NCBI GenBank assembly: GCA_951406725.2 | Contig: OX597821.1 | Location: 60,946,001 to 61,010,000 of the forward strand | Source of the DNA: Octopus vulgaris | Lineage: Eukaryota | DNA length: 64,000 nucleotides | Direction: 5' to 3' | Shown: in pieces, positions 1-64,000 of the stretch | Layout of the letters: each line of letters opens with the position of its first letter | How positions within the stretch are numbered: position 1 is the first letter of the stretch | Made by a program: the position numbers and the translations under genes | Notes under the pieces: model-generated | What the model was told of the DNA's origin: nothing | The model's input: only the letters and a program-made list of their open reading frames with translations | Database searches by the model: none

Positions 1-164
1 CACACACGCACACACACACACACACACACACAAATATATATATATATATAAAGCAAGTAAGAAAATGGAGAGTATATAAAATCCAGTAGTATATTGGATA
101 TTTATTATCCCTTAGATGGTTTATTAACATCTAATACAGACACACACACACATACGCGCGCGCG

Positions 165-199
<35 letters not shown>

Positions 200-646
200 G
201 TATGTATGCATGAATGTATGTATATATCAATGTAAGAGCATTAAGTTAAAATAATCATCTATGTATCATATTAATGTATATACATTCTTGGCAGGCACAG
301 TGCTGTGGTTTTTGTCTGAGAGAAAATTTCCTCATAGACATACCGTTTACAGAACACAGTATATATATATCGGAGAAAGGATCGAACCTAACCTTAGCAA
401 TAACCCACGAGAACATCAAACGCGTTTTGCTTTCATTCACAGCTAGCAGTTCTTCTAGACACGTGATTAGTAAGTATATGTCTTTGATATAGCTCAAAGA
501 AGTCGAGACGCTTCTGACGACTTTCATGTAAGTTACTGTTGGGACGATGCTTATCTCGCTACGATATATATTGTGTTTTTATCCCAGGATGCCAATGTAG
601 GAATCTTCTCTCAAACAAAAACTATACCATGATGCTCGTCAGCGAT

Positions 647-709
647 ATTTATATGCTAAGTGTGATTTGTAGATGGCTCTCTCTCTCTCTATCTCTCTGT
701 ATATGCATA

Positions 710-770
<61 letters not shown>

Positions 771-823
771 GCTAAGTGTGATTTGTAGATGGCTCTCTCT
801 TTCTATCTCTCTGTATATGCATA

Positions 824-880
<57 letters not shown>
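647..880. repeat. Two-copy tandem duplication (~116 bp) with (TA)n tails
   Basis: ATTTATATGCTAAGTGTGATTTGTAGATGGCTCTCTCT...GCATAGATG(TA)n occurs twice back to back. Confidence 0.9.
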
Positions 881-881
<1 letters not shown>

Positions 882-1246
882 TACATATGTACGCTTATGT
901 ATATGTATGTATACACACACACACACACACATATACATAAGCGTATATATGTATTTATAACATAATATTACAACTCCTTGTGGAATATAATAAGTATCTA
1001 GATTTCAGAGCAACAATAGATAGAATGCTTAAATAATTGATAATATAAGGGAAGAAACCAATGAAATTCAAATGAAAATTTAATTGGATTACTTAAATGA
1101 CTTCAAGGAAATTTTAGCTGCAATTCATGTAAAAAGTGAAACGCTGTTGCCGAATTGATTTGGCGATTTTGACTGTTCTTAAAATGGTGCTTGGCAGATG
1201 TGCCCAGAGCAGATTATCTATTGCAAACACTGTTTTGTTTCCTTAC

Positions 1247-1347
1247 TTCAGATCAAGTCCTAGAAATAGCTGCATCTGTCTATTTTGCAGCATTTCCATC
1301 TAATCAATGATCTAGGGCTATATTGTAAAATGAGGTTTGTCTCTCAT
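1247..1347 (-). other. Candidate exon: 5'UTR plus possible start codon (ATG at 1299, MEMLQNRQMQLFLGLDL...)
   Basis: Minus strand: strong acceptor TTTTTTTCCTCTCTCGTTATACAG directly before 1347 and donor GTAAGG after 1247. All three frames contain stops; an ATG at 1299 stays open to the donor. Protein not recognised. Confidence 0.35.
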
Positions 1348-2429
1348 CTGTATAACGAGAGAGGAAAAAAACGTCTTTAAATAACAACCCTGTTTGTTGT
1401 TTGTCAGAGAATGCGATAGGATGAGCTTAACTGTGGTTTGAAATATCTCAAATATGTGTAAAATTTAAGGAAGATACAAATTTAGAAACTGCAATGATAA
1501 AAATGTATAAAAGTCGAACAAATTGAAAAATAAATACTGCAATAAAAATGGGAATATTAGAAAAGTTTAGATAATTAACTTTAATTGCTTTCAATGGCGT
1601 TTAGGCATTTTCCGTTGCATTCAAAATAAAATTAGTCATTCTTTCCTAGTCACTAATAGACAATTTCATTAAGTGACAGAAATAAAATGTATTGTGTTCC
1701 AGTAAAATGTTCACATTTATGAAGCCACAATGAAAATAAAAGAACAAGAAATACATTTGCATTGCAATCAACGTAAAATGAGAAACAAGTAAAGTAATAA
1801 TAAAAAATAAAAACGAAAAATTATGAAGTCAGAGCAAGTTACGAATAGACAGAAAAACAAACAGATATCTCAGACATTTCTTTGGCGAATTGATTAGGAA
1901 ATTGCATCGCTGTTGAGTATCTACAAGTGGAATGTAATCATTAGTCTCGAAGCCTCACTAATAAAATAAAGAAGTGAAACAGATCGATTAGAATCGATTG
2001 AAAAGTTGAATTTCTCGAACAGTATAACATTGCTAATAGATTAAATTTATAGATGATGCATCAATGCATTTGTATTACTTACAGCGATAATCTTAAGATC
2101 TTTCCTGTCCGATTTAAACAAAAATATCAAATATTACCCCCTCCGGTTAAGGCCATTTTTCAATGATGATATCAGGTAAACCTGAACGATCTAACTGAAT
2201 TTCATGTAAAGTTCCCCAAATTTCTAAAGAAAATAACGCAAAACCTACAGGAGAGAAATTAATTTCGATCATGGAAATCCATTAATAGCAAAACTAATTG
2301 ATAATTTTAAATGTAAATGTATTAGGTGATAAGTATTAATCAGAATTTTGACTTAAATGACAAACAACGGATGCCTAATTATTTCAAACTGATTACTCCT
2401 TTTCTGTTTTGATATTAATTACTGCGTTT

Positions 2430-2580
2430 AGGCGGTGAGCTGGCAGAACCGTTAGCACGCCGGGGGAAATACTTCGTGACTTATCGTCTGTTTTTACGCT
2501 GCGAGTTCAAATTCCGCCAGCGTCGATATTCAGTGAATTTATGGATGTAATTGACTTATTCCCCTTCTCCAAATTCCAGC
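2430..2580 (+). mobile_element. tRNA-derived SINE family 1, degenerate
   Basis: Head GGCGGTGAGCTGGCAGAACCGTTAGCACG and B-box GAGTTCAAATTCC, shared with the copies at 29.5-30.2, 33.7, 35.8-36.5 and 57.1-57.6 kb. Confidence 0.75.
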
Positions 2581-2629
2581 AACCAATCATATTAATGGTC
2601 TCTTTTCCTACAGGTAGAAAAATTCCTGA

Positions 2630-3265
2630 GATGGGCATGTTTTGAGTTCAGGCCCGCTGTGCGGCAACTTGAGCAAATGTCTTCTACTATCGCCATGGGC
2701 AGACCATTGTAAATTTGGTAGATGGGAAACTGCGTGTAAATCCGTTTATATATAAATATAGTGAAGGCACGTGGCTTAGTGGTTACGGCATTCGGCTCAC
2801 GTTCGTAAGGCCGTGAGTTCCTTTACCGTTGAAGCGTTGTTTCCTTGAGCAAGTCACTTTATTTCATGTTGCTCCAGTCCTCTCAGCTGGCAAATTTGAG
2901 TAGTAACTGCATTTCAAAGGGCCAGCCTTGTCACACTCTGTGTCACGCTGAATCTGTGGAGTGCTCAGCCACTTGCACGTTAATTCCGGTGATCTTATCA
3001 GCTGGGATTCTCATCGTCGTGCTCCTATATATATATATATATACATATGTGTGTATCTTTCTGTTCGTGTTTGTCTCCTGCCGCTTGACAACAGCTGCGT
3101 GTTCGTTTACGTCTCCGTAGCTTAGCGGTTCGAGGCCAAAGAAACCGATAGAATAAATGCCAGATCGAAAAAGAAAATATATTCTGTGGTCGAGTTGTCC
3201 GATTAAACCCTTTAAGGCAAGTGCTCCAGCAAGGTCATAGTCTAATGACTAAAACAAGAGAAAGA
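2630..3265 (+). mobile_element. Nested SINEs: family 2 pieces flanking a family 3 SINE (2763-3020)
   Basis: Family 2 motifs CTTGAGCAAATGTCTTCTACTAT and CTTAGCGGTTCG...GATAGAATAA. Family 3 head GGCACGTGGCTTAGTGGTTA...GTGAGTTC. Confidence 0.7.
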
Positions 3266-3479
3266 TTAAAAAAACGGGTATATACTCCAAACCTACATAT
3301 CTAGTTTACATAATCATCATTCCTTAACGTTTTGCTATCTAAGAATATCATCCATATTGTGCTGAAGTACCAAATAGTTTTTCCATCTTGTGCTCCTAGT
3401 GGTTTAATATAGAGGAAGTAGTTCTGCCCCCAGACTGCAAAAGTTCTCCGAAAACGCTGAGAACAATGTTGTTTATGTT

Positions 3480-3905
3480 CTGTGATACAGCATGTCAGTA
3501 TCTGTGAGACAAAGATGGTGTGGAGGAAATCCATAGGCGTGAGGTTTGGAAAGACATGATTAATCATAGTGGATCGTATTGCGTTTGAAGATAGGACAGA
3601 CAGTGAATGAGTCAGATAGAGATAGATGTGGAGTTAGCTGGAGAACATCTAGTAGCGATCGGAAAGGTAGAGTGGAAAGACAACAAGTCTGTGAGATAGG
3701 GGTTGTTGTATGCTGGTGAGCAACTCGTTGCCAATCAGTCGCGGGAGACCTTTGGACGCAGTGTCCGATGCCTTCCTCTGCAGAAATATCAAATATCATC
3801 CCAGATGAAGGGGAAATATTCCATTTTGGGTCTAACCTGAGCTTTGTAGAAAGTGTGTAAAAGAGGAAAACCAGCTATGGAAGAATTTTGTTCTAGGAAT
3901 GGAGT
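3480..3905 (-). mobile_element. CR1/L2-like LINE ORF2 3' fragment, decayed
   Basis: Minus-strand translation LLHTFYKAQVRPKMEYFPFIWD resembles the LYKAQVRPxMEYxxxIW thumb motif of CR1-group RTs; HVFP near the end. Confidence 0.65.
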
Positions 3906-3911
3906 TTCAAT

Positions 3912-4247
3912 TTGTACAGTAGATATAATTCTCACGTCTTCGAGGCAGTGTTAGCGATTGACCCTCACGGTGGTAATTGCCTGTTCATACCTCGGATACT
4001 ACTGATACCCTCCGACAACCAGCTTCCCTTCCAATTACGACGCAAGCAGTTTCCAATCAAACCAGCCTTCTCATTCACAGCTAACAAGTCTCAAGGTTAG
4101 ACTTTAGATCGTGTTGGTGTGTTTCTACCCACTCCGATGTTTACACACGGCCAGTTGTATATCGCTATGAACAGAGCAATGGACACAGCTAATTTGAAAA
4201 TTAGTGTTGATCAAACACAAAATATCGTTTACAAAGACGTTTTGTAA
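3912..4247 (+). mobile_element. Helitron RepHel PIF1-helicase C-terminal fragment (pseudogene)
   Basis: FIPRILLIPSDNQLPFQLRRKQFPIKPAFSFTANKSQG*TLDRVGVFLPTPMFTHGQLYIAMNR...NIVYKDVL* contains the C-terminal PIF1 helicase motifs with one internal stop. Confidence 0.9.
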
Positions 4248-7200
4248 ACGGAATAATATCATGAATATGTACTATGTAAAGATGTACATAAGCATAATCA
4301 AAACCAACTGTTATTTATATTTTGTTACATTTCTCATACCATATTTCAGTATTCATACGTAAAGTAATTATTATTTTCCACCCTCTTTTCATTTCCCATC
4401 GTAGATGGGTAGGTTTGCTAGTTTTTAGCCAATTCGGTCTTATACCAACTTTGTGGGTGTATGTTGATACAAGTATTTTGTTTGATACAAGTATTTTGTT
4501 TACAAAATCTGCACATGACGTGTATTTATATTTAACAGGTACGAGATAGGTTCCTAATATGTTAATATGTCGGATGTAAAGCGAAGTAAGTTAAGAGTTA
4601 GAAGACCAAAATAGCATGATACTGTAGAATTTAGTCAACATCTGGTTTAACATCACCTTCTTGTTCCCGAGGCCCTTTTCTGGAAGCCTACTTTGCTGTA
4701 AATTATGCTGTAAATAACCGAGTTATCATCTCCCGTCTAAGGATGATTTGTTTTCCTTCCAAACATTTTGTGTTTACTGAAAGTGTAATATATTATCTCT
4801 GACATCAAACGTAATTAATCTGTCAACGAAAGTATAAACGTAATCAACGACTCTCTATTAAGTCTTCTCATTAGACTCATTAGACTAGAGTGAAGTATCT
4901 CTAACTTAATTGTAGGATTTACTCTTTGCTGTCGAGCTTCCATTTCTGTTTGTGATTGTGAAATATACTTCTCAGACTACTATTATTGTCATTAATGTAA
5001 ACATTTGCATGACAAAACAATGGTTGATTCTATGTAGAATGTAGTATTTGACATGTTTTAATGACATCAACACGCAAAATATCATCAATCAGCGCAATTA
5101 TTGCATCTAACATTATAAACAATATTATTGTATCTTTTGTTCGTGGGCTTTCATTCTAATCCGTTCAAACTGTCAAAGTAGTTAGAATCTACCATAGCTA
5201 CAGAACAAGTTTTTTCATAAGTGTCTTAAAAACCTCAAATTGTTTTGGAGAAACAGTTTTGAAACATTTTTAAATATATTGATTTATTTTACTTTACATA
5301 AGACAGTTTCATTGTTTTTATTTTTCAGGTACGATCATTAAATTGTATATGTAGATATTTCAACTTGTCATATCAGTCTTATGATTAATTTTAAACAACA
5401 TAAAATATATTAATTTTATATGCCATAAAATGTTGACTTCAAAGCAAAGTTTAAAAAAATGATTATTTCTCTTGTTTTGCATTATTTCCTATTTATTTGT
5501 TATTTCTATGTCAGCAATATATTTAACGGGAAACTGGCTAAAGATTATATACAACGAAAATAGAAAAAAAATGAAGTAAATATAGCAATTGTGAAAAATT
5601 CACTGATATAAAAATAAGAATGATAGCAAAAATTTATTTATAAGCTGAAATAGAAAACTTTTATGTAAAAACCTCCAGATTATCTCGGGAGATATAAAGT
5701 GGAAATAAATATAAAAAAGACATCAGAAGTATATCCCTAAATGAAAAATAAAAAGTATAAATGTTTTATACAAACATTTCAGATTAAAAAATACAACAGC
5801 ATGGATGAAAGAATCAGTAAAGATAAAAATGTTCGTGAAAATGTTTTATGAGTCTTACGTAGATCGAAGTTGCTTACAATATCGATGATATAGTTTTTCA
5901 GCTTTAAAAGTTGAAAACTGTAATTAGAACCATGATTTCTGCCTGTATGTAGTTAACTATCGCTATACAACCTCAACAAGTGTTATATAGTCGTCTACAG
6001 TGAGTAGATAATATTATTCTTATATGAGGATTAAATGATTCTCTCTTTTAGTCTTATAGCTGCGATTAATTGGGATTTAATCCAATATATTTAATTTATG
6101 GTAACCTAATCCTAATCTCGAAACCTAATCTCGCTAATATTCGGCTACTCTTATTTCATGTAGACCACGATTCGGACCGTTGGAGAGTTTCTTGAATCAA
6201 GCAAAGTTTTCTAGTGATCTTTGTCATAAAATCGATTTTGATTATGTTTTTGTGACTTACAATTTAATTTAGATTTTAGAAACGCCATGAACATCACATC
6301 TACCCATTTCCAATCCGAATATAAACATCAGGCTTAATACATATTTGGTGAATAATTAGTGCCCTAATCTGTGAGTTATGATGATGGATTCCGGAATGCT
6401 GAATATTTAAGTTAAGGTACAAATCACTTCAAAGTCGTCTGAATCACAGCAGTCATATTTTTAGTAAATCCTCAAACCTCCATTCATGCTGTACTTTGTC
6501 CTAAATATGTCTTTGTCCTAAATGCGACATTAATATGTTAATGTTAACTTGTGATGGTGGAGACAAGCATATTTTGGAAAAAAAATTCTGAGTAACTTGC
6601 TTTCAATTTCAGATTTCAGTTACTTCATTAAGGATTTGAGATAGTAGTCCGCTCTTCGCATCTTTTAATTTTCCCTTTTTATAATTTAAATTTTCAAAAA
6701 AATCTTCGATTCTCAAATCGAGAAGACTGAAATAATCTTGTATGAAGCGTTTTGGGCTCATAGCTAATAGATAAAATGTCAGTAAAAGTCCCATTAAATG
6801 ACTGCAAAGAAAAGACAGGCTCTACTTGCTTCTTGGGAAAGGAATAGCTATCCTTGAGTTCAATTTTGATTTAGTGTAATGATTTGGTTTACTTTTGTGA
6901 CGGAGAGAAACAATACAATTTAAATGTTTTATTGTACTACCCGAACACACTAAAGAAGGCATAGACCATACAACAGCATTAAAAACATTAATAAAAGAAG
7001 GGCATTAGTCGGCTTTTGTCTTCATTCAGAGAGCTCCTGCATCTTAATTTTTTAAGGAACAATATGTTGTCGGTCAAACCGCTGGAAAAAGCATCCGTTA
7101 TCTCTCCTATTTTCTAAAAATAACAGTAAATAATACAAACCATGATGTATTGTATGTATTACTGAAAAAAGATAGATGGTTAATGTTGGAATGCCGACTA

Positions 7201-8906
7201 ATCGCAGACCTGTATGATTCGAGGTGGACTTAACAACACCTAACTTCCTTCTTCTGCTTTATTCTCCTTCACCTAATATCAAAGTAGTGAAATGATTTTA
7301 GGTTGGTGAAATTTTATTTTGCTTAATTTACGATGGGAATACATTTTAGAAAGGCAAAGTATTTTATTTCATTTATCCTTCCATAAGAATCTCATATTTT
7401 TTCTTAAGATTACACCTTGCACATACATTCATATTCCTCAAAAATCAATAGATATACAGGCTTAAAAGAAGCGGCAAGCAACCTAGCAGACTAGCAAAAA
7501 CATCGTAAAATGTTTTCAACAGCCTTGGAGATTTAACGTAAACAGCAAGCACATAGCTTTCGTATTTGGTTCTGTAAATCTGTAGTTTATGCTTTATGTT
7601 CAAACATAACCAACATTATTATCAAAAGCAAGAATTTTAACATTACATTTTCAAAATCTATAGCAATATATTTATAAAAGCAACAGAAACGCAGGTTAAT
7701 GTTTTCGTTTATGTATTTACGAAAGATACCACATAAAAAGACATAATTGGAAGAAAGCGTCAGTTACAACAGGGAAATATTGTAACCATATACTGAAAAT
7801 AATTGCCTGATGGAGAATTTCAATCAAAGTGAAAGTAGTCAGAATAAAACCATGAATACGTGCGCATAGTATTGCATTTGTGCGCGTATTTATATTATCT
7901 GTTTCATTTTATATGTTTATAAGTCTACATTTACGTCTGTACATATGTAAGAAGTGCTCTATACGTAAATGTGAGTAAGTAGTGCATACTACTTTACATG
8001 TGCTAGTCTGTGTGTATGTGTGTGTGTGTGTGTGTGTGTATTTACAGTGTGTGTGTGTAAATATGCTACGAAATAGTTTAAACCAAATATAAAAGAATGG
8101 TGAAATTAGATAAATAAAATGATTGTTTCAGAAACAATAGCATTAGAAATATTCCGAGAAAAAAAAGATTTTAAAATCATTCTCTGTCACTCCTTTTACT
8201 AACAAATAAATTACGAAAATGATAAGCAAGTAAAAAAGAGAGAAAAAAACCCGAAACGAACAATTATCGGTAAAACTATGCCGAAAATGCAACTATGAAA
8301 TAGAATAAACAATAGAGAGAAGGAAAAAAAAGCAGGAAGGATCTAATAAATAGCCCTTTTCCAATGTTTAAACTGTAGGAAAAGCATGGGAACAATGAAA
8401 TAATAAAGCAATTAGTTTATTGGATGGAGATTAGTTGGGAATGTTCGTAAAAAGTGAGAAGGTGTTATAATTAAAAAGAAATCAACAAGAAAACTGATTC
8501 TGTATTCGAAGCTGCGCAAACATAAAAAAATGCATAGCTTTCATATTAGTAAATGGATTATTAGAATGCGCTGTGTATCATTGCAAGATATACTTGTTTG
8601 TGAAGAGATAATATTTACTCTGCCTACCTAAATCTATTATATTGCGTCTTCAAAAGATATAAGATTTGTTTGGCACAAAACCAAACAAAAGGTAAAGTTG
8701 AGCTATATTATGTATTAAAAACAAGAACAAAAGTTGAAATGAGGTTTCTTGCTAGAATTGATAGGATATTGGTGGCATGCATCGGTATGATTTGGTTTTC
8801 AAATATATGGGAATCTGAAGTATAGTTGAGAATCTCTACCGTGAAATTCAGAAGAGGCGATACGAAAATAAGTATGGTCGGCGAAAATATCGAATCCATG
8901 CCACTC

Positions 8907-8978
<72 letters not shown>

Positions 8979-10109
8979 AGGGTGAGTTGATAAACAGAGA
9001 AAAAAATTGAAATTGAAAGTAAGAGACAAGGAAGATAGAATAAGTCAAACATAAAGCAATGTCTTTGAAGCCGGGATGAAAATTAACTCGGCAACTAAAC
9101 TCAAAACATATAACCGTGTTGTAATACCAGTCTCATAAAATGCTGATGCATTCAGCGGTTAATTATTTGATGATTAAGTTAGGGTTACTGGAACAACATG
9201 TTGAATGCTTGATGGAACTGAAGATAGAAATACGAGTTAATTCTGTAAAAGTTAAACACGTTTTGAAAGCAAATGTGAATTTATAGATTGCTTTTGTTTC
9301 ACAAAGTAGTAAGATATAGATAGACCCCTATGTCTTTGGAATGTGGTCTGCCGCTCCATAATCATCATACTTTTGATACTCATTTATGTTTTGCATCATA
9401 TTTATTAAGTTAATATTTCTGTATGTTTATCTGAAATCTTCGAAAATTGTTTGCCGACTTTGGAAAAGAAAATTGAGACTGAAGCTCTCAGTAGATGTAG
9501 AAAGTATCAACAATATAAAGCATGATAATAAACTTCCTCTAATGCATGTATCGGTTGACTTACTGTCTCGGCTTATTTCAGATCAATACATTTGACCACG
9601 TATTTTATGTCTTGCTAACCGTTTACTTTCATAGCCGTATCTTAAACCATGTTTCTTCTTTATATTTCTAAATTACTTTCATACTATTTATTCTAAACCA
9701 TTTTTTCTCACTTTCATTTCAAACAACCGAAAACTTTTATATCTCTTTGGCCTCTTATTTCTCTCCTCGTCTCTCCTTTCTCTTTCTCATGCCTCACTCT
9801 CTGTAGATACAACTTCCCTTTCTCTGTCAACTCTTTTAAATCTTTTATTCTATCACCGTTTTTTTCACTTTCATTTCCTCTTTAACCCGCACAATTCTGT
9901 ACTGTTTTAAATTTAGTCATTTCTTTTGAGGATAAATGCTTAGGCATTTTATATTCCTAAAGTAACGAACCAGCCACTACGTATTGATAAACGCTTTTTT
10001 TTATCAACACATTGCTTCTGTTTGATTACACAACCTTCTCTCTCGCCCTGACACGTTTTTTCTTTCTTTCTTTCTTCCTTTCCTTTCCTTCTTTCTTTCT
10101 TTCTTTCTC

Positions 10110-10148
<39 letters not shown>

Positions 10149-10158
10149 GATTGCTTAC

Positions 10159-10370
10159 ATTTCTGGTAGCCTTTAGCTCTGGAAATCTGCAATCAGCAGG
10201 CTGACAAACTCCACTACAGGAGATACGTGGATCCAAAAGCCACATCGGTGTCAGCCAATTTAGCTCTGGTTACTTTGGATTGCAAACAATCAGCACAAGG
10301 CAAGAAGAGATTCTGGTTCACAAGTTATATTTCTCTTCTTTCCTGGCAGCAGGGATCTAAAACACCAACT
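10159..10370 (-). other. Candidate upstream (probably non-coding) exon
   Basis: Non-repetitive, GC-richer island ending in minus-strand donor AT|GTAAGC, followed by (GA)n/(GAAA)n. The 5' boundary is uncertain. Confidence 0.25.
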
Positions 10371-10771
10371 TCTTTTATACATTTGGTTCTTTTATTGAAG
10401 TTCATTATATCATATATATAGACATAACCCAATTTGAACATCTATACTGACTACACGTTTTATTGATTGTACCACTGTTTGTTAGTGCGTATATACAAGA
10501 CAGGCAAGATAGGGCTATCACTGTAACATACGACAGGGACCCAAACTTGTTAGGATCGCTTTGAAGTCAATTATTAGCTGGTTTATATGGTATCCTCTTC
10601 TCATCCAGTCAAGTTTCCCTCGATAACATCTTAAGAACGACACTTTGGACAATGTAGTCTTGCAGTGCTTCCGTATAGGGAAAAGACACTGGGCACGGAT
10701 ACATCACTTTTGATCGTAAGTTCACTCAATCGACTATGCCTGTGGTTAAATGAAAATGAAAGAAGGAAAAA

Positions 10772-10931
10772 AAGGCATCGGAGGGGCGATGTTTACCCTG
10801 CGCGCAGATAATGCTTTTTATTAAGTATCACCATTATAGGTATTTATATTCCAGTGAAATTAAGAAATCAACTCGTAAATAAACGAAACCCTCGAATCCA
10901 TCACTGTACACACACGGACGGACACACGGAC

Positions 10932-10993
<62 letters not shown>

Positions 10994-11208
10994 TCACACA
11001 CACACACACACATTTATGTATGTATTTATGTATGTTTGGAGATAACCAGATCAAACTTTCATCATTTCCAACCACTCAGCCAATGAATATTTCTGCCAAC
11101 TTCGGTGAAAATCTGTTCAGCCGTTTTCCAGTAACTTTGCTAACACACAGACAAACAGACAGAAACGAGTGATTACAAACACGCTGCTTTAGCTTACGCG
11201 CGTAGGAT
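10772..11208 (-). mobile_element. Non-autonomous Helentron-type (HINE/DINE-like) element
   Basis: Minus strand: CCTACGCGCG subterminal repeat, GTCT/GTTT microsatellite and ACGGCTGAACAGATTTTCACCGAAGTT core. Inverted partner CCTGCGCGC near 10797 and a terminal hairpin. Confidence 0.55.
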
Positions 11209-11554
11209 ATCAGGAACAAAAATCTAACTCACACATATCTTCTCTTTTCACCTTCCATACGGTGTTTCATTCGAGATGGTGTGAAATCACAACAGGTTCA
11301 AACCTTCTTTAGCACAACTGTATCCTACATTTTCTTTTCTGGTGATGTATAGACTGAAAATCAACACTTCGATCAATCTTTCCTGTTTGAGAAAGTGTAA
11401 ATGTGATGAATAATGTCTCTTTTGTTCTAACCAGCAAAAAAGGCAGCAAAACATTTGTTTTAATTCGTGTGATAAACAGACGTTGTATTTGCACCTATGT
11501 GTATGTGTCTGAGCCTCACTTTCTCCCCCCTCTCTCTCTCTATATATATATATA

Positions 11555-11765
11555 CAGTGTACATTTAAACACATAAGAGATGGCCTTAACAGTGTACATT
11601 TAAACACATAAGAGATGGCCTTAACAGGACATCTGACTCGCTAGAAAGAGTAGTTAAACTACAAACCACTAATAGTTGTAATTTTGAAAGGGAATGAAAA
11701 ATAAAAACATTTATCCTATTTTAGGTCCTACTATGGCTATCTCTTATGTGTTTAAATGTACAATG
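11555..11765. mobile_element. Tc1/mariner-type MITE with tandemly duplicated left TIR
   Basis: TA|CAGTGTACATTTAAACACATAAGAGATGGCC (repeated at 11590) and inverted GGCTATCTCTTATGTGTTTAAATGTACAATG|TA. Confidence 0.8.
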
Positions 11766-11884
11766 TATTTTTATATGAATAATATATAGTCTATTGACTA
11801 ATTTTTTCTTCTTGTTAGACCACTGATAGCAAAGAATTTTTCTAAATTTTTTCTACCCTAAGATTTATTAATTAATGATATATC

Positions 11885-11977
<93 letters not shown>

Positions 11978-12307
11978 ATGTATGTATGTACGTCTGTATT
12001 TGTGTGTGTGCGTGTTTGTAAGCAGTGATTCACAAAATGAAATCACAAAGATGTACAATGTGATTATTGACCTAAGAATGTATCTAGATCAGGAAACGTT
12101 AGTTGTGCATACTGTCTTTCACAATAGATACAATAGTGCAATTATAAATATATTATCAACATCGAAAGGATGAACGGCGGTGGAATTTGAACACAAAGGT
12201 TAATGAGTCGGAACAAATGCCACTATGCATTTTGTCTGATGTGCAAACGATTCTGTCAGCTGACCACTATACAATGGTATGATTATGATAATGTTCTAGA
12301 TAAATTA

Positions 12308-12518
12308 TTGGGTTGGTGCATAATTATTGCGGGCTTTTTTTCCAAATTTTATTCAACAAAATCAATAACAAAAACATCTTTAAAAGATTATTTCGAAGCC
12401 TATTCACCATCCACTACAATTACTGCTTCCCATTTGCTTGATGTATTTGTTAAATATTGTTTTTTATGTTGAATAAAATTTGTCGATAGAAAGCCGCAAT
12501 AATTATGCACCAGTGCAA
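12308..12518 (-). mobile_element. mariner deletion derivative (MITE)
   Basis: TA-flanked TIRs TTGGGTTGGTGCATAATTATTGCGG / CCGCAATAATTATGCACCAGTGCAA; residual transposase C-terminus SKWEAVIVVDGE. Confidence 0.8.
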
Positions 12519-12762
12519 TAAATATCACACAACTTACCAAATTTTCTATTAATACTAGTAATTGTTTGTGTTTGAGTTCAAATCTTGACATAGAAGATTG
12601 ATCCTTTCACACGCCAGTGTCCTTTAAGTTAGGTATTGGATTCGTTTATATAATATGTGCTCTTCTACAAAATTTGCATCCTTGTGTCAAAATAATAATG
12701 GCAAGCAAAAAAGTATTGAGCTAGTTTTGTTCCTTTTCGTCTGAGTACGATTTTGCCGTTCA

Positions 12763-13886
12763 TTATTACCTCCGCCTTAGCGAAAGCGGAGGTATTGTGT
12801 TTGCTTGTCCGTGGACAAGATATCTCAAGAACCGCTGGATAGATTCAGATGAAACTTTCAGGAATGTTTGGCCTCGTGACTAGCACGAACTGATTAAAAC
12901 TTGGCATCCATCCCATTCCAGAGAAGGATTCTGAATTTTGTTATATTTACTTTACATGATTACCATCTTACGTTGACTTTCAAGTTTCTCTCAGTTATCT
13001 CCCTTTAGGCAGTTTCCAAAGTTTTATTTTCATCTCTCTATTATTAATTTTATTCCCGTCTTTACCTTAGTAGAAACTGATGGATAAAGACATCAAATTA
13101 CATAAACAAACAGCAGCAAAACCGTTCAGAAATTAAATAACATTAACATATTTTTAATGTGACCGCGTGTGTACCGTTGGCGATTTTTTCCTCTGTTTTC
13201 CCTTCCCTGGATGTTTCCTTCTCCTATGTTTCCGACGAAGAGCTCCGCTCGAAAAGTTAAACCCACCTTCTTTCTTTCTTTCTTGAGCGTCCAATAATAC
13301 TATATTTCTTCCACGTCCTCGCGTTGTTGTGTTTTTTTTGTGCTTTCATGTTTGGATTAACTTTAACTATATATATATATATATATATTATACATACATA
13401 TTAACACATTACAGTATACTTACATATATACGTACATCTATATATCGATCTAAAACAGCAGTAATACTAAAGGAAGTCCGGAATTTAAGAGAGGAGTAAA
13501 CCAAAATGCGTCATGCTATTCATTTAAACATTTTTGAGTACAACTTATCATTATTACCCCCACCTTTAAAACTATTTTGAAAGGTGAATTTGTTAACTTT
13601 GGCTTGTATTAAATAAGGATAAACTATTTATTACTCTTATTAAATTTTCTACAGCCACCTTCACATTCCATGATTACCATTGTGATCAATGAGGTACTGG
13701 AAAGGGTTCTTCATTATTTTTCCGTTTTTTTTTTTACATAATTTTTGAGAGCGGTCGGGTTCATTTGTAGTACTCTTGTTTGTGAGAGCACTCGAGTTTA
13801 TTTCAGATATTCTCATTTTAAAAATCATATCTGGCTAATCGTTGAGAGGACGTTGGTGTTGAATTGGCGGAGGTTTGCGCTCTCTT
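12763..13886 (+). mobile_element. Helentron-type HINE split by ~0.8 kb of other sequence
   Basis: 12763-12935 and 13745-13886 match the two halves of the intact copy at 45521-45907 (TTACCTCCGCC ... GGCGGAGGT). Confidence 0.75.
13228..13262 (+). ncRNA. Degenerate minimal type I hammerhead motif (family A) in a short repeat at 13156-13372
   Basis: GUUU-CCGACGA-A-GAGC(UCC)GCUC-GAAA-AG-UU-AAAC. Stems I and II pair; U4 is C and stem III is AAGU instead of ACGU. Confidence 0.65.
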
Positions 13887-14044
13887 TTAACGTTGTTAAA
13901 AGATGTTGCAAGCAACAGAAGTTGGCGGAAGCGACTAAAGGTCATACGAAAAGGAAAGTTAGAAGACGTGTTGGGTTGCACTTATGTTACAAAAATATAT
14001 CTATACTGGTTGATAAAATAAAAACACCGCTACCTTCATATCTT

Positions 14045-14302
14045 TTTTGTAGTCTCAGTTATAGGACTGCGTCGATGCTGGAGCATCGCCTTGAAGGGTT
14101 TAGTCGATGAAATCGACCTCGGTACTCATTTTTGAAGTCTGGTACTTATTCTATCAGTCTTCTGGTTACCGAGATGGAAACCAATCAACACCGGTTCTCA
14201 AGCGGTGATAGGACAAACACTTGCGCCAAGATAAACACACACACATATATAAATATATATATATATATATACATACATATGTATATATATATATATGAAT
14301 AC

Positions 14303-14333
<31 letters not shown>

Positions 14334-14340
14334 TATATGA

Positions 14341-14384
<44 letters not shown>

Positions 14385-14539
14385 ATATATATATGTATAT
14401 ATATGTGCATATATATATATATGTATACATGCATATATGTATATATATACATATTTGCATATATATATATATGTGTATATATGTATATATATATGTGTGT
14501 ATATGTATATAGATATATGTATACACACACAAACACACT

Positions 14540-14599
<60 letters not shown>

Positions 14600-14990
14600 G
14601 ATGGATAGATAGATATGGATGTGTTGGAAATTTCCTGACTTTGGGTAAAAGAATATACAAGATGATCAGTTAATTATGATTTTATTCATCATATTCCCTT
14701 CTCAGATTCACACGCTTATTGCAGCAGTCTCTCAGTTTTTTTAAACCGTGTAAAAGAACTCGGAAGGTTGGGCCTTCAACTAGGTCTTTCACAATACCCT
14801 TAAAGCCCAAGAACTTTAAGCACTCCTTTTATATATACGTTGGGCTTCCACAGAATTTCCGTCTGCCAAATTCTCACGCAATGCATTGGCCAGTTCAGCG
14901 CAATAGAAGAGGATATCTGCACAGTGCGACTGAACCCTGACCTCCAAACTACATGGTTGCGACCCGAGTTTCTTAACCGCACTGCCATGG
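14045..14990 (-). mobile_element. SINE family 2 interrupted by a long (TA)/(CA) microsatellite and a mariner 3' fragment (~14615-14830)
   Basis: SINE tail 14045-14230 and head 14840-14990. Insert translates as LHGLKKLRDCCNKRVNLRREYDE*, like mariner transposase C-termini. Confidence 0.65.
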
Positions 14991-15764
14991 CTACACCTAC
15001 GTGAACGTCGAATGTCTTACGCTATTAAGTATTCAAAAGATAACATGTGGGCCTGATTTATTCCAGAGCTGGAGACGAATTGAAATCATAATTTCTATCT
15101 GTACCTCAGTCTTTACTCTAACACTTAATTTTAGCCCAAAACTAACCATCTTTTCAGAAAAAAAAAATCTCGACCAATCCTCAAACAGACGAATACATGC
15201 TATATTACCAGAAGCGAAAATCCGATTGGCGTTCATTAGAGTTTAACCTATTTTATTCATAAAATTCAGACAAGCATGAAAGAAAAGATTATCTTTAAGC
15301 TTACTTCATTATTTGTAGCTGTGCGGATTATTACAGCTTACTAGAAACTTATTGCATACATATTGAAGCATTAGCAATCCCATGTAATCCTATTTGAGTT
15401 CTTTAGCTGTATTTTCTCATTCTACCTAAAATGGATTCCATTAAAGTCATGGTGAAGTAGCCGCAAGAATTTCTAAAACAAATTAATGATGACTTATATA
15501 TTGATTTGGAACCCATTTTCCTCATATTTAGCCTGATTTAAATTCAGCAGCAATGTGTTCTGTGCAATACGTTACAATCGAACAGTGATTCCTGTGACAT
15601 AAAAACCGTATACATATATTCCGCAAGCAATGCTTTATATATTTTCACATACGAAGAGAGTAGCAATGTAATTGTATACGGACTCTGGTGTGTGTTTGTG
15701 TGTATGTGTATGTGTGTGTACGAGTGCGTGTATACGTCTGTATGATATATATATATATATATAT

Positions 15765-15811
15765 ATATCTTCCGTTTGCTTTAGTCATTACATTGCAGCC
15801 ATGCTGGGCTG

Positions 15812-15861
<50 letters not shown>

Positions 15862-15903
15862 CAGCATGGCTGCAATGTAATGACTAAAGCAAACGGAAGA
15901 TAT
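15765..15903. repeat. Near-perfect palindrome centred on (AT)n
   Basis: ATATCTTCCGTTTGCTTTAGTCATTACATTGCAGCCATGCTG and its exact reverse complement flank GGCTGCA(AT)nTG; the arms resemble the SINE family 2 tail. Confidence 0.9.
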
Positions 15904-16214
15904 TATATATATATATATACATACATACATATATATATATATACACATACATACACACACACACACACACATATATATATATGTATATATATATACATAC
16001 ATACATGCATACATACATGTATACATACACACATACATACATACACACACACACACACATATATATACATACGCATATATTTTTCATCATGTTCTACTCA
16101 TAGATGTTAGCAGTATTATTTGAATCACAAAGTTACATACTCGCCTTTATATTGCGTATACAGAAGAATACTATTATCCGTGTACTGGATGATTATTCTC
16201 AACTGGAATTCGCT

Positions 16215-16560
16215 CATCCTCTTATTTCCCAGTCATTCTGTGTCTGGCTTTCCGCCAGTTACGACGACGACTGTTCCAGCTGATTCGATCAACAGAATAG
16301 CCTGCTCGTGAAATTAATGTGCAAGTGGCCGAGCAGTCCACAAACACGCGTACTCTTAACACGTAGTAGTCCTCGGGGACTTTCAACGTGAAACAGGAAA
16401 CCACGGGCTAGCATTTTTGAATCACAGGTATAACTAATTTTTGCTATATGAATGATAGGAGCAACGTGAAATCAAAGGACAAAAGGTGCTGTCTGAAATC
16501 GAACTTAGAACCTCATAAGCGTAAGCCGAATATTCTAACGGCTAAGCCAGATGCCTTCTC
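16215..16560 (-). mobile_element. SINE family 3, degenerate
   Basis: GAAATTAATGTGCAAGTGGCCGAGCA is the reverse complement of 2960-2985; reverse tRNA-like head at ~16500-16555. Confidence 0.6.
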
Positions 16561-16772
16561 AGTCACTCTGTAATGTGTGCTTTAATAACTATTCTTCAGA
16601 ACTGAAATAAAATTACAGTGCCCTGGTGTGCGGTTAAAGAGATCACTTTGCAATCACATGGTTTCAGGTTCAGTCCTACGGAGCGGCAGCTATAGCTCCA
16701 GGTCGAAGGAATTTCGTAGACAGACTCTTTTAGGAATCCTGTCGAATATGGATACATGCTTATATATAAATA

Positions 16773-17215
16773 CAGGAGTGGCTGTGTGGTAGGACTCTTG
16801 CTTCCCTGCCACATGGTCTCGGGTACAGTCCCACTGCATGGTACCTTGAGCAAATATCTTCTACTTATAGCCTCGGGCCGACCAAAGTCTTGTGAGTGGA
16901 TTTAGTACATGGAAACTGAATGATGCCTGTCGTATATATATATATATATATATATACATATATACACACACATATATGTGCGTGTGTGTGTGTGTGTGCG
17001 TGCGTGTATGTATTTATGTGTCTGTGTTTGTCCCCCACCATCGCTTGACACCCAGTGTTGGTGTGTTTGCGTCCCCGTGGGGTAGCGGTTCGGCAAAAGA
17101 GAACGATGGAATAAGTACTGGGCTTAAAAAAAAGTCCTGGGGCTGATTAATTCGACGAAAGGCGGTGCTTCGGCATAGCCACAGTCGGGTGACTGAAACA
17201 AGCATAAGAGAAAAG
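16773..17215 (+). mobile_element. SINE family 2, near full length
   Basis: Head CAGGAGTGGCTGTGTGGTA, CCTTGAGCAA core, internal (TA)/(TG) microsatellite, tail GACTGAAACAAG. Confidence 0.85.
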
Positions 17216-17298
17216 AATATATATTATGTAGATAGGGCAAAAATTCAAGCTGTGCTCTCTTGAAGCTCATCTGCAGATTCCAGTGTTACAAAGTTGTG

Positions 17299-18535
17299 CA
17301 GGGGTTGGACAACATAATGGAAACACCTAGCATCATAGCTTCATAGTTTTGAAATATCTATAAAAGCGTCAAAAGCTTGTTATTTGTATGTCTTCTGATT
17401 TATTATTAGTGTTGCTTAATATGTTTTGCTAAAATTGCTGTTCCTTTTCAGATATAAAAAAAGGTAATTAAAATTCATTAAAATGACAGATCTACCGGAC
17501 TTTCGCATGGCTGGCGGTAGCGTAACGAAAACAGTAGAAATATTTGGTGTATCAAGAAGTACTGTCTCGAAAGTAATGACAGCCTTTAAGAAAGAGGGAA
17601 AACCTCCTCATCGAAACAAAACTCCGGAAGAAAACCGAAACCTTCAGATTGAAACCGTCGGACTCTTACACGAATTGTTAGAAAAGATCACAAAAGTACA
17701 GCTCCCAAAATTACTGCAGAGTTTATTGACCACCTCGGGGACCCAGTTTTCACGAAAACTGTTCCCTGGGAGCTGCACAAAGCCGGATTTCACAGGAAGG
17801 CTGCAATTATAAAACCAATACTTTCAAAAACAAATATTGCAAAGTGTTTAGAGTGGAGTAAAAACCTACAGAATTGGTCCCTAGAGCAGTGGAAGAATGT
17901 TATTTTCTTGGACGAGTCATCCGTTACCTAATTTCTGACCATCGGCTGAGTATACGTGTGGTGAGAGCCAAAAGAAACATTTGACACAGACTGCCTTCTT
18001 ACAACTGTTAAACATGGAGGAGGATGTTTGATGATCTGGGGGGCTATATCTAGGAAATCTGCCAGCCCAATGGTTTCCCTTTATAGCAGAATTAATAGTC
18101 AAGACTAAGCATTTTATCTGATCAAATTCATCCTATGGTTTCAGAACTGCTTCCGGGGGGAAACGCAATCTTTCAGGATGATAATACACAAATTCACACA
18201 GCTAAAGATGTTACTGAATGGTACCAGGAACATTCTAGTGAAGTTGAGCATCTTATCTGGTCACAGTCCTCAGATCTCAATATTATTGAACATTTTATGG
18301 TGCATTTTAGTAAAACAAGTAAGGAGTCGATATCCTCTACCATCATCACTACAAGAACTGGAGACTGTTTTAGCTGAAGAATGGACAAAAATTCCTTTGG
18401 AAACAATTCAAACTTTGTACGAGTCCATATCTCGTAGAATTCAAGCTGTAATTACTGCCAAAGGCGGTCCTACCCTATATTAATATAAATTTGCTTGAAA
18501 TTTTAAGGTGTTTCTATTATTTTGTCCAACCCCTA
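17299..18535 (+). mobile_element. Tc1-like transposon, full length with decayed DDE transposase (17483-18483)
   Basis: ~30-bp TIRs CAGGGGTTGGACAACATAATGGAAACACCT / AGGTGTTTCTATTATTTTGTCCAACCCCTA with 3' TA. HTH FGVSRSTVSKV; catalytic motifs LDES, FQDDN, SSDLNIIEH; C-terminal RRIQAVITAKGG; frameshifts. Confidence 0.93.
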
Positions 18536-18734
18536 TATGTAGATGTCATATTTGTGTGAGGTATGCATAAGAGTTGAAAAATACTGGAAAAGATATTTTG
18601 CAGAGTAATTAGATATCAAACCAGGAAACTGGCAAAAAAATATATCGTATTATTTATTCACCATTACATATGTGTCATATGGTAGTAGGAGGTACAGAAA
18701 TTGTACATGTAGGAGAAACATGTAAGACATATTT

Positions 18735-18965
18735 TACTCTTTTACTTGTTTCAGTCATTTGACTGTGGGCATGCTGGAGCACCGCCTTTTGTCGAGCAAA
18801 TCGACCCCAGGACTTATCCTTTGTAAGCTTAGTACTTATTCTATCGGTCTATTTTGCCGAACCGCTAAGTTATGGGGACGTATAGACACCAGCATCGGTT
18901 GTCAAGCAATGTTAAGAGGACAAACACACACACACAAACATATACACACATACACACCTACACAC

Positions 18966-19020
<55 letters not shown>

Positions 19021-19125
19021 CACATATATACATATATACGACGGGCATCTTTCAGTTTCCGTCTTCCAAATCTACTCACAAGGCTTTGGTCGGCCCGAGA
19101 CTATAGTAGAAGACACTTGCCCAAG
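18735..19125 (-). mobile_element. SINE family 2, 5'-truncated
   Basis: Reverse complement of the 16773-17215 family. Confidence 0.85.
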
Positions 19126-20829
19126 ACTTATTCAAGACAGAGAATCAAATAATATTTGATTTTCTGTATGATTAATTTCTAATACAAGTCTTACACGTTT
19201 CCCTACATATACGTTTTCTACCTCCTACTAGTAAATGTAATGCTGGATAAATAATACCGAAATGTTTTCCAGTCTTATATCTTGATACGTACATACACAC
19301 ATACACACACATAAGCACACACGCACATGCATACAGACATATACGTGGGTGTCTAAGCAGATAAACAACAAAAAGAGCACGAAATGACACAGCAACAGCT
19401 ACTGGAATAGCAGGTATAAATTGTGCAAGGTCTACAACCATGGGAACAGTATTGCACTGATAAATTCCTCAAATATGCCATACTAGAAAAAGGAACAAGG
19501 AGTTGGCAGCGTTTGTAGAAATAGACACGGACGAAATATTTAAGACGATTAATTTGAAGTGTTCTCTGTCATAAACGTATCAAACGGGAGACATCTGGTG
19601 AGAAGTACATCAGTCCTGAAAATGATTGCCTCAAGGGCATATTTTTGTTTAGTTTTTTTCTTTCTAACAAACCTTTATAAGAATAGGCTGTATAAATGCA
19701 CATGACCTATTGACGGTTTTTAAGCAGTGCTTCTTAAGCATCTTCGGTTCCCACGTGAATATGTCATAGCTATAAGCTAGCCAATGCCAGTAGCGCACAA
19801 TCACCCACCTTGTGTCCAGTTATGTCGTTTACGATTCTTTCGACCGATCCTTTTGGAGTGGAGTAGAAGTATTACATAGGAAAGAGATAGATTTAGAGGC
19901 AAATGCTATTCTCCTTCACTCGGATGACATGTCCGAGGACCTAGACGTTAACAGCAGTTATGGTGGCAGTAGTGATTTATAAGTTAGTAACACGTTAGGC
20001 ATCGGCAAAATGTTTCGTAATATTTGAACGTCTAGATGAGTTTGAACGTCGGCATGAAAACGAGATATAAGTTTGCAAATATTGCAAGTTCAGAAGTAGC
20101 GTGAAAATAGGTTGGCCATAGTGCTGGTGGCATTGGTCTCAACAATGTAAACACATACCCAATTATTTTCAAACATGAAAGCAGAATTAGACGGAGAAAC
20201 AATGTAAAAATTAAACAGACGAACAGAGCTTCAAGCATAAACACTTGTAGTTGTACAATTCAAAATACAAAATAAATTGATATTGAAAACATTAATTTGA
20301 GTGGAATAAGCAGCATAAAGAGTACGAAACAACACAGCTAATACTACTACCACCACCACAACACCACCGTCATTACCATCACCATTACGATGGCGACGAT
20401 GACGATGACCACCACGACCACGATCACGACCACCACGTCCACCACCACAACGACCACTGCAACCACTAGACCACAACCACTACGAGGACTACCTCTATGA
20501 CGACCACCATTACGCACATCCTTTCACGTCCTTCTCTGTTGTAGTTAATAGGGAAACAAATGTCAAACGTAAACGAAACAGGATTTAAAGTGGGCCCTGG
20601 CTGACTTGTGACAGGATGTGTGCCATCATGAAGTGTGCTTTCATGAACGGAATAGGCGACATGGAAGCGTTTGATTTGTCTTTCAGATTGATAAACAGAT
20701 GAAGAGGCAGTTAATGCACCACACGCTTACTCACTGCCTAATGCCGCAGTCTATAGATCGTAGGAATAAAAGCTGCAATCTTCATATTTCCCATAACAAT
20801 TCATCATAGCTGTTCATTTTTTTCCCTCT

Positions 20830-21560
20830 TTCTCTTCGATCCTATTGTCAGCAGGACATGCTAGGTCGATTATCAGACATGATTTATCTTTTCTATTCCC
20901 CACAACACTGTCAGATTTCTGATGTCTAATCTGATGATTACTCTGAGCATCCCACAGGATTTTGCAATTTTCAATCCCAGTAACGTACTCTGGGATTTGA
21001 TCATACCACGCCTTTGATCTTACTAGGGCGAAATTTCTAGAGTTCCCAATGGATTATTTTTGCAAAAAACACGACAATGCCTTTCGTATTCGCATTGTGC
21101 CAATTCCTGGCATTCATTAACAAAGTGTCATACTGTTTCAATCCTTTCACCACACATTCTGCGTTTGTCGTTCTCAGTTATCAAATCTGCCTTTCGCATA
21201 GCTTGTTCTCAATGCTGGTTCTTGTGCCGCGACTAAAAGTGTTTTCATTTATATCGTCAGGTCATTCTTCCGCCTCCATAACCACCAGTCTTCTTTATCT
21301 GTCTTGAAACTCGTATCTCATGTAAACTACATTTTTCTTTTTCCATGTCATTTTTTTGTTTTTTTTTGTTCTTTTTTCTTCTTTAAATTTCCCTTAACAA
21401 AATTATTTTTTGCGATAATGCCAGACTTCTTCAAATGTATCAGCACCGGTTCACCGTATTTTTTACATACCACCCTAAACTGTTTTCTTCTGCTTCGACT
21501 CAATCCTAACAACAAATGAATCCTCTCCCACTGTATGATTCCAGCTTCATATCGAAGTAA
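20830..21560 (-). mobile_element. Old R4/Dong-like LINE remnant
   Basis: Minus-strand KILWD-type and HN-type remnants of the RLE region; heavily decayed. Confidence 0.45.
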
Positions 21561-21669
21561 TATTATCACCCTTGTATTTACTGGTTGGATTTTATTCATC
21601 TAGTAAATTTTGTAATAATAATTTATAATCAAAATTTGTAATAATCATTTTGTAATAATAATTTCGGTA

Positions 21670-22062
21670 ATAAACTCGTGGAATCCTAAAGTGGACAGAG
21701 GAAGAGCTAGATGAAATGGACAGGAAGTCAAAAAAGTTCCTAACGACGAATGTAACTCATTACCCACGTGGAGATACTGATCGCCTATACATGAATCGAG
21801 CAAATAGAGGAAGGGGACTAATTAGTGTGGAAGAGTGCATGCGTGTCGAACTCGAGAGTGTAATGAGATACCTAGTGACATTTGGGAACGAGGGAGTATT
21901 GAGAGCAGAGAAAGAGGGAAAACAAAAGAAGAAGGGCAAAAAGGGCATGAAGAAGAATTACGCTAGGAGGAACTACACAATCAATTCCATGTATCCACAA
22001 CAAAAGTTACTGGAAACAATAGGCGGGAATGGCTGAAAAAAGGAACACTAAAAGAGAGACAA
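21670..22062 (+). mobile_element. R4/Dong-like LINE fragment
   Basis: EELDEMDRKSKKFLT...HYPRGDTDRLYMNRANRGRGLISVEEC matches the HPKSDxxRLYxxRxxGGRGL motif. Confidence 0.75.
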
Positions 22063-22094
22063 TTCTTATTATTATTATCATTATTATTATTATT

Positions 22095-23012
22095 CAGTAG
22101 TTTTATTTTTATAGCGTGCTTTCACTTCACTACCGAGCGCAGCTCTGTGTGCCTTAGGTATGTGCTGTGATTTGTTGTGATGCTCTGATGGTTATTGTAT
22201 AGAAAGTGTTCTGCCTAGTAGTGCAATTTTCTGTATGTTATATGTGTTTGTAAGTCCTGGTGTTTTTGTTATGTTTTTGTCTGAATATTTTTTATCATGC
22301 CTAATGCACCTACTATGATAGGAATTGTTTCTGTTTTTAGATTCCACATTCTGGTTACCTCTATTTCCAGGTCTTTGTATTTTGAAAGTTTCTCCATTTC
22401 TTTTAGAGACACGTTGTCAACTGCCGGTATTGATACATCAATTAGAAGGCATTTTTTTCTTCATGATCTCTGACAACTATATCTGGTCTGTTGGCCTTAA
22501 TTTCTCTATCTGTGTGTATCGGCATATCCCAGAGTATGGTTGCTTTCTCGTTTTCTGTGACCTTTTCTGGTGTGTGCCTATACCATCTTTTTTCTGTTGT
22601 TATTCCATAATGTTGGCATAGCTTCCAGTGTATGTAGGTTCCAACTCTGCCATGTCTGTGAATATATTCCTTCTTAGCCAGGACTGGGCAGCCAGAGATA
22701 ATATGATTTATTGTTTCTTGTCCATCTCCACATACTCTGCAGTTACTTGCTATATCTCTTTTCATTACATGTTTTTGGTAATTTCTGGTGGGGAGGCTTT
22801 GGTCTTGTGCTGCAATTAAAAATCCCTCTGTCTCTGCTTTGAGTCCTGAGCTTCTCAATCATTGCTGGGATTTTTCTTTGTCTATTTCTTTTGCGTTTAG
22901 TTTAGTCCATTATTTACCATGAATGGGCTTTTCTTGCCATCGCTTCATGGTTCGTTGCTGTTCTATTTTTAGTTTGGATTTCATTTGTTTTATAGCTTTT
23001 GTTATTTCTTCA

Positions 23013-23044
<32 letters not shown>

Positions 23045-26031
23045 TTCTTCTTCTTCTTCTTCTTCTTCTTCTTCTTCTTCTTCTTCTTCTTCTTCTTCTT
23101 CTTCTTCTTCTTCTTCTTCATATTTATTAGGTGGTATGATTTCTTGTTTGTATTTGTCAGCTTCCTTAAATACTGAGAACAGTTTTTTGTTTTGCTCGTG
23201 TTTTGCCGCTATTTGTATCGGTTTTCCTTCCTTCTGAAGTAGATATGTTTGCAGTCCTTTGGTAGTTATTTTATAGTAGTTTTCCAGCTGTATAAGGTCT
23301 CTACCACCTTCTATACGTTGTATATATAGTCTTTCTATGTCAGATTTTGAGTGATGCATCCTAGATCCTGTCATTATTTTTTCTTGTTTTCCTATCTATT
23401 TTGGTCAGTTCATTTAGTGTCCAGTTAAGGATATTGTAGCTGTAACTTATAACTGGGACAGTTAAAGTGTTGATACCTATTATCTTGTTTTTAGCATTGA
23501 GCTCTGTTTTTAGTATTGATCTAACTCGTCTATAATATTCTTTTTTTATTTTCTCTTTCATTTGTGTGTGTTGTGTCTTATCTAGTTCATGGATTCCTAA
23601 GTATTTGTAAGTTTGGCTTTGGTCTAATTCTTTTATTTCATTGGTTTTATCTAGTGTGATGTTACTACTCTTAACTAGTTTTCCTCTTTTCATGGTTACT
23701 TTGGGGCATTTTTCTAATCCAAATTTCATATCTATTTCTTTGGTAAATCCATGAACTGTCTTTAATAGTGTTTCCAGCTGTTTGTCATTTGCAGCGTATA
23801 GTTTTAGGTCATCCATATATAAAAGGTGGCTAATCGTTTTGCCGTAACCTTTATATCCGCATCCAGTTCTATTTAGCATATCAGATAGAGGTGACAGTGC
23901 CAAGCAGAAAAGGAGTGGAGAGAGCGTGTCTCCCTGGAATATTCCTCTTCTAATGGGGATGGCTTTGGTTTTCATGAGTCCCTCTTTTGTTTGGAGCTGT
24001 AGCACTGTTTGCCATTTATAATTGTTGGTGCTACTTTGTTAATGGCTAGTGTTTCGAGGATCCATGTGTGGGGGATGCTATCAAACGCCTTTTTGTAGTC
24101 GATCCAGGCCATACTGAGGCATTTCTTCTTTCTGTGGCTGTCTTCAGTTATGGCTTTATTAATCAGTAGTTGATCTTTACAGCCATATGAGCCTTTGCGG
24201 CATCCTTTCTGCTCTTCTGGAAACAGTTTGTTTTCGTTCAGGTGCTTGTTCAACCTTTGCGATATCACTGCAGTAAATGCCTTGTACAGTGTAGGGAGAC
24301 AGGTTATTGGTCTGTAGTTTTCTGGTTTTGCTGTCTCATTTGATTTGGGAATTAAGATGGTTTTCCCCTTCGTGAGCCATTCAGGCATTGTCTCTGGCTC
24401 TGCTAGTATGTTGTTAAAGTTTTCAGCCAGCTTTTTGTGCATTCCTGTTAGATATTTCAACCAGAAGTTAGGGATCTTGTCATGCCCAGGTGCCTTCCAG
24501 TTGCTTAGTCTTTGCAGTGCCTGGGTGACCTCTTCAGTTGTTATGGGGGTCCAAAGTTGCTCAGATGCTGAGTTTGTTGTTTTAATACTCCTTTTTTTGG
24601 TTGTTTGTTCGCCGATCATATTTCTCTCCAGAATTCTTCCACTTCTTCTGCCGTTGGTGCTGCAGTGATTTCTATTTTATTTTTGCCAAGTTCTTGGTAG
24701 AACTTTTTGGGGTTGGAGTTGAACTTTTTGTTTTGTTCAAAGAAGCGCTGGCGTTTCTCGTACCTGCAGATCCTTTGTGCTTTGGCAAGGATATATTGTT
24801 TCAGCTTTTCTTTTATCTCAGGTAAATCTTTTTCTGTGATGTTATATTTTCGGAGTATTTTTGTTTTCTTTTTGTTGCTCAGTAGCGTTGATTGTCTACT
24901 GATTTCATTAAGAATCGACTGATTTTTTCTCATTTTTTGTATTTTGTTTTGGATGTTATTTATCCACAGAGTTTGTTTGGGTGGTGGTACTCCTGTTTGG
25001 ATGGGTTTGAGTGAGTATCCAGCTTCTTTTGTGGCTGCAGTGGCTGCTGCATATACTAAGTCATTTAGCTCAGTGATATCACTTTTTGTTTCAGTGGTTA
25101 TTAGTTCCGTGACAGCTAGGTTTATGCTGTTTATAATTGGTGTTGTTGTTTCGTCTATTTTGATTTTTGTGAGGTATGGTCGGTGGTCCAATTTGAGCTC
25201 TGTGGTTTTCAGTTCTTTGATTATTTTACTTTTTATATTATCATAAGCATTAGGCTCCCCTTCGTTGTTTCCAGATTTTAGATTTGTGTCGCTTTCTTTC
25301 TTATTTATATGTTTGTTTGCCGTGTTTTGGCTTGTTGTTTGTCGTGTATTATTATGCATCCTTACGGTCTGGGTTTGTTGTTTTTTTTGTTTACATCGTG
25401 TTTGTTGGGAATGTTACGTTTGTCTTCGTGTTTTACTGTTTCAGTGTTTATATTATTGGGCATTGTTGTGTGGCTTCTATCTACATTTTCCTGGTTTAGT
25501 TTTTCTTTTAGATGTTCTATTTCTATTTCTGATATATTTTGTTTTGCATTGAGAATGTATCTTCGTACGTTAGCTAGTTTAGTAGGGTTCATTGCTGTAT
25601 TAAAGTCTATATTTATGTTATTTTCCTTCCATATTTTATATGTATGTGTTGTTGTGTTTTCATTTTTGGGGTAGAGCACTGCTGTGAAGTATGCGTGTAG
25701 GATAGAAATGTATTCCTCACGTGTCCATTTATGTCTTTTGGGTTTTATTTGCGGGACATGTGGAACAACGTCCGGCCCATTATTTTGACGGTCGTCATTT
25801 TCGTAGGGTACCAGTCCGTTCATTTCTGTTGTCACGTTGTTTTGCACGTGTGGTTTTTCGTACATTTTGTGTTGTAAGTTTAATATACGTACCTCCCGAT
25901 TGTTATTCTTGGGTTGAATAATATCGGTGGTATTTAATTTCTTCGTAGTTCCTTTGTACATGGTGTTTGGGGTCGGGGATGATCTGGTGTTGATTGATCG
26001 TAATGTTCCACGCATGTTTACATGTGTTGCG

Positions 26032-26093
<62 letters not shown>

Positions 26094-26230
26094 GTTGTTG
26101 TTGTTGTTGTTGTTTTACTCATTAGAGCGCTCGGTCCTGTTTGCCTCCGGTAGATTCTGTGAGAGCGGACAGCAGCTTGTTGTCAGAGGTCTCACAGGGT
26201 CTCTTTCCGCACATTTTAAGCTTTGATAAT
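22095..26230 (-). mobile_element. Near full-length R4/Dong-like non-LTR retrotransposon (single ORF, RT + CCHC + restriction-like endonuclease), frameshifted
   Basis: RT motifs NWKAPGHD, NYRPITCL, WIDYKKAFDSIPH, GIFQGDTLSPLLF, HLLYMDDLKL. CRVC...HIISGC zinc knuckle, RH, RPDIV, IIVGALG. ORF broken into 6 or more pieces; 3' end abuts (AAT)n. Confidence 0.95.
23010..23118 (-). repeat. (GAA)n in-frame poly-Glu expansion inside the LINE ORF
   Basis: ~35 GAA units between KY and DEEITK. Confidence 0.95.
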
Positions 26231-26483
26231 TAGTTGTTAATCATCATTTGATACCTGGTTGTTATTATCGTTGTTGTTGTTATTATTATTGGATCGTCTC
26301 ATCAGAAGAATCGCCAAAGCATTGACCAAATACCTTGCGATATTTATGCGCGTGTTTGTTATTGAAATATCGGCGGTGCCTACTGTGGTGGGTGATGAAT
26401 CATACTTCAGTTTAGTACGGATTTTACGAAGTTGTCGACAATATTCCTTCCGAAAATGTATGGCTTTGAACCCATTAATAAAA

Positions 26484-26711
26484 TAACCACCACCACCATG
26501 ACAACCACCACCACGACGACCACGACCACCACCACGACGACAACGATGACGACGACGACGACGAACACCACCACCACTACCACCACCACCGCCACCGCTG
26601 CCACCAGCAACACTAGCACCACCACTAGGATCATCATCCTCATCGTCATCGTCATCATCGTCATCGTCATCATCGTTGCCGTCTTCGCCACCGTTGTCGT
26701 CGTCGTCATTG

Positions 26712-26744
<33 letters not shown>

Positions 26745-28165
26745 CCATCATCATGATAATCATCATCATCAGCATCGTTACTATTATCGTTGCAGTGTTC
26801 TGGTTATTGTAGACATATTCAGATCTGAGGCCATTAGTACATAATTGAAAGATGGTCCAGATTGTGATTATAAACATGTAAAATAAAAAAAAAGAACGAG
26901 AAACCCCCCCCCCCCAAAAAAAAAGAGAAGATAGATATTATTTTCGGCAGAATATTGTCGCGTCCAAATCAGATCCATCTTCTGCAGCTCATATAAAGAA
27001 TGTTTACAATGAATATTTGGGATGTGCTGCATCAATCTATCAAGCATCCACTCCACCTCAACGCTACATTACTTCCGATATCTCCGTGTTACTGTTTTAG
27101 CGAGTGGATTCCACATCAGTGATATATCTATCTCCCTGTCATAATATTTCGTAAACCTTTCAATCTTCTTTTTAGATTACCACATCGGTAATCCTACAAG
27201 ATTTGGATATTATGTTTTACGACATCTCAGGAATTTCGCTGTTATATCTTTGACTGCACATGCGCTTCCATATCTTCCTCCCACGTCTGGTGGTGATGGT
27301 GGCGGCGGTGGTAGTGGTAGTGGTTGTGGATGTGGTGGTGGTCGTCGTCGTTGTTATTGTTGTAGTTGTCGTTGTCGTCATCGTCATCACCATCATCCTC
27401 GTTGCCGTCGTCATCATAGACACGATCATCATCAACACCACCACCACCATCATCATGATCATCATCATCATCGCCAGTAAAACTATCCCTTACCACCTCC
27501 ACCATCACCAGCGCTACCACCACCACCACCACCATCTCCAGTACCAACACCATCACCAACACCATACACCACCATCACCATTACCATAATCTTTATGGAG
27601 AGGATCACCACTACTCCGAAGCTCTCATTACCATCATCATCGTCACCATCACTACCGTCATCATCATTATTACCACCGTCACCATCATCATCATCGTCAA
27701 CACCATCATCAACAATATAATTACCCTCACCATCATCTTCATGATGATGATAACCACAATTCCCCTCGCACCGCACTACTACCATCATAATAATCATCGG
27801 CACTACCTCCACCACCAATATCAAATCCAGCACCACCGCTACCACCAATCCACCACCACTATCACTACCACCTCCATCACTAAAATCAAAACCACCACCA
27901 CCCCAGTAACACCATCACCCCAGCAACACCACCACCTCAGCAACACCCTCCACCCCAGCAACACCATCACCCCAGCAGCACCACCACCCCAGCAACACCC
28001 CCACCCCAGCAACACCGCCACCCCAGCAACAACCCCACCCCAGCAACACCACCACCCAAGCAACACCACCACCACTCCACAACCACCACCACCACCACTA
28101 CCACACCACCCCTACTACACCACTCCCACCCCACCACCACAACCACCACCACCACCACCATCATT
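26484..28165. repeat. Compound trinucleotide low-complexity zone (CAC/CAT/GAC) with a CACCCCAGCAACAC-type minisatellite; LINE remnant at ~26940-27200
   Basis: Direct reading; the ORFs here are poly-T/I/V/H/P artefacts. Confidence 0.9.
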
Positions 28166-29268
28166 GCTGCATTACGTAACTGGTGCCTGAACTGCATAAC
28201 AGATTCTAACTACATGAATTTCTGTCTGCGCATCTTTTATTATCGTATTGATCGTTTTCTACGTAAGAAGCACACGTACATACATACATACATACATACA
28301 TACATACATACATACATACATACATACATACAAATATATAACTGTGTGTGTGTATGTATGCGTATGTGTACGTATATGCATCGACTAGCAGTATTATGTT
28401 TTCCATGTTTTGAGTATGTTTAAGTGCTGGAATCTCGGTCGTATTCTTGTGTCTTTTATGTCTTTCTTAATACATCTATTATTATGGCGTTTATTAGTTT
28501 GGAAAATGTCTGTAATTCTTTTAGAGACAGGAAGTAGACTGCCGCGAAATGTCTAACAGAAAAAAAAAATTTTCTTAATAATATCTGAGTGATTTGCCTA
28601 TATCAAACATTCTTGCAATCCTACAGAAGCTCTCAGATAATACTATTCTAATTGCAGAATAAATCTATTTTCCTGTGTTCGGTGTAAAAATATATGTAAG
28701 ATTTTTCGTTGTTCATTTTAAATACAATCTCTAGCTCTAGTTGGCCTGTTTTTCATTCCTATTCACCAGCACTAATTCACTATATTTTCAGCAAAATCTA
28801 TTATACATATAATTTATAACTTGAATATTTTCTAGTGGCATACATCTTATTTTTGGCATTCAGTTCATGTTAAAAATATAATCTCAGACGTCTATTATAT
28901 TCTTTCACATCTTTCTCTTCTAAATGTGTGTGATGTAATTTATATAAAATATAAACATAAACAAATGTATAAATAACGTAGGGCCTTACATATTTAATAT
29001 GGTGAGTTGAAAAACTTCGATCAAAACTGAGATTATCTAAACAATAAGTAAAGGAAACAAATCTCCCAGATGTGCAAAATTTAGTGCTAACATGTAAGAG
29101 ATAACTCCAATTAAATTTGGCGATAGAATTTTTTGTTGTATAATATACACAGATGGTGGTGCTTCAATTCTTTAAACTCAAATAGAGAACGCAACAGTTA
29201 TGTTTTGACCTGATAAGAGCACCTCATCAAATTATATTTTGTTCAGTTGAGAAGCATAAGAGTATTCA

Positions 29269-29341
<73 letters not shown>

Positions 29342-29522
29342 TAATAATAATAAAGCCCTGATGCAGTACCAGGCAGTGGCTCTCATGGTTTCTGATCTTA
29401 AGCGATTGGAAGTGTTATCATGTACATTGTTTTGTCTTGGTATAAAAGATGGGCTCCAGCAAATATTCTGCTCAATACCACAGATTTGCTTGTCAATGAT
29501 AATACTTATTGTTAATATTATT

Positions 29523-30240
<718 letters not shown>

Positions 30241-31145
30241 AATAATAATTCGTAATATGCATGCTGAACAGCGAGAATCAAATGACTTGCATATTTGTTC
30301 TTAACACGTCTCGTCCGATTTGGACATTAATAAGCTAATCGATGCTGTATTTTCTCATTGAAGAACCACCTCTCTTTTAAGACGAATGTGCGTTCATAAC
30401 ACACTCGATCCATTAGCTCAAGATGACGCAGGGAAATACGATCTTTTGTTATCGCTGTGTATCGTTAGTTAAAAGCACATTAATGAATTTAACAAGAATT
30501 ATTGGCTCTTGTTATAACCTCAGCAAAGAAATTATTTGCTTATATGTACAGAGATCTACCAACTGATACTAAATTTCCATATGTATGGGGAACAGCTTAA
30601 GTGCAAAAAAATAGCTTGTTCATTCATTCTTAATTCATTAGGGTAGATTCGAACGTGGGAATGTTAATCACTGTTGAATTTTATTTTGTTAACATGCGGT
30701 TAAAAATCTTCGAACACCAAAAAATTGTTTCAAGTATTTTGATGAGATCTGTTATTATATCAGCCTATCTTATATTCTTAAATGCTAATGTGTTCATTCT
30801 ATTCCGTTTTATTCAGGTAGCTGTGTTTTCTTGTTATCGATCCAAATTGTTTTGTTAAACAATATTACGCCGTATGTGTCCAGCTGGTATTCGTTAATCC
30901 TGTTTTCATTTAATTTAAACATGTGGGAAACATTGTTGTAATTATTGAAGCGTTGGCATCTTCAATCATCTACCAAACTTCTACTTTTTATGTACAAACT
31001 CCCATTGAAATGCTTTTGTTGACCGTTAATGCTTTTGTAGCGGTTATTGTTAATTTGTCAATGGTGTTTCAACTTATTTATTTCTACGTCTGTTATTTAG
31101 TTTTCAAGATGTAGCTGCAAATAATTTTACAACCTTATTTTTGCT

Positions 31146-31330
31146 TGTCGCCGAGGAACTGATTGGTGATGCACAAACAGTCGCCATTCCAAGTAGACCT
31201 ATTCGCAATAATCTCTGTCTCATGCGCTAGCATGGGCGAGATACTAATCAATTTGGATCAATCAGAAATCTTCGATATAATTAACCACCAATACTTTGCG
31301 GCCGTTCTCAAGGCGGCCAGTTTCAGTCTG
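31146..31330 (+). mobile_element. L1/Tx1-like RT fragment
   Basis: LIGDAQTVAIPSRPIRNNL and ILINLDQSEIFDIINHQY resemble the QxxxxPGRxIxxN and LDQxKAFDRVxHxY motifs. Confidence 0.55.
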
Positions 31331-31945
31331 TGACTGAATTTCTTTCTGTATAGTTCTATCCTCACAGGGCAGAATTTCTTTCTCTATAGTTCTATTCTCA
31401 CAGGGTAGTGCTGTCTAATATACCCTTGCAAAGAGAGTAAAATGAAAATCTATTCCTAGGTTGTTTATCAATATTTTCCCTTTTCGTAGTGTAACGTTTC
31501 TCGGATTAACGTCGGAGTATTGCTGAAATCTGATGACAAATTTATTCATGGCATAATTGTAGTACTTTTGAGGTTTCAAGTTGGAACTGTAGAAACAGCT
31601 TCATAAAGAATATCCGTCGTTTGTGAGATTGCATGTATATGCTTGCACACACACGTACATACATACATAATACATACATAGATGCATGCAAGCATATATA
31701 CATACGTACATACGTATCTATGTAAATATAAATAATAGGCATATGCGTATGTATATGCGTGGGTCTATATAATGTTATGTATCAATATCTGCTTTATAAA
31801 ATTGTAAAACAGCGAATCTTTATATTGGTGGACAACATACGTGTATATACATACACACACACATATACATATATGCATACATGCATAAATATACACACAA
31901 AGATATATATATATTTATATATATATGTATATATATGTATACACA

Positions 31946-32150
31946 CAGGATGGCCCAAAAGTAGGTTTACAGTTATTCTCTTTGGCATTCATATATTAAC
32001 AGTTAAGATCGTAATAATAAAACAGTCTGAAACCATTATTCTATGCTAATTTAGTTAATTATAAGATAGAAATTTAAATGTAATAAAATATTTTAAAAGA
32101 TATTTAAAATGTCTACGTGATAAGTGTAAACCTACTTTGGGGCTACCCTT
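31946..32150. mobile_element. Tc1/mariner-type MITE
   Basis: Imperfect TIRs CAGGATGGCCCAAAAGTAGGTTTACA / TGTAAACCTACTTTGGGGCTACCCT. Confidence 0.7.
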
Positions 32151-32385
32151 GACTTGGATAACCGATTACTGGATCTTGACACCTACGGATTGCTGTTACC
32201 ATTCATCCAGAATACACCACTGTAATCGTGATTGGAAATCATAAAAAAATTTGTCCGTGACTCTTCCACATTTTCTCGTTTTCTTTTTACTTTTCTTCTA
32301 CTTCCAATTTTCACCTAAAGTCGCCACCATTTACACCTACACCGACATTAACTTCTTCTTCACCCATTCCTTTCCGGCCATTCAA

Positions 32386-32535
32386 TATGTGACCGCGTGT
32401 GTATCATTGGCAATTTTTCCCTCCGTCTTCCCTTCTTTGGATCTTTCCTTTCCTGAGCGTCCAATAACACTATACTTCTTCCACGTCCTCGCGTTTTTGT
32501 ATTTTCTCTTTGTGTTTTCATGTTTGGATTAACTT

Positions 32536-32540
<5 letters not shown>
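32386..32540 (+). mobile_element. Second copy of the HHR family A repeat with the ribozyme segment deleted
   Basis: Matches 13156-13372 (GTGACCGCGTGTGTA...GAGCGTCCAATAA...CATGTTTGGATTAACTTT) but lacks ~13220-13283. Confidence 0.8.
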
Positions 32541-32581
<41 letters not shown>

Positions 32582-33675
32582 AAGAAAGAGAGAGAGAGCA
32601 GATGCGCCTTTGTGTGAGTGTGTGCGTGTGTGTTCATACGCATACTGGGATGCTGTTGAATCTGGGCTGCCATTAATGTAATGTAGTGCAGCTGTTTATA
32701 ACGTGGATGTCTAATTTTTCCTGGACTGTAAGAATATCACGCCTGATGTTTTAATACCATCTCTTGATATCTAGCTCGCTTTAACGAATTTCACTTCGTT
32801 GCATAATTTTTAAACTTGCACCGCACTCACACACTGTACAATTTGCTAGATATTTAAATCGAAAATCTTATCCACTGGAAAAGTTCCATCTCTCTAATAT
32901 CTGTGTACTCATAACCAGTTTCGACTTGATACACACATGCCAGATGCGAACGTACCTTTGGTTGCTTCTAATCCACAAGATTACCGGCCTTGATAATGTC
33001 TCTTCCCTTTCTCTCAACCCACGTACCTCACAACTAGCTCACCAAAATCTTCAGTCATTCTCTCTGCTTCGAATCTTAGTTTCTGGTCTACCGAGATCTA
33101 TTCTTATCTTTGAAAACCTTTCTTCCATACATAAACTACTTGCTTTGATGTCCAGCAATATCCGCTCTTCAGCAAGTAACTCTACCTTTTATTCTTCTTT
33201 AAAGATTCCCAACCGTGTATCGTGCACTTGCAACCTAAACACCAAACGTTGAAATTATTCTCGAAGTAAAACAATATACTAAATTGTTTTTCTTCAACAG
33301 TTAAGAAAACTTATCTTACACGAAGAGAGCATCACCACACCAGACAAACTTTTAATAATCCTGAACAGTACATAACCACAGACGTACTAAACGTTGGTTC
33401 TCACTATAACGACGTTCTGTTGTGACGAAAGCACAATCATAGCATGGCTAGAATCACATCTCGGTGACCAAACTCTTCTCTTCAGAGTTATAAAATACTT
33501 AATCCCACAACAATTATAGGTATTCTACAAAGCACGTAGATTAGACATATTCAGTTGCCTTTACGAATATTTTTGCTTAGATTTTACCATACTGCTTCTC
33601 TATATCAATCGCTTGAATAATTGGTAACGGAATATTTCCACTAGTGATTCAAGAAGTTGTGAGTTTCTAATAATT

Positions 33676-33875
33676 TTTTCTACTCTAGGCAGTAGGCCCG
33701 TAACTTTTGGGGAGGGAACCAGTCTATTAGAGAAAGCCCAGTACGCTACTGGCACTTAATATATCGACCCCGAAAGGATGAAAGGCAAAGTTGAGTTCGG
33801 CGAAATTTGAACTTAAAGGCAGACGAAATACTGCTAAGCATTTCTCCCCGCGTGCTAACGTTTCTGCCAGCTTGT
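33676..33875 (-). mobile_element. SINE family 1
   Basis: ATCGACCCCGAAAGGATGAAAGGCAAAG ... GTGCTAACGTTTCTGCCAGC. Confidence 0.85.
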
Positions 33876-33976
33876 CTACTTCGTCAGTATCTAATAATAC
33901 ATGTAAACTGCAAGTATTGAGAAATACTTCCTTCATTTGTGAAAGCAAGCGCTCACTATATATATATATATATATA

Positions 33977-34028
<52 letters not shown>

Positions 34029-34030
<2 letters not shown>

Positions 34031-34241
34031 GAACATATTAAATAAAATAAGAGAAAAACAAAGGTTGTGTAGGATTCATAGGACATTTATAAAGTGAAAG
34101 GTAGTCTTATAGCTGTTTCCGGGATATTAGGGATATTCCTAATATACCAGAAACAGCTGTAAGACTACCTTTCTCTTTATAAATGTCCTATAAATTCCAG
34201 ACAGCCTTACCTTTGTTGTCTGATTTTATTTAACGTATACA
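34029..34241. repeat. ~210-bp fold-back palindrome whose arms carry the 3' half of a hammerhead
   Basis: AGGACATTTATAAAG..AAAGGTAGTCTTATAGCTGTTTC / GAAACAGCTGTAAGACTACCTTT..CTTTATAAATGTCCT; GAAACAGCUGUA at 34150-34161. Confidence 0.8.
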
Positions 34242-34363
34242 TGCTCACACAAGAACTGCATTAGACCACTCACTCGTATTATCGAACCGAGAGTCTGACT
34301 ACCGTCCTACCCTAGCACTTACATAGTCTCATCCGGCTGCTTGGGTCTTCTGGATAATAATAC

Positions 34364-34401
<38 letters not shown>

Positions 34402-34456
34402 TACATACATCATGGCTGTCCATATATATATATATATATATATATATTTATTTATT

Positions 34457-34488
<32 letters not shown>

Positions 34489-35779
34489 GGTTTGCATGCG
34501 TGCGCGTGTGTATCCGCGTATATAATAAGAGCAGTAATTATCCGTTCAGAGAATTGGAGCAAGTGGTGTTGTTTAGCCTTTCTTGTTATCTTATCTGTGC
34601 GTTTTTCTCGCAAGAGAATAACAGTAAGGTTATCACCTTTGAATCGCTTCACTATATTTCTGTCACGAGACTATTTGTTTTCATTATTTCTCGGATCAAT
34701 ATTTCCAACTCTTTACCAGCTTTTATAAGTGTATAAGTATGCGTATTATAGTGCGTATTTGTGTATATCTCTCTCTCTCTATCTATCTGTCTGTCTGTCT
34801 ATTATTTCGTTGCAACTAGAGATGTAGATTTGAGCTTGTCAGTAAACAAAGCTATATGAATCGCATTTCTCGGCGTGTGATTCTTTTTGCGCTTGCTTGA
34901 TTTGCTTGAAATAGCATAAAAATATCCAATGAATTAGAACAAAAGAAAATATATATAATGGATAGCTCTAGATATACAAAAAGACGTGAATGTCGAGACC
35001 AGAATATGTGTGATAAAAGCTTGCTTGAATAGTAGGATGCAGGGTTAAACAGCAGCCGTAGGTTAAACAGCAGCAAGGAGAATAATACTTGCAGGTGTGT
35101 ATTCAGAATATATTAATTAATTTTCTTGTTACGTATTATTAATTTTATTTGTTTACGGTGTATATAATCAGGAAAGTATGATTTTAATTATTTTAATTAT
35201 TCTTGGGATTATTTAAAAGTTCCGTTTGTTTGAAAACACTATGTCTTATGTGAATTGCTAAATTCTGATTGCGTTTATAATTGCTAATCATTATTATCGC
35301 GCTCAACTTTCGACTTTAAGAATCCTCTCTGGCAACGTTGACATTTTAAAATGTTATTTACAAATGAACAAAAACAACTGAAGATAGAATGTGCTGCCTT
35401 TTGTTTGTTCCTTGTAGAATATATTGCATTTATTATTGTAAAGAAACTGTATTATTTTGCAAAGTATTAAAAGATATTGCTTTATACAGATGACAATGAT
35501 AACTGGAACACTTCTTGTTTTGTGTGAAAGAAACTTAGTAATGTTGCCTTTTATTCTCAGAATATTATCTGGTTCCACTTTATCATCTTTTCTGCGCCGA
35601 CAATATAACAACCTCGTAATAACAGTGTTTATATTGACTATAATATTTCTATAAATTTGGGATTCTGTGGCATTGTTAGAAATGGTTGTATTTAAAAAAA
35701 AATGCTTTTAAAAATATTTGTTTGTAAATTTATACATTTTAAATATCATTTATAAAAAAAAAATCATTACTATCATTAC

Positions 35780-36550
35780 TGGTTTCAAATTTTGGTACAA
35801 GGCCAGCAATTGCTCAACTTGTACTTATTTTATCGACCCAGAAAGGATGAAAGGCAAAGTCTACCTTGGTGGAATTTGAATTCAAAACACGAAGGCGAAC
35901 GAAATGCCGCAAATCATTTTGCCCGGCGTGCTAACGGTTCTGCATCTGACAAAGTACCTTACCCTTCCAGCTCTTTACATTCCGTGTTCAAATTATGCTT
36001 TAGTCAGCTTGCCTTGTATCTCTCTGGGATTACTAAAAGCACCAGTCAACTACTAGGATCGGTTTGATCGGCTATTACTCCTCTCCACAAAATTGCTACC
36101 ATTGCATCTGATTAAAAAGCATTGAAAGCGAAAGATTAGCAGAATCGGTGTCTGACAAAATATCATGTCTTTAGTTACAGCTCTTGACATTCTCAGTTCA
36201 AGTGCTGCTGAGGTCAACTTTGTATTTCATTCTCTTGGCATCGATAAAATAATGTACCAGTCAAATACTATCAACTAATCCCCTCTTCTGAAAAACTGCC
36301 GACCTTGTGCCTAACTTAGAATCCCATGCTGATAGTATTAAGGTGACAGACTGGCAGCGCTATTAGCACGCTGGACAAAATGCTTAACGGCTTTTCGTAG
36401 GTCTTTACGTTCTGAGTTCAAATTCCACCGAGCTCGACTTTGCCATTCATTCTTTCGAGGTCGATGAAATAAATATAAGTCGAGCCCTGCGGTTGATGTG
36501 GTCGACACACTCCAAATCTAAAATTTCAGGCTTTGTGTCTAAATTAGAAA
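35780..36550. mobile_element. SINE family 1 cluster: one minus copy, then about three degenerate plus copies head to tail
   Basis: Repeated GTTCAAAT B-box, TTTCAT..TT..G..TCGATAAAAT core and TTGTG.CTAA tails. Confidence 0.7.
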
Positions 36551-39149
36551 TAATTAATTGTGGCATCATTGTGTGATGGATGGTAGCTGACTGTCCAACA
36601 AAATACCTCGCAGCAATATTTTTTATAAGGGTAGCGTTTCCATGAAATCAGAAAATAATATAATCATCCTATGAAGCACTTTTAATTTGTTTGACCCAGA
36701 CTAACACATTTATTCATTTTGATAACTAATTTTTATGTATTATCATTAAATCGAGATTTGTTCTAATTCAATGATCACAATTATTTTTCATTGATTTCTT
36801 TCTAATTTATGTATCTGAAAGAACTCTTCCATTTTTATAATGGATCAGTTCTGAGTAGAAGTAACAATAGTCAACTAGTGTTTAGGCCACTATAAGCTAT
36901 GGTAATAAAAGATTAAGTGATGAGAAGTGGAATAACAAGATCAAAACCGTTATTTGTACGTGCGGATATTATGACAGATATATAAAGTTTCTAAAATTAA
37001 AGATAATAGCCATAATTATTTGCTATAATGCATTATCAATGATAGAGAATTATTAAAGTGATGTTTTTTTCTAAATTTGAAGACTATTTTATGATCTGTT
37101 ATAGAGAAACAACTTCCAATAAATACTTAATTTGATTAATTAAATTATTATTATATTTATTGCATCCAATAAATGCTTAATTTGAAGTTACACACTCATG
37201 CCTGTTTAGATGTTTCTAAACTTAGCGGTTCAGCATAAAGTGATAATAAAATAAGTGCTAGATTTTAAAATAAGCAGTGAATTTTAATGTGGCTCCCCAG
37301 CATGGCTGCAGTCTAATTACTGAAACAAAAGAATAAAGGAATAAGCAATTAATGTTGAAAATAGATTCAGCAAACCTAATGCTTAGTAGGTTTGACCAAT
37401 TTGTATAACATTTTATGTATTCGTGATTTTACATTTAAAGCTATAAGACACAAAATATTTTTAAATTGAACGAGGGAATAAAAGTACCAATTAAGAAAAA
37501 TTACGTAGAAAAGTGAGTTCTAAAAATTTTAAACCCTTGAAGCATTATCTAGTTTCTTTTTTTTTCTCTTTTTTTAGAAATCATTCGGAAGTTAATCTGC
37601 AATTATACATACATTGTGGAGTAACGCAATATCGCGTCTCAGAATTAATGCAAAGATTTAAATGAATGCCAACCCTCATCCATGCTAACAAAATGTGGAT
37701 TAGATATTTATTCAGTGTGAAAGTGGTTTAAGTGTACTCGAAGTGAATTCCTTAATCTAAATTTTATGTTTCGCTGCTCCGAGACAAACATTTGCGAACG
37801 TCTTACTAGCTAAAATTTGGTTAAATTTAAGGAAGATTATCCAATTTTTTTTAAAAAAGGTTGTCCAATTTTAAATTCTTTTTCTTACAAACTGAAAGTG
37901 AAAGTAGTTTCTCCACTTTAGATGTAATTAACAAACATTGGAAAATATTGGATGTCAAGGAAGAGTTGAGACTAGAATTAACTTCGTTTTCATTTGTACA
38001 ACAAACATGTGATAGAAAGCATCATCATCTGTATAAAATAATCTTTCAGATATTTTTCGCATTCTACAATTTGCTCATTTGTTTACATAAATAAATAAAT
38101 GTTTATTTTCTCATAAATTGCACCTTTGTTCAATAATTTGTGAAATTTTAGAGCATTTAGTATTTGGTTATTATTAACCACCTGGTCAAAAAGTTTATGG
38201 ATGTCATACAAGTATATAATAAAACAGCAATTCACAAAGGGAGGAAGATATGGTTAGAGTTCTCAAAGAATAAGTAAATATTGTACTATTTGCTCAAAGA
38301 ATCGTTTCCAACGATAACGTGTCCCTGAAAGAATTGACAAAATCGAAAGTTTTTTGGAAACAGACACAGTGTCTATAACTATACCTCGTAAATGATGATA
38401 AAATGAACAGAAAATACCTAATTATAACTCGTGGACTGACATATACACAAAGCATGGAAATAATATAACGACTGCAAACAAAGGGCATCAAATACTTTCA
38501 ACACTGTAAAGAAAACGCTAAATCAAAAGCAAAACACTTTGCTCGATTTTGTTGTGAGAGCACAGAATATATAAAAAATGCCGAGGAATTCCAACCATGT
38601 TTCGTTGTTCGCTGCCTCAACAGCTCCTTTATAGGATCCAGTGGCTAAAGACTTCATCAGGAGGAGCCATGTCGGGTTTCGGCCCCTATTCCTCTACCGC
38701 TTTCGACCCGGCACCCCATCCCACTTTCGGAGGTTTCTTCAGCTCTGGTGTTGAGTGCATTTCTTCTTTCACCTTTTTTTCTTTTGTTCCTTGATTTCTT
38801 CGATGCAGCGTCAACGAATGTCAGCGGGCGACTGACCATCCCGCCAAATTTCCCTTTAAATACTCGCCCGTAGGCTCCAGCAGCCAAGACCAGCTAACTT
38901 TCACGTGACATTGTCTAAGCTTCAACTGATCAATGAAGGGGAAGGGCGCGTAATTTTAGCCCGTGTCCTCTCTAAACCTGCCTTCCAACAGTGTCGTGTT
39001 AATTTCAGTTCTAGTAGCCAGAGCCTACCAGCTCTTTGGTGGTAGAAGCCTTCGAACCAGGAGGAGAGTGCGCTATGAACAAGATCGATACCTTGGCCCA
39101 CCTGTCAATCAGCGATACTGCTTAAGTGTTAACTAGCCTCACCTCGCGA

Positions 39150-40050
39150 CGATATTTCCCAGGTTGCATGTTATGGCTTTCAAGCTATTTTGTGTCTTTG
39201 CACTTCTGCCATATATAGAAGCTGGCTTTGTCGACTGTCTCCTGTATCCTCCTTATTACTTTTCTCAGATCTGAGCTCGAAAATGCAAACCTTTTAAATA
39301 ACGTCGTCACTTTCCTTTCAATGAAGCCTCTAGCCACCACTACCAGGTGGTAATACTCAACAGCCCCTCCCTGTTCTCTGCACTCTTCGATTCATCTATC
39401 ATACAACCTCTCCTGTTGCTTTGCATTAGTGATGTTCTCTTCTCATGGCACTGTCAGCTCTAGCAAAATTAAATTTTCCGTTCTGTGTTCCATAGGATTA
39501 AGTCCGGTCTTTTTGTTTTTATGAGTGGAAATATTAACAGTTTTCCTAATCTACGGCCAGCTCCCAATATCCCTTCCATCCTTCGTTTTTCTCGTATATT
39601 TTACTTGAATGCCTGGCCTTATGTCCTTTTCCCTCCTTCTGGAAGTATATTTTCCCGAGCTTTTCCACTTTTGGGTATTCTCCCCTTTTATATCCCTCGA
39701 TCTTCTTGAGTGCTGCACGTATCACAGCAAGGACTTGATTGTGACGCCATGTATATTTGTCTAGTACTAGCCTGCAATGTGACAGAACATGTCTTACTGT
39801 CGTTTCCTCTCCGCATATACATTCATCAGTTTTTTAGCATGTTCCACCGGTCTAAATTAGCTGTTGAAGGTAGACTTGATCAGGAAGGATGTTCTTGCTT
39901 GTTCCCAAGCCCAAAGTTCCTTCCATGAGATTCTGCGACTGACTACATATTCCTCCCATCTCCGGCACTGTCCCTGTTAACTACATTGTACCACCACTGC
40001 CTCTGTCAATTAGGATGTTCTTGTCGTTGCTGCTACTTGTCCCACAAATT
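39150..40050 (-). mobile_element. HERO/R2-group RLE LINE 3' fragment, decayed
   Basis: ECICGEETTVRHVLSHC...YTWRHNQVL (CCHC + RHN) and KRPDLILW...ILLELTVP*EENI endonuclease motifs. Confidence 0.8.
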
Positions 40051-40222
40051 TTATGAAAGCTGTATGTGACCGGCCAACAACCATCGCAACTATATCTTAT
40101 ACTATACTCATGAATGTTTTATCAAATAAAGAATTTTTCTTGCACCCCATTTCACTCTTTCAAAATAAAACTCAGCCTATTTACATTATATACATTTGAC
40201 GGATATTTGTTCTCATCTTGTT

Positions 40223-40268
40223 AACACAATGTTTCGGCTGATATACACTCCAGCCTTCATCAGGTGTC
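40223..40268 (-). ncRNA. Minimal type I hammerhead motif (family B, copy 1) in a repeat at 40178-40320
   Basis: GACAC-CUGAUGA-A-GGCUG(GAGUGUAUAU)CAGCC-GAAA-CA-UU-GUGUU. Confidence 0.8.
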
Positions 40269-40344
40269 TTGGGAAAATTTCGAACCTGGGTTCTCATTCC
40301 TAAGGTATTTTTTGATGTTATTATTATTATTATTATTATTATTA

Positions 40345-40695
40345 TATGTTTGACTTTTGCTTTACATTTACTTAAGCTGGCTCCAGGTCTCACACAGAGA
40401 CCTCAAGAGCAACAAGTTGGAAGTTCATGTTGGTGTTATGCCTAGGGTGCCATATATTTGGTTTTGTACTTAGTGTTGTACTAGTAAATGCCTAAAAAAT
40501 CATACAAAAATTATGTCTGTTTTAAAACTTGAGATTACAAAGAAAGTATTTTGCGTAGGATATGAGCAGTTCCCATGAGCACTATCTTTTGAATTTCTGC
40601 CATTTTGGGGTTTCCTGGTATCTGAGTTAGGCAGCAATCAGCCCCTTTTGCTATCATTCCCAGGGCACCTATGACAACAAGTATTGTTTTAGTTT
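40345..40695 (-). mobile_element. 5'-truncated R4/Dong-like LINE end, flanked on both sides by (TAA)n
   Basis: KTILVVIGALGMIAKG...IPGNPKMAEIQKIVLMGTAHILRKIL; a different family from 22095-26230. Confidence 0.8.
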
Positions 40696-40947
40696 ATTAT
40701 TATTATTATTTTGTCTTGCAAAATAACTAACGAGATGCGTTCAAGACTGCAGAGATAACAAATCACAATATAAGGCAATAATCTGTGTAGTTTTGTTTTT
40801 AGTTTACCTGTTTTATTAATTCAATTTACGTATTACGTAAGATATAATTTCCACGAAGAATGAAATTAAATCCTTTTCTTGGCGTCTTTTGTACATCTGT
40901 AGCAAATAAAGCTGTGAGACTAGTTAACATAGTTTGAGCGAGTTAGC

Positions 40948-41459
40948 AAGCATTCTGTTCATTTGAGCCGGGTGGCAGGAATGAACAAACTGTTCGTAAC
41001 TAACACAAATAATTGGCATTACCTACGAACGGAGGCTTTGGTTCACCTTGAATTTCATGTCATTTCATTTTTATTTTTTTCTTGAGCCCTAGGACATATA
41101 AATCCGATTGCACGTTTTCCATGGTATATAAGTAACGGAGATCACACCATTGCCCCTCAACGGATCACCAGTCCATTGCAGTGGTCAAAGAAAGAAATTT
41201 TGAGAGAAGGGGACAAATCGATAATATTGATCCACGTACTTCACTAGTAAAGTTCACCAGAACGTAAAGAGCCGCAAGAAAACGGTTACTTAGCTTTCCC
41301 TTTTTTAATCAAACTTGCTAATGATCCTCAGAGTTGATCGCCTTCGTATTTTGTACGTCATGATCCTTTTGTTCTTCCTTTCAAACTCAGTATAAGCAGT
41401 TCAACATATGCTTTGAGCAGTGTAAAGCATTCTGTTCATTTGAGCCGGGTGGCAGGAAT
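40948..41459 (+). repeat. Two ~100-bp degenerate direct repeats with an identical 35-bp core (40948-40982, 41425-41459)
   Basis: AAGCATTCTGTTCATTTGAGCCGGGTGGCAGGAAT occurs twice. Confidence 0.9.
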
Positions 41460-41968
41460 AAGAATTATTCACTGTTCCAATATTACTAACACAAACATTT
41501 TATTACATCAAAGCAGATAAGCAATAAGATAAAAAAATATATTAAAATAAATCAGGGAGATATGAGATTAATTTTAACAAACAGGCATTCTATCCGGTAT
41601 ATTATGTAAGTTTTGATAAAATGTCTATATTGCAAAGTAAAAGTAATATCAGCTGGGATGGCTGTTTGCAACAAGACATGACACATCTAACAATTACGTC
41701 GTTAAGTTAAATTTTTTTTTGTGAATTTATATTCAGAATAATGTAATATTTAAACAGGAAATGAATTGAGCTATGGACACTTAATTTTACTGTAAGTGGA
41801 ACCAGCTATGTATGTATGTATGTATGTATGTATGTATGTATGTATGTATGTATGTATGTATGTATGTAGGCATGTATGTATGTATGTATGTATGTATGTA
41901 TGTATGTATGTATGTATGTATGTATGTATGTATGTAGGCATGCATGTATGCATACATGTATGTACGTA

Positions 41969-42006
<38 letters not shown>

Positions 42007-42534
42007 TCTGTCTATCTATCTATCTATCTGCCTCCTTCCTTCAAACGGGAAGGAAGAGCTATTTTCATCATCCTTGTGGCTATGGCGAAAGAATGTATCT
42101 GGTGGACGCGTCTGAAAGGATTGGAGACAAACACTTTCCTAAAAAAAAAGAAGTATAAAATGTGACTTCATTGACCGAGGTTACCGTGGTCTTTTCCGTA
42201 GGCTTTAACCCCCCTTTTTTTTGTCCTCTTTCTCTCCTTTTACGATCCCTTTTGATCGAAACTCCCCCTTCCTAAAGAAACATATCTATCTATATGTATA
42301 TCTATATATATTTACGAATGTGAATATAATTATATACACTCATACACTACACTGTTTACCGTATAAATTGGTTTTGTTGATAAACCGGCATTTGAATACA
42401 TACATACATATATACATACATGCATACATACACATATATACATATATACATATATATATACATAATACACACACATATATATGTATTTGTGTGTGCTCAT
42501 ATACGTATATTTATATGTACTTAACTACTTAAAA

Positions 42535-42587
<53 letters not shown>

Positions 42588-44243
42588 CTGTGTTTTTGTA
42601 TAAGTGCGTGTGTGTATACACACACATATACAAAATAGATACACGATTTGTTCAATTCCTATCCTTCTAATGGAAGTCGATTAATGATATTATTCAAAGA
42701 ATCTCAAATTTAAACAAAAGTCTAATTACGTTTCACACAACAACCTAGTGTGTTGTTTATATGATGGTTAAATGTGTAGTTTTCTGTTGAAGTTGTTTGA
42801 CGCATGAATAGGTATTTATATAATGCATTATTATTTTTTTTTTCTGGTGGGAAAATATTGCAATTGTTGTAAAATCACTGTTGATTTAAATGGGATTAAA
42901 AGATATCCTGTTTTAAGTGCGTGTCTGTTTTTAATCTCTTAAGCTGATAAAGTAATTCTCGAATGAGACGATCTAATATTCTAAAAGAGTGTACGTATGA
43001 GAATATCTAATAATATTATAGCATACTGAACGTCTGTGTTTTTTATACTATGACACAAATGAATGTAATTATAGAAACATAGCTTGAATACTTAGAAGGC
43101 AAAACACTTTATTTGAAACAAATACATATAAAAAAAACGAAGCCAATAAAGTATTTCGTTTCAAACGTTATGGAAAATTGCATCGTAGGTAATTGGTAAA
43201 CTGAATGAAAAAAACTAATAAACGAAAGAAGACTACAAAAATTATTGTGTTATGTGTAAAGTCTGGAACGCATCGTATTTGTTATTTTTGGAAAACAAAA
43301 TCGTAGCTTAGTTTAAGGGGAAATAAAAAGGCTGAAAATGTCTCCTATCACTTAGAAAAGCATATATGCATCACTGCAGACCCATAAGCAGAGAATCATA
43401 CGATTCTCTGATGATATGAAACGTCGATTCAAATCTTATAGGTAGTGTTTAATTCTGAAAGCGTCCACAAGAAGAATTTCTTTTATTGGTGAAATATTTG
43501 ATAAAATGTGCAAAATAGTTGCGAGAGATATTCTAGTATGGTAGAACGTCTGTTGCAACAAAAACCGAGAAATATCACCTCAAGCTCGGGAAAAGTATGG
43601 AAGTGAGTCCAATGTTTTGGAAAATTGGTTTTATTAAAATACCTAAGATTATATATTTGCTAAATTCGGTAGTTCTAGTAAAATTTGTAGTAGTTGAATC
43701 TACTTATGTAGGGTGACAGCCTAATAGGAGAAAATCGTAGAAAGGAGAGGAATAATTGAAATGAAATTTCATAATCATATATCGAGACTATAACTAACAG
43801 CCAAAATGTATGAACTTCGCCCATTGCATGGAAATAGTTTAGACTTTCTGAATTATCGATTCATACGAAAATATCAGTACATACAATTATTTTACATATG
43901 AAATAGCCAGACACTGAAAAAAAATTTCTAATAACGCCTCGACAGTGGTGACCAAATCAAATTTAAAAATAAACACGCCATTTTCATTACATTCAGTACA
44001 CCTTGTTTCAGATAGATTCTTGTTTATAACTCAACATGTTTAAATACTAATGTCATTTGATCAATATTGTATAAGCGAATTATCATTTCTTGTAACCGTC
44101 ACATATGCTGAGTTATTAACACAGAGACGCATCTCCATATAGGCTCAACAGTTATCTCTGAGTACGTTTTATTGAAGGCTTTCCTTGTAATTATTTACAT
44201 TATTTACATTTGACGGATATTTCTCTTCATCTTGTTTGTTGTT

Positions 44244-44289
44244 AACAAAATATTTCGGCTGATATACCCTCCAGCCTTCATCAGGTGTC
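44244..44289 (-). ncRNA. Minimal type I hammerhead motif (family B, copy 2)
   Basis: GACAC-CUGAUGA-A-GGCUG...CAGCC-GAAA-UA-UU-UUGUU; the first stem I pair is mismatched. Confidence 0.7.
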
Positions 44290-44381
44290 TTGGGTAAATT
44301 TCGAACCTAGGTTCATATTCCTCAGGTATTTTTCGATGTTATTACTATTATTATTCAGGTCACTGCCTGGAATCGAACTCG

Positions 44382-44431
<50 letters not shown>

Positions 44432-44484
44432 GCAACACCGAAAAATACCTTCTGAAGGAGAACCCAGGTTTGCAATTTTCCCAA

Positions 44485-44531
44485 GACACCTGATGAAGGC
44501 TTGTAGGGTATATCAGCCGAAACATTGTGTT
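44485..44531 (+). ncRNA. Minimal type I hammerhead motif (family B, copy 3)
   Basis: GACAC-CUGAUGA-A-GGCU...AGCC-GAAA-CA-UU-GUGUU. Confidence 0.8.
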
Positions 44532-45520
44532 AATAAACAAGATGAGGACAAATATCCATCAAATGTAAATAATGTACATAATTCCTCATCTCTTAAATAT
44601 AAAACTGTTTCCTTGTAATCTTTATCAATTTATGTTGCAAGATCCCCGATGAGAAATTGTGTGGTGAAACAGATATTGTTGTATTTCGGGTTGGTCATTT
44701 TTACTTATATATTTCTTTTTGCCAGATAAACACACGCACTATATATTTGTTCTTCACTCATTTATTAGTGTTCATATTTTTCTTTTTTTATTTTAACTCA
44801 TGTCCATTGTCCGGAAATCTTATGTCACACATCTGTGACCTCTTCAGCAACACTTTTCGTTTTCTTGCTCCACTTACTGCATTGTGTTCTAAGATATGTG
44901 TTTGCGTCCGTGTATGTGTGTATGTGTATGGTTATGGGTGTGAAGGTGTTTGTGTGTGTGTGTCATTGTTCTTAGCCGCATCCTCTCACTCCATTGTGCT
45001 GCTGCTATCCTGAAACCCGAAAATTTGGTACAGCTCTCTTTCCTTGTAATATTATTTATGTTCTGTTTGTTGGAATCAATGAGCAACGACATCAATATGA
45101 ATGTTGTTCATGATATCAGTATCCAGTACTTACATAATTTGCTACACTCGTACACTGTACATATATATTTCTCTGTGGAGAAATGGACGTCTGTATCAAT
45201 TTGGATAGCATTAGGAGCAATGAACTGGAAAAGAAAACGGGGTACAATAAAAGATCATTGTAGCAATCTATGCCAAATGAGCATACAAATCTTTGCTCTT
45301 CTTTTAGGACATATTTTAGTGTAACTATATAAGAAAAACACAAACATGCACACATATTTACACTCAAATACACACACACACACACACATGCACATACACA
45401 CATGTATAATGTATGTCATTCTCTTCTCTTAAATTGATTCAAAGTTTACAATATTTTAATCTCGAATTTAAAACGAACTTATAATTTGTTTTCAATCATT
45501 CTTACTTTTTGAATATTGTT

Positions 45521-45907
45521 TTATTACCTCCGCCTTACCGAAGACGGATCTAGTGTTTTCAATCGTGTTTGATTGTTTGTTAGTTTGTTTGTTTGTCCCT
45601 GAACAAGATATCTCAAGAACTGCTACATGGATTCGGGTGAAACTTTCAGTGATGTTTGGCCTTGTGACTAGCACGAACCGATTAGAATCTGGGATCGATC
45701 CGAAACCGGTCAAGGATTCTGGATTATTTTTCCGGTTTTTTTTAATCTTACTTTTTGAGAGCTGTGGGGTATATTTCTAGTATTCTCGTTTGTTAGGGCA
45801 ATCGAGTTTATTTCAGATATTCTCATTTTAAAAATCATCCCTGGCTAATCGTTGAGAGGCCATTGGTGTTGCCTTGGCGGAGGTTTGCGCTCTTTGAGTG
45901 CTCTTGT
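45521..45907 (+). mobile_element. Intact non-autonomous Helentron-type (HINE/DINE-like) element
   Basis: T-rich flanks, subterminal inverted repeats ACCTCCGCC / GGCGGAGGT, GTTT microsatellite, GAAACTTTCAG core, 3' hairpin GCGCTC-TTT-GAGTGC. Confidence 0.8.
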
Positions 45908-47356
45908 TTTATTTTATTTTATTTTAAAGTAATAATTAAGGTAATCATTTTTATCTTTTCAAACTAGAATAGATTTCATAATTTTGTATTAGTATTAAGA
46001 AATTCCATAAAAGTTGAATTATAATTCTTTTATGTATGATATATATTTCCTAATATTACTGCTGGTTGCAAAAGTATTCTTCCTAAGTCACCCGTCACAT
46101 GACAGGTAACACGCTAGCATACCTATGAATTATATATATATTTCTAAATGTACCTCTGGGAAGACTATGAGTTTTCGTTTATGAGGAGATAATTCACTTT
46201 TATGAAGATAGTAAATATAATTAGATTCAAGATCTTTATTGAAATTCTGCTGAATATGTTTTTCTGCCGGGCATAATTCTATGTATCGAAACTGAAAAAT
46301 GAAATCCGAATGAAAATGTTATGCCTCAAAGTAAGAATTGTTTCATAGCATTGTTTTAATTCACCAGTGCAATTTAGGCAATACTATTTTTGTTGAAAGT
46401 TTGAGCGCATTACTTCTAATTACCTCGTGTTTGTGGTTTCATAATGTCGATTTATAGATCTGTAGACTTGTGCGTGGTACAAGGGTATAAACGGATACAT
46501 GAGTTCTGTATGAGATTCGTAAGTCTATAAACGTAAGTCTGTCGGGAGAGGAAGTATTGCTATCTATATTTTACCCACTGAACGCATAACTGTATCTCTT
46601 AAAGAATGCCCAACAAATCATTAAAATTTCGTGTTTACTTTTTTTCTGAATTTGTCTTTTCCCTGTCAGTTATAGATTATTAGTGTGATAGTTCAATCTT
46701 TATAGCATGGCTAATTATATCAATTATTTGTTTTTCAAAGAATTAAAGTTGTAATCAAACTGTAATTATATTTTTTCGGTGAAATTGTTTTTTTCTTTTG
46801 GATCTATTTTTTCAATATGCAGTAATATACGCTATGTAAATAAACTCCACAGTGACTGTGAATAATACGTTGATCATACAGACCGAAAAGTAATAATTAT
46901 TAAATATTAAATAATTCCGTGCTAGTTTTATTTGAATTTCTACAGTAGCTCACAGATTTTAAAAATAATTCGTAGACTTGTATACCATTTCTCCAAAGAA
47001 AACTTTCGCATGCCAGCTAATGTTTTATTTTCTCTCTTTAATCCTAAGTTTTAAATTATGGTAAATAGCATGGCATCACTCTGTTGCTAAAGTAATATGG
47101 TCATAGCGAGAATTAAATTGAATTTTTCACCAGATTATACTGAGAAACCTCAGATTCGTTTTTGAAATAAATAATTTCGTTCCGATTTTATATCAAAATG
47201 TATTTTGTCTGGTTTCTTTTTATAGTGAGTAATATATTTGTTAACAGATGAAACTTGGTACGTAGTCAATAGAAAGCACTCAAGTAATTTTTTCACATTC
47301 AAAAAGTTATTGGAAATAATAAATCTGATCGTCTTGTTACAAAAAAGCATTTGCTG

Positions 47357-47439
<83 letters not shown>

Positions 47440-47484
47440 ATGTTTGTGTATGTGTGTGTGGGAGTGTATGTGAGTGCGTGTCTG

Positions 47485-47980
47485 AACGTGCACGGCTCAC
47501 TGGTTAGAGCGTCGGACTTACGAGTTCGATTCTCGGACTGGGCTGTGTGTTGTGTTCTTGAGCGAGACACTTTATTTTGTGTTGCTCTAGTTCATTCAGG
47601 TGTCGAAATTAGTTACTACGTCACTGGTACTAAACTGTATCGGCCTTTGTCTTTCCCCTGGAGAACATCAGTGGCGTGGAGAGAGGAAAATAGTCTCCCA
47701 TAAACAACCTTGCCTTGACCTGTACCTCACATACATACACACAAAATTATAAGTCCTCTTTAAATATGTGTGTGTGTGTGTGTTTCTCCTCCCAACATTG
47801 CTTGACAACCGATGCTGGTGTGTTTTCGTCCCCGTATCTTAGCGGTTCAGCAAAAGAGACCGACAGAATAAGTACTAGGCTTACAAAGAATAAGTCCTAG
47901 GGTCGATTTGCTCGACTAAAGGCGGCGCTCCAGCATGGCCGCAGTTAAATGACAGATGCAATTAAAATAATAAAAGAATA
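47485..47980 (+). mobile_element. SINE family 3-like head region followed by a SINE family 2 3' half
   Basis: GGCTCACTGGTTAGAGCG...GAGTTCGATTC A/B boxes; family 2 tail from 47770. Confidence 0.7.
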
Positions 47981-48139
47981 TATTTGGACAAAGACAAAGG
48001 GAAGGGGGTAAAACCTGTGTCTGTATGTGTACATAATTGGAGCATATTTGTAAAGCTTCGCATATGTTAATAGTCTCTTTAGTGATTTGTCTTGCTTTTT
48101 ACATTTTTACATTTGATGTGTTTATGTGTTTTAAGGATG

Positions 48140-49418
48140 TGAAACCCACCGTTTAAGCAAATTTCTAGACATCTTACGGAAACCCTTGCTGAAATACATC
48201 AAAAGTCTCATTAGAAATGATTTAGACATGCTAGAACCCCAACCAAAAACAATTAATGAAGAGGCAATATTGGTTACCCTCGAAGTTATCAATCTTTACA
48301 CCAGCATCCCCCATGACTATGGAATAAAATCAATTAAATTCTGGTTGGAAAAGTACCCCGAAGTACTCCCGGAACTTATAAACCAGATCTTTATTATTGA
48401 ATCCTTAAGATTTATACTTCAGAACAATTATTTCCTATATGATGACACATACTATCGACATTATTGCGGAATTGCGATGGAAACGAAAGCAGCCCCTGTT
48501 CTTGCGGACCTAATAATGGGTTATTTTGAATTCACCTGATATGAAGTATCTCTTCAGAAATATGGTTACCCATTTTACCTCTACATAAGAGAAAAGTGGA
48601 AGAGATACCTGGATGACTGCTTTATAATTTGGAAAGAGATATCGACACACTTTTGGATTTCAAATCGACACTAAATGATATAAATAGTAACATTCAATTC
48701 ACAATGGACAACTCCCATTTTTGGACATCATGATAAAAAAGTCAACAATCAAATCATAACTGACATTTATTATAAACCAACTGATTCAAAACATTATCTT
48801 AATAATGGCAAAAGGGATTTGCACAATAGTGTCTGATAGAACAACTCTGGACCTTCGTTTTCAAGACCTCAAAACAACGCTTATTAAAAGACAATATCCA
48901 CCCTCACTTATCGACGAGGGAATTAAACGTGCCAAAAAACACCAAGAACAACAAAACAGAATACCACACCTCATCTCAAAACATTACTATTTATATCAAC
49001 ACACAACCCCAGAAACAATGAGACCTTGAACACTACTGTGCAAAATCTTCTTTTACTAACTAGAGATCCAAAAATGAACGACATCCTGAAAACACACAAA
49101 CTCATCAAATATAAAAAGCAAGACAAATCACTAAAGAGACTACTAACAAATGCGAAGCTTTACAAAACAACCACGAAACCAACAATTGAAAAATATTGAC
49201 GACCAAACTGTGGAACCTGCTCCAACCGACTTGAAGGCTCGGATTTACATTTCAAACAAGGACAGAGGTTCAGAATTAAAGCTAGTTTCACTTGTGCCTC
49301 TGAAAACCTAATTTATGTAATAACCTGCTCGGATGGTGGGAACAACTATATGGCACAGACGAGTATGACTTTGAGAAAGAGAACCACTCTACATAAAGAG
49401 CAAATCCGTCCCCCGCAA
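48140..49418 (+). mobile_element. Penelope-like retroelement RT + GIY-YIG, pseudogenised and truncated
   Basis: LVTLEVINLYTSIPH, ILQNNYF..DDTYY...GIAM, WKRYLDDCFIIW, YYKPTD, FTCASENLIYVITC..GNNY..QT; stops and frameshifts. Confidence 0.9.
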
Positions 49419-50012
49419 ATTATAATTTATGCGTCTCGAAACAAACCGATAGAAATTTCTAAAATTCGTTATTACCATAATATAATGGTTAATTGACAAT
49501 TTCTGTCTTTTTTTTTTTCGGCATATTTGGCCTTAGAATTTTTTTTTTGCCCTTATATTGTAAATTATTTATAAATGTAACCTTTAAGGGTATTTTTTGA
49601 TATGCTGGCCATTGATGAAATTTTTTTTCCCGAAAAAAAATTTATCCTACATTAATTATAAATTGTGTTCACTTCCGGATTCTATCAAATCACACGTGCC
49701 TCGAGATGTGCCGAAGATTTTCTATTTTGGATATATTTGGGGTACTTAGGTCTGCTCAGGACTTGGTGTTTACTTTTTCCGTGGGTATGAGTAAGTATTT
49801 CACTTATATCTCGCGTATTTGCCGCTGACGAGGAGAAAATTCTTATGAATTAACTCCGAAATTGGTCCAATACGGTAATAACGAATTTTAAAAAAAATCC
49901 TATCGGTTTGTTTCGAAACGCATAAATTATAATGGTTAATTGACAATTTCTGTCTTTTTGTTCGGCATATTTGGCATTAGAATTTTTCTTTTGACCTTAT
50001 ATTGTAAATTAT
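49419..50012 (+). mobile_element. Retrozyme / Penelope pseudo-LTR-like unit (~447-nt period) with 5' inversion
   Basis: Direct repeats 49481-49568 and 49928-50012; 49419-49476 is the reverse complement of 49874-49933; contains an HHR. Confidence 0.8.
49819..49878 (+). ncRNA. Type I hammerhead ribozyme with intact catalytic core (family C)
   Basis: UUGCCG-CUGACGA-GGAG(AA-AAUUC-UUAU-GAAUU-AA)CUCC-GAA-AUUG(GUC)CAAU-A-CGGUAA. All core nucleotides and three stems present; predicted cleavage after AUA at 49872. Confidence 0.88.
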
Positions 50013-51315
50013 ATATATATATACATACATATATATACATAACAACGTATATATTTATATGTATATACATATTATTATACACATATACCTATACATACTG
50101 TTAGACACATACACACACGCACATACAACCTCAATCATAACTGTCATACGCATGCGAATATGACCTGGGCAAATGTATCACATTTTCTATAATAAGTTTA
50201 GGTTGCTATGTAGTTCTCGAGCTGACATAGTCACTTGAACATCCAGCCCTTGGCCCTGGAAAAAATTCGGAATGCAACATATAGAAGGAAACATGATTGT
50301 AATAGCTATAGTCTAGTAGTAATTTTCAGCTGAAAGGCGTGAAGCAATATGAAAGGAGGTGCTTTGGGGGAGGTGGGAGTGCATCGTACTATTGGTCTTT
50401 ACACGCCCTCCGAGATTAATCGGATTAATGTCCTTAACTTTCGTGTTAATCTGTTGCAAACTGGAGACTGCAGGAAAGACACCTGTTGTGACGAAATTCT
50501 AGATGGCCGACATCTTAGGAAGAATAGATTTCATGAAGTAGTAGAAGTAGTTGGTGGGGAAACTGGATAAGGGTTGATCATGCTTTGGGTGATGAGAAGA
50601 GAAAATCCTTAGTAACGTTAATACGTGGAAAAACATCTCCAGTTTTAAAAGCCTGTTTAATAGCGATAGGAAAGATAGAAAGAGAAGACAGCTTAATACG
50701 TCAACTAGTACCTCTGTAGGAACTCCATAAAATGTTTGTGTGTAGCAGTGGTACCGTTCAAAATGTGAGGCCGGTCCTCTAATATGGGCTTGTGACGAGG
50801 TGCTCTAGAATTAAAGGCAGCGAACATCACCCGCATTTGGGCTAATGTTTATGATTGCACATACTCCACCAACATGCTCAAATAAGTAGGATGATTAACC
50901 AGTACAATTTCATCTTGGAAAACAAATAACGATATGTTATATTTATGATGTTGGGTCTTACAATTCCTTCACTGTGTACAAGTGTTCTGTACGCATTGGC
51001 CTAAATAAATTTAAGGTTGGCATCTGTCGCATCATTCATTTTTACTTGAAGATCTGTGAAAGTTATGGACCCGGCCCTTTACATTTGATTCCTTATATAA
51101 ATCAATAGATGTATGTATTTATGTATAGATGCATGAGATAAAAATCAATCATAGAACAGGACTTATATTTCTGATATTCATTCTGATGGTGGGTTGTATT
51201 TTAAACACACCGACGGCTGTTATTTGAACCGAGAACGAAAGCTGATGCAGATGAACACTATAGTTCTGCTTCACGTTTGCTTCGCAAAACAACATCAGCA
51301 ATAATAATAATAATG

Positions 51316-51358
<43 letters not shown>

Positions 51359-51678
51359 TAATAATAACAATAATTCTGAAAACTGAAACAAGACACAGGA
51401 AGCCTTGCCGAATACGAATACTAGCTTCAGGCAAAGTGGTAATTCAACATAAGTTTAGAAGACTGCAACACTTTGCACACACATAAGTACATATAAGCAG
51501 AAATGCATACATACATACATACATATATATATATATACACATGTATATATATATATGTGTGTGTGTGTGTGTTTGTGTGTGTGTGTATGTTTATGTATGA
51601 ATGTATGAAATGTATACGTGTATGCAGCAATGTGAATGTGAAAATATACTTATTTGTTATATGTTCGTGAGAGAGTAC

Positions 51679-51709
<31 letters not shown>

Positions 51710-52537
51710 TGTGTGTGTCTAGCTGCATGTGTAAGAACAAATGTTTAAATGTGAGTTGTGCGTGCATCTGTAAGCGTGAATAAGCATTTCATTTTATCAC
51801 TCGATTAATAAAAATGTTAGTAAAGTAAGAAAGCTGCTGGCAGACATTAATAATTACTACATCATTTGCAAAAAATATTTACGTTAGCAAAATTATTGCT
51901 GAAGCTACAAAAATGCTTAGTATTTTATCTTGTTTATATTTGAAAGTTCGAGAAAAAGAGCTGGTCGGAAACTTTGTAAGATAATATCTAATTATACTGA
52001 AAATAACAAGTTACACGCAAATAAAGGAAAAAAAAAATTCTTTGATGATATTTCTTAATTGTTTTCTCTTCATCAATTACCACAAGCTATAACTCACTTC
52101 ACAATCTGAGTTCTGACTTGAAACGTAATATAGAATTAAAAATATATTTTATAGGCAACTTGTTTATTTTTATTTTGAAATACATAAATATCTGTTTATC
52201 ATGAAATGGTCATTTTTACCCAAAAGTGCTTTTCATATCGATTTTAACAAACGGGTTAAAAACATCCTAATATGTAACTACTAAATGTTTGACAGTTTTC
52301 AAATGAAATTTCTCACATATAAATGTATTCCTAACATAGAAATGATAGATGGCAAAGATATTTGATAATTTAATATTTTATTCTGGTTTATTAATTTTTA
52401 TAAACGTTTGAATATACAACCTTTTAATTTGCAAATTGGAAAAATGTCGTTGTTGGCAATTTACTTACTGATAGTAAGCGTTCTGAGATAAGGAGAAATA
52501 AGCAGTTTGAAAATATAAGGAAGATTTATAAGTATGC

Positions 52538-52611
<74 letters not shown>

Positions 52612-52614
52612 TCA

Positions 52615-52668
<54 letters not shown>

Positions 52669-52679
52669 CATACATACAC

Positions 52680-52714
<35 letters not shown>

Positions 52715-52823
52715 TATATATATGTATATTTACATATATATATATATATATATCTATATATATATGATAGATCGCTAGACACTACACATTCTTTATTTTC
52801 TCTCCTTGTTTCTTTCTGTGTTC

Positions 52824-52859
52824 CTTTGTGTGGAAGAGCGTGAACTCGAAACGTTAAAG
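52824..52859 (+). ncRNA. Degenerate minimal hammerhead-like motif (family D) in a short repeat at ~52775-52945
   Basis: CUUU-GUGUGGA-A-GAG(CGUGAA)CUC-GAAACGUU-AAAG. Stem I, stem II and palindromic ACGU are present, but the CUGANGA box is mutated. Confidence 0.5.
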
Positions 52860-53194
52860 ACTTTTTCGAGCTTTAAACTAATACATCTGTTTGTTGCCTA
52901 TACCACCTGTTTTGTCTTTTGTTTTTTTAGTGAATTCTCCCTATATAAATATATATATACACACCTTATGTTTTTTAATGCCCTGTACCCATATATGCAT
53001 GTATATATACATATATATGTAGATATGTAAATATATGTGTATATATATATATATATATATGTGTGTGTATGCGAACATATATGTGTATATGTGTGTGTGT
53101 ATATATATATGTATATATGTATATATGTATGTATGTATGTGTATATATCTATATATCTATATATATATATATATATATATAGCATATGTATTTC

Positions 53195-53942
53195 TTTTAT
53201 TTCTTTTACGTGTTTCAGTTATTTGACTGCAGCCAGGCTGGAGCATTGCCTTTAGTCAAATACATCGACCGCAGGACATATTCTTTGTAAGCCTAGTACT
53301 TGTTCTATCGGACTCTTCTACGGAACCGCTAAGTTACGGGGACGTAAACACACCAACACCAGTTGTCAAACAATGTGGCGGGACAAATACAGAAACATAC
53401 GCAAATATACACATATGTATAGAAACACACACACACCTATATATATATATATACAGACAGACACACTTACACACACAACGGACATTCTTCAGTTTCCGTC
53501 TACACAAGGCTTTGGTCGGCCCGAGGCTATAGTAGAAAGTACTTGCCCAAGGTGTCACACAGTGAGACTGAACTCCCAACCATGTGATTGAGAAGCAAGC
53601 TTCTTACCACATACCCACGTCTGGGTTGCGGTTTCAACATGGATTTCCTGTTTGATACTACACTAACTATTCGTAGCCCCGGTACTGGACGTTTACTCTG
53701 TCTTTACCCTTTTACTTGTTTCAGTCATTTGACTGTGGCCACGCTGGAGCACCGACTTTAGTCGAGCAAATCGACCTCAGGATATATTCTTTGGATGCCT
53801 AGTACTTATTCTATCGGTGTCTTTTGCCGAACCGCTAAGTTACTGGGACGTAAACACACCAGCATCGGTTGTCAAGCGATGTTGAGGGTGGGGGACAAAC
53901 ACAGACACACAAACATATACACACACATACATACATACATAC

Positions 53943-53987
<45 letters not shown>

Positions 53988-54146
53988 TACGACGGTCTTT
54001 CAGTTTCCGCCTACCAAATCCACTCACAAGGCTTTGGTCGGCCCGAGGCTATAGTAGAAGACACTTGCCCAAGATGCCGCGCAGTGGGACTGAATCCGGA
54101 TCCATGTGGTTGGTAAGGAAGCTACTTACCACATAGCCACTCCTGA
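53195..54146 (-). mobile_element. Two tandem SINE family 2 copies (53195-53615, 53700-54146)
   Basis: Both are reverse complements of the 16773-17215 family, including heads. Confidence 0.88.
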
Positions 54147-57126
54147 GTGATTTGTTTTAGGCCATGGATTTAGGGTACGTCTACTGCGTGAACAGAATCA
54201 CTGGCACGTTGGATGTCCGATATCTTACTGACTTGGTCATGTATAGCTTTCAAAAGCATCGATGACAAGTCTTCTCACTACATATTTTAGGCTTACTGTG
54301 TAGAAGCAATATTTTATATGTAGGAATTTGTTTCTAAAGTGTTTTGATAATGTCTATGAAGCGATACTGATATATTTATTATTATTCCTCGAGTCGTTGA
54401 TAAGTTTATTGGCAATGTGTCAGAAATGCCCACTGAATAATAAGTGGCGTAATGCAAAGCTTCTTGGCTTGGAATGTTATCAATATCGCAAGGTCTAATT
54501 CACAGAAGAACAACTATTGCTTTCCGTACAAATCCATTGTAATATTATTTCAAGAAATATATATTTACATAAAGAAACAGGCCTGCGGCACATGCATTTA
54601 AACATTTATCGAATAATTTGTTTAATCCCAACGAAAACATACAACAGGCTGTAAATACGTCAAACTAGATTTAACATGAAATACATGAACGTTTGTTGGT
54701 AAAATCAGTAAACTTCTATTGTGTATAACTTTCACTCTCTGCATGAACAGTAATGGATGTGTGGAACAGTATATGATTGAAATGCACTAATACATAATAT
54801 TTGTGATAATCGTAATTCTTTTATATGAATATAGCTACGCCAACTAATATTTAACTAATTTATAGAACTCAGACGCTAATACTATACTCGAAATGTTGAA
54901 CAATTCCTGATAAGTGAATCATTAAGTAACTGTTTTATATATTTATAACTATTCAGTTGCTTTTCACTAGAATTTATTGCCGATTGAATACGTTTTATTG
55001 CATCTAATTTAGTGTAGTAGGTCACAAGTCTTAGTCATTCAATCTTGTGTATTTTATGAACCAAAACATCATATTAGATCTGTTTAATTTCTGTGACAGG
55101 CGGAATTAATGTTGTTATAATGAAAGGCTAAGATGTTAGTAGCTTAGTTTCAGAGCGTGAACAATTAAATATTATAATGAAAAGAATATATAGTATATAC
55201 TCTAAAATAAAATACCATCTAAAGCAAAGCATTCTCCTGGAGAACGAAAGACTGAAGAAAAATTCCTAAGGAATTATATCTCACCTATTTTTGAAGCTGT
55301 AAAATTAGAATATGTACATTCCATATACATAGCACATGTACATGCTATATACATGCTATATAGCATATTTACATGCTATATACATGTACATATTGCACAC
55401 ATACATGTTTATATCCACACGCTTACAAAACACCTAGTTTTTTGTAAGCCACCCCACCGCATTCCACTTTCTGTCTCTTATTCTTTTCGGTCCAGTTACT
55501 TCAAAATCCCAGCCATAAGAAGGAGATCAGCCTTTTTCTATTTTCTATTTTTATTAACCTGTAAATTGTAAATCTTCAACAGTTCTTTTCCTTTTATATT
55601 TCGTTGTACATCCAAAAATTTTGCTGGCCGTTGGCGTTCAGGATTTCTTTACAAAAACCTGCAATCACTCCGTGTGATGGAGTAATAAGATCCTGACTTT
55701 TCTTATTTCAGTCTGGTTATTCACCTTGTAGAATCAATTTACCTTGCGTCCTAATTTCCATTTAGATCATAGAAAGGGACGGTCGACTTACTATTCTCTT
55801 TGGGAAAAATCGGAGACAATGCTCGGTAGAAAAACCAACAACCGTACTTTATTTTTATGGCGCCTTCCAAGATTTTCGACGCAATAAAAGGAAAGTAGTA
55901 CAGGAAATCAGGGTACCTGAAAAATATTATTTCCTTTCACAAGATATTCTTGTTATAGTTTGTTCAGGCATAAAATCTTCTGAATCCTAAGCAAGGTTAT
56001 GTCTTGTTTTCTGTATTGTTTGCTCTTTATTGTGTCACTGTTATCTTTGGCTGTATTTTCAAAGACTTGATTAAGGCAATAAGATTTATATTTTGTAAAG
56101 CGGAGGTTTATTTAATCACCCTGATTCAAAGTCATTCTTCTGTTTAAGGCAAATTGTTTTTGCTATTTACTATTTACTGATGATACAGCACTTATGGACA
56201 TTGTCGTTTGATGATGCTCAATTGATTGTGAAATGTTTCTTGTATGTCGCTGAAACCTTTGATCGCACCATGAACTATAGAAGAAAACGAACATAATTCA
56301 CCAACAAAAACCAGTCCCTAAGATAATGAAAGAGCTAAAAATCACTCGTCCGTTTGTAATTTTCTTACAAACCACATACAAGTGGATGGCCAAGATACAA
56401 AATAAGCAAAATCTTTACTTTATTTCAGTAGAATAAAGAATACATGAGCTGCTCTTTCAGATGAAATAAAAATAAGTTATCAAAAGCAACTGCCTCTTAT
56501 GGTCACTTGCAGAACATTTTCTGGAACAAAAGTGAAGGAAATGATAGAATTACATTTAGTATTTTCTTTAACTTTATTATTCGGTTCATTTGAATCCGTC
56601 ACAATGAATACACAATGTATATAATGCATTATGTCAGATAACCATGTTGTTTTCCATGTAAACCATGGCTTGAGCAGGAAAATCCATAATCATCCCACAA
56701 AATCGGGTATATAGAGTACCAATATGGTAATACTAAGAGTAGAAAGTCTAAGTATACATGGATTCGAGTAACCATGGATGGAAGTGCAAGGCCATATGAT
56801 CAACAACTTTAGGTGACGATCTGAAACACGTACACACTTCCACCCATTCTCTATGCCTACGAGGTGAGGACAGCTCATCCTTTTTTGATCTGTATCGAGT
56901 AATACAAACAAAAGAAGAGCGGTCCCGTTCATCCTGTCGTCGTTCTTCTTATTTATTGATACTGTTGATGTTGTCCTTCTTGTTTTTACTGTTCCGGTAG
57001 TTAAATTATAATGTCACTTCGTTTGTATATTCACGTGCGATCCTACAAACTTCGTATATACTATACAGAACATTCCTTCGAACTTCCTATAAGTATATTG
57101 TTGATTTCCCTTATTAGCGTCACTTA

Positions 57127-57569
57127 GGCGATGAGATGGCAGAATCATGAGCACACCGAACAAAATGCTTAGCGGCATGTCATCCGTCCTTACGTTCTGA
57201 GTTCAAATTCCGCCGATGTCGACTTTGCCTTTCATCATTTCGTGGTTGATAAAACAAATACCACTTATGCACTGGAATCGATATAATCGACTGCCTTCTC
57301 TCTAACAATTTTAGGTTTTGTGCCTATAGTAGAAAAAATTATTAGCCTCACTAAGGCGATGAGATGGCAGAATTGTTGGCACTCTGGACAAGCCGTTTTA
57401 CAGCATTTCGTCCGTCTTTATGTTCTGAGTTCAAATTCCGCCGAAGTCGACTCTACCTTTCATCCTTTCGGGAGCGATAAAATAAGTACCAGTCAAATAT
57501 TTGGGTCTGTGCAATTGACTCCCCACCCCTTCAAACACTGCTGTGTTTGTGCTAAAATTCAAACCAATA
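57127..57569 (+). mobile_element. Two SINE family 1 copies head to tail, delimited by three copies of a 14-bp site
   Basis: GGCGATGAGATGGCAGAAT heads at 57127 and 57355; ATTAGCGTCACTTA at 57113 and 57570, variant ATTAGCCTCACTAA at 57341. Confidence 0.85.
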
Positions 57570-59119
57570 ATTAGCGTCACTTAATTCCATTTATACACGC
57601 ACACGAACACACACATACGACGCACGGACACACAAGCACATATACATACGTACGTCGATAACTTGTGAAATGATCAGAATATGCTTGTTTCCATTTTCAC
57701 AAGGTATAATTGATGTATTTTGTCGGTATTGGGGTTTCTTTGATTGTGTAACATCCATTGTTATCAAGAGTATTGTATAATATACAAGAAAAATTCTGTT
57801 CGGTAATTTATCAGTCTCTTTTAAGCTTTGTTTTCCTTTTTTCTGTCCTTTATAATATCCCGGTTCAGCAGCAATTGCTCTTTAAATCCATGCATACTTT
57901 CCCAGCAACTTTTATGTTCTTCTACCATTATGCACTTATCTGCAGGTTATAACAAAGCCTTTCTAGTATGAGCGTATAATGTTATTTTTTTTTATCTTGT
58001 TATAAAATAAATTATAGACCAGTAAGGTTTAGAGACCCGCTTAAGTTATTGTTTGTGAGAATTAATATTGATTTCCCATTCATCAGACATGGCAATGTTA
58101 TTTCTCGTCTTTTAAAAAATTTTATAGAACATTTTTACTCGGGTCTATAAAATAGGTACCAGATAAGCATTGAGGTCGATGTACCACATTCCCGAGCTTG
58201 CTGGCCTTGTGCCAAAATTTGAAACCAATATTTTCCTCATTATATTTTTAACATTTAATACACATTACTACTGAACGATCACGTGCAAATTAAGTGTACA
58301 GTATCGTCATTTTGAAATGTAGAACTGTGTCTTGATTTTAAACTAGTTCAGCGTTATTCTCTGCTATTATTCTAAGGCTTCGTTTGAGCCATAGAGTATG
58401 AGAAATGTCGGTTGTTCTGTTTTACTCAAAGGTGATTGTGCTTCGTATGTACTGTATGATATTCATGCCAAACATTACACCGAAAAAAAAATTGAGAACC
58501 ATCTGTTACTTATATGGATTTATTTTAATTACTTTGGATTTCTGTCTTTTTTAATTTTATACGCTTTTTAACATTTCAACTAAAACGCTATACGTTATTG
58601 ATTCTGTAATGCATTTAGTGTCATTTTTATTAGTTTTCTATTAATTTGTTCAAACCTATTTTATTAGTTTTAATCGAAAAAAATCTCGCAAATACTTATT
58701 GCCCTGAGGTTGTTTATTTGTACAGGATATACATTTTTGCATTAGTTTTTTTTTTTGTTTTAAATTAAGAGTGAATACACACAGTGAAAACATTTTATTT
58801 AATTTTAATATTTATCATAATACCAATTTGTAAACTTGATATTTTTAAAGCAAATTTTATAAATTAATACATGTTTATAGCTAAAATTTATCTCTTTGAA
58901 CGTAGAATATTTTATTTCGACATTAGATCGAAATACTTAACAAGTTTAGTTTTTATAGCTTTTGCCTAACAATTCCTGTTACGAGCATGTTAGTTCTGAA
59001 ATGCAAGGAATTTTATATTCATTGTTTTTGTCTTTCAGAACATTTCAGTCGTTCAAATGTATGTTAAACTTCCTCCAATACAGTGACGATCTGTTTTTCA
59101 ACTAACTTTTAAAATTCAA

Positions 59120-59480
59120 CTGAGAGATACCTGCCTCGGCTGATAAGAAGGCCAAGGCAACTATAATCAAGAAATGGATCAAAATGTCAAGAATTTGATA
59201 GACATCACAATCCCATCTGAACAAGACATTTCTGGGAAGGATGTAAACCTTTTCTGAAAGCAGGTGAAGAAAACGTCAACGTACAAGAAACTTAAAATTG
59301 AAATATGTAGGATGTGACGTAGGGACGTAAAAAACGTTGCCAGAATAATTGGGGCGCTATATATTATGAAACAAATTTCAAGAATTATAGGCGAAAACCG
59401 TACCAGGGATCACAACCTTACATGCAATCCAAACAACAGCCTTGCTAAATATCGCATATATCCCCAACATATGCTTACAG
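59120..59480 (+). mobile_element. Old R4/Dong-like LINE endonuclease remnant
   Basis: Decayed LIDITIP, IIGAL and IQTTAL motifs. Confidence 0.5.
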
Positions 59481-59770
59481 TTCGTTAGTACTACACATCG
59501 ATCTACATAACAGCTTTATATAATATCACAACTTATACAACACATAATCAACGGAAACACCAACAAATAATACAACACAATGCCTAATTCTAAATAAAAA
59601 ATAGTCGTTCCTATAATTTCAATGACTCATGCACGACACAATCACCGATCACCACTAATACACATCTGTTATATGAAGCGGTTGGAAAGTAGTTATTCAA
59701 GCTTCTCACACTTTATGCCAAGTTTCAAAGCAAACTATGTTTACTGAGAAGAAATACATTTTTCTTTCTA

Positions 59771-60283
59771 TTGGGTTGTCCGGAAAGTTCGTGCCGATTT
59801 TTGAAGGAAAGAAAAAGGCCAATAAATACTTGCTATTACATTTTTAATCAACCAAATATGAACTATTTTGGTGCACAATGAGTCTCCATCTTTCCTTTAA
59901 CTTGAAAATACCCTCTCCCCAGAAGTGAGGTGGTTTCCTGGCAAAGAATGCATCAAGGTATCTTTTTATATCATCGAAGGAATTGAAATTTTTACCATTA
60001 AGACTATTCTGCAGAGACATGAATAAGTGGAAATCGGAAGGAGCAATATCAGGTGAATATGGAGGGTTGGGTAACACATCTCAGCCGAGCTGCAGCAATT
60101 TTTGTCTGCTTCCCAATGCATCAAGTGCCGAAAATGAACTTTCTTATCTTCCATTTTAAAGGGTTACAGATTTAACACAGGTTATAGGGTGTAGTCAAAT
60201 CCTATTTTATGGACTCAACATGTTCTAAAATAAGTCGAAACTTAAGCTGCTATAAATCGGCACGAACTTTCCGGACAACCCAA
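59771..60283 (-). mobile_element. mariner (DD34D) internal-deletion derivative
   Basis: Perfect 30-bp TIRs TTGGGTTGTCCGGAAAGTTCGTGCCGATTT with TA TSD; N-terminal MEDKKVHFRHLM joined to the C-terminal PPYSPDIAPSDFHLF segment. Confidence 0.95.
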
Positions 60284-60843
60284 TAGATTAAATGACAACC
60301 AAAAGCTCATGTAAGAAGTATTATAACACGAGCCGATAGGAAACCTTACTTAGCGTTATGTGTAATTGATGACGTTGCTAAAAGAGACCTTGCATGAATT
60401 GGAACTCCCAAACTTTTGTCAACATCAGAAATTTGGGAGAAATTAGGGCTCTATACTACAAGTTTGCTTTAAGACCAGAAACGATAGCAGTATGGAAAAT
60501 CATACTAAGTTATCAGGTTCCTTACCAGAATGCTGCAGCGATATTAGGGCGGAATTTGGACTGTAAACAAAAAATGCAACCACGGTCATGAAGATATTAA
60601 CAGCGACATCGCCCACACAGTTGTCAAAAACAGAATTATGTTATCCAGGAATATTCCGTGATTATAACCTGTCTGTAATGTTTTTCGTTCTGGCAGTGAA
60701 CGCGTTGTTAATTCTGTTGACGAAACGTGAAGGCTACAGTTGGGAAGCATGTGGCTAATGTATTTAGATGCATACAAAGCTAAAAATTAATGTTTCTCTT
60801 TCTGACTTTTGTAACGTCTTTTCTTTCGTTTTTTGAATATATA

Positions 60844-61718
60844 CAGGGTGCGGTGAATAAACTGTCGTCTAAATTACTTAAAAATGAAAATAATACTGAC
60901 ATCTCATTTTAACAGATATATTTACCAAAATTACATAAAAATGTCTTGAAATACTGAAGAGTAAATTCCTTCAATAAAATCGCCATAGGCTTCAACCACA
61001 GCCTCCAGACAACTTCGGAATCTCCTGCAACTCTTCTGAAAGGTCTCCTTGTTTCAGTTGGTGAATACTGCCATAATCCTTGCCTTCAGTTCATCTTTGG
61101 TGTTACAAGGAGTCTTGTTGGTCTTTTGCACAACTGCGCCCCACAAATAATAATGAAGGGGGTTGCAGTCTGGGTAGTTAGGTGACCAGATGTTAGGGGT
61201 GATGTGATTGCAAAAATTGCCTGACAGCCATGACTGGGTTCTCCTGCTTGTGTGGCATGGTGCAGAGACCTGTTGCCAGACACAGAGTCTTCCAGCAGCC
61301 ACCCTCTTGACCCAGGCCAGCACTACCTCCTCCAGGGACTTGATGTAGGCCTCTGTGTTGAGTCTGAGTCCATGTGGGAAGATGAATGGAGGCATAAAGA
61401 CGCCATCACTAGTAACCATTCCAAATACCACGATGTTGACTGGATGTATGATTTTTATCATTCTCGATACATGTCGTCAGATTGCACTGGCCACAGATTG
61501 ACACCCAGACACTCTGAAATATTCCTACTGGAGCTTCTGGCGCAAATGTTATGCAGTGCAGGACGCCGTTTCCAAATTGCGTCATGGTGCTTTTTTCTCA
61601 TAAACAGATGGTGCCCAACTGACCCTTCTATACTGTGTGGTCGACAAACACAAAACAAACAACGCGCATGCGCAAAATTAAAAGTATAAAATGGCGACAA
61701 TTTACCCATCGCAGCTTG
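60844..61718 (-). mobile_element. maT/DD37D-like Tc1-mariner element, internally deleted
   Basis: TA-flanked imperfect TIRs CAGGGTGCGGTGAATAAACTGTCG / CGACAATTTACCCATCGCAGCTTG; WQQVSAPCHTS and WSPNYPDCNPLHYYLWG (compare WPPNSPDLNPLDY). Confidence 0.85.
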
Positions 61719-61745
61719 TATATATTTATCTAGGTGTATAGAATT

Positions 61746-61969
61746 ATATATCCATTACAGCCGATCTTACCAATCGGTTTCGCATATGGGGTTCCACAGA
61801 GTGTTTGGTAGCAGTCCGATTATGTAACCCTGAGCTCATCACAGGTAGTTGTTATAGAATGAAATATGACGACTGATGAGCACAGGGTTACATGATCAGA
61901 CACTTACCTGACACTCCAATGAATCCCTAGTGCGAAACCGTTTGGTAAGAACGGCCGTAATGGATATAT
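61746..61969. repeat. ~225-bp fold-back inverted repeat of HHR-bearing arms
   Basis: ATATATCCATTACAGCCGATCTTACCAATCGGTTTCGCA ... TGCGAAACCGTTTGGTAAGAACGGCCGTAATGGATATAT, plus inner pairing TGTAACCCTGAGCTCATC / GATGAGCACAGGGTTACA. Confidence 0.9.
61873..61947 (+). ncRNA. Hammerhead core (family E) with long stem II; stem I 5' strand lost at the inversion junction
   Basis: CUGAUGA-GCACAGGG...CCCUAGUGC-GAA-ACC(GUUU)GGU-A; the mirror copy on the minus strand has GUGAUGA. Confidence 0.65.
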
Positions 61970-62172
61970 GATACAGTACGCTTTGATTAATACATCCACT
62001 CTACTGACAGATATATGAGTATATTTTTCCTAATTTATGAACTCTTAGACATACACACACATACACGCACGCACACGCACAAACACACACACAGATATAT
62101 ATATGCTTTACTACTGAAGGATCTGATTCAGTTGGATCCTGAGCATATATATGTATATACATGTATAACGTA

Positions 62173-62477
62173 CTAGCAGTATCGCCCGGCGTTGCTCGGG
62201 TTTGTAAGGGAAATAACTATATAAGCATTTTTAGAGAGTTATTTCCCTTATATAACCCGAGCAAAAATCATTCAAAAGGCGGAAAAATGATGGTAAATTT
62301 GTTTTAAAATCGTAGACTCATCGTAGACGAGCGCTAATACCCAGAAGAGCTCGATATGAATGACGACTATAAGATACCCGCTTTTGGTTTAACTGCATCG
62401 CAAAATGTGGGAGTAGTTAGGAATCTAAATCGGAGGAGACAGGGTCTCACACACAACTTCAATTTTATATATAAAGA
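62173..62477 (-). mobile_element. Complete non-autonomous Helitron (305 bp)
   Basis: Minus strand begins A|TCTTTATATATAAAA and ends with hairpin CCCGAGCAACGCCGGG ... CTAG|T; inserted in AT without TSD. Confidence 0.88.
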
Positions 62478-62639
62478 TTATGAGAAACGTCATTTGTGAC
62501 CCACGAGGAAATGTACTAGTTAATATCAGTAAGCATTTTACCTGTCAACATACCTTATTAATTTAAAAATCTATTTCAAAACAAGGAGTTGCTCTGTTAC
62601 TGTTTCTCCCTCTCTATTTGTATATATATCTATTTTATT

Positions 62640-62830
62640 CTTTTTCTTGTTTCAGTCATTTGAATGTGGCCGTGATGGAGCACCGCCTGCAGTCGAGCAA
62701 ATCGACATCATGACTTATTCTTTGCGAGCCTAGTACTTATTCTATCGGGATCTATTGCCGAACCACTAAATTACGGGGATGTAAACACACCAGCATCGAT
62801 TGTCAAGCGATGTTGGGGGCAAACACAGAC
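62640..62830 (-). mobile_element. SINE family 2 3' half
   Basis: CTTGTTTCAGTCATTTGA...GTAAACACACCAGCATCG. Confidence 0.85.
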
Positions 62831-62833
62831 ACA

Positions 62834-62911
<78 letters not shown>

Positions 62912-63110
62912 GCGCACATCAATAGCAAGGTCATCAGAGAGAAGTCCAGCGTGAGGGATGTCATCGTAGAATATACACGCAGCAAGTTTAGATGGCCTCC
63001 ACGACGGTGGAGTTACGATTTCAGAGGGGCGATTGGGACCACGTGGATGAGAAAAGCGCGATCCAGAGGGGAGTAGACAGCGTACTGTGACCAACGGTGT
63101 CCTTCTCTTC
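62912..63110 (+). mobile_element. RTE-clade LINE 3' fragment with internal deletion
   Basis: IREKSSVRDVIVEYTRSKFRW/PPRRWSYDF...TWMRKARSR resembles RTE C-termini. Confidence 0.6.
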
Positions 63111-63572
63111 CAGATTGTGAAAGCTTACCAAAAAATTTGATCAAAATATAGTAAAATCTTAAGACTTCTTTTTTATAGGCGTAGGAGTGACTGTGTGGTA
63201 AGTAGCTTGCTTACGAACCTCATGCTTCCGGGTCTGAAATAGTGAATGCCATTAATAAAAATACTTACTCAGGACATTAGTATTTGAAAAGTTCCCCAAC
63301 GAAAACGCAAACACACAAACTCTCACACACAATAGTTTTGAATCTTTGAGTGTCAAAACTATTTTAAAATGTTGCAAGGCGCAACGAAAATTTATGAAAA
63401 TAAAAATAAGAACAAACGTGAAAAATTTACCGGTGAGTGTGTTACATTATAAAGCACAAAAAGAAAATGACTTTCCCCAGACACAACAGAATATGCTTCA
63501 ACACACGAACTCATATAAAGAATCTTGCAAACCTAATCCAAAAACGAAATATACATACATAAATATCTATAA

Positions 63573-63621
<49 letters not shown>

Positions 63622-63739
63622 CATGCATATATGTATATATACGAATACATATATTTGATTGACCAAATACACAACGAACGTTGTGAAAGTGAACGTGCTT
63701 TACTAGTGAGCTATCTGGTATAAACTCTACGTTTTATAA

Positions 63740-64000
63740 TCTAATATGTAATATATATATATATATTATAAAAGTCAGTGTCTGTGTGTTTGTGTGTTAC
63801 CTATACTTATTGACTCGAAAAATACTGGAGCGATCGTAATGAAATTTGTAACACAAAATCCAACCCTAGGGAGATGGGTAATGCCGTATGCTTCATACAA
63901 TTTTGAAGGGGCATAAAGGGGGTGGGCAGAACCCCACTTGAACATTCATATGCTTCGGAACTTGAAGAAATTTGAAGCATTGGTATTAGAAACAAATTTA
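63740..64000 (+). mobile_element. Probable non-autonomous Helitron 5' end running off the window
   Basis: A|TCTAATA...TATAAAAG, GT microsatellite, ACTGGAGCGATCGTAATGAAATTTG core. Confidence 0.55.

Follow-up and report, generated by a model that had tools for sequence, protein, structure and literature searches.

The 416-bp unit described here lies in a window of 64 kb (the whole stretch of DNA analysed, AT-rich and microsatellite-rich animal DNA) and was very probably produced by a single insertion event of the type made by Penelope-like elements (PLEs). Its inverted layout is a known kind of PLE footprint, and the unit is likely an old insertion that is inert today. The architecture is mostly known; the one possible novelty, a tRNA-derived head on the RNA from which it was copied, is unproven. 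Coordinates are collected in Table 1, and comparisons with published elements refer to the accessible portions of the papers cited.

Table 1 Positions of the cassette, its parts and related elements in the 64-kb window
Feature	Position	Strand	Basis or remarks
Target-site copy 1, TTTCCTTGTAAT	44180..44191	+	left flank single-copy
Left arm, tail-less pLTR-like 3′ module whose 3′ end adjoins the target-site duplication	44192..44340	−	arm alignment; loose contig ends at 44190
Left minimal hammerhead motif	44245..44288	−	core intact; stem I closing pair broken
(AAT)n linker at 5′ side of arm	44338..44355	−	in 3/3 window copies; loose ends at 44355 run on as ATT repeats
tRNA-3′-half-like piece, 5′-truncated: T-arm with B-box, 7-nt acceptor 3′ strand, discriminator and 2 nt	44356..44382	−	pattern, coverage
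(AAT)16, linker of right unit	44383..44430	+	head-to-head junction about 44383-44385
Right arm, pLTR-like module	44431..44583	+	arm alignment
Right minimal hammerhead motif	44486..44530	+	core intact; 1 nt inserted in stem II; palindrome of helix III decayed (ACAU where the family has ACGU)
PLE-type tail, right arm only, ending at family-wide terminus	44584..44607	+	loose ends at 44608
Target-site copy 2	44608..44619	+	exact 12-mer
Second insert, 419 bp, different high-copy family, decayed hammerhead-like motif from 44847 (−)	44620..45038	−	contig depth, family end
Target-site copy 3, then ATT and single-copy DNA	45039..45050	+	exact 12-mer; depth
Solo arm, tail-less, same family, 5′ end in its own (AAT)n	40178..40345	−	arm alignment
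tRNA-like SINE family	29560-30250, 33667-33898, 35811-36556, 57111-57560		
Second tRNA-like SINE family	16773-17234, 18730-19126, 53172-54148, 62607-62911		

Structure of the cassette

The unit is bounded by two exact copies of the 12-mer TTTCCTTGTAAT, any given 12-mer being expected by chance at about 3e-7 per position; a third exact copy follows at 45039, and there is no fourth in the 64-kb window. From left to right, a minus-strand arm is followed by an (ATT)n linker and a unique piece of 27 nt, and after (AAT)16 come the plus-strand arm and its tail. The two arms, of about 150 bp, align in inverted orientation with 130 identities, 19 mismatches and 4 gap columns (85% alike), and their hammerhead cores lie on opposite strands. 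The tail, present on the right arm alone, measures 24 nt, or 27 nt if the ATT common to the left arm and the target-site duplication is left out of the arm. The solo arm runs from 40178 to 40334 and is followed by (ATT)n; a check of its flanks for a target-site duplication of 7 bp or longer gave none. The initial annotation had described the inverted arms with a minimal hammerhead motif each, the direct repeats 416 bp apart, the (AAT)n of the spacer, a tail of about 24 nt on one side and a solo arm near 40178, and all of these were recovered here.

The solo arm shares 129/147 and 132/152 identities with the two cassette arms. In the 147 ungapped columns of the three-way alignment, private changes number 11 in the right arm, 9 in the left and 7 in the solo copy (three of these seven falling beyond the end of the solo arm), and no polarisable derived change common to both cassette arms was found among them. 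The arms (130/153) are no closer to one another than to the solo copy, so that a single template gains no support from this comparison, as is expected for an old insert. The substitutions that separate the arms (13%), together with the three 12-mers, which imply that the site was cut more than once, would suit separate insertions of the two arms at a target hotspot. However, the space between the arms contains no copy of the target, the 3′ ends of both arms coincide with termini used throughout the family and directly adjoin the target-site duplication, and a head-to-head pair is the usual product of a single PLE insertion (PMC8557442, PMC3846280); we therefore regard two separate insertions as very unlikely. 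The cassette shows just this combination of a head-to-head inverted copy and a short target-site duplication. An ORF search of the 416-bp unit returned nothing, and in particular not the single ORF with PLE reverse transcriptase (RT) and GIY-YIG parts that marks an autonomous EN+ PLE; because it is without an ORF, the unit was classed as PLE-mobilised and not as an autonomous PLE.

A high-copy family with two 3′ ends

Contigs from 4 of 24 public DNA runs (organisms C, D, E and F) were aligned to positions 43600-45200. The left flank is single-copy, with a depth of 8–33 against 1e5–1e6 in the arm, and the bin with the hammerhead reached 122,000–179,000 times the depth of the left flank in the four runs; such depth is not a copy number and gives only an order of magnitude (~100,000-fold). 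Loose contig ends were concentrated at 44608, the end of the tail (351, 239, 278 and 284 contigs in the four runs), and at the tail-less terminus 44190 (252, 183, 194 and 233 contigs), with a further 100–122 contigs in three of the runs ending at 44582, the tail-less end of the right arm. Among the loose ends listed, family copies run beyond both termini into unrelated AT-rich flanks. In all four runs, the family thus has two discrete 3′ ends, about 24 nt apart and bounding an optional tail, and these are the ends used by the right and the left arm of the cassette. Reverse transcription of the Anolis PLE has two start sites, one on either side of the tail (PMC11167929); the match between these and the two ends of the family points to a PLE-type insertion. 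In many family copies, the tail-less 3′ end (44190 and 44582) has one 9-nt repeat unit more than in the window arms, which suggests a length variant or a subfamily.

A 3′ poly(A) or microsatellite tail, as would mark a LINE-mobilised SINE, is absent: the 3′ end of the cassette consists of the hammerhead arm and tail, and the (AAT)n sits on the 5′ side. The proposal in the initial annotation that Penelope-type machinery had integrated both arms at once is supported by this absence together with the minimal hammerhead, the spacing of the two family ends and the position of both cassette ends directly against the target-site duplication. Another possible explanation is a MITE or foldback DNA transposon with the hammerhead motif in its terminal inverted repeats by chance, for which the long inverted arms, the short non-coding spacer and the target-site duplication could be cited. 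Nevertheless, only one of the outer ends has the 24-nt tail, the arm also occurs alone, and contigs from elsewhere join one arm to unrelated flank, so that this explanation is largely refuted and hardly credible.

Hammerhead motifs and their predicted folding

CUGAUGA..GAAA cores with a 6-bp stem II were located at 44490 (+), at 44284 (−) and, in the solo arm, at 40263 (−), each arm following the pattern ACAC-CUGAUGA-A-GGCU..AGCC-GAAA-NNUU-stem I. In other family copies, among the loose ends listed, GAA is followed by the palindromic ACGUU. With these family letters, the bulged base, G10.1-C11.1, the 6-bp stem II and the palindromic ACGU all agree with the PLE consensus in the accessible part of PMC4209133, and the arm carries a minimal type I hammerhead in a terminal repeat, as PLEs do. 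In the window, helix III reads ACAUU in the right and solo arms and AUAUU in the left arm, i.e. all three hammerheads are decayed. No match was obtained in the window with Rfam at the gathering threshold, and Rfam scans by E-value gave neither a hammerhead nor a tRNA but only sub-threshold matches to plant miRNA hairpins, which are caused by the inverted repeat.

The inverted pair places one sense copy of the hammerhead on each strand. The whole-cassette RNA was predicted to fold as one long hairpin (−189 and −203 kcal/mol), with a stem II probability of 0 on both strands; the pairing of the two arms in read-through RNA is thus predicted to hide the hammerheads. Helices I and III are not intact in the window copies either, helix III being mismatched in the right and solo arms and stem I broken in the left. 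According to PMC4209133, minimal motifs are inactive as monomers and weak as dimers. Working ribozymes at the cassette locus would be unlikely on either strand, because the copies are decayed and a masking hairpin is predicted. The initial annotation placed a ribozyme on each strand; this is correct for the motif, which does occur on both, but not for its function as judged from the decay and the predicted masking. The locus is likely inert because its ribozymes are decayed, it has no A-box and, if read through, it would yield at most an RNA hairpin of about 150 bp.

A probable second insertion at the same target

The right flank of the cassette is not unique; the initial annotation had overlooked the third 12-mer and the high-copy insert that adjoins the cassette. 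Depth is 10^2–10^5 from 44627 to about 45040 and single-copy past the third 12-mer, and 44627 is also where the family sequence ends in two records of other loci. In the hammerhead-like motif of this second insert (CUGAAGA-G-6-bp stem II-AUAA, minus strand, 44847) two core As are missing; at 44822, ~99% of the family depth has the other base, which brings one of them back. A relaxed hammerhead scan was rejected as stand-alone proof for this insert, with 0–3 matches per simulated window. The resulting layout is target, cassette, target, insert, target, and it is likely that two PLE-type events took place at the same 12-nt stagger, one of them by a different hammerhead family. The Anolis PLE protein nicks and extends both strands and prefers ATT (PMC11167929), the motif found directly after target copy 3, and PLEs are said to insert beside earlier PLE copies (PMC6765202). 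Before the insertions, the original site would have read as the 12-mer followed by ATT. Target copies 1 and 3 also agree at the 13th base, which would fit an older age of the second insert.

Age of the insertion

In C, E and F, contigs orthologous to the left flank pass from unique DNA into 24–28 letters of the left arm and end there; these letters are fewer than the 31 of the bridging rule applied, and they match the arm and not the right flank. Organism D gave no coverage at the left junction. Flank differences from the window amount to 39/612 letters in E and 39/607 in F. Since the contigs enter arm letters and not the right flank, the left junction is likely older than the splits from C, E and F (E and F being ~6% diverged), and no empty-site joint appeared among the 15 joints listed of 381. 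The arms diverge from the three-way majority by 0.064 and 0.079, about twice the per-lineage divergence of the flank, so that an arm identity of 85% is no argument against one event; at such divergence, a 12-mer is computed to stay unchanged about 19% of the time. The arm divergence tentatively matches an Octopus SINE/LINE burst at distance 0.065 (PMC13282606). Target copy 1 lacks one base, at 44183, in the contigs of E and F that cover the orthologous locus, and these two organisms have many flank substitutions in common.

The tRNA-like piece in the spacer

On the minus strand, the 27-nt piece consists of a 5-nt stem, a TTCGATT loop, a 5-nt stem, a 7-nt acceptor strand, a discriminator and two bases, after which (AAT)n begins; the non-repetitive sequence stops 2 nt past the expected tRNA position 73. 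It contains the B-box GTTCGATTCC at 44378-44369 (−). Five strict B-box sites occur on both strands of the 64-kb window, giving a chance of about 0.0008 for one within 27 nt (calculated post hoc). The piece thus combines a B-box with the geometry of a tRNA 3′ half, although its T-stem has 3/5 pairs and neither ARAGORN nor Rfam called a tRNA there. The T-arm with B-box claimed for the spacer at the outset is to that extent upheld in its B-box and its tRNA-like end, with the weak stem and the missing calls on the other side, and a tRNA derivation of the piece is favoured as judged from its letters.

The depth of the piece was at least ~3,900–6,900 times single copy in the four runs (a rough figure, from which an upper bound for the microsatellite had been subtracted). 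As this depth is high in all four runs, the piece is likely family sequence and not captured host DNA. Its link to the arm at an independent locus comes from a contig (record 6 of X15, organism E) that continues from the arm through (ATT)n to 44367, 12 letters into the piece, a length below the 31-letter bridging rule. Positions 44371-44443 were left out of the contig mapping as repeat. Pattern scans of viral contigs, prokaryote genomes and plasmids gave no match, and the scan of metagenome contigs gave one chance match inside a bacterial-looking ORF.

The proposal that the source RNA was tRNA-headed is therefore kept in part: the B-box, the tRNA-end geometry and the high coverage speak for it, but it is favoured at most, the arm being linked to the piece by the 12 letters of one contig. 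A tRNA-headed, non-autonomous source mobilised by a PLE protein is a tentative reading, to which we give a little less than an even chance. Octopus copies of the family may continue into a fuller tRNA-like head, which we take as a lead only. In the window, neither an A-box nor a full tRNA was seen, and none of the three copies (0/3) is a full-length tRNA-headed unit. On the sense strand, the hammerhead is closely preceded by TTTT in the right and solo arms (2/3) but not in the left, and such a run, as a possible Pol III stop, would count mildly against read-through by Pol III.

These same observations bear on a different source, namely an autonomous Penelope/Neptune RNA that had captured a tRNA-derived piece in its pLTR or 3′ UTR, the cassette being its 5′-truncated end. 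The lack of full tRNA-headed units and the T4 run would be expected from such a source; PLE copies are mostly 5′-truncated with an adjacent inverted copy (PMC8557442); and the three-arm majority seems, by eye, open in one frame through the tail, pLTRs being known to hold the start of the ORF (PMC3846280). Against it, a module of 175 nt with ~1e5-fold coverage is in keeping with a short non-autonomous element and, more weakly, protein searches with the arm reading frames found no relative, eukaryotic repeat ORFs being poorly represented in them. On balance, an autonomous source is rather unlikely.

Alternatively, the B-box piece could come from a short tRNA SINE of its own with an (AAT)n end, or could match by chance, and could have become joined to the arm here or at a small number of loci, through template switching or insertion beside the microsatellite. 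Other tRNA-like SINE families with (AAT)n ends do occur in the window, and short contigs break at the microsatellite, so that coverage of the piece alone is no proof of linkage. However, no SINE of the window has the piece, an independent locus shows the order arm, (ATT)n and piece, and (AAT)n stands at the 5′ side of the arm in 3/3 window copies, which leaves such a joining decidedly improbable. Other SINE heads of the window were considered as a source of the B-box piece and rejected, none of them having it.

The window has two abundant tRNA-like SINE families, some copies being tandem dimers, and neither carries the B-box piece of the cassette. In appearance, the SINE families of the window resemble those of Octopus. 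A further SINE-like head at 47494-47720 has A-box and B-box-like motifs (B-box at 47524) and 4/5 pairs in its T-stem.

Neighbouring elements

Neither the window nor the protein searches yielded an autonomous partner. The Penelope of the window at 48.0–50.0 kb was rejected as such, its best match being 20 nt (E 0.08) and its hammerhead-like end being different. This decayed, 5′-truncated element (48047-50023) retains RT and GIY-YIG fragments with many frameshifts; the RT-like fragment had a feature score of 0.93 to a cluster with 19% RVT_1, and GIY-YIG was matched at E 0.027. It also shows an inverted piece (48047-48140/49081-49166), a direct repeat (49476-49579/49921-50023) and a hammerhead-like motif of its own at 49825. 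At 21674-26114 (−) there are broken ORFs of a non-LTR retrotransposon with RT and restriction-like endonuclease motifs recognised by eye; the 5′ end of this element abuts an (ATT)n run, and it is interrupted by a long (TTC)n. Fragments at 18109-18483 and 61054-61476 resemble, by eye, the C-termini of Tc1/mariner transposases.

A model of the insertion

Overall, the explanation that we consider best, at about even weight, is that two 5′-truncated copies were made in one PLE RT/GIY-YIG event from RNA that was likely tRNA-headed. The RNA would have had the layout [tRNA-like head]-(AAU)n-arm with hammerhead-tail. The endonuclease would nick both strands, 12 nt apart, and each 3′-OH would prime reverse transcription on one or two RNAs, the cDNA of the right arm starting at the end of the tail and that of the left arm at an inner site 24 nt upstream. 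Both cDNAs would abort early, the first within (AAU)n or the tRNA part and the other in whichever of these remains, and would then be joined head to head at the AAT overlap, with fill-in creating the target-site duplication. Reuse of the same 12-nt cut by the second hammerhead family (44620-45038) would account for the three 12-mers. The further step, with less support than the others, is that a tRNA-derived Pol III head stood at the start of the RNA, which would have made use of a borrowed PLE protein.

Comparison with known elements

The insertion units of EN+ PLEs (Penelope/Poseidon, Neptune; PMC3846280, PMC8557442, PMC11167929) have in common with the cassette head-to-head pLTRs, a tail at one end, a short target-site duplication, an AT-rich target, 5′ truncation and a hammerhead in the pLTR; in rotifer PLEs, inverted pLTRs and a one-sided tail come with target-site duplications of 8–10 bp (PMC3846280), and PMC8557442 gives such an arrangement as the general structure of PLEs. 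The cassette differs from these units in having no ORF, in its tail of 24–27 nt (theirs being 30–40) and in the tRNA-3′-half-like piece and (AAT)n upstream of the pLTR. In Schistosoma mansoni, PLE minimal hammerheads form opposite-strand pairs 100–700 bp apart (PMC4209133), with the same motif and the same inverted pairing as in the cassette, where the cores are 206 bp apart. In contrast to those pairs, the cassette is delimited by a target-site duplication and tail and is decayed; no tRNA part is described in the accessible portion of that source.

The Sm-alpha/Sj-alpha elements of Schistosoma (PMC6765202) and the non-LTR retrozymes (PMC7229834) are likewise short, non-coding, high-copy and hammerhead-bearing, Sm-alpha has a Pol III promoter upstream of the ribozyme (PMC6765202), and PLEs have been proposed as mobilisers of retrozymes (PMC7229834, PMC6765202). 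However, Sm-alpha and the retrozymes are head-to-tail tandems with a canonical type I hammerhead, whereas the cassette is inverted, with a minimal PLE hammerhead and a PLE tail, so that its tie to PLEs can be read from its ends, and does not belong with them. Cassandra, Helenus and Ajax (PMC10886601) likewise combine a tRNA- or 5S-derived piece with the terminal repeat of a non-LINE partner, Helenus and Ajax using LTR machinery. MRC1 is a nonautonomous PLE of the Chlamys kind for which the accessible text of PMC8557442 mentions no tRNA head, and Chlamys PLEs are without canonical hammerheads. In cephalopods, SINEs, Penelope and hammerheads are all abundant (PMC8967140, PMC6962438).

Full-text searches of open-access papers showed no tRNA-headed element with PLE ends; the family may be recorded in Repbase, Dfam or SINEBase, in subscription papers or in the curated O. 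vulgaris consensus library on Zenodo (PMC13282606). Words of the arm had no relevant match in the text of open-access papers and none in the supplements of PMC8557442, PMC4209133 (without file 1) and PMC9115989 (without files 5-7 and the transcript FASTA).

Implications

It is possible, at somewhat under even chances, that the family is a true SINE of ~100,000 copies, composed of a Pol III tRNA head, (AAT)n and a Penelope pLTR and moved by RT/GIY-YIG, and that two families at the same 12-nt stagger reveal a defined nick geometry of PLEs. If the tRNA head is true, this would be a SINE riding on Penelope machinery instead of that of a LINE, and it would fill a gap among the small-RNA-derived parasites, of which SINEs depend on LINEs and Cassandra/Helenus on LTR elements. 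In that case, the ~1e5 short copies would also be a data set for the priming sites, tail choice, nick spacing and twin priming of PLEs, and an RNA of ~250 nt would be a minimal candidate substrate for an in-vitro PLE system. The triple 12-mer, for its part, is a direct test case for the reuse of targets by PLE endonucleases.

Follow-up and report, generated by a model that had tools for sequence, protein, structure and literature searches.

The window (the whole 64-kb stretch of Octopus vulgaris DNA analyzed here) is AT-rich eukaryotic DNA. On its forward strand, positions 48138-49418 hold a decayed Penelope-like ORF, truncated at both the 5' and 3' ends, which encodes the reverse transcriptase (RT), a CxxC-type linker and the first part of the GIY-YIG endonuclease, and carries stops and frameshifts. 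Among named proteins, those closest to the ORF at 48135 come from Octopus sinensis (84%) and O. bimaculoides (73%). It shares 57% identity over 422 amino acids with P0005, a protein with RT and GIY-YIG domains whose Pfam scores lie just below the curated cut-offs. RT and a GIY-YIG domain at the C-terminus are thus found in a single ORF, the arrangement that defines EN+ Penelope-like elements (PLEs). Alignments to full-length RT and GIY-YIG relatives end at 49418, with the final 57 residues of P0005 absent, and the GIY-YIG frame does break off where the repeat unit described below sits, as the sequence-only reading had claimed. Among the loose ends listed, contigs of other family copies run on as coding sequence past both 48138 and 49418. 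Three of the linker cysteines (CX2-5CxxC before the endonuclease) are invariant in all 60 relatives and two are kept in the window copy; because linker cysteines are present, the ORF is marked as a putative Neptune or Nematis type PLE.

Where the direct ORF is truncated at the 5' end, it is bordered by an inverted fragment of its own sequence (48047-48140, minus strand), which is a copy of 49081-49166 (80 identities, 6 mismatches and 8 gap bases against the reverse complement). The remainder of this arm is missing beyond the segment copied from 49081-49166, and a leftward extension beyond 48047 was rejected since the alignment degrades there. This inversion lacks a ribozyme nearby, and therefore the locus makes such junctions without one. 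The sequence-only reading had mentioned neither this inversion nor the (TA)n tract that lies on the right side of the locus. Elsewhere in the window, a dispersed repeat family (200-450 nt, 70-88% identity, likely a SINE) has copies at 16773-17234, 18730-19126, 47761-48002, 53172-53626, 53701-54148 and 62607-62911, one of which borders the PLE locus on its left. A decayed LINE-like element occupies 22442-26937 on the minus strand and matches RVT_1 at 23361-24035 and at 23972-24673.

The sequence that follows the ORF is a head-to-head arrangement of a non-coding repeat unit, numbered here so that 49873 is +1, the first base after a predicted ribozyme cut. An inverted short arm (49419-49476, minus strand) corresponds to the unit from +2/+3 to +61. 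It aligns to the reverse complement of 49874-49933 with 54 identities, 4 mismatches and 2 gap bases, exactly the relationship that had been proposed for the leftmost ~58 bp. The junction itself (49476-49480) has 1-4 nt common to both arms, depending on the parse. On the plus strand there follow one full 447-nt unit with 32% GC (49481-49927) and a partial second unit (49928-50012), such that the unit is present 1.2 times. The repeats starting at 49481 and 49928 match with 81 identities, 4 mismatches and 3 gap bases (a divergence of 5-7% at the locus), and the period of ~447 nt holds. The outer end of the short arm (+61) and the right end of the second unit (+140) are likely the first and second RT start sites, respectively; these candidate fixed ends, 79 nt apart, are known from one locus. 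The longest stop-free frame in 49476-50012 has 69 codons, and the unit could be rejected as coding sequence or as the missing ORF end because it had no tblastn match to the PLE protein. A (TA)n / TACA-rich tract at 50013-50130 is the likely insertion target. No target duplication matching this tract was found at the left end, where the flank is the cut ORF, and no poly(A) tail is present at the locus.

The unit contains a type I hammerhead motif at 49819-49878 on the plus strand. It consists of a 6-bp stem I (49819-24 with 49873-78), CUGACGA, a 4-bp stem II with a further 5-bp hairpin, GAAA, a short near-palindromic helix III and the triplet AUA, with the cut predicted after 49872 (49872/49873). 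AUA is a cleavable hammerhead triplet. With thresholds set to the values observed in the window motif itself, a hammerhead descriptor had its sole match in the 64 kb at 49819-49878, and none of 100 dinucleotide shuffles matched at equal stringency; the intact core and the position of the predicted cut were thus confirmed at the descriptor level, the core having the CUGANGA, GAAA and NUH elements and three helices, with an open-ended helix I, that mark a type I hammerhead. The motif was unmatched by the Rfam hammerhead models at gathering or E<=10, a negative that depends on how sensitive these models are to the variant. Its 6-bp helix I, 4-bp helix II and short palindromic helix III are those of the animal hammerhead architecture, with helix II longer than canonical. 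Animal hammerheads of dimer-type design with a short palindromic helix III are described in the available part of PMC4209133. The pairing probabilities of stems I and II were 0.76-1.0 in five contexts and that of helix III was 0.01 as a monomer, and the near-palindromic helix III forms a self-duplex of -10.3 kcal/mol. The folding model thus predicts that the hammerhead would need a second copy and cut only as a dimer, in which case RNAs with a single ribozyme would stay uncut. The circular fold of the unit had a z of -2.8, with none of 60 shuffles as stable, which is indirect regarding a circular RNA. In the preprint bioRxiv 10.64898/2026.07.22.740005, as far as its available text goes, 8 of 9 Xenopus dimers failed to cut.

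The position of the junction relative to the predicted cut was the main claim of the sequence-only reading, and the distance of 1-3 nt that it gave is consistent with the alignments. The three cheapest parses place the inner end of the inverted arm at 49874 or 49875 (+2/+3), and parses costing 0.5 more place it at 49869-49872 (-3 to 0). The direct, long arm begins at 49921-49929 in unit phase, which in the preceding unit corresponds to +49 to +57; it therefore overlaps the outer end of the inverted arm by ~5-13 nt. This arm is 530 nt long and reads through the uncut hammerhead. A random breakpoint would fall ≤2 nt from the cut with a probability of 1.1%, and any of four breakpoints with 4.4%; the chance of one breakpoint alone landing this close is 1-5%, for a finding that was itself chosen for that coincidence.

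To profile other copies of the 447-nt family, four contig sets were aligned to 48000-50012 at 80% likeness, yielding 6252, 4153, 4465 and 522 contigs (run X12 was taken as RNA by guess, and contigs cannot show RNA ends). Both the ORF and the unit are highly repeated, and bins within the unit were far above single-contig depth in all three DNA runs (4153-6252 contigs per DNA run across the whole stretch, contig depth being no copy number). The unit thus has many genomic copies, as retrozymes do. The depth ratio of the unit to the 3' part of the ORF was 1.5 and 2.0 in organism A and 0.2 in organism B, which hints that unit and ORF are amplified separately, with depth again no measure of copy number. 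No junction at the cut was seen in the best 15 of 118 joints, nor in the best 12 of the 23 joints that have intervening letters, and no contig bridging the ORF end to the unit was seen among the joints listed. Loose ends behind 49464 (30, 20 and 3 contigs, among the best 24 of 1956) continue towards or through the cut, and they were rejected as cut-site breakpoints as they are plain minus-strand copies.

Two further features of the contigs concern the diversity of the family. At 49836, a loose end in run X2, helix II is connected in three contigs to another upstream sequence that has a CUGA core itself, which may represent either a second family of hammerheads or a further inversion junction. 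Between 49632 and 49699 the depth falls ~tenfold, with 18 contigs carrying other sequence before 49688, and the window copy therefore likely belongs to a minority subfamily there. A family-specific pattern had no matches in metagenome contigs, and a loose pattern was found at 32 viral loci. The repeat library of PMC13282606, judging from its available part, may contain the family.

Related PLE ORFs were found in eukaryotic DNA binned into bacterial assemblies (144 matches in G005, 29 in G001 and 27 in G003). Protein scans for PLE relatives detected 39 loci in one case, one marginal locus in another and none in the others. The three assemblies and the loci L033-L071 are filed as bacterial yet have many PLE ORFs, and likely represent eukaryotic host DNA in bins. 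Within this group, L042-L071 (OZ2199xx-OZ2200xx) include many near-identical PLE-like RT copies that recur along long contigs; these lack an endonuclease match, and the descriptor detects no hammerhead in them. One full PLE RT-endonuclease (P0008) is named 'ribosomal protein S27E' in its source, likely a mis-annotation.

For G005, 40 stretches were retrieved and the DNA around 21 hammerhead sites was used as queries, giving 19 analyzed families, one of which had no genome-wide search under its own query; many searches scored the best 40 candidates, and copies may be missing. A count of the hammerhead pattern in G005 was uninformative versus its control. In all 12 related ORF-hammerhead pairs, which were hand-picked, the hammerhead is in sense orientation and 124-536 nt behind the ORF end, a pattern that the window hammerhead fits in position and strand. 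Copies mostly end at fixed sites past the cut, often two per family, for example at +55/+157 (F1), +67/+173 (F6), +38/+114 (F20), +45/+102 (F21) and +71/+154 (F8), with the first fixed end ranging from +27 to +92. Head-to-head insertions with two fixed ends 57-106 nt apart were observed at L074 (10633-10776), L235 (1337-1588), L186 (1338-1561) and L304 (226-566). Among the eight head-to-head junctions in the copies listed, the arms end at different sites in six, four are mirror images, and two have the offset layout of the window, with short arms ending at +5 and, in F20, at -128. In the former insertion the short arm spans +5..+55 and the long arm +65..+157. Such layouts occur in near-identical (97-100%) PLE pairs.

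The 5' ends of the 89 G005 copies listed were beyond -300 for 47 and inside the query for 34, the other 8 being dropped at locus edges; most copies read through an uncut hammerhead site. Between -60 and +30 there were 21 independent 5' junctions, one of which was at -2..+3, versus 1.4 expected by chance. Five were at +1..+7 (1.6 expected, P 0.019) and six at +1..+12 (P 0.049), both windows having been picked after looking, and in random sets some 12-nt window reaches six junctions in 72%. Excluded from the count were the 8 locus-edge rows, everything beyond -60..+30 and one duplicate. Mirror pairs contributed a single arm each, and the long arm that begins at +65 was left out, as were two rows at -39, taken for a subfamily boundary, and one at -32, taken for an internal deletion. 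Five junctions were added by hand, one of them at an approximate position. A 39-nt copy in a canonical-hammerhead family (L230, 1501-1539) starts exactly at +1 after the predicted cut. The G005 relatives are distant families in one genome, and they therefore set expectations without deciding the case of the window family.

The locus shares features with two kinds of known elements, insofar as the available sections of the cited sources describe them. Like non-LTR retrozymes of animals (PMC7229834; bioRxiv 10.64898/2026.07.22.740005), it carries a type I hammerhead, whose helix III is short and palindromic, in a tandem unit that is low in GC, non-coding and a few hundred bases long, with many copies and an association with PLEs; these retrozymes have been proposed to derive from PLE terminal repeats. 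The tandem, low-GC and non-coding character that defines a non-LTR retrozyme is found in the window unit, whose length of 447 nt exceeds the range of 170-400 nt given in PMC7229834 and falls within the 51-972 nt of the 2026 preprint. Unlike an active retrozyme as the preprint defines it, with two ribozymes, the window locus has 1.2 units and one hammerhead, and therefore falls outside that definition. Like Neptune and Nematis PLEs (PMC8557442, PMC3846280, PMC11167929), it has an RT with a C-terminal GIY-YIG, linker cysteines, a sense hammerhead behind the ORF, head-to-head arms with two different outer ends, and a (TA)n flank. It differs from published PLEs in the spacing of the ends (79 nt versus 30-40), in arms that are offset rather than mirror images, and in the broken link between ORF end and unit in this copy. 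The spacing in the relatives (up to 106 nt) likewise exceeds the published 30-40 bp tail.

We consider the locus to be a two-start-site Penelope insertion of a retrozyme-like unit, itself likely derived from a Penelope terminal repeat, with the short arm truncated in the ordinary way near the cut (probability of about 0.55). Ordinary insertion is likely because flipped pieces are normal for PLEs and because breakpoints in the distant relatives are not clearly concentrated at the cut. In the available sections of PMC8557442, and likewise of PMC3846280, PLEs show inverted 5'-truncated copies, tails and TA-microsatellite targets. PMC11167929 reports, in its accessible part, that an anole PLE protein, in purified form, both nicks and extends the two strands, and that reverse transcription begins at two internal sites whose spacing equals the genomic tail; by analogy, the window ends at +61 and +140 would fit two PLE start sites. 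A Neptune/Nematis-type PLE protein would bind a tandem transcript of the unit, and both strands of AT-rich DNA would be nicked. One cDNA would start at +140 and read 530 nt through the uncut hammerhead, the other would start at +61 and stop after 58 nt, and the two would be joined at the 1-4 nt microhomology. The fixed ends of the relatives, the head-to-head arms, the ribozyme-free second inversion and the helix III probability of 0.01 as a monomer support this two-site model. Against it are the weak excess at +1..+7, the L230 copy at +1, the spacing larger than the published tail, and the absence of a target duplication with the cut ORF as left flank.

The sequence-only reading had interpreted the junction as a genomic record of in vivo self-cleavage, and this claim is partly supported. 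Its geometry stands, in that the arms fit one RNA starting near the cut and copied from two start points. The role it gave to cleavage is weakened, as there is no clustering of the relatives' 5' junctions at -2..+3 (1/21 versus 1.4 expected), inverted 5' arms are known for PLEs, a second inversion in the locus lies far from any ribozyme, and the outer ends at +61/+140 match the fixed start sites of related families. The corresponding two-site insertion, in which copying of the short arm would have reached the 5' terminus of a hammerhead-cut RNA and the junction would record self-cleavage in the cell, is one that we hold to be clearly less likely than ordinary truncation. It would place the inner end where the cheapest parses do (+2/+3), and one RNA would account both for this end and for the long arm halting beside the first start site, which has a 7% probability by chance. 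The like insertion in G005 (+5..+55 and +65..+157), the weak excess at +1..+7 and the +1 copy in the canonical-hammerhead family point the same way, but the relatives have no excess at -2..+3, ends at +4..+11 could reflect RT stalling at helix I, and the third insertion of the same layout (F20) ends at -128. With a helix III of the dimer type, cutting by the first ribozyme would be possible and the one left behind would stay intact (PMC4209133, in its available part), animal retrozymes have linear monomers according to the accessible text of PMC7229834, and R2 junctions track ribozyme cuts in the corresponding part of PMC3774820; however, for the anole element, no RNA reads ending at the cut are reported in the available sections of PMC11167929, where ribozyme mutants inserted normally in vitro. 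One 4-nt microhomology parse at the window junction straddles the cut and would require an uncut template, and the lack of a family joint at the cut among the best 15 of 118 and 12 of 23 is a weak negative.

Two further mechanisms are less probable still. In a fold-back, one cDNA from a tandem or circular template would have stopped near 49921, self-annealed by microhomology and copied 58 nt back, which we consider unlikely. At 49871 there is a 4-nt match that includes one wobble, the monomer having 10 sites of this kind in all, the inverted piece of the ORF derives from 940 nt inside the direct copy, and self-priming has been proposed for PLE inversions (PMC3846280, as far as available); however, an outer end at +61, inside the range of the relatives' first fixed ends (+27 to +92), and the near-continuity with the start of the long arm would both be left unexplained. 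It is very improbable that the layout arose by rearrangement after insertion, through repair or a deletion between older copies, or that another LINE produced it by twin priming of the L1 type. The last 57 codons of the ORF and any target duplication are missing, the repeats are 5-7% diverged and an RT-bearing LINE-like element is present at 23361-24673, all in keeping with such an origin, yet the same layouts occur in the near-identical (97-100%) PLE pairs of G005, and neither a poly(A) tail nor a target duplication is found. Classic L1 twin priming was rejected because both of these are absent. The locus resembles the L1 case in the available text of PMC2837659 in that the inverted 5' part is nearly continuous with the direct part and the inner junction has short microhomology; it is unlike it in lacking poly(A) and target duplication and in a second priming site that looks fixed rather than random.

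As the evidence stands, the window locus adds one more example to element types already known. A literature search, which was sparse in subscription papers and is weak in this respect, did not turn up retrozymes reported from octopus, nor PLE junctions located at a hammerhead cut. The role of the hammerhead in PLEs is called unclear in the available parts of PMC8557442 and PMC11167929. R2 with its 5' HDV-like ribozyme (PMC3774820, available sections) provides a precedent for genomic 5' junctions that reflect a ribozyme cut, and differs from the window in ribozyme and element class, the link having been shown there across many copies and in vitro. As a tentative proposal, which we regard as rather doubtful, PLE proteins might copy one ribozyme-cut RNA from both fixed start sites simultaneously, the short arm running to the 5' terminus generated by the hammerhead and the long arm halting at the first site, such that the junctions would form a genome-wide, countable record of in vivo cutting by the hammerheads of Penelope elements and retrozymes in the course of transposition. 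Should the inverted short arms of many copies prove to end at the cut, in vivo cleavage would be visible in existing assemblies, and head-to-head insertions would also be tied to two-strand, two-site priming. The high copy number of the window family makes counting junctions at the cut simple.
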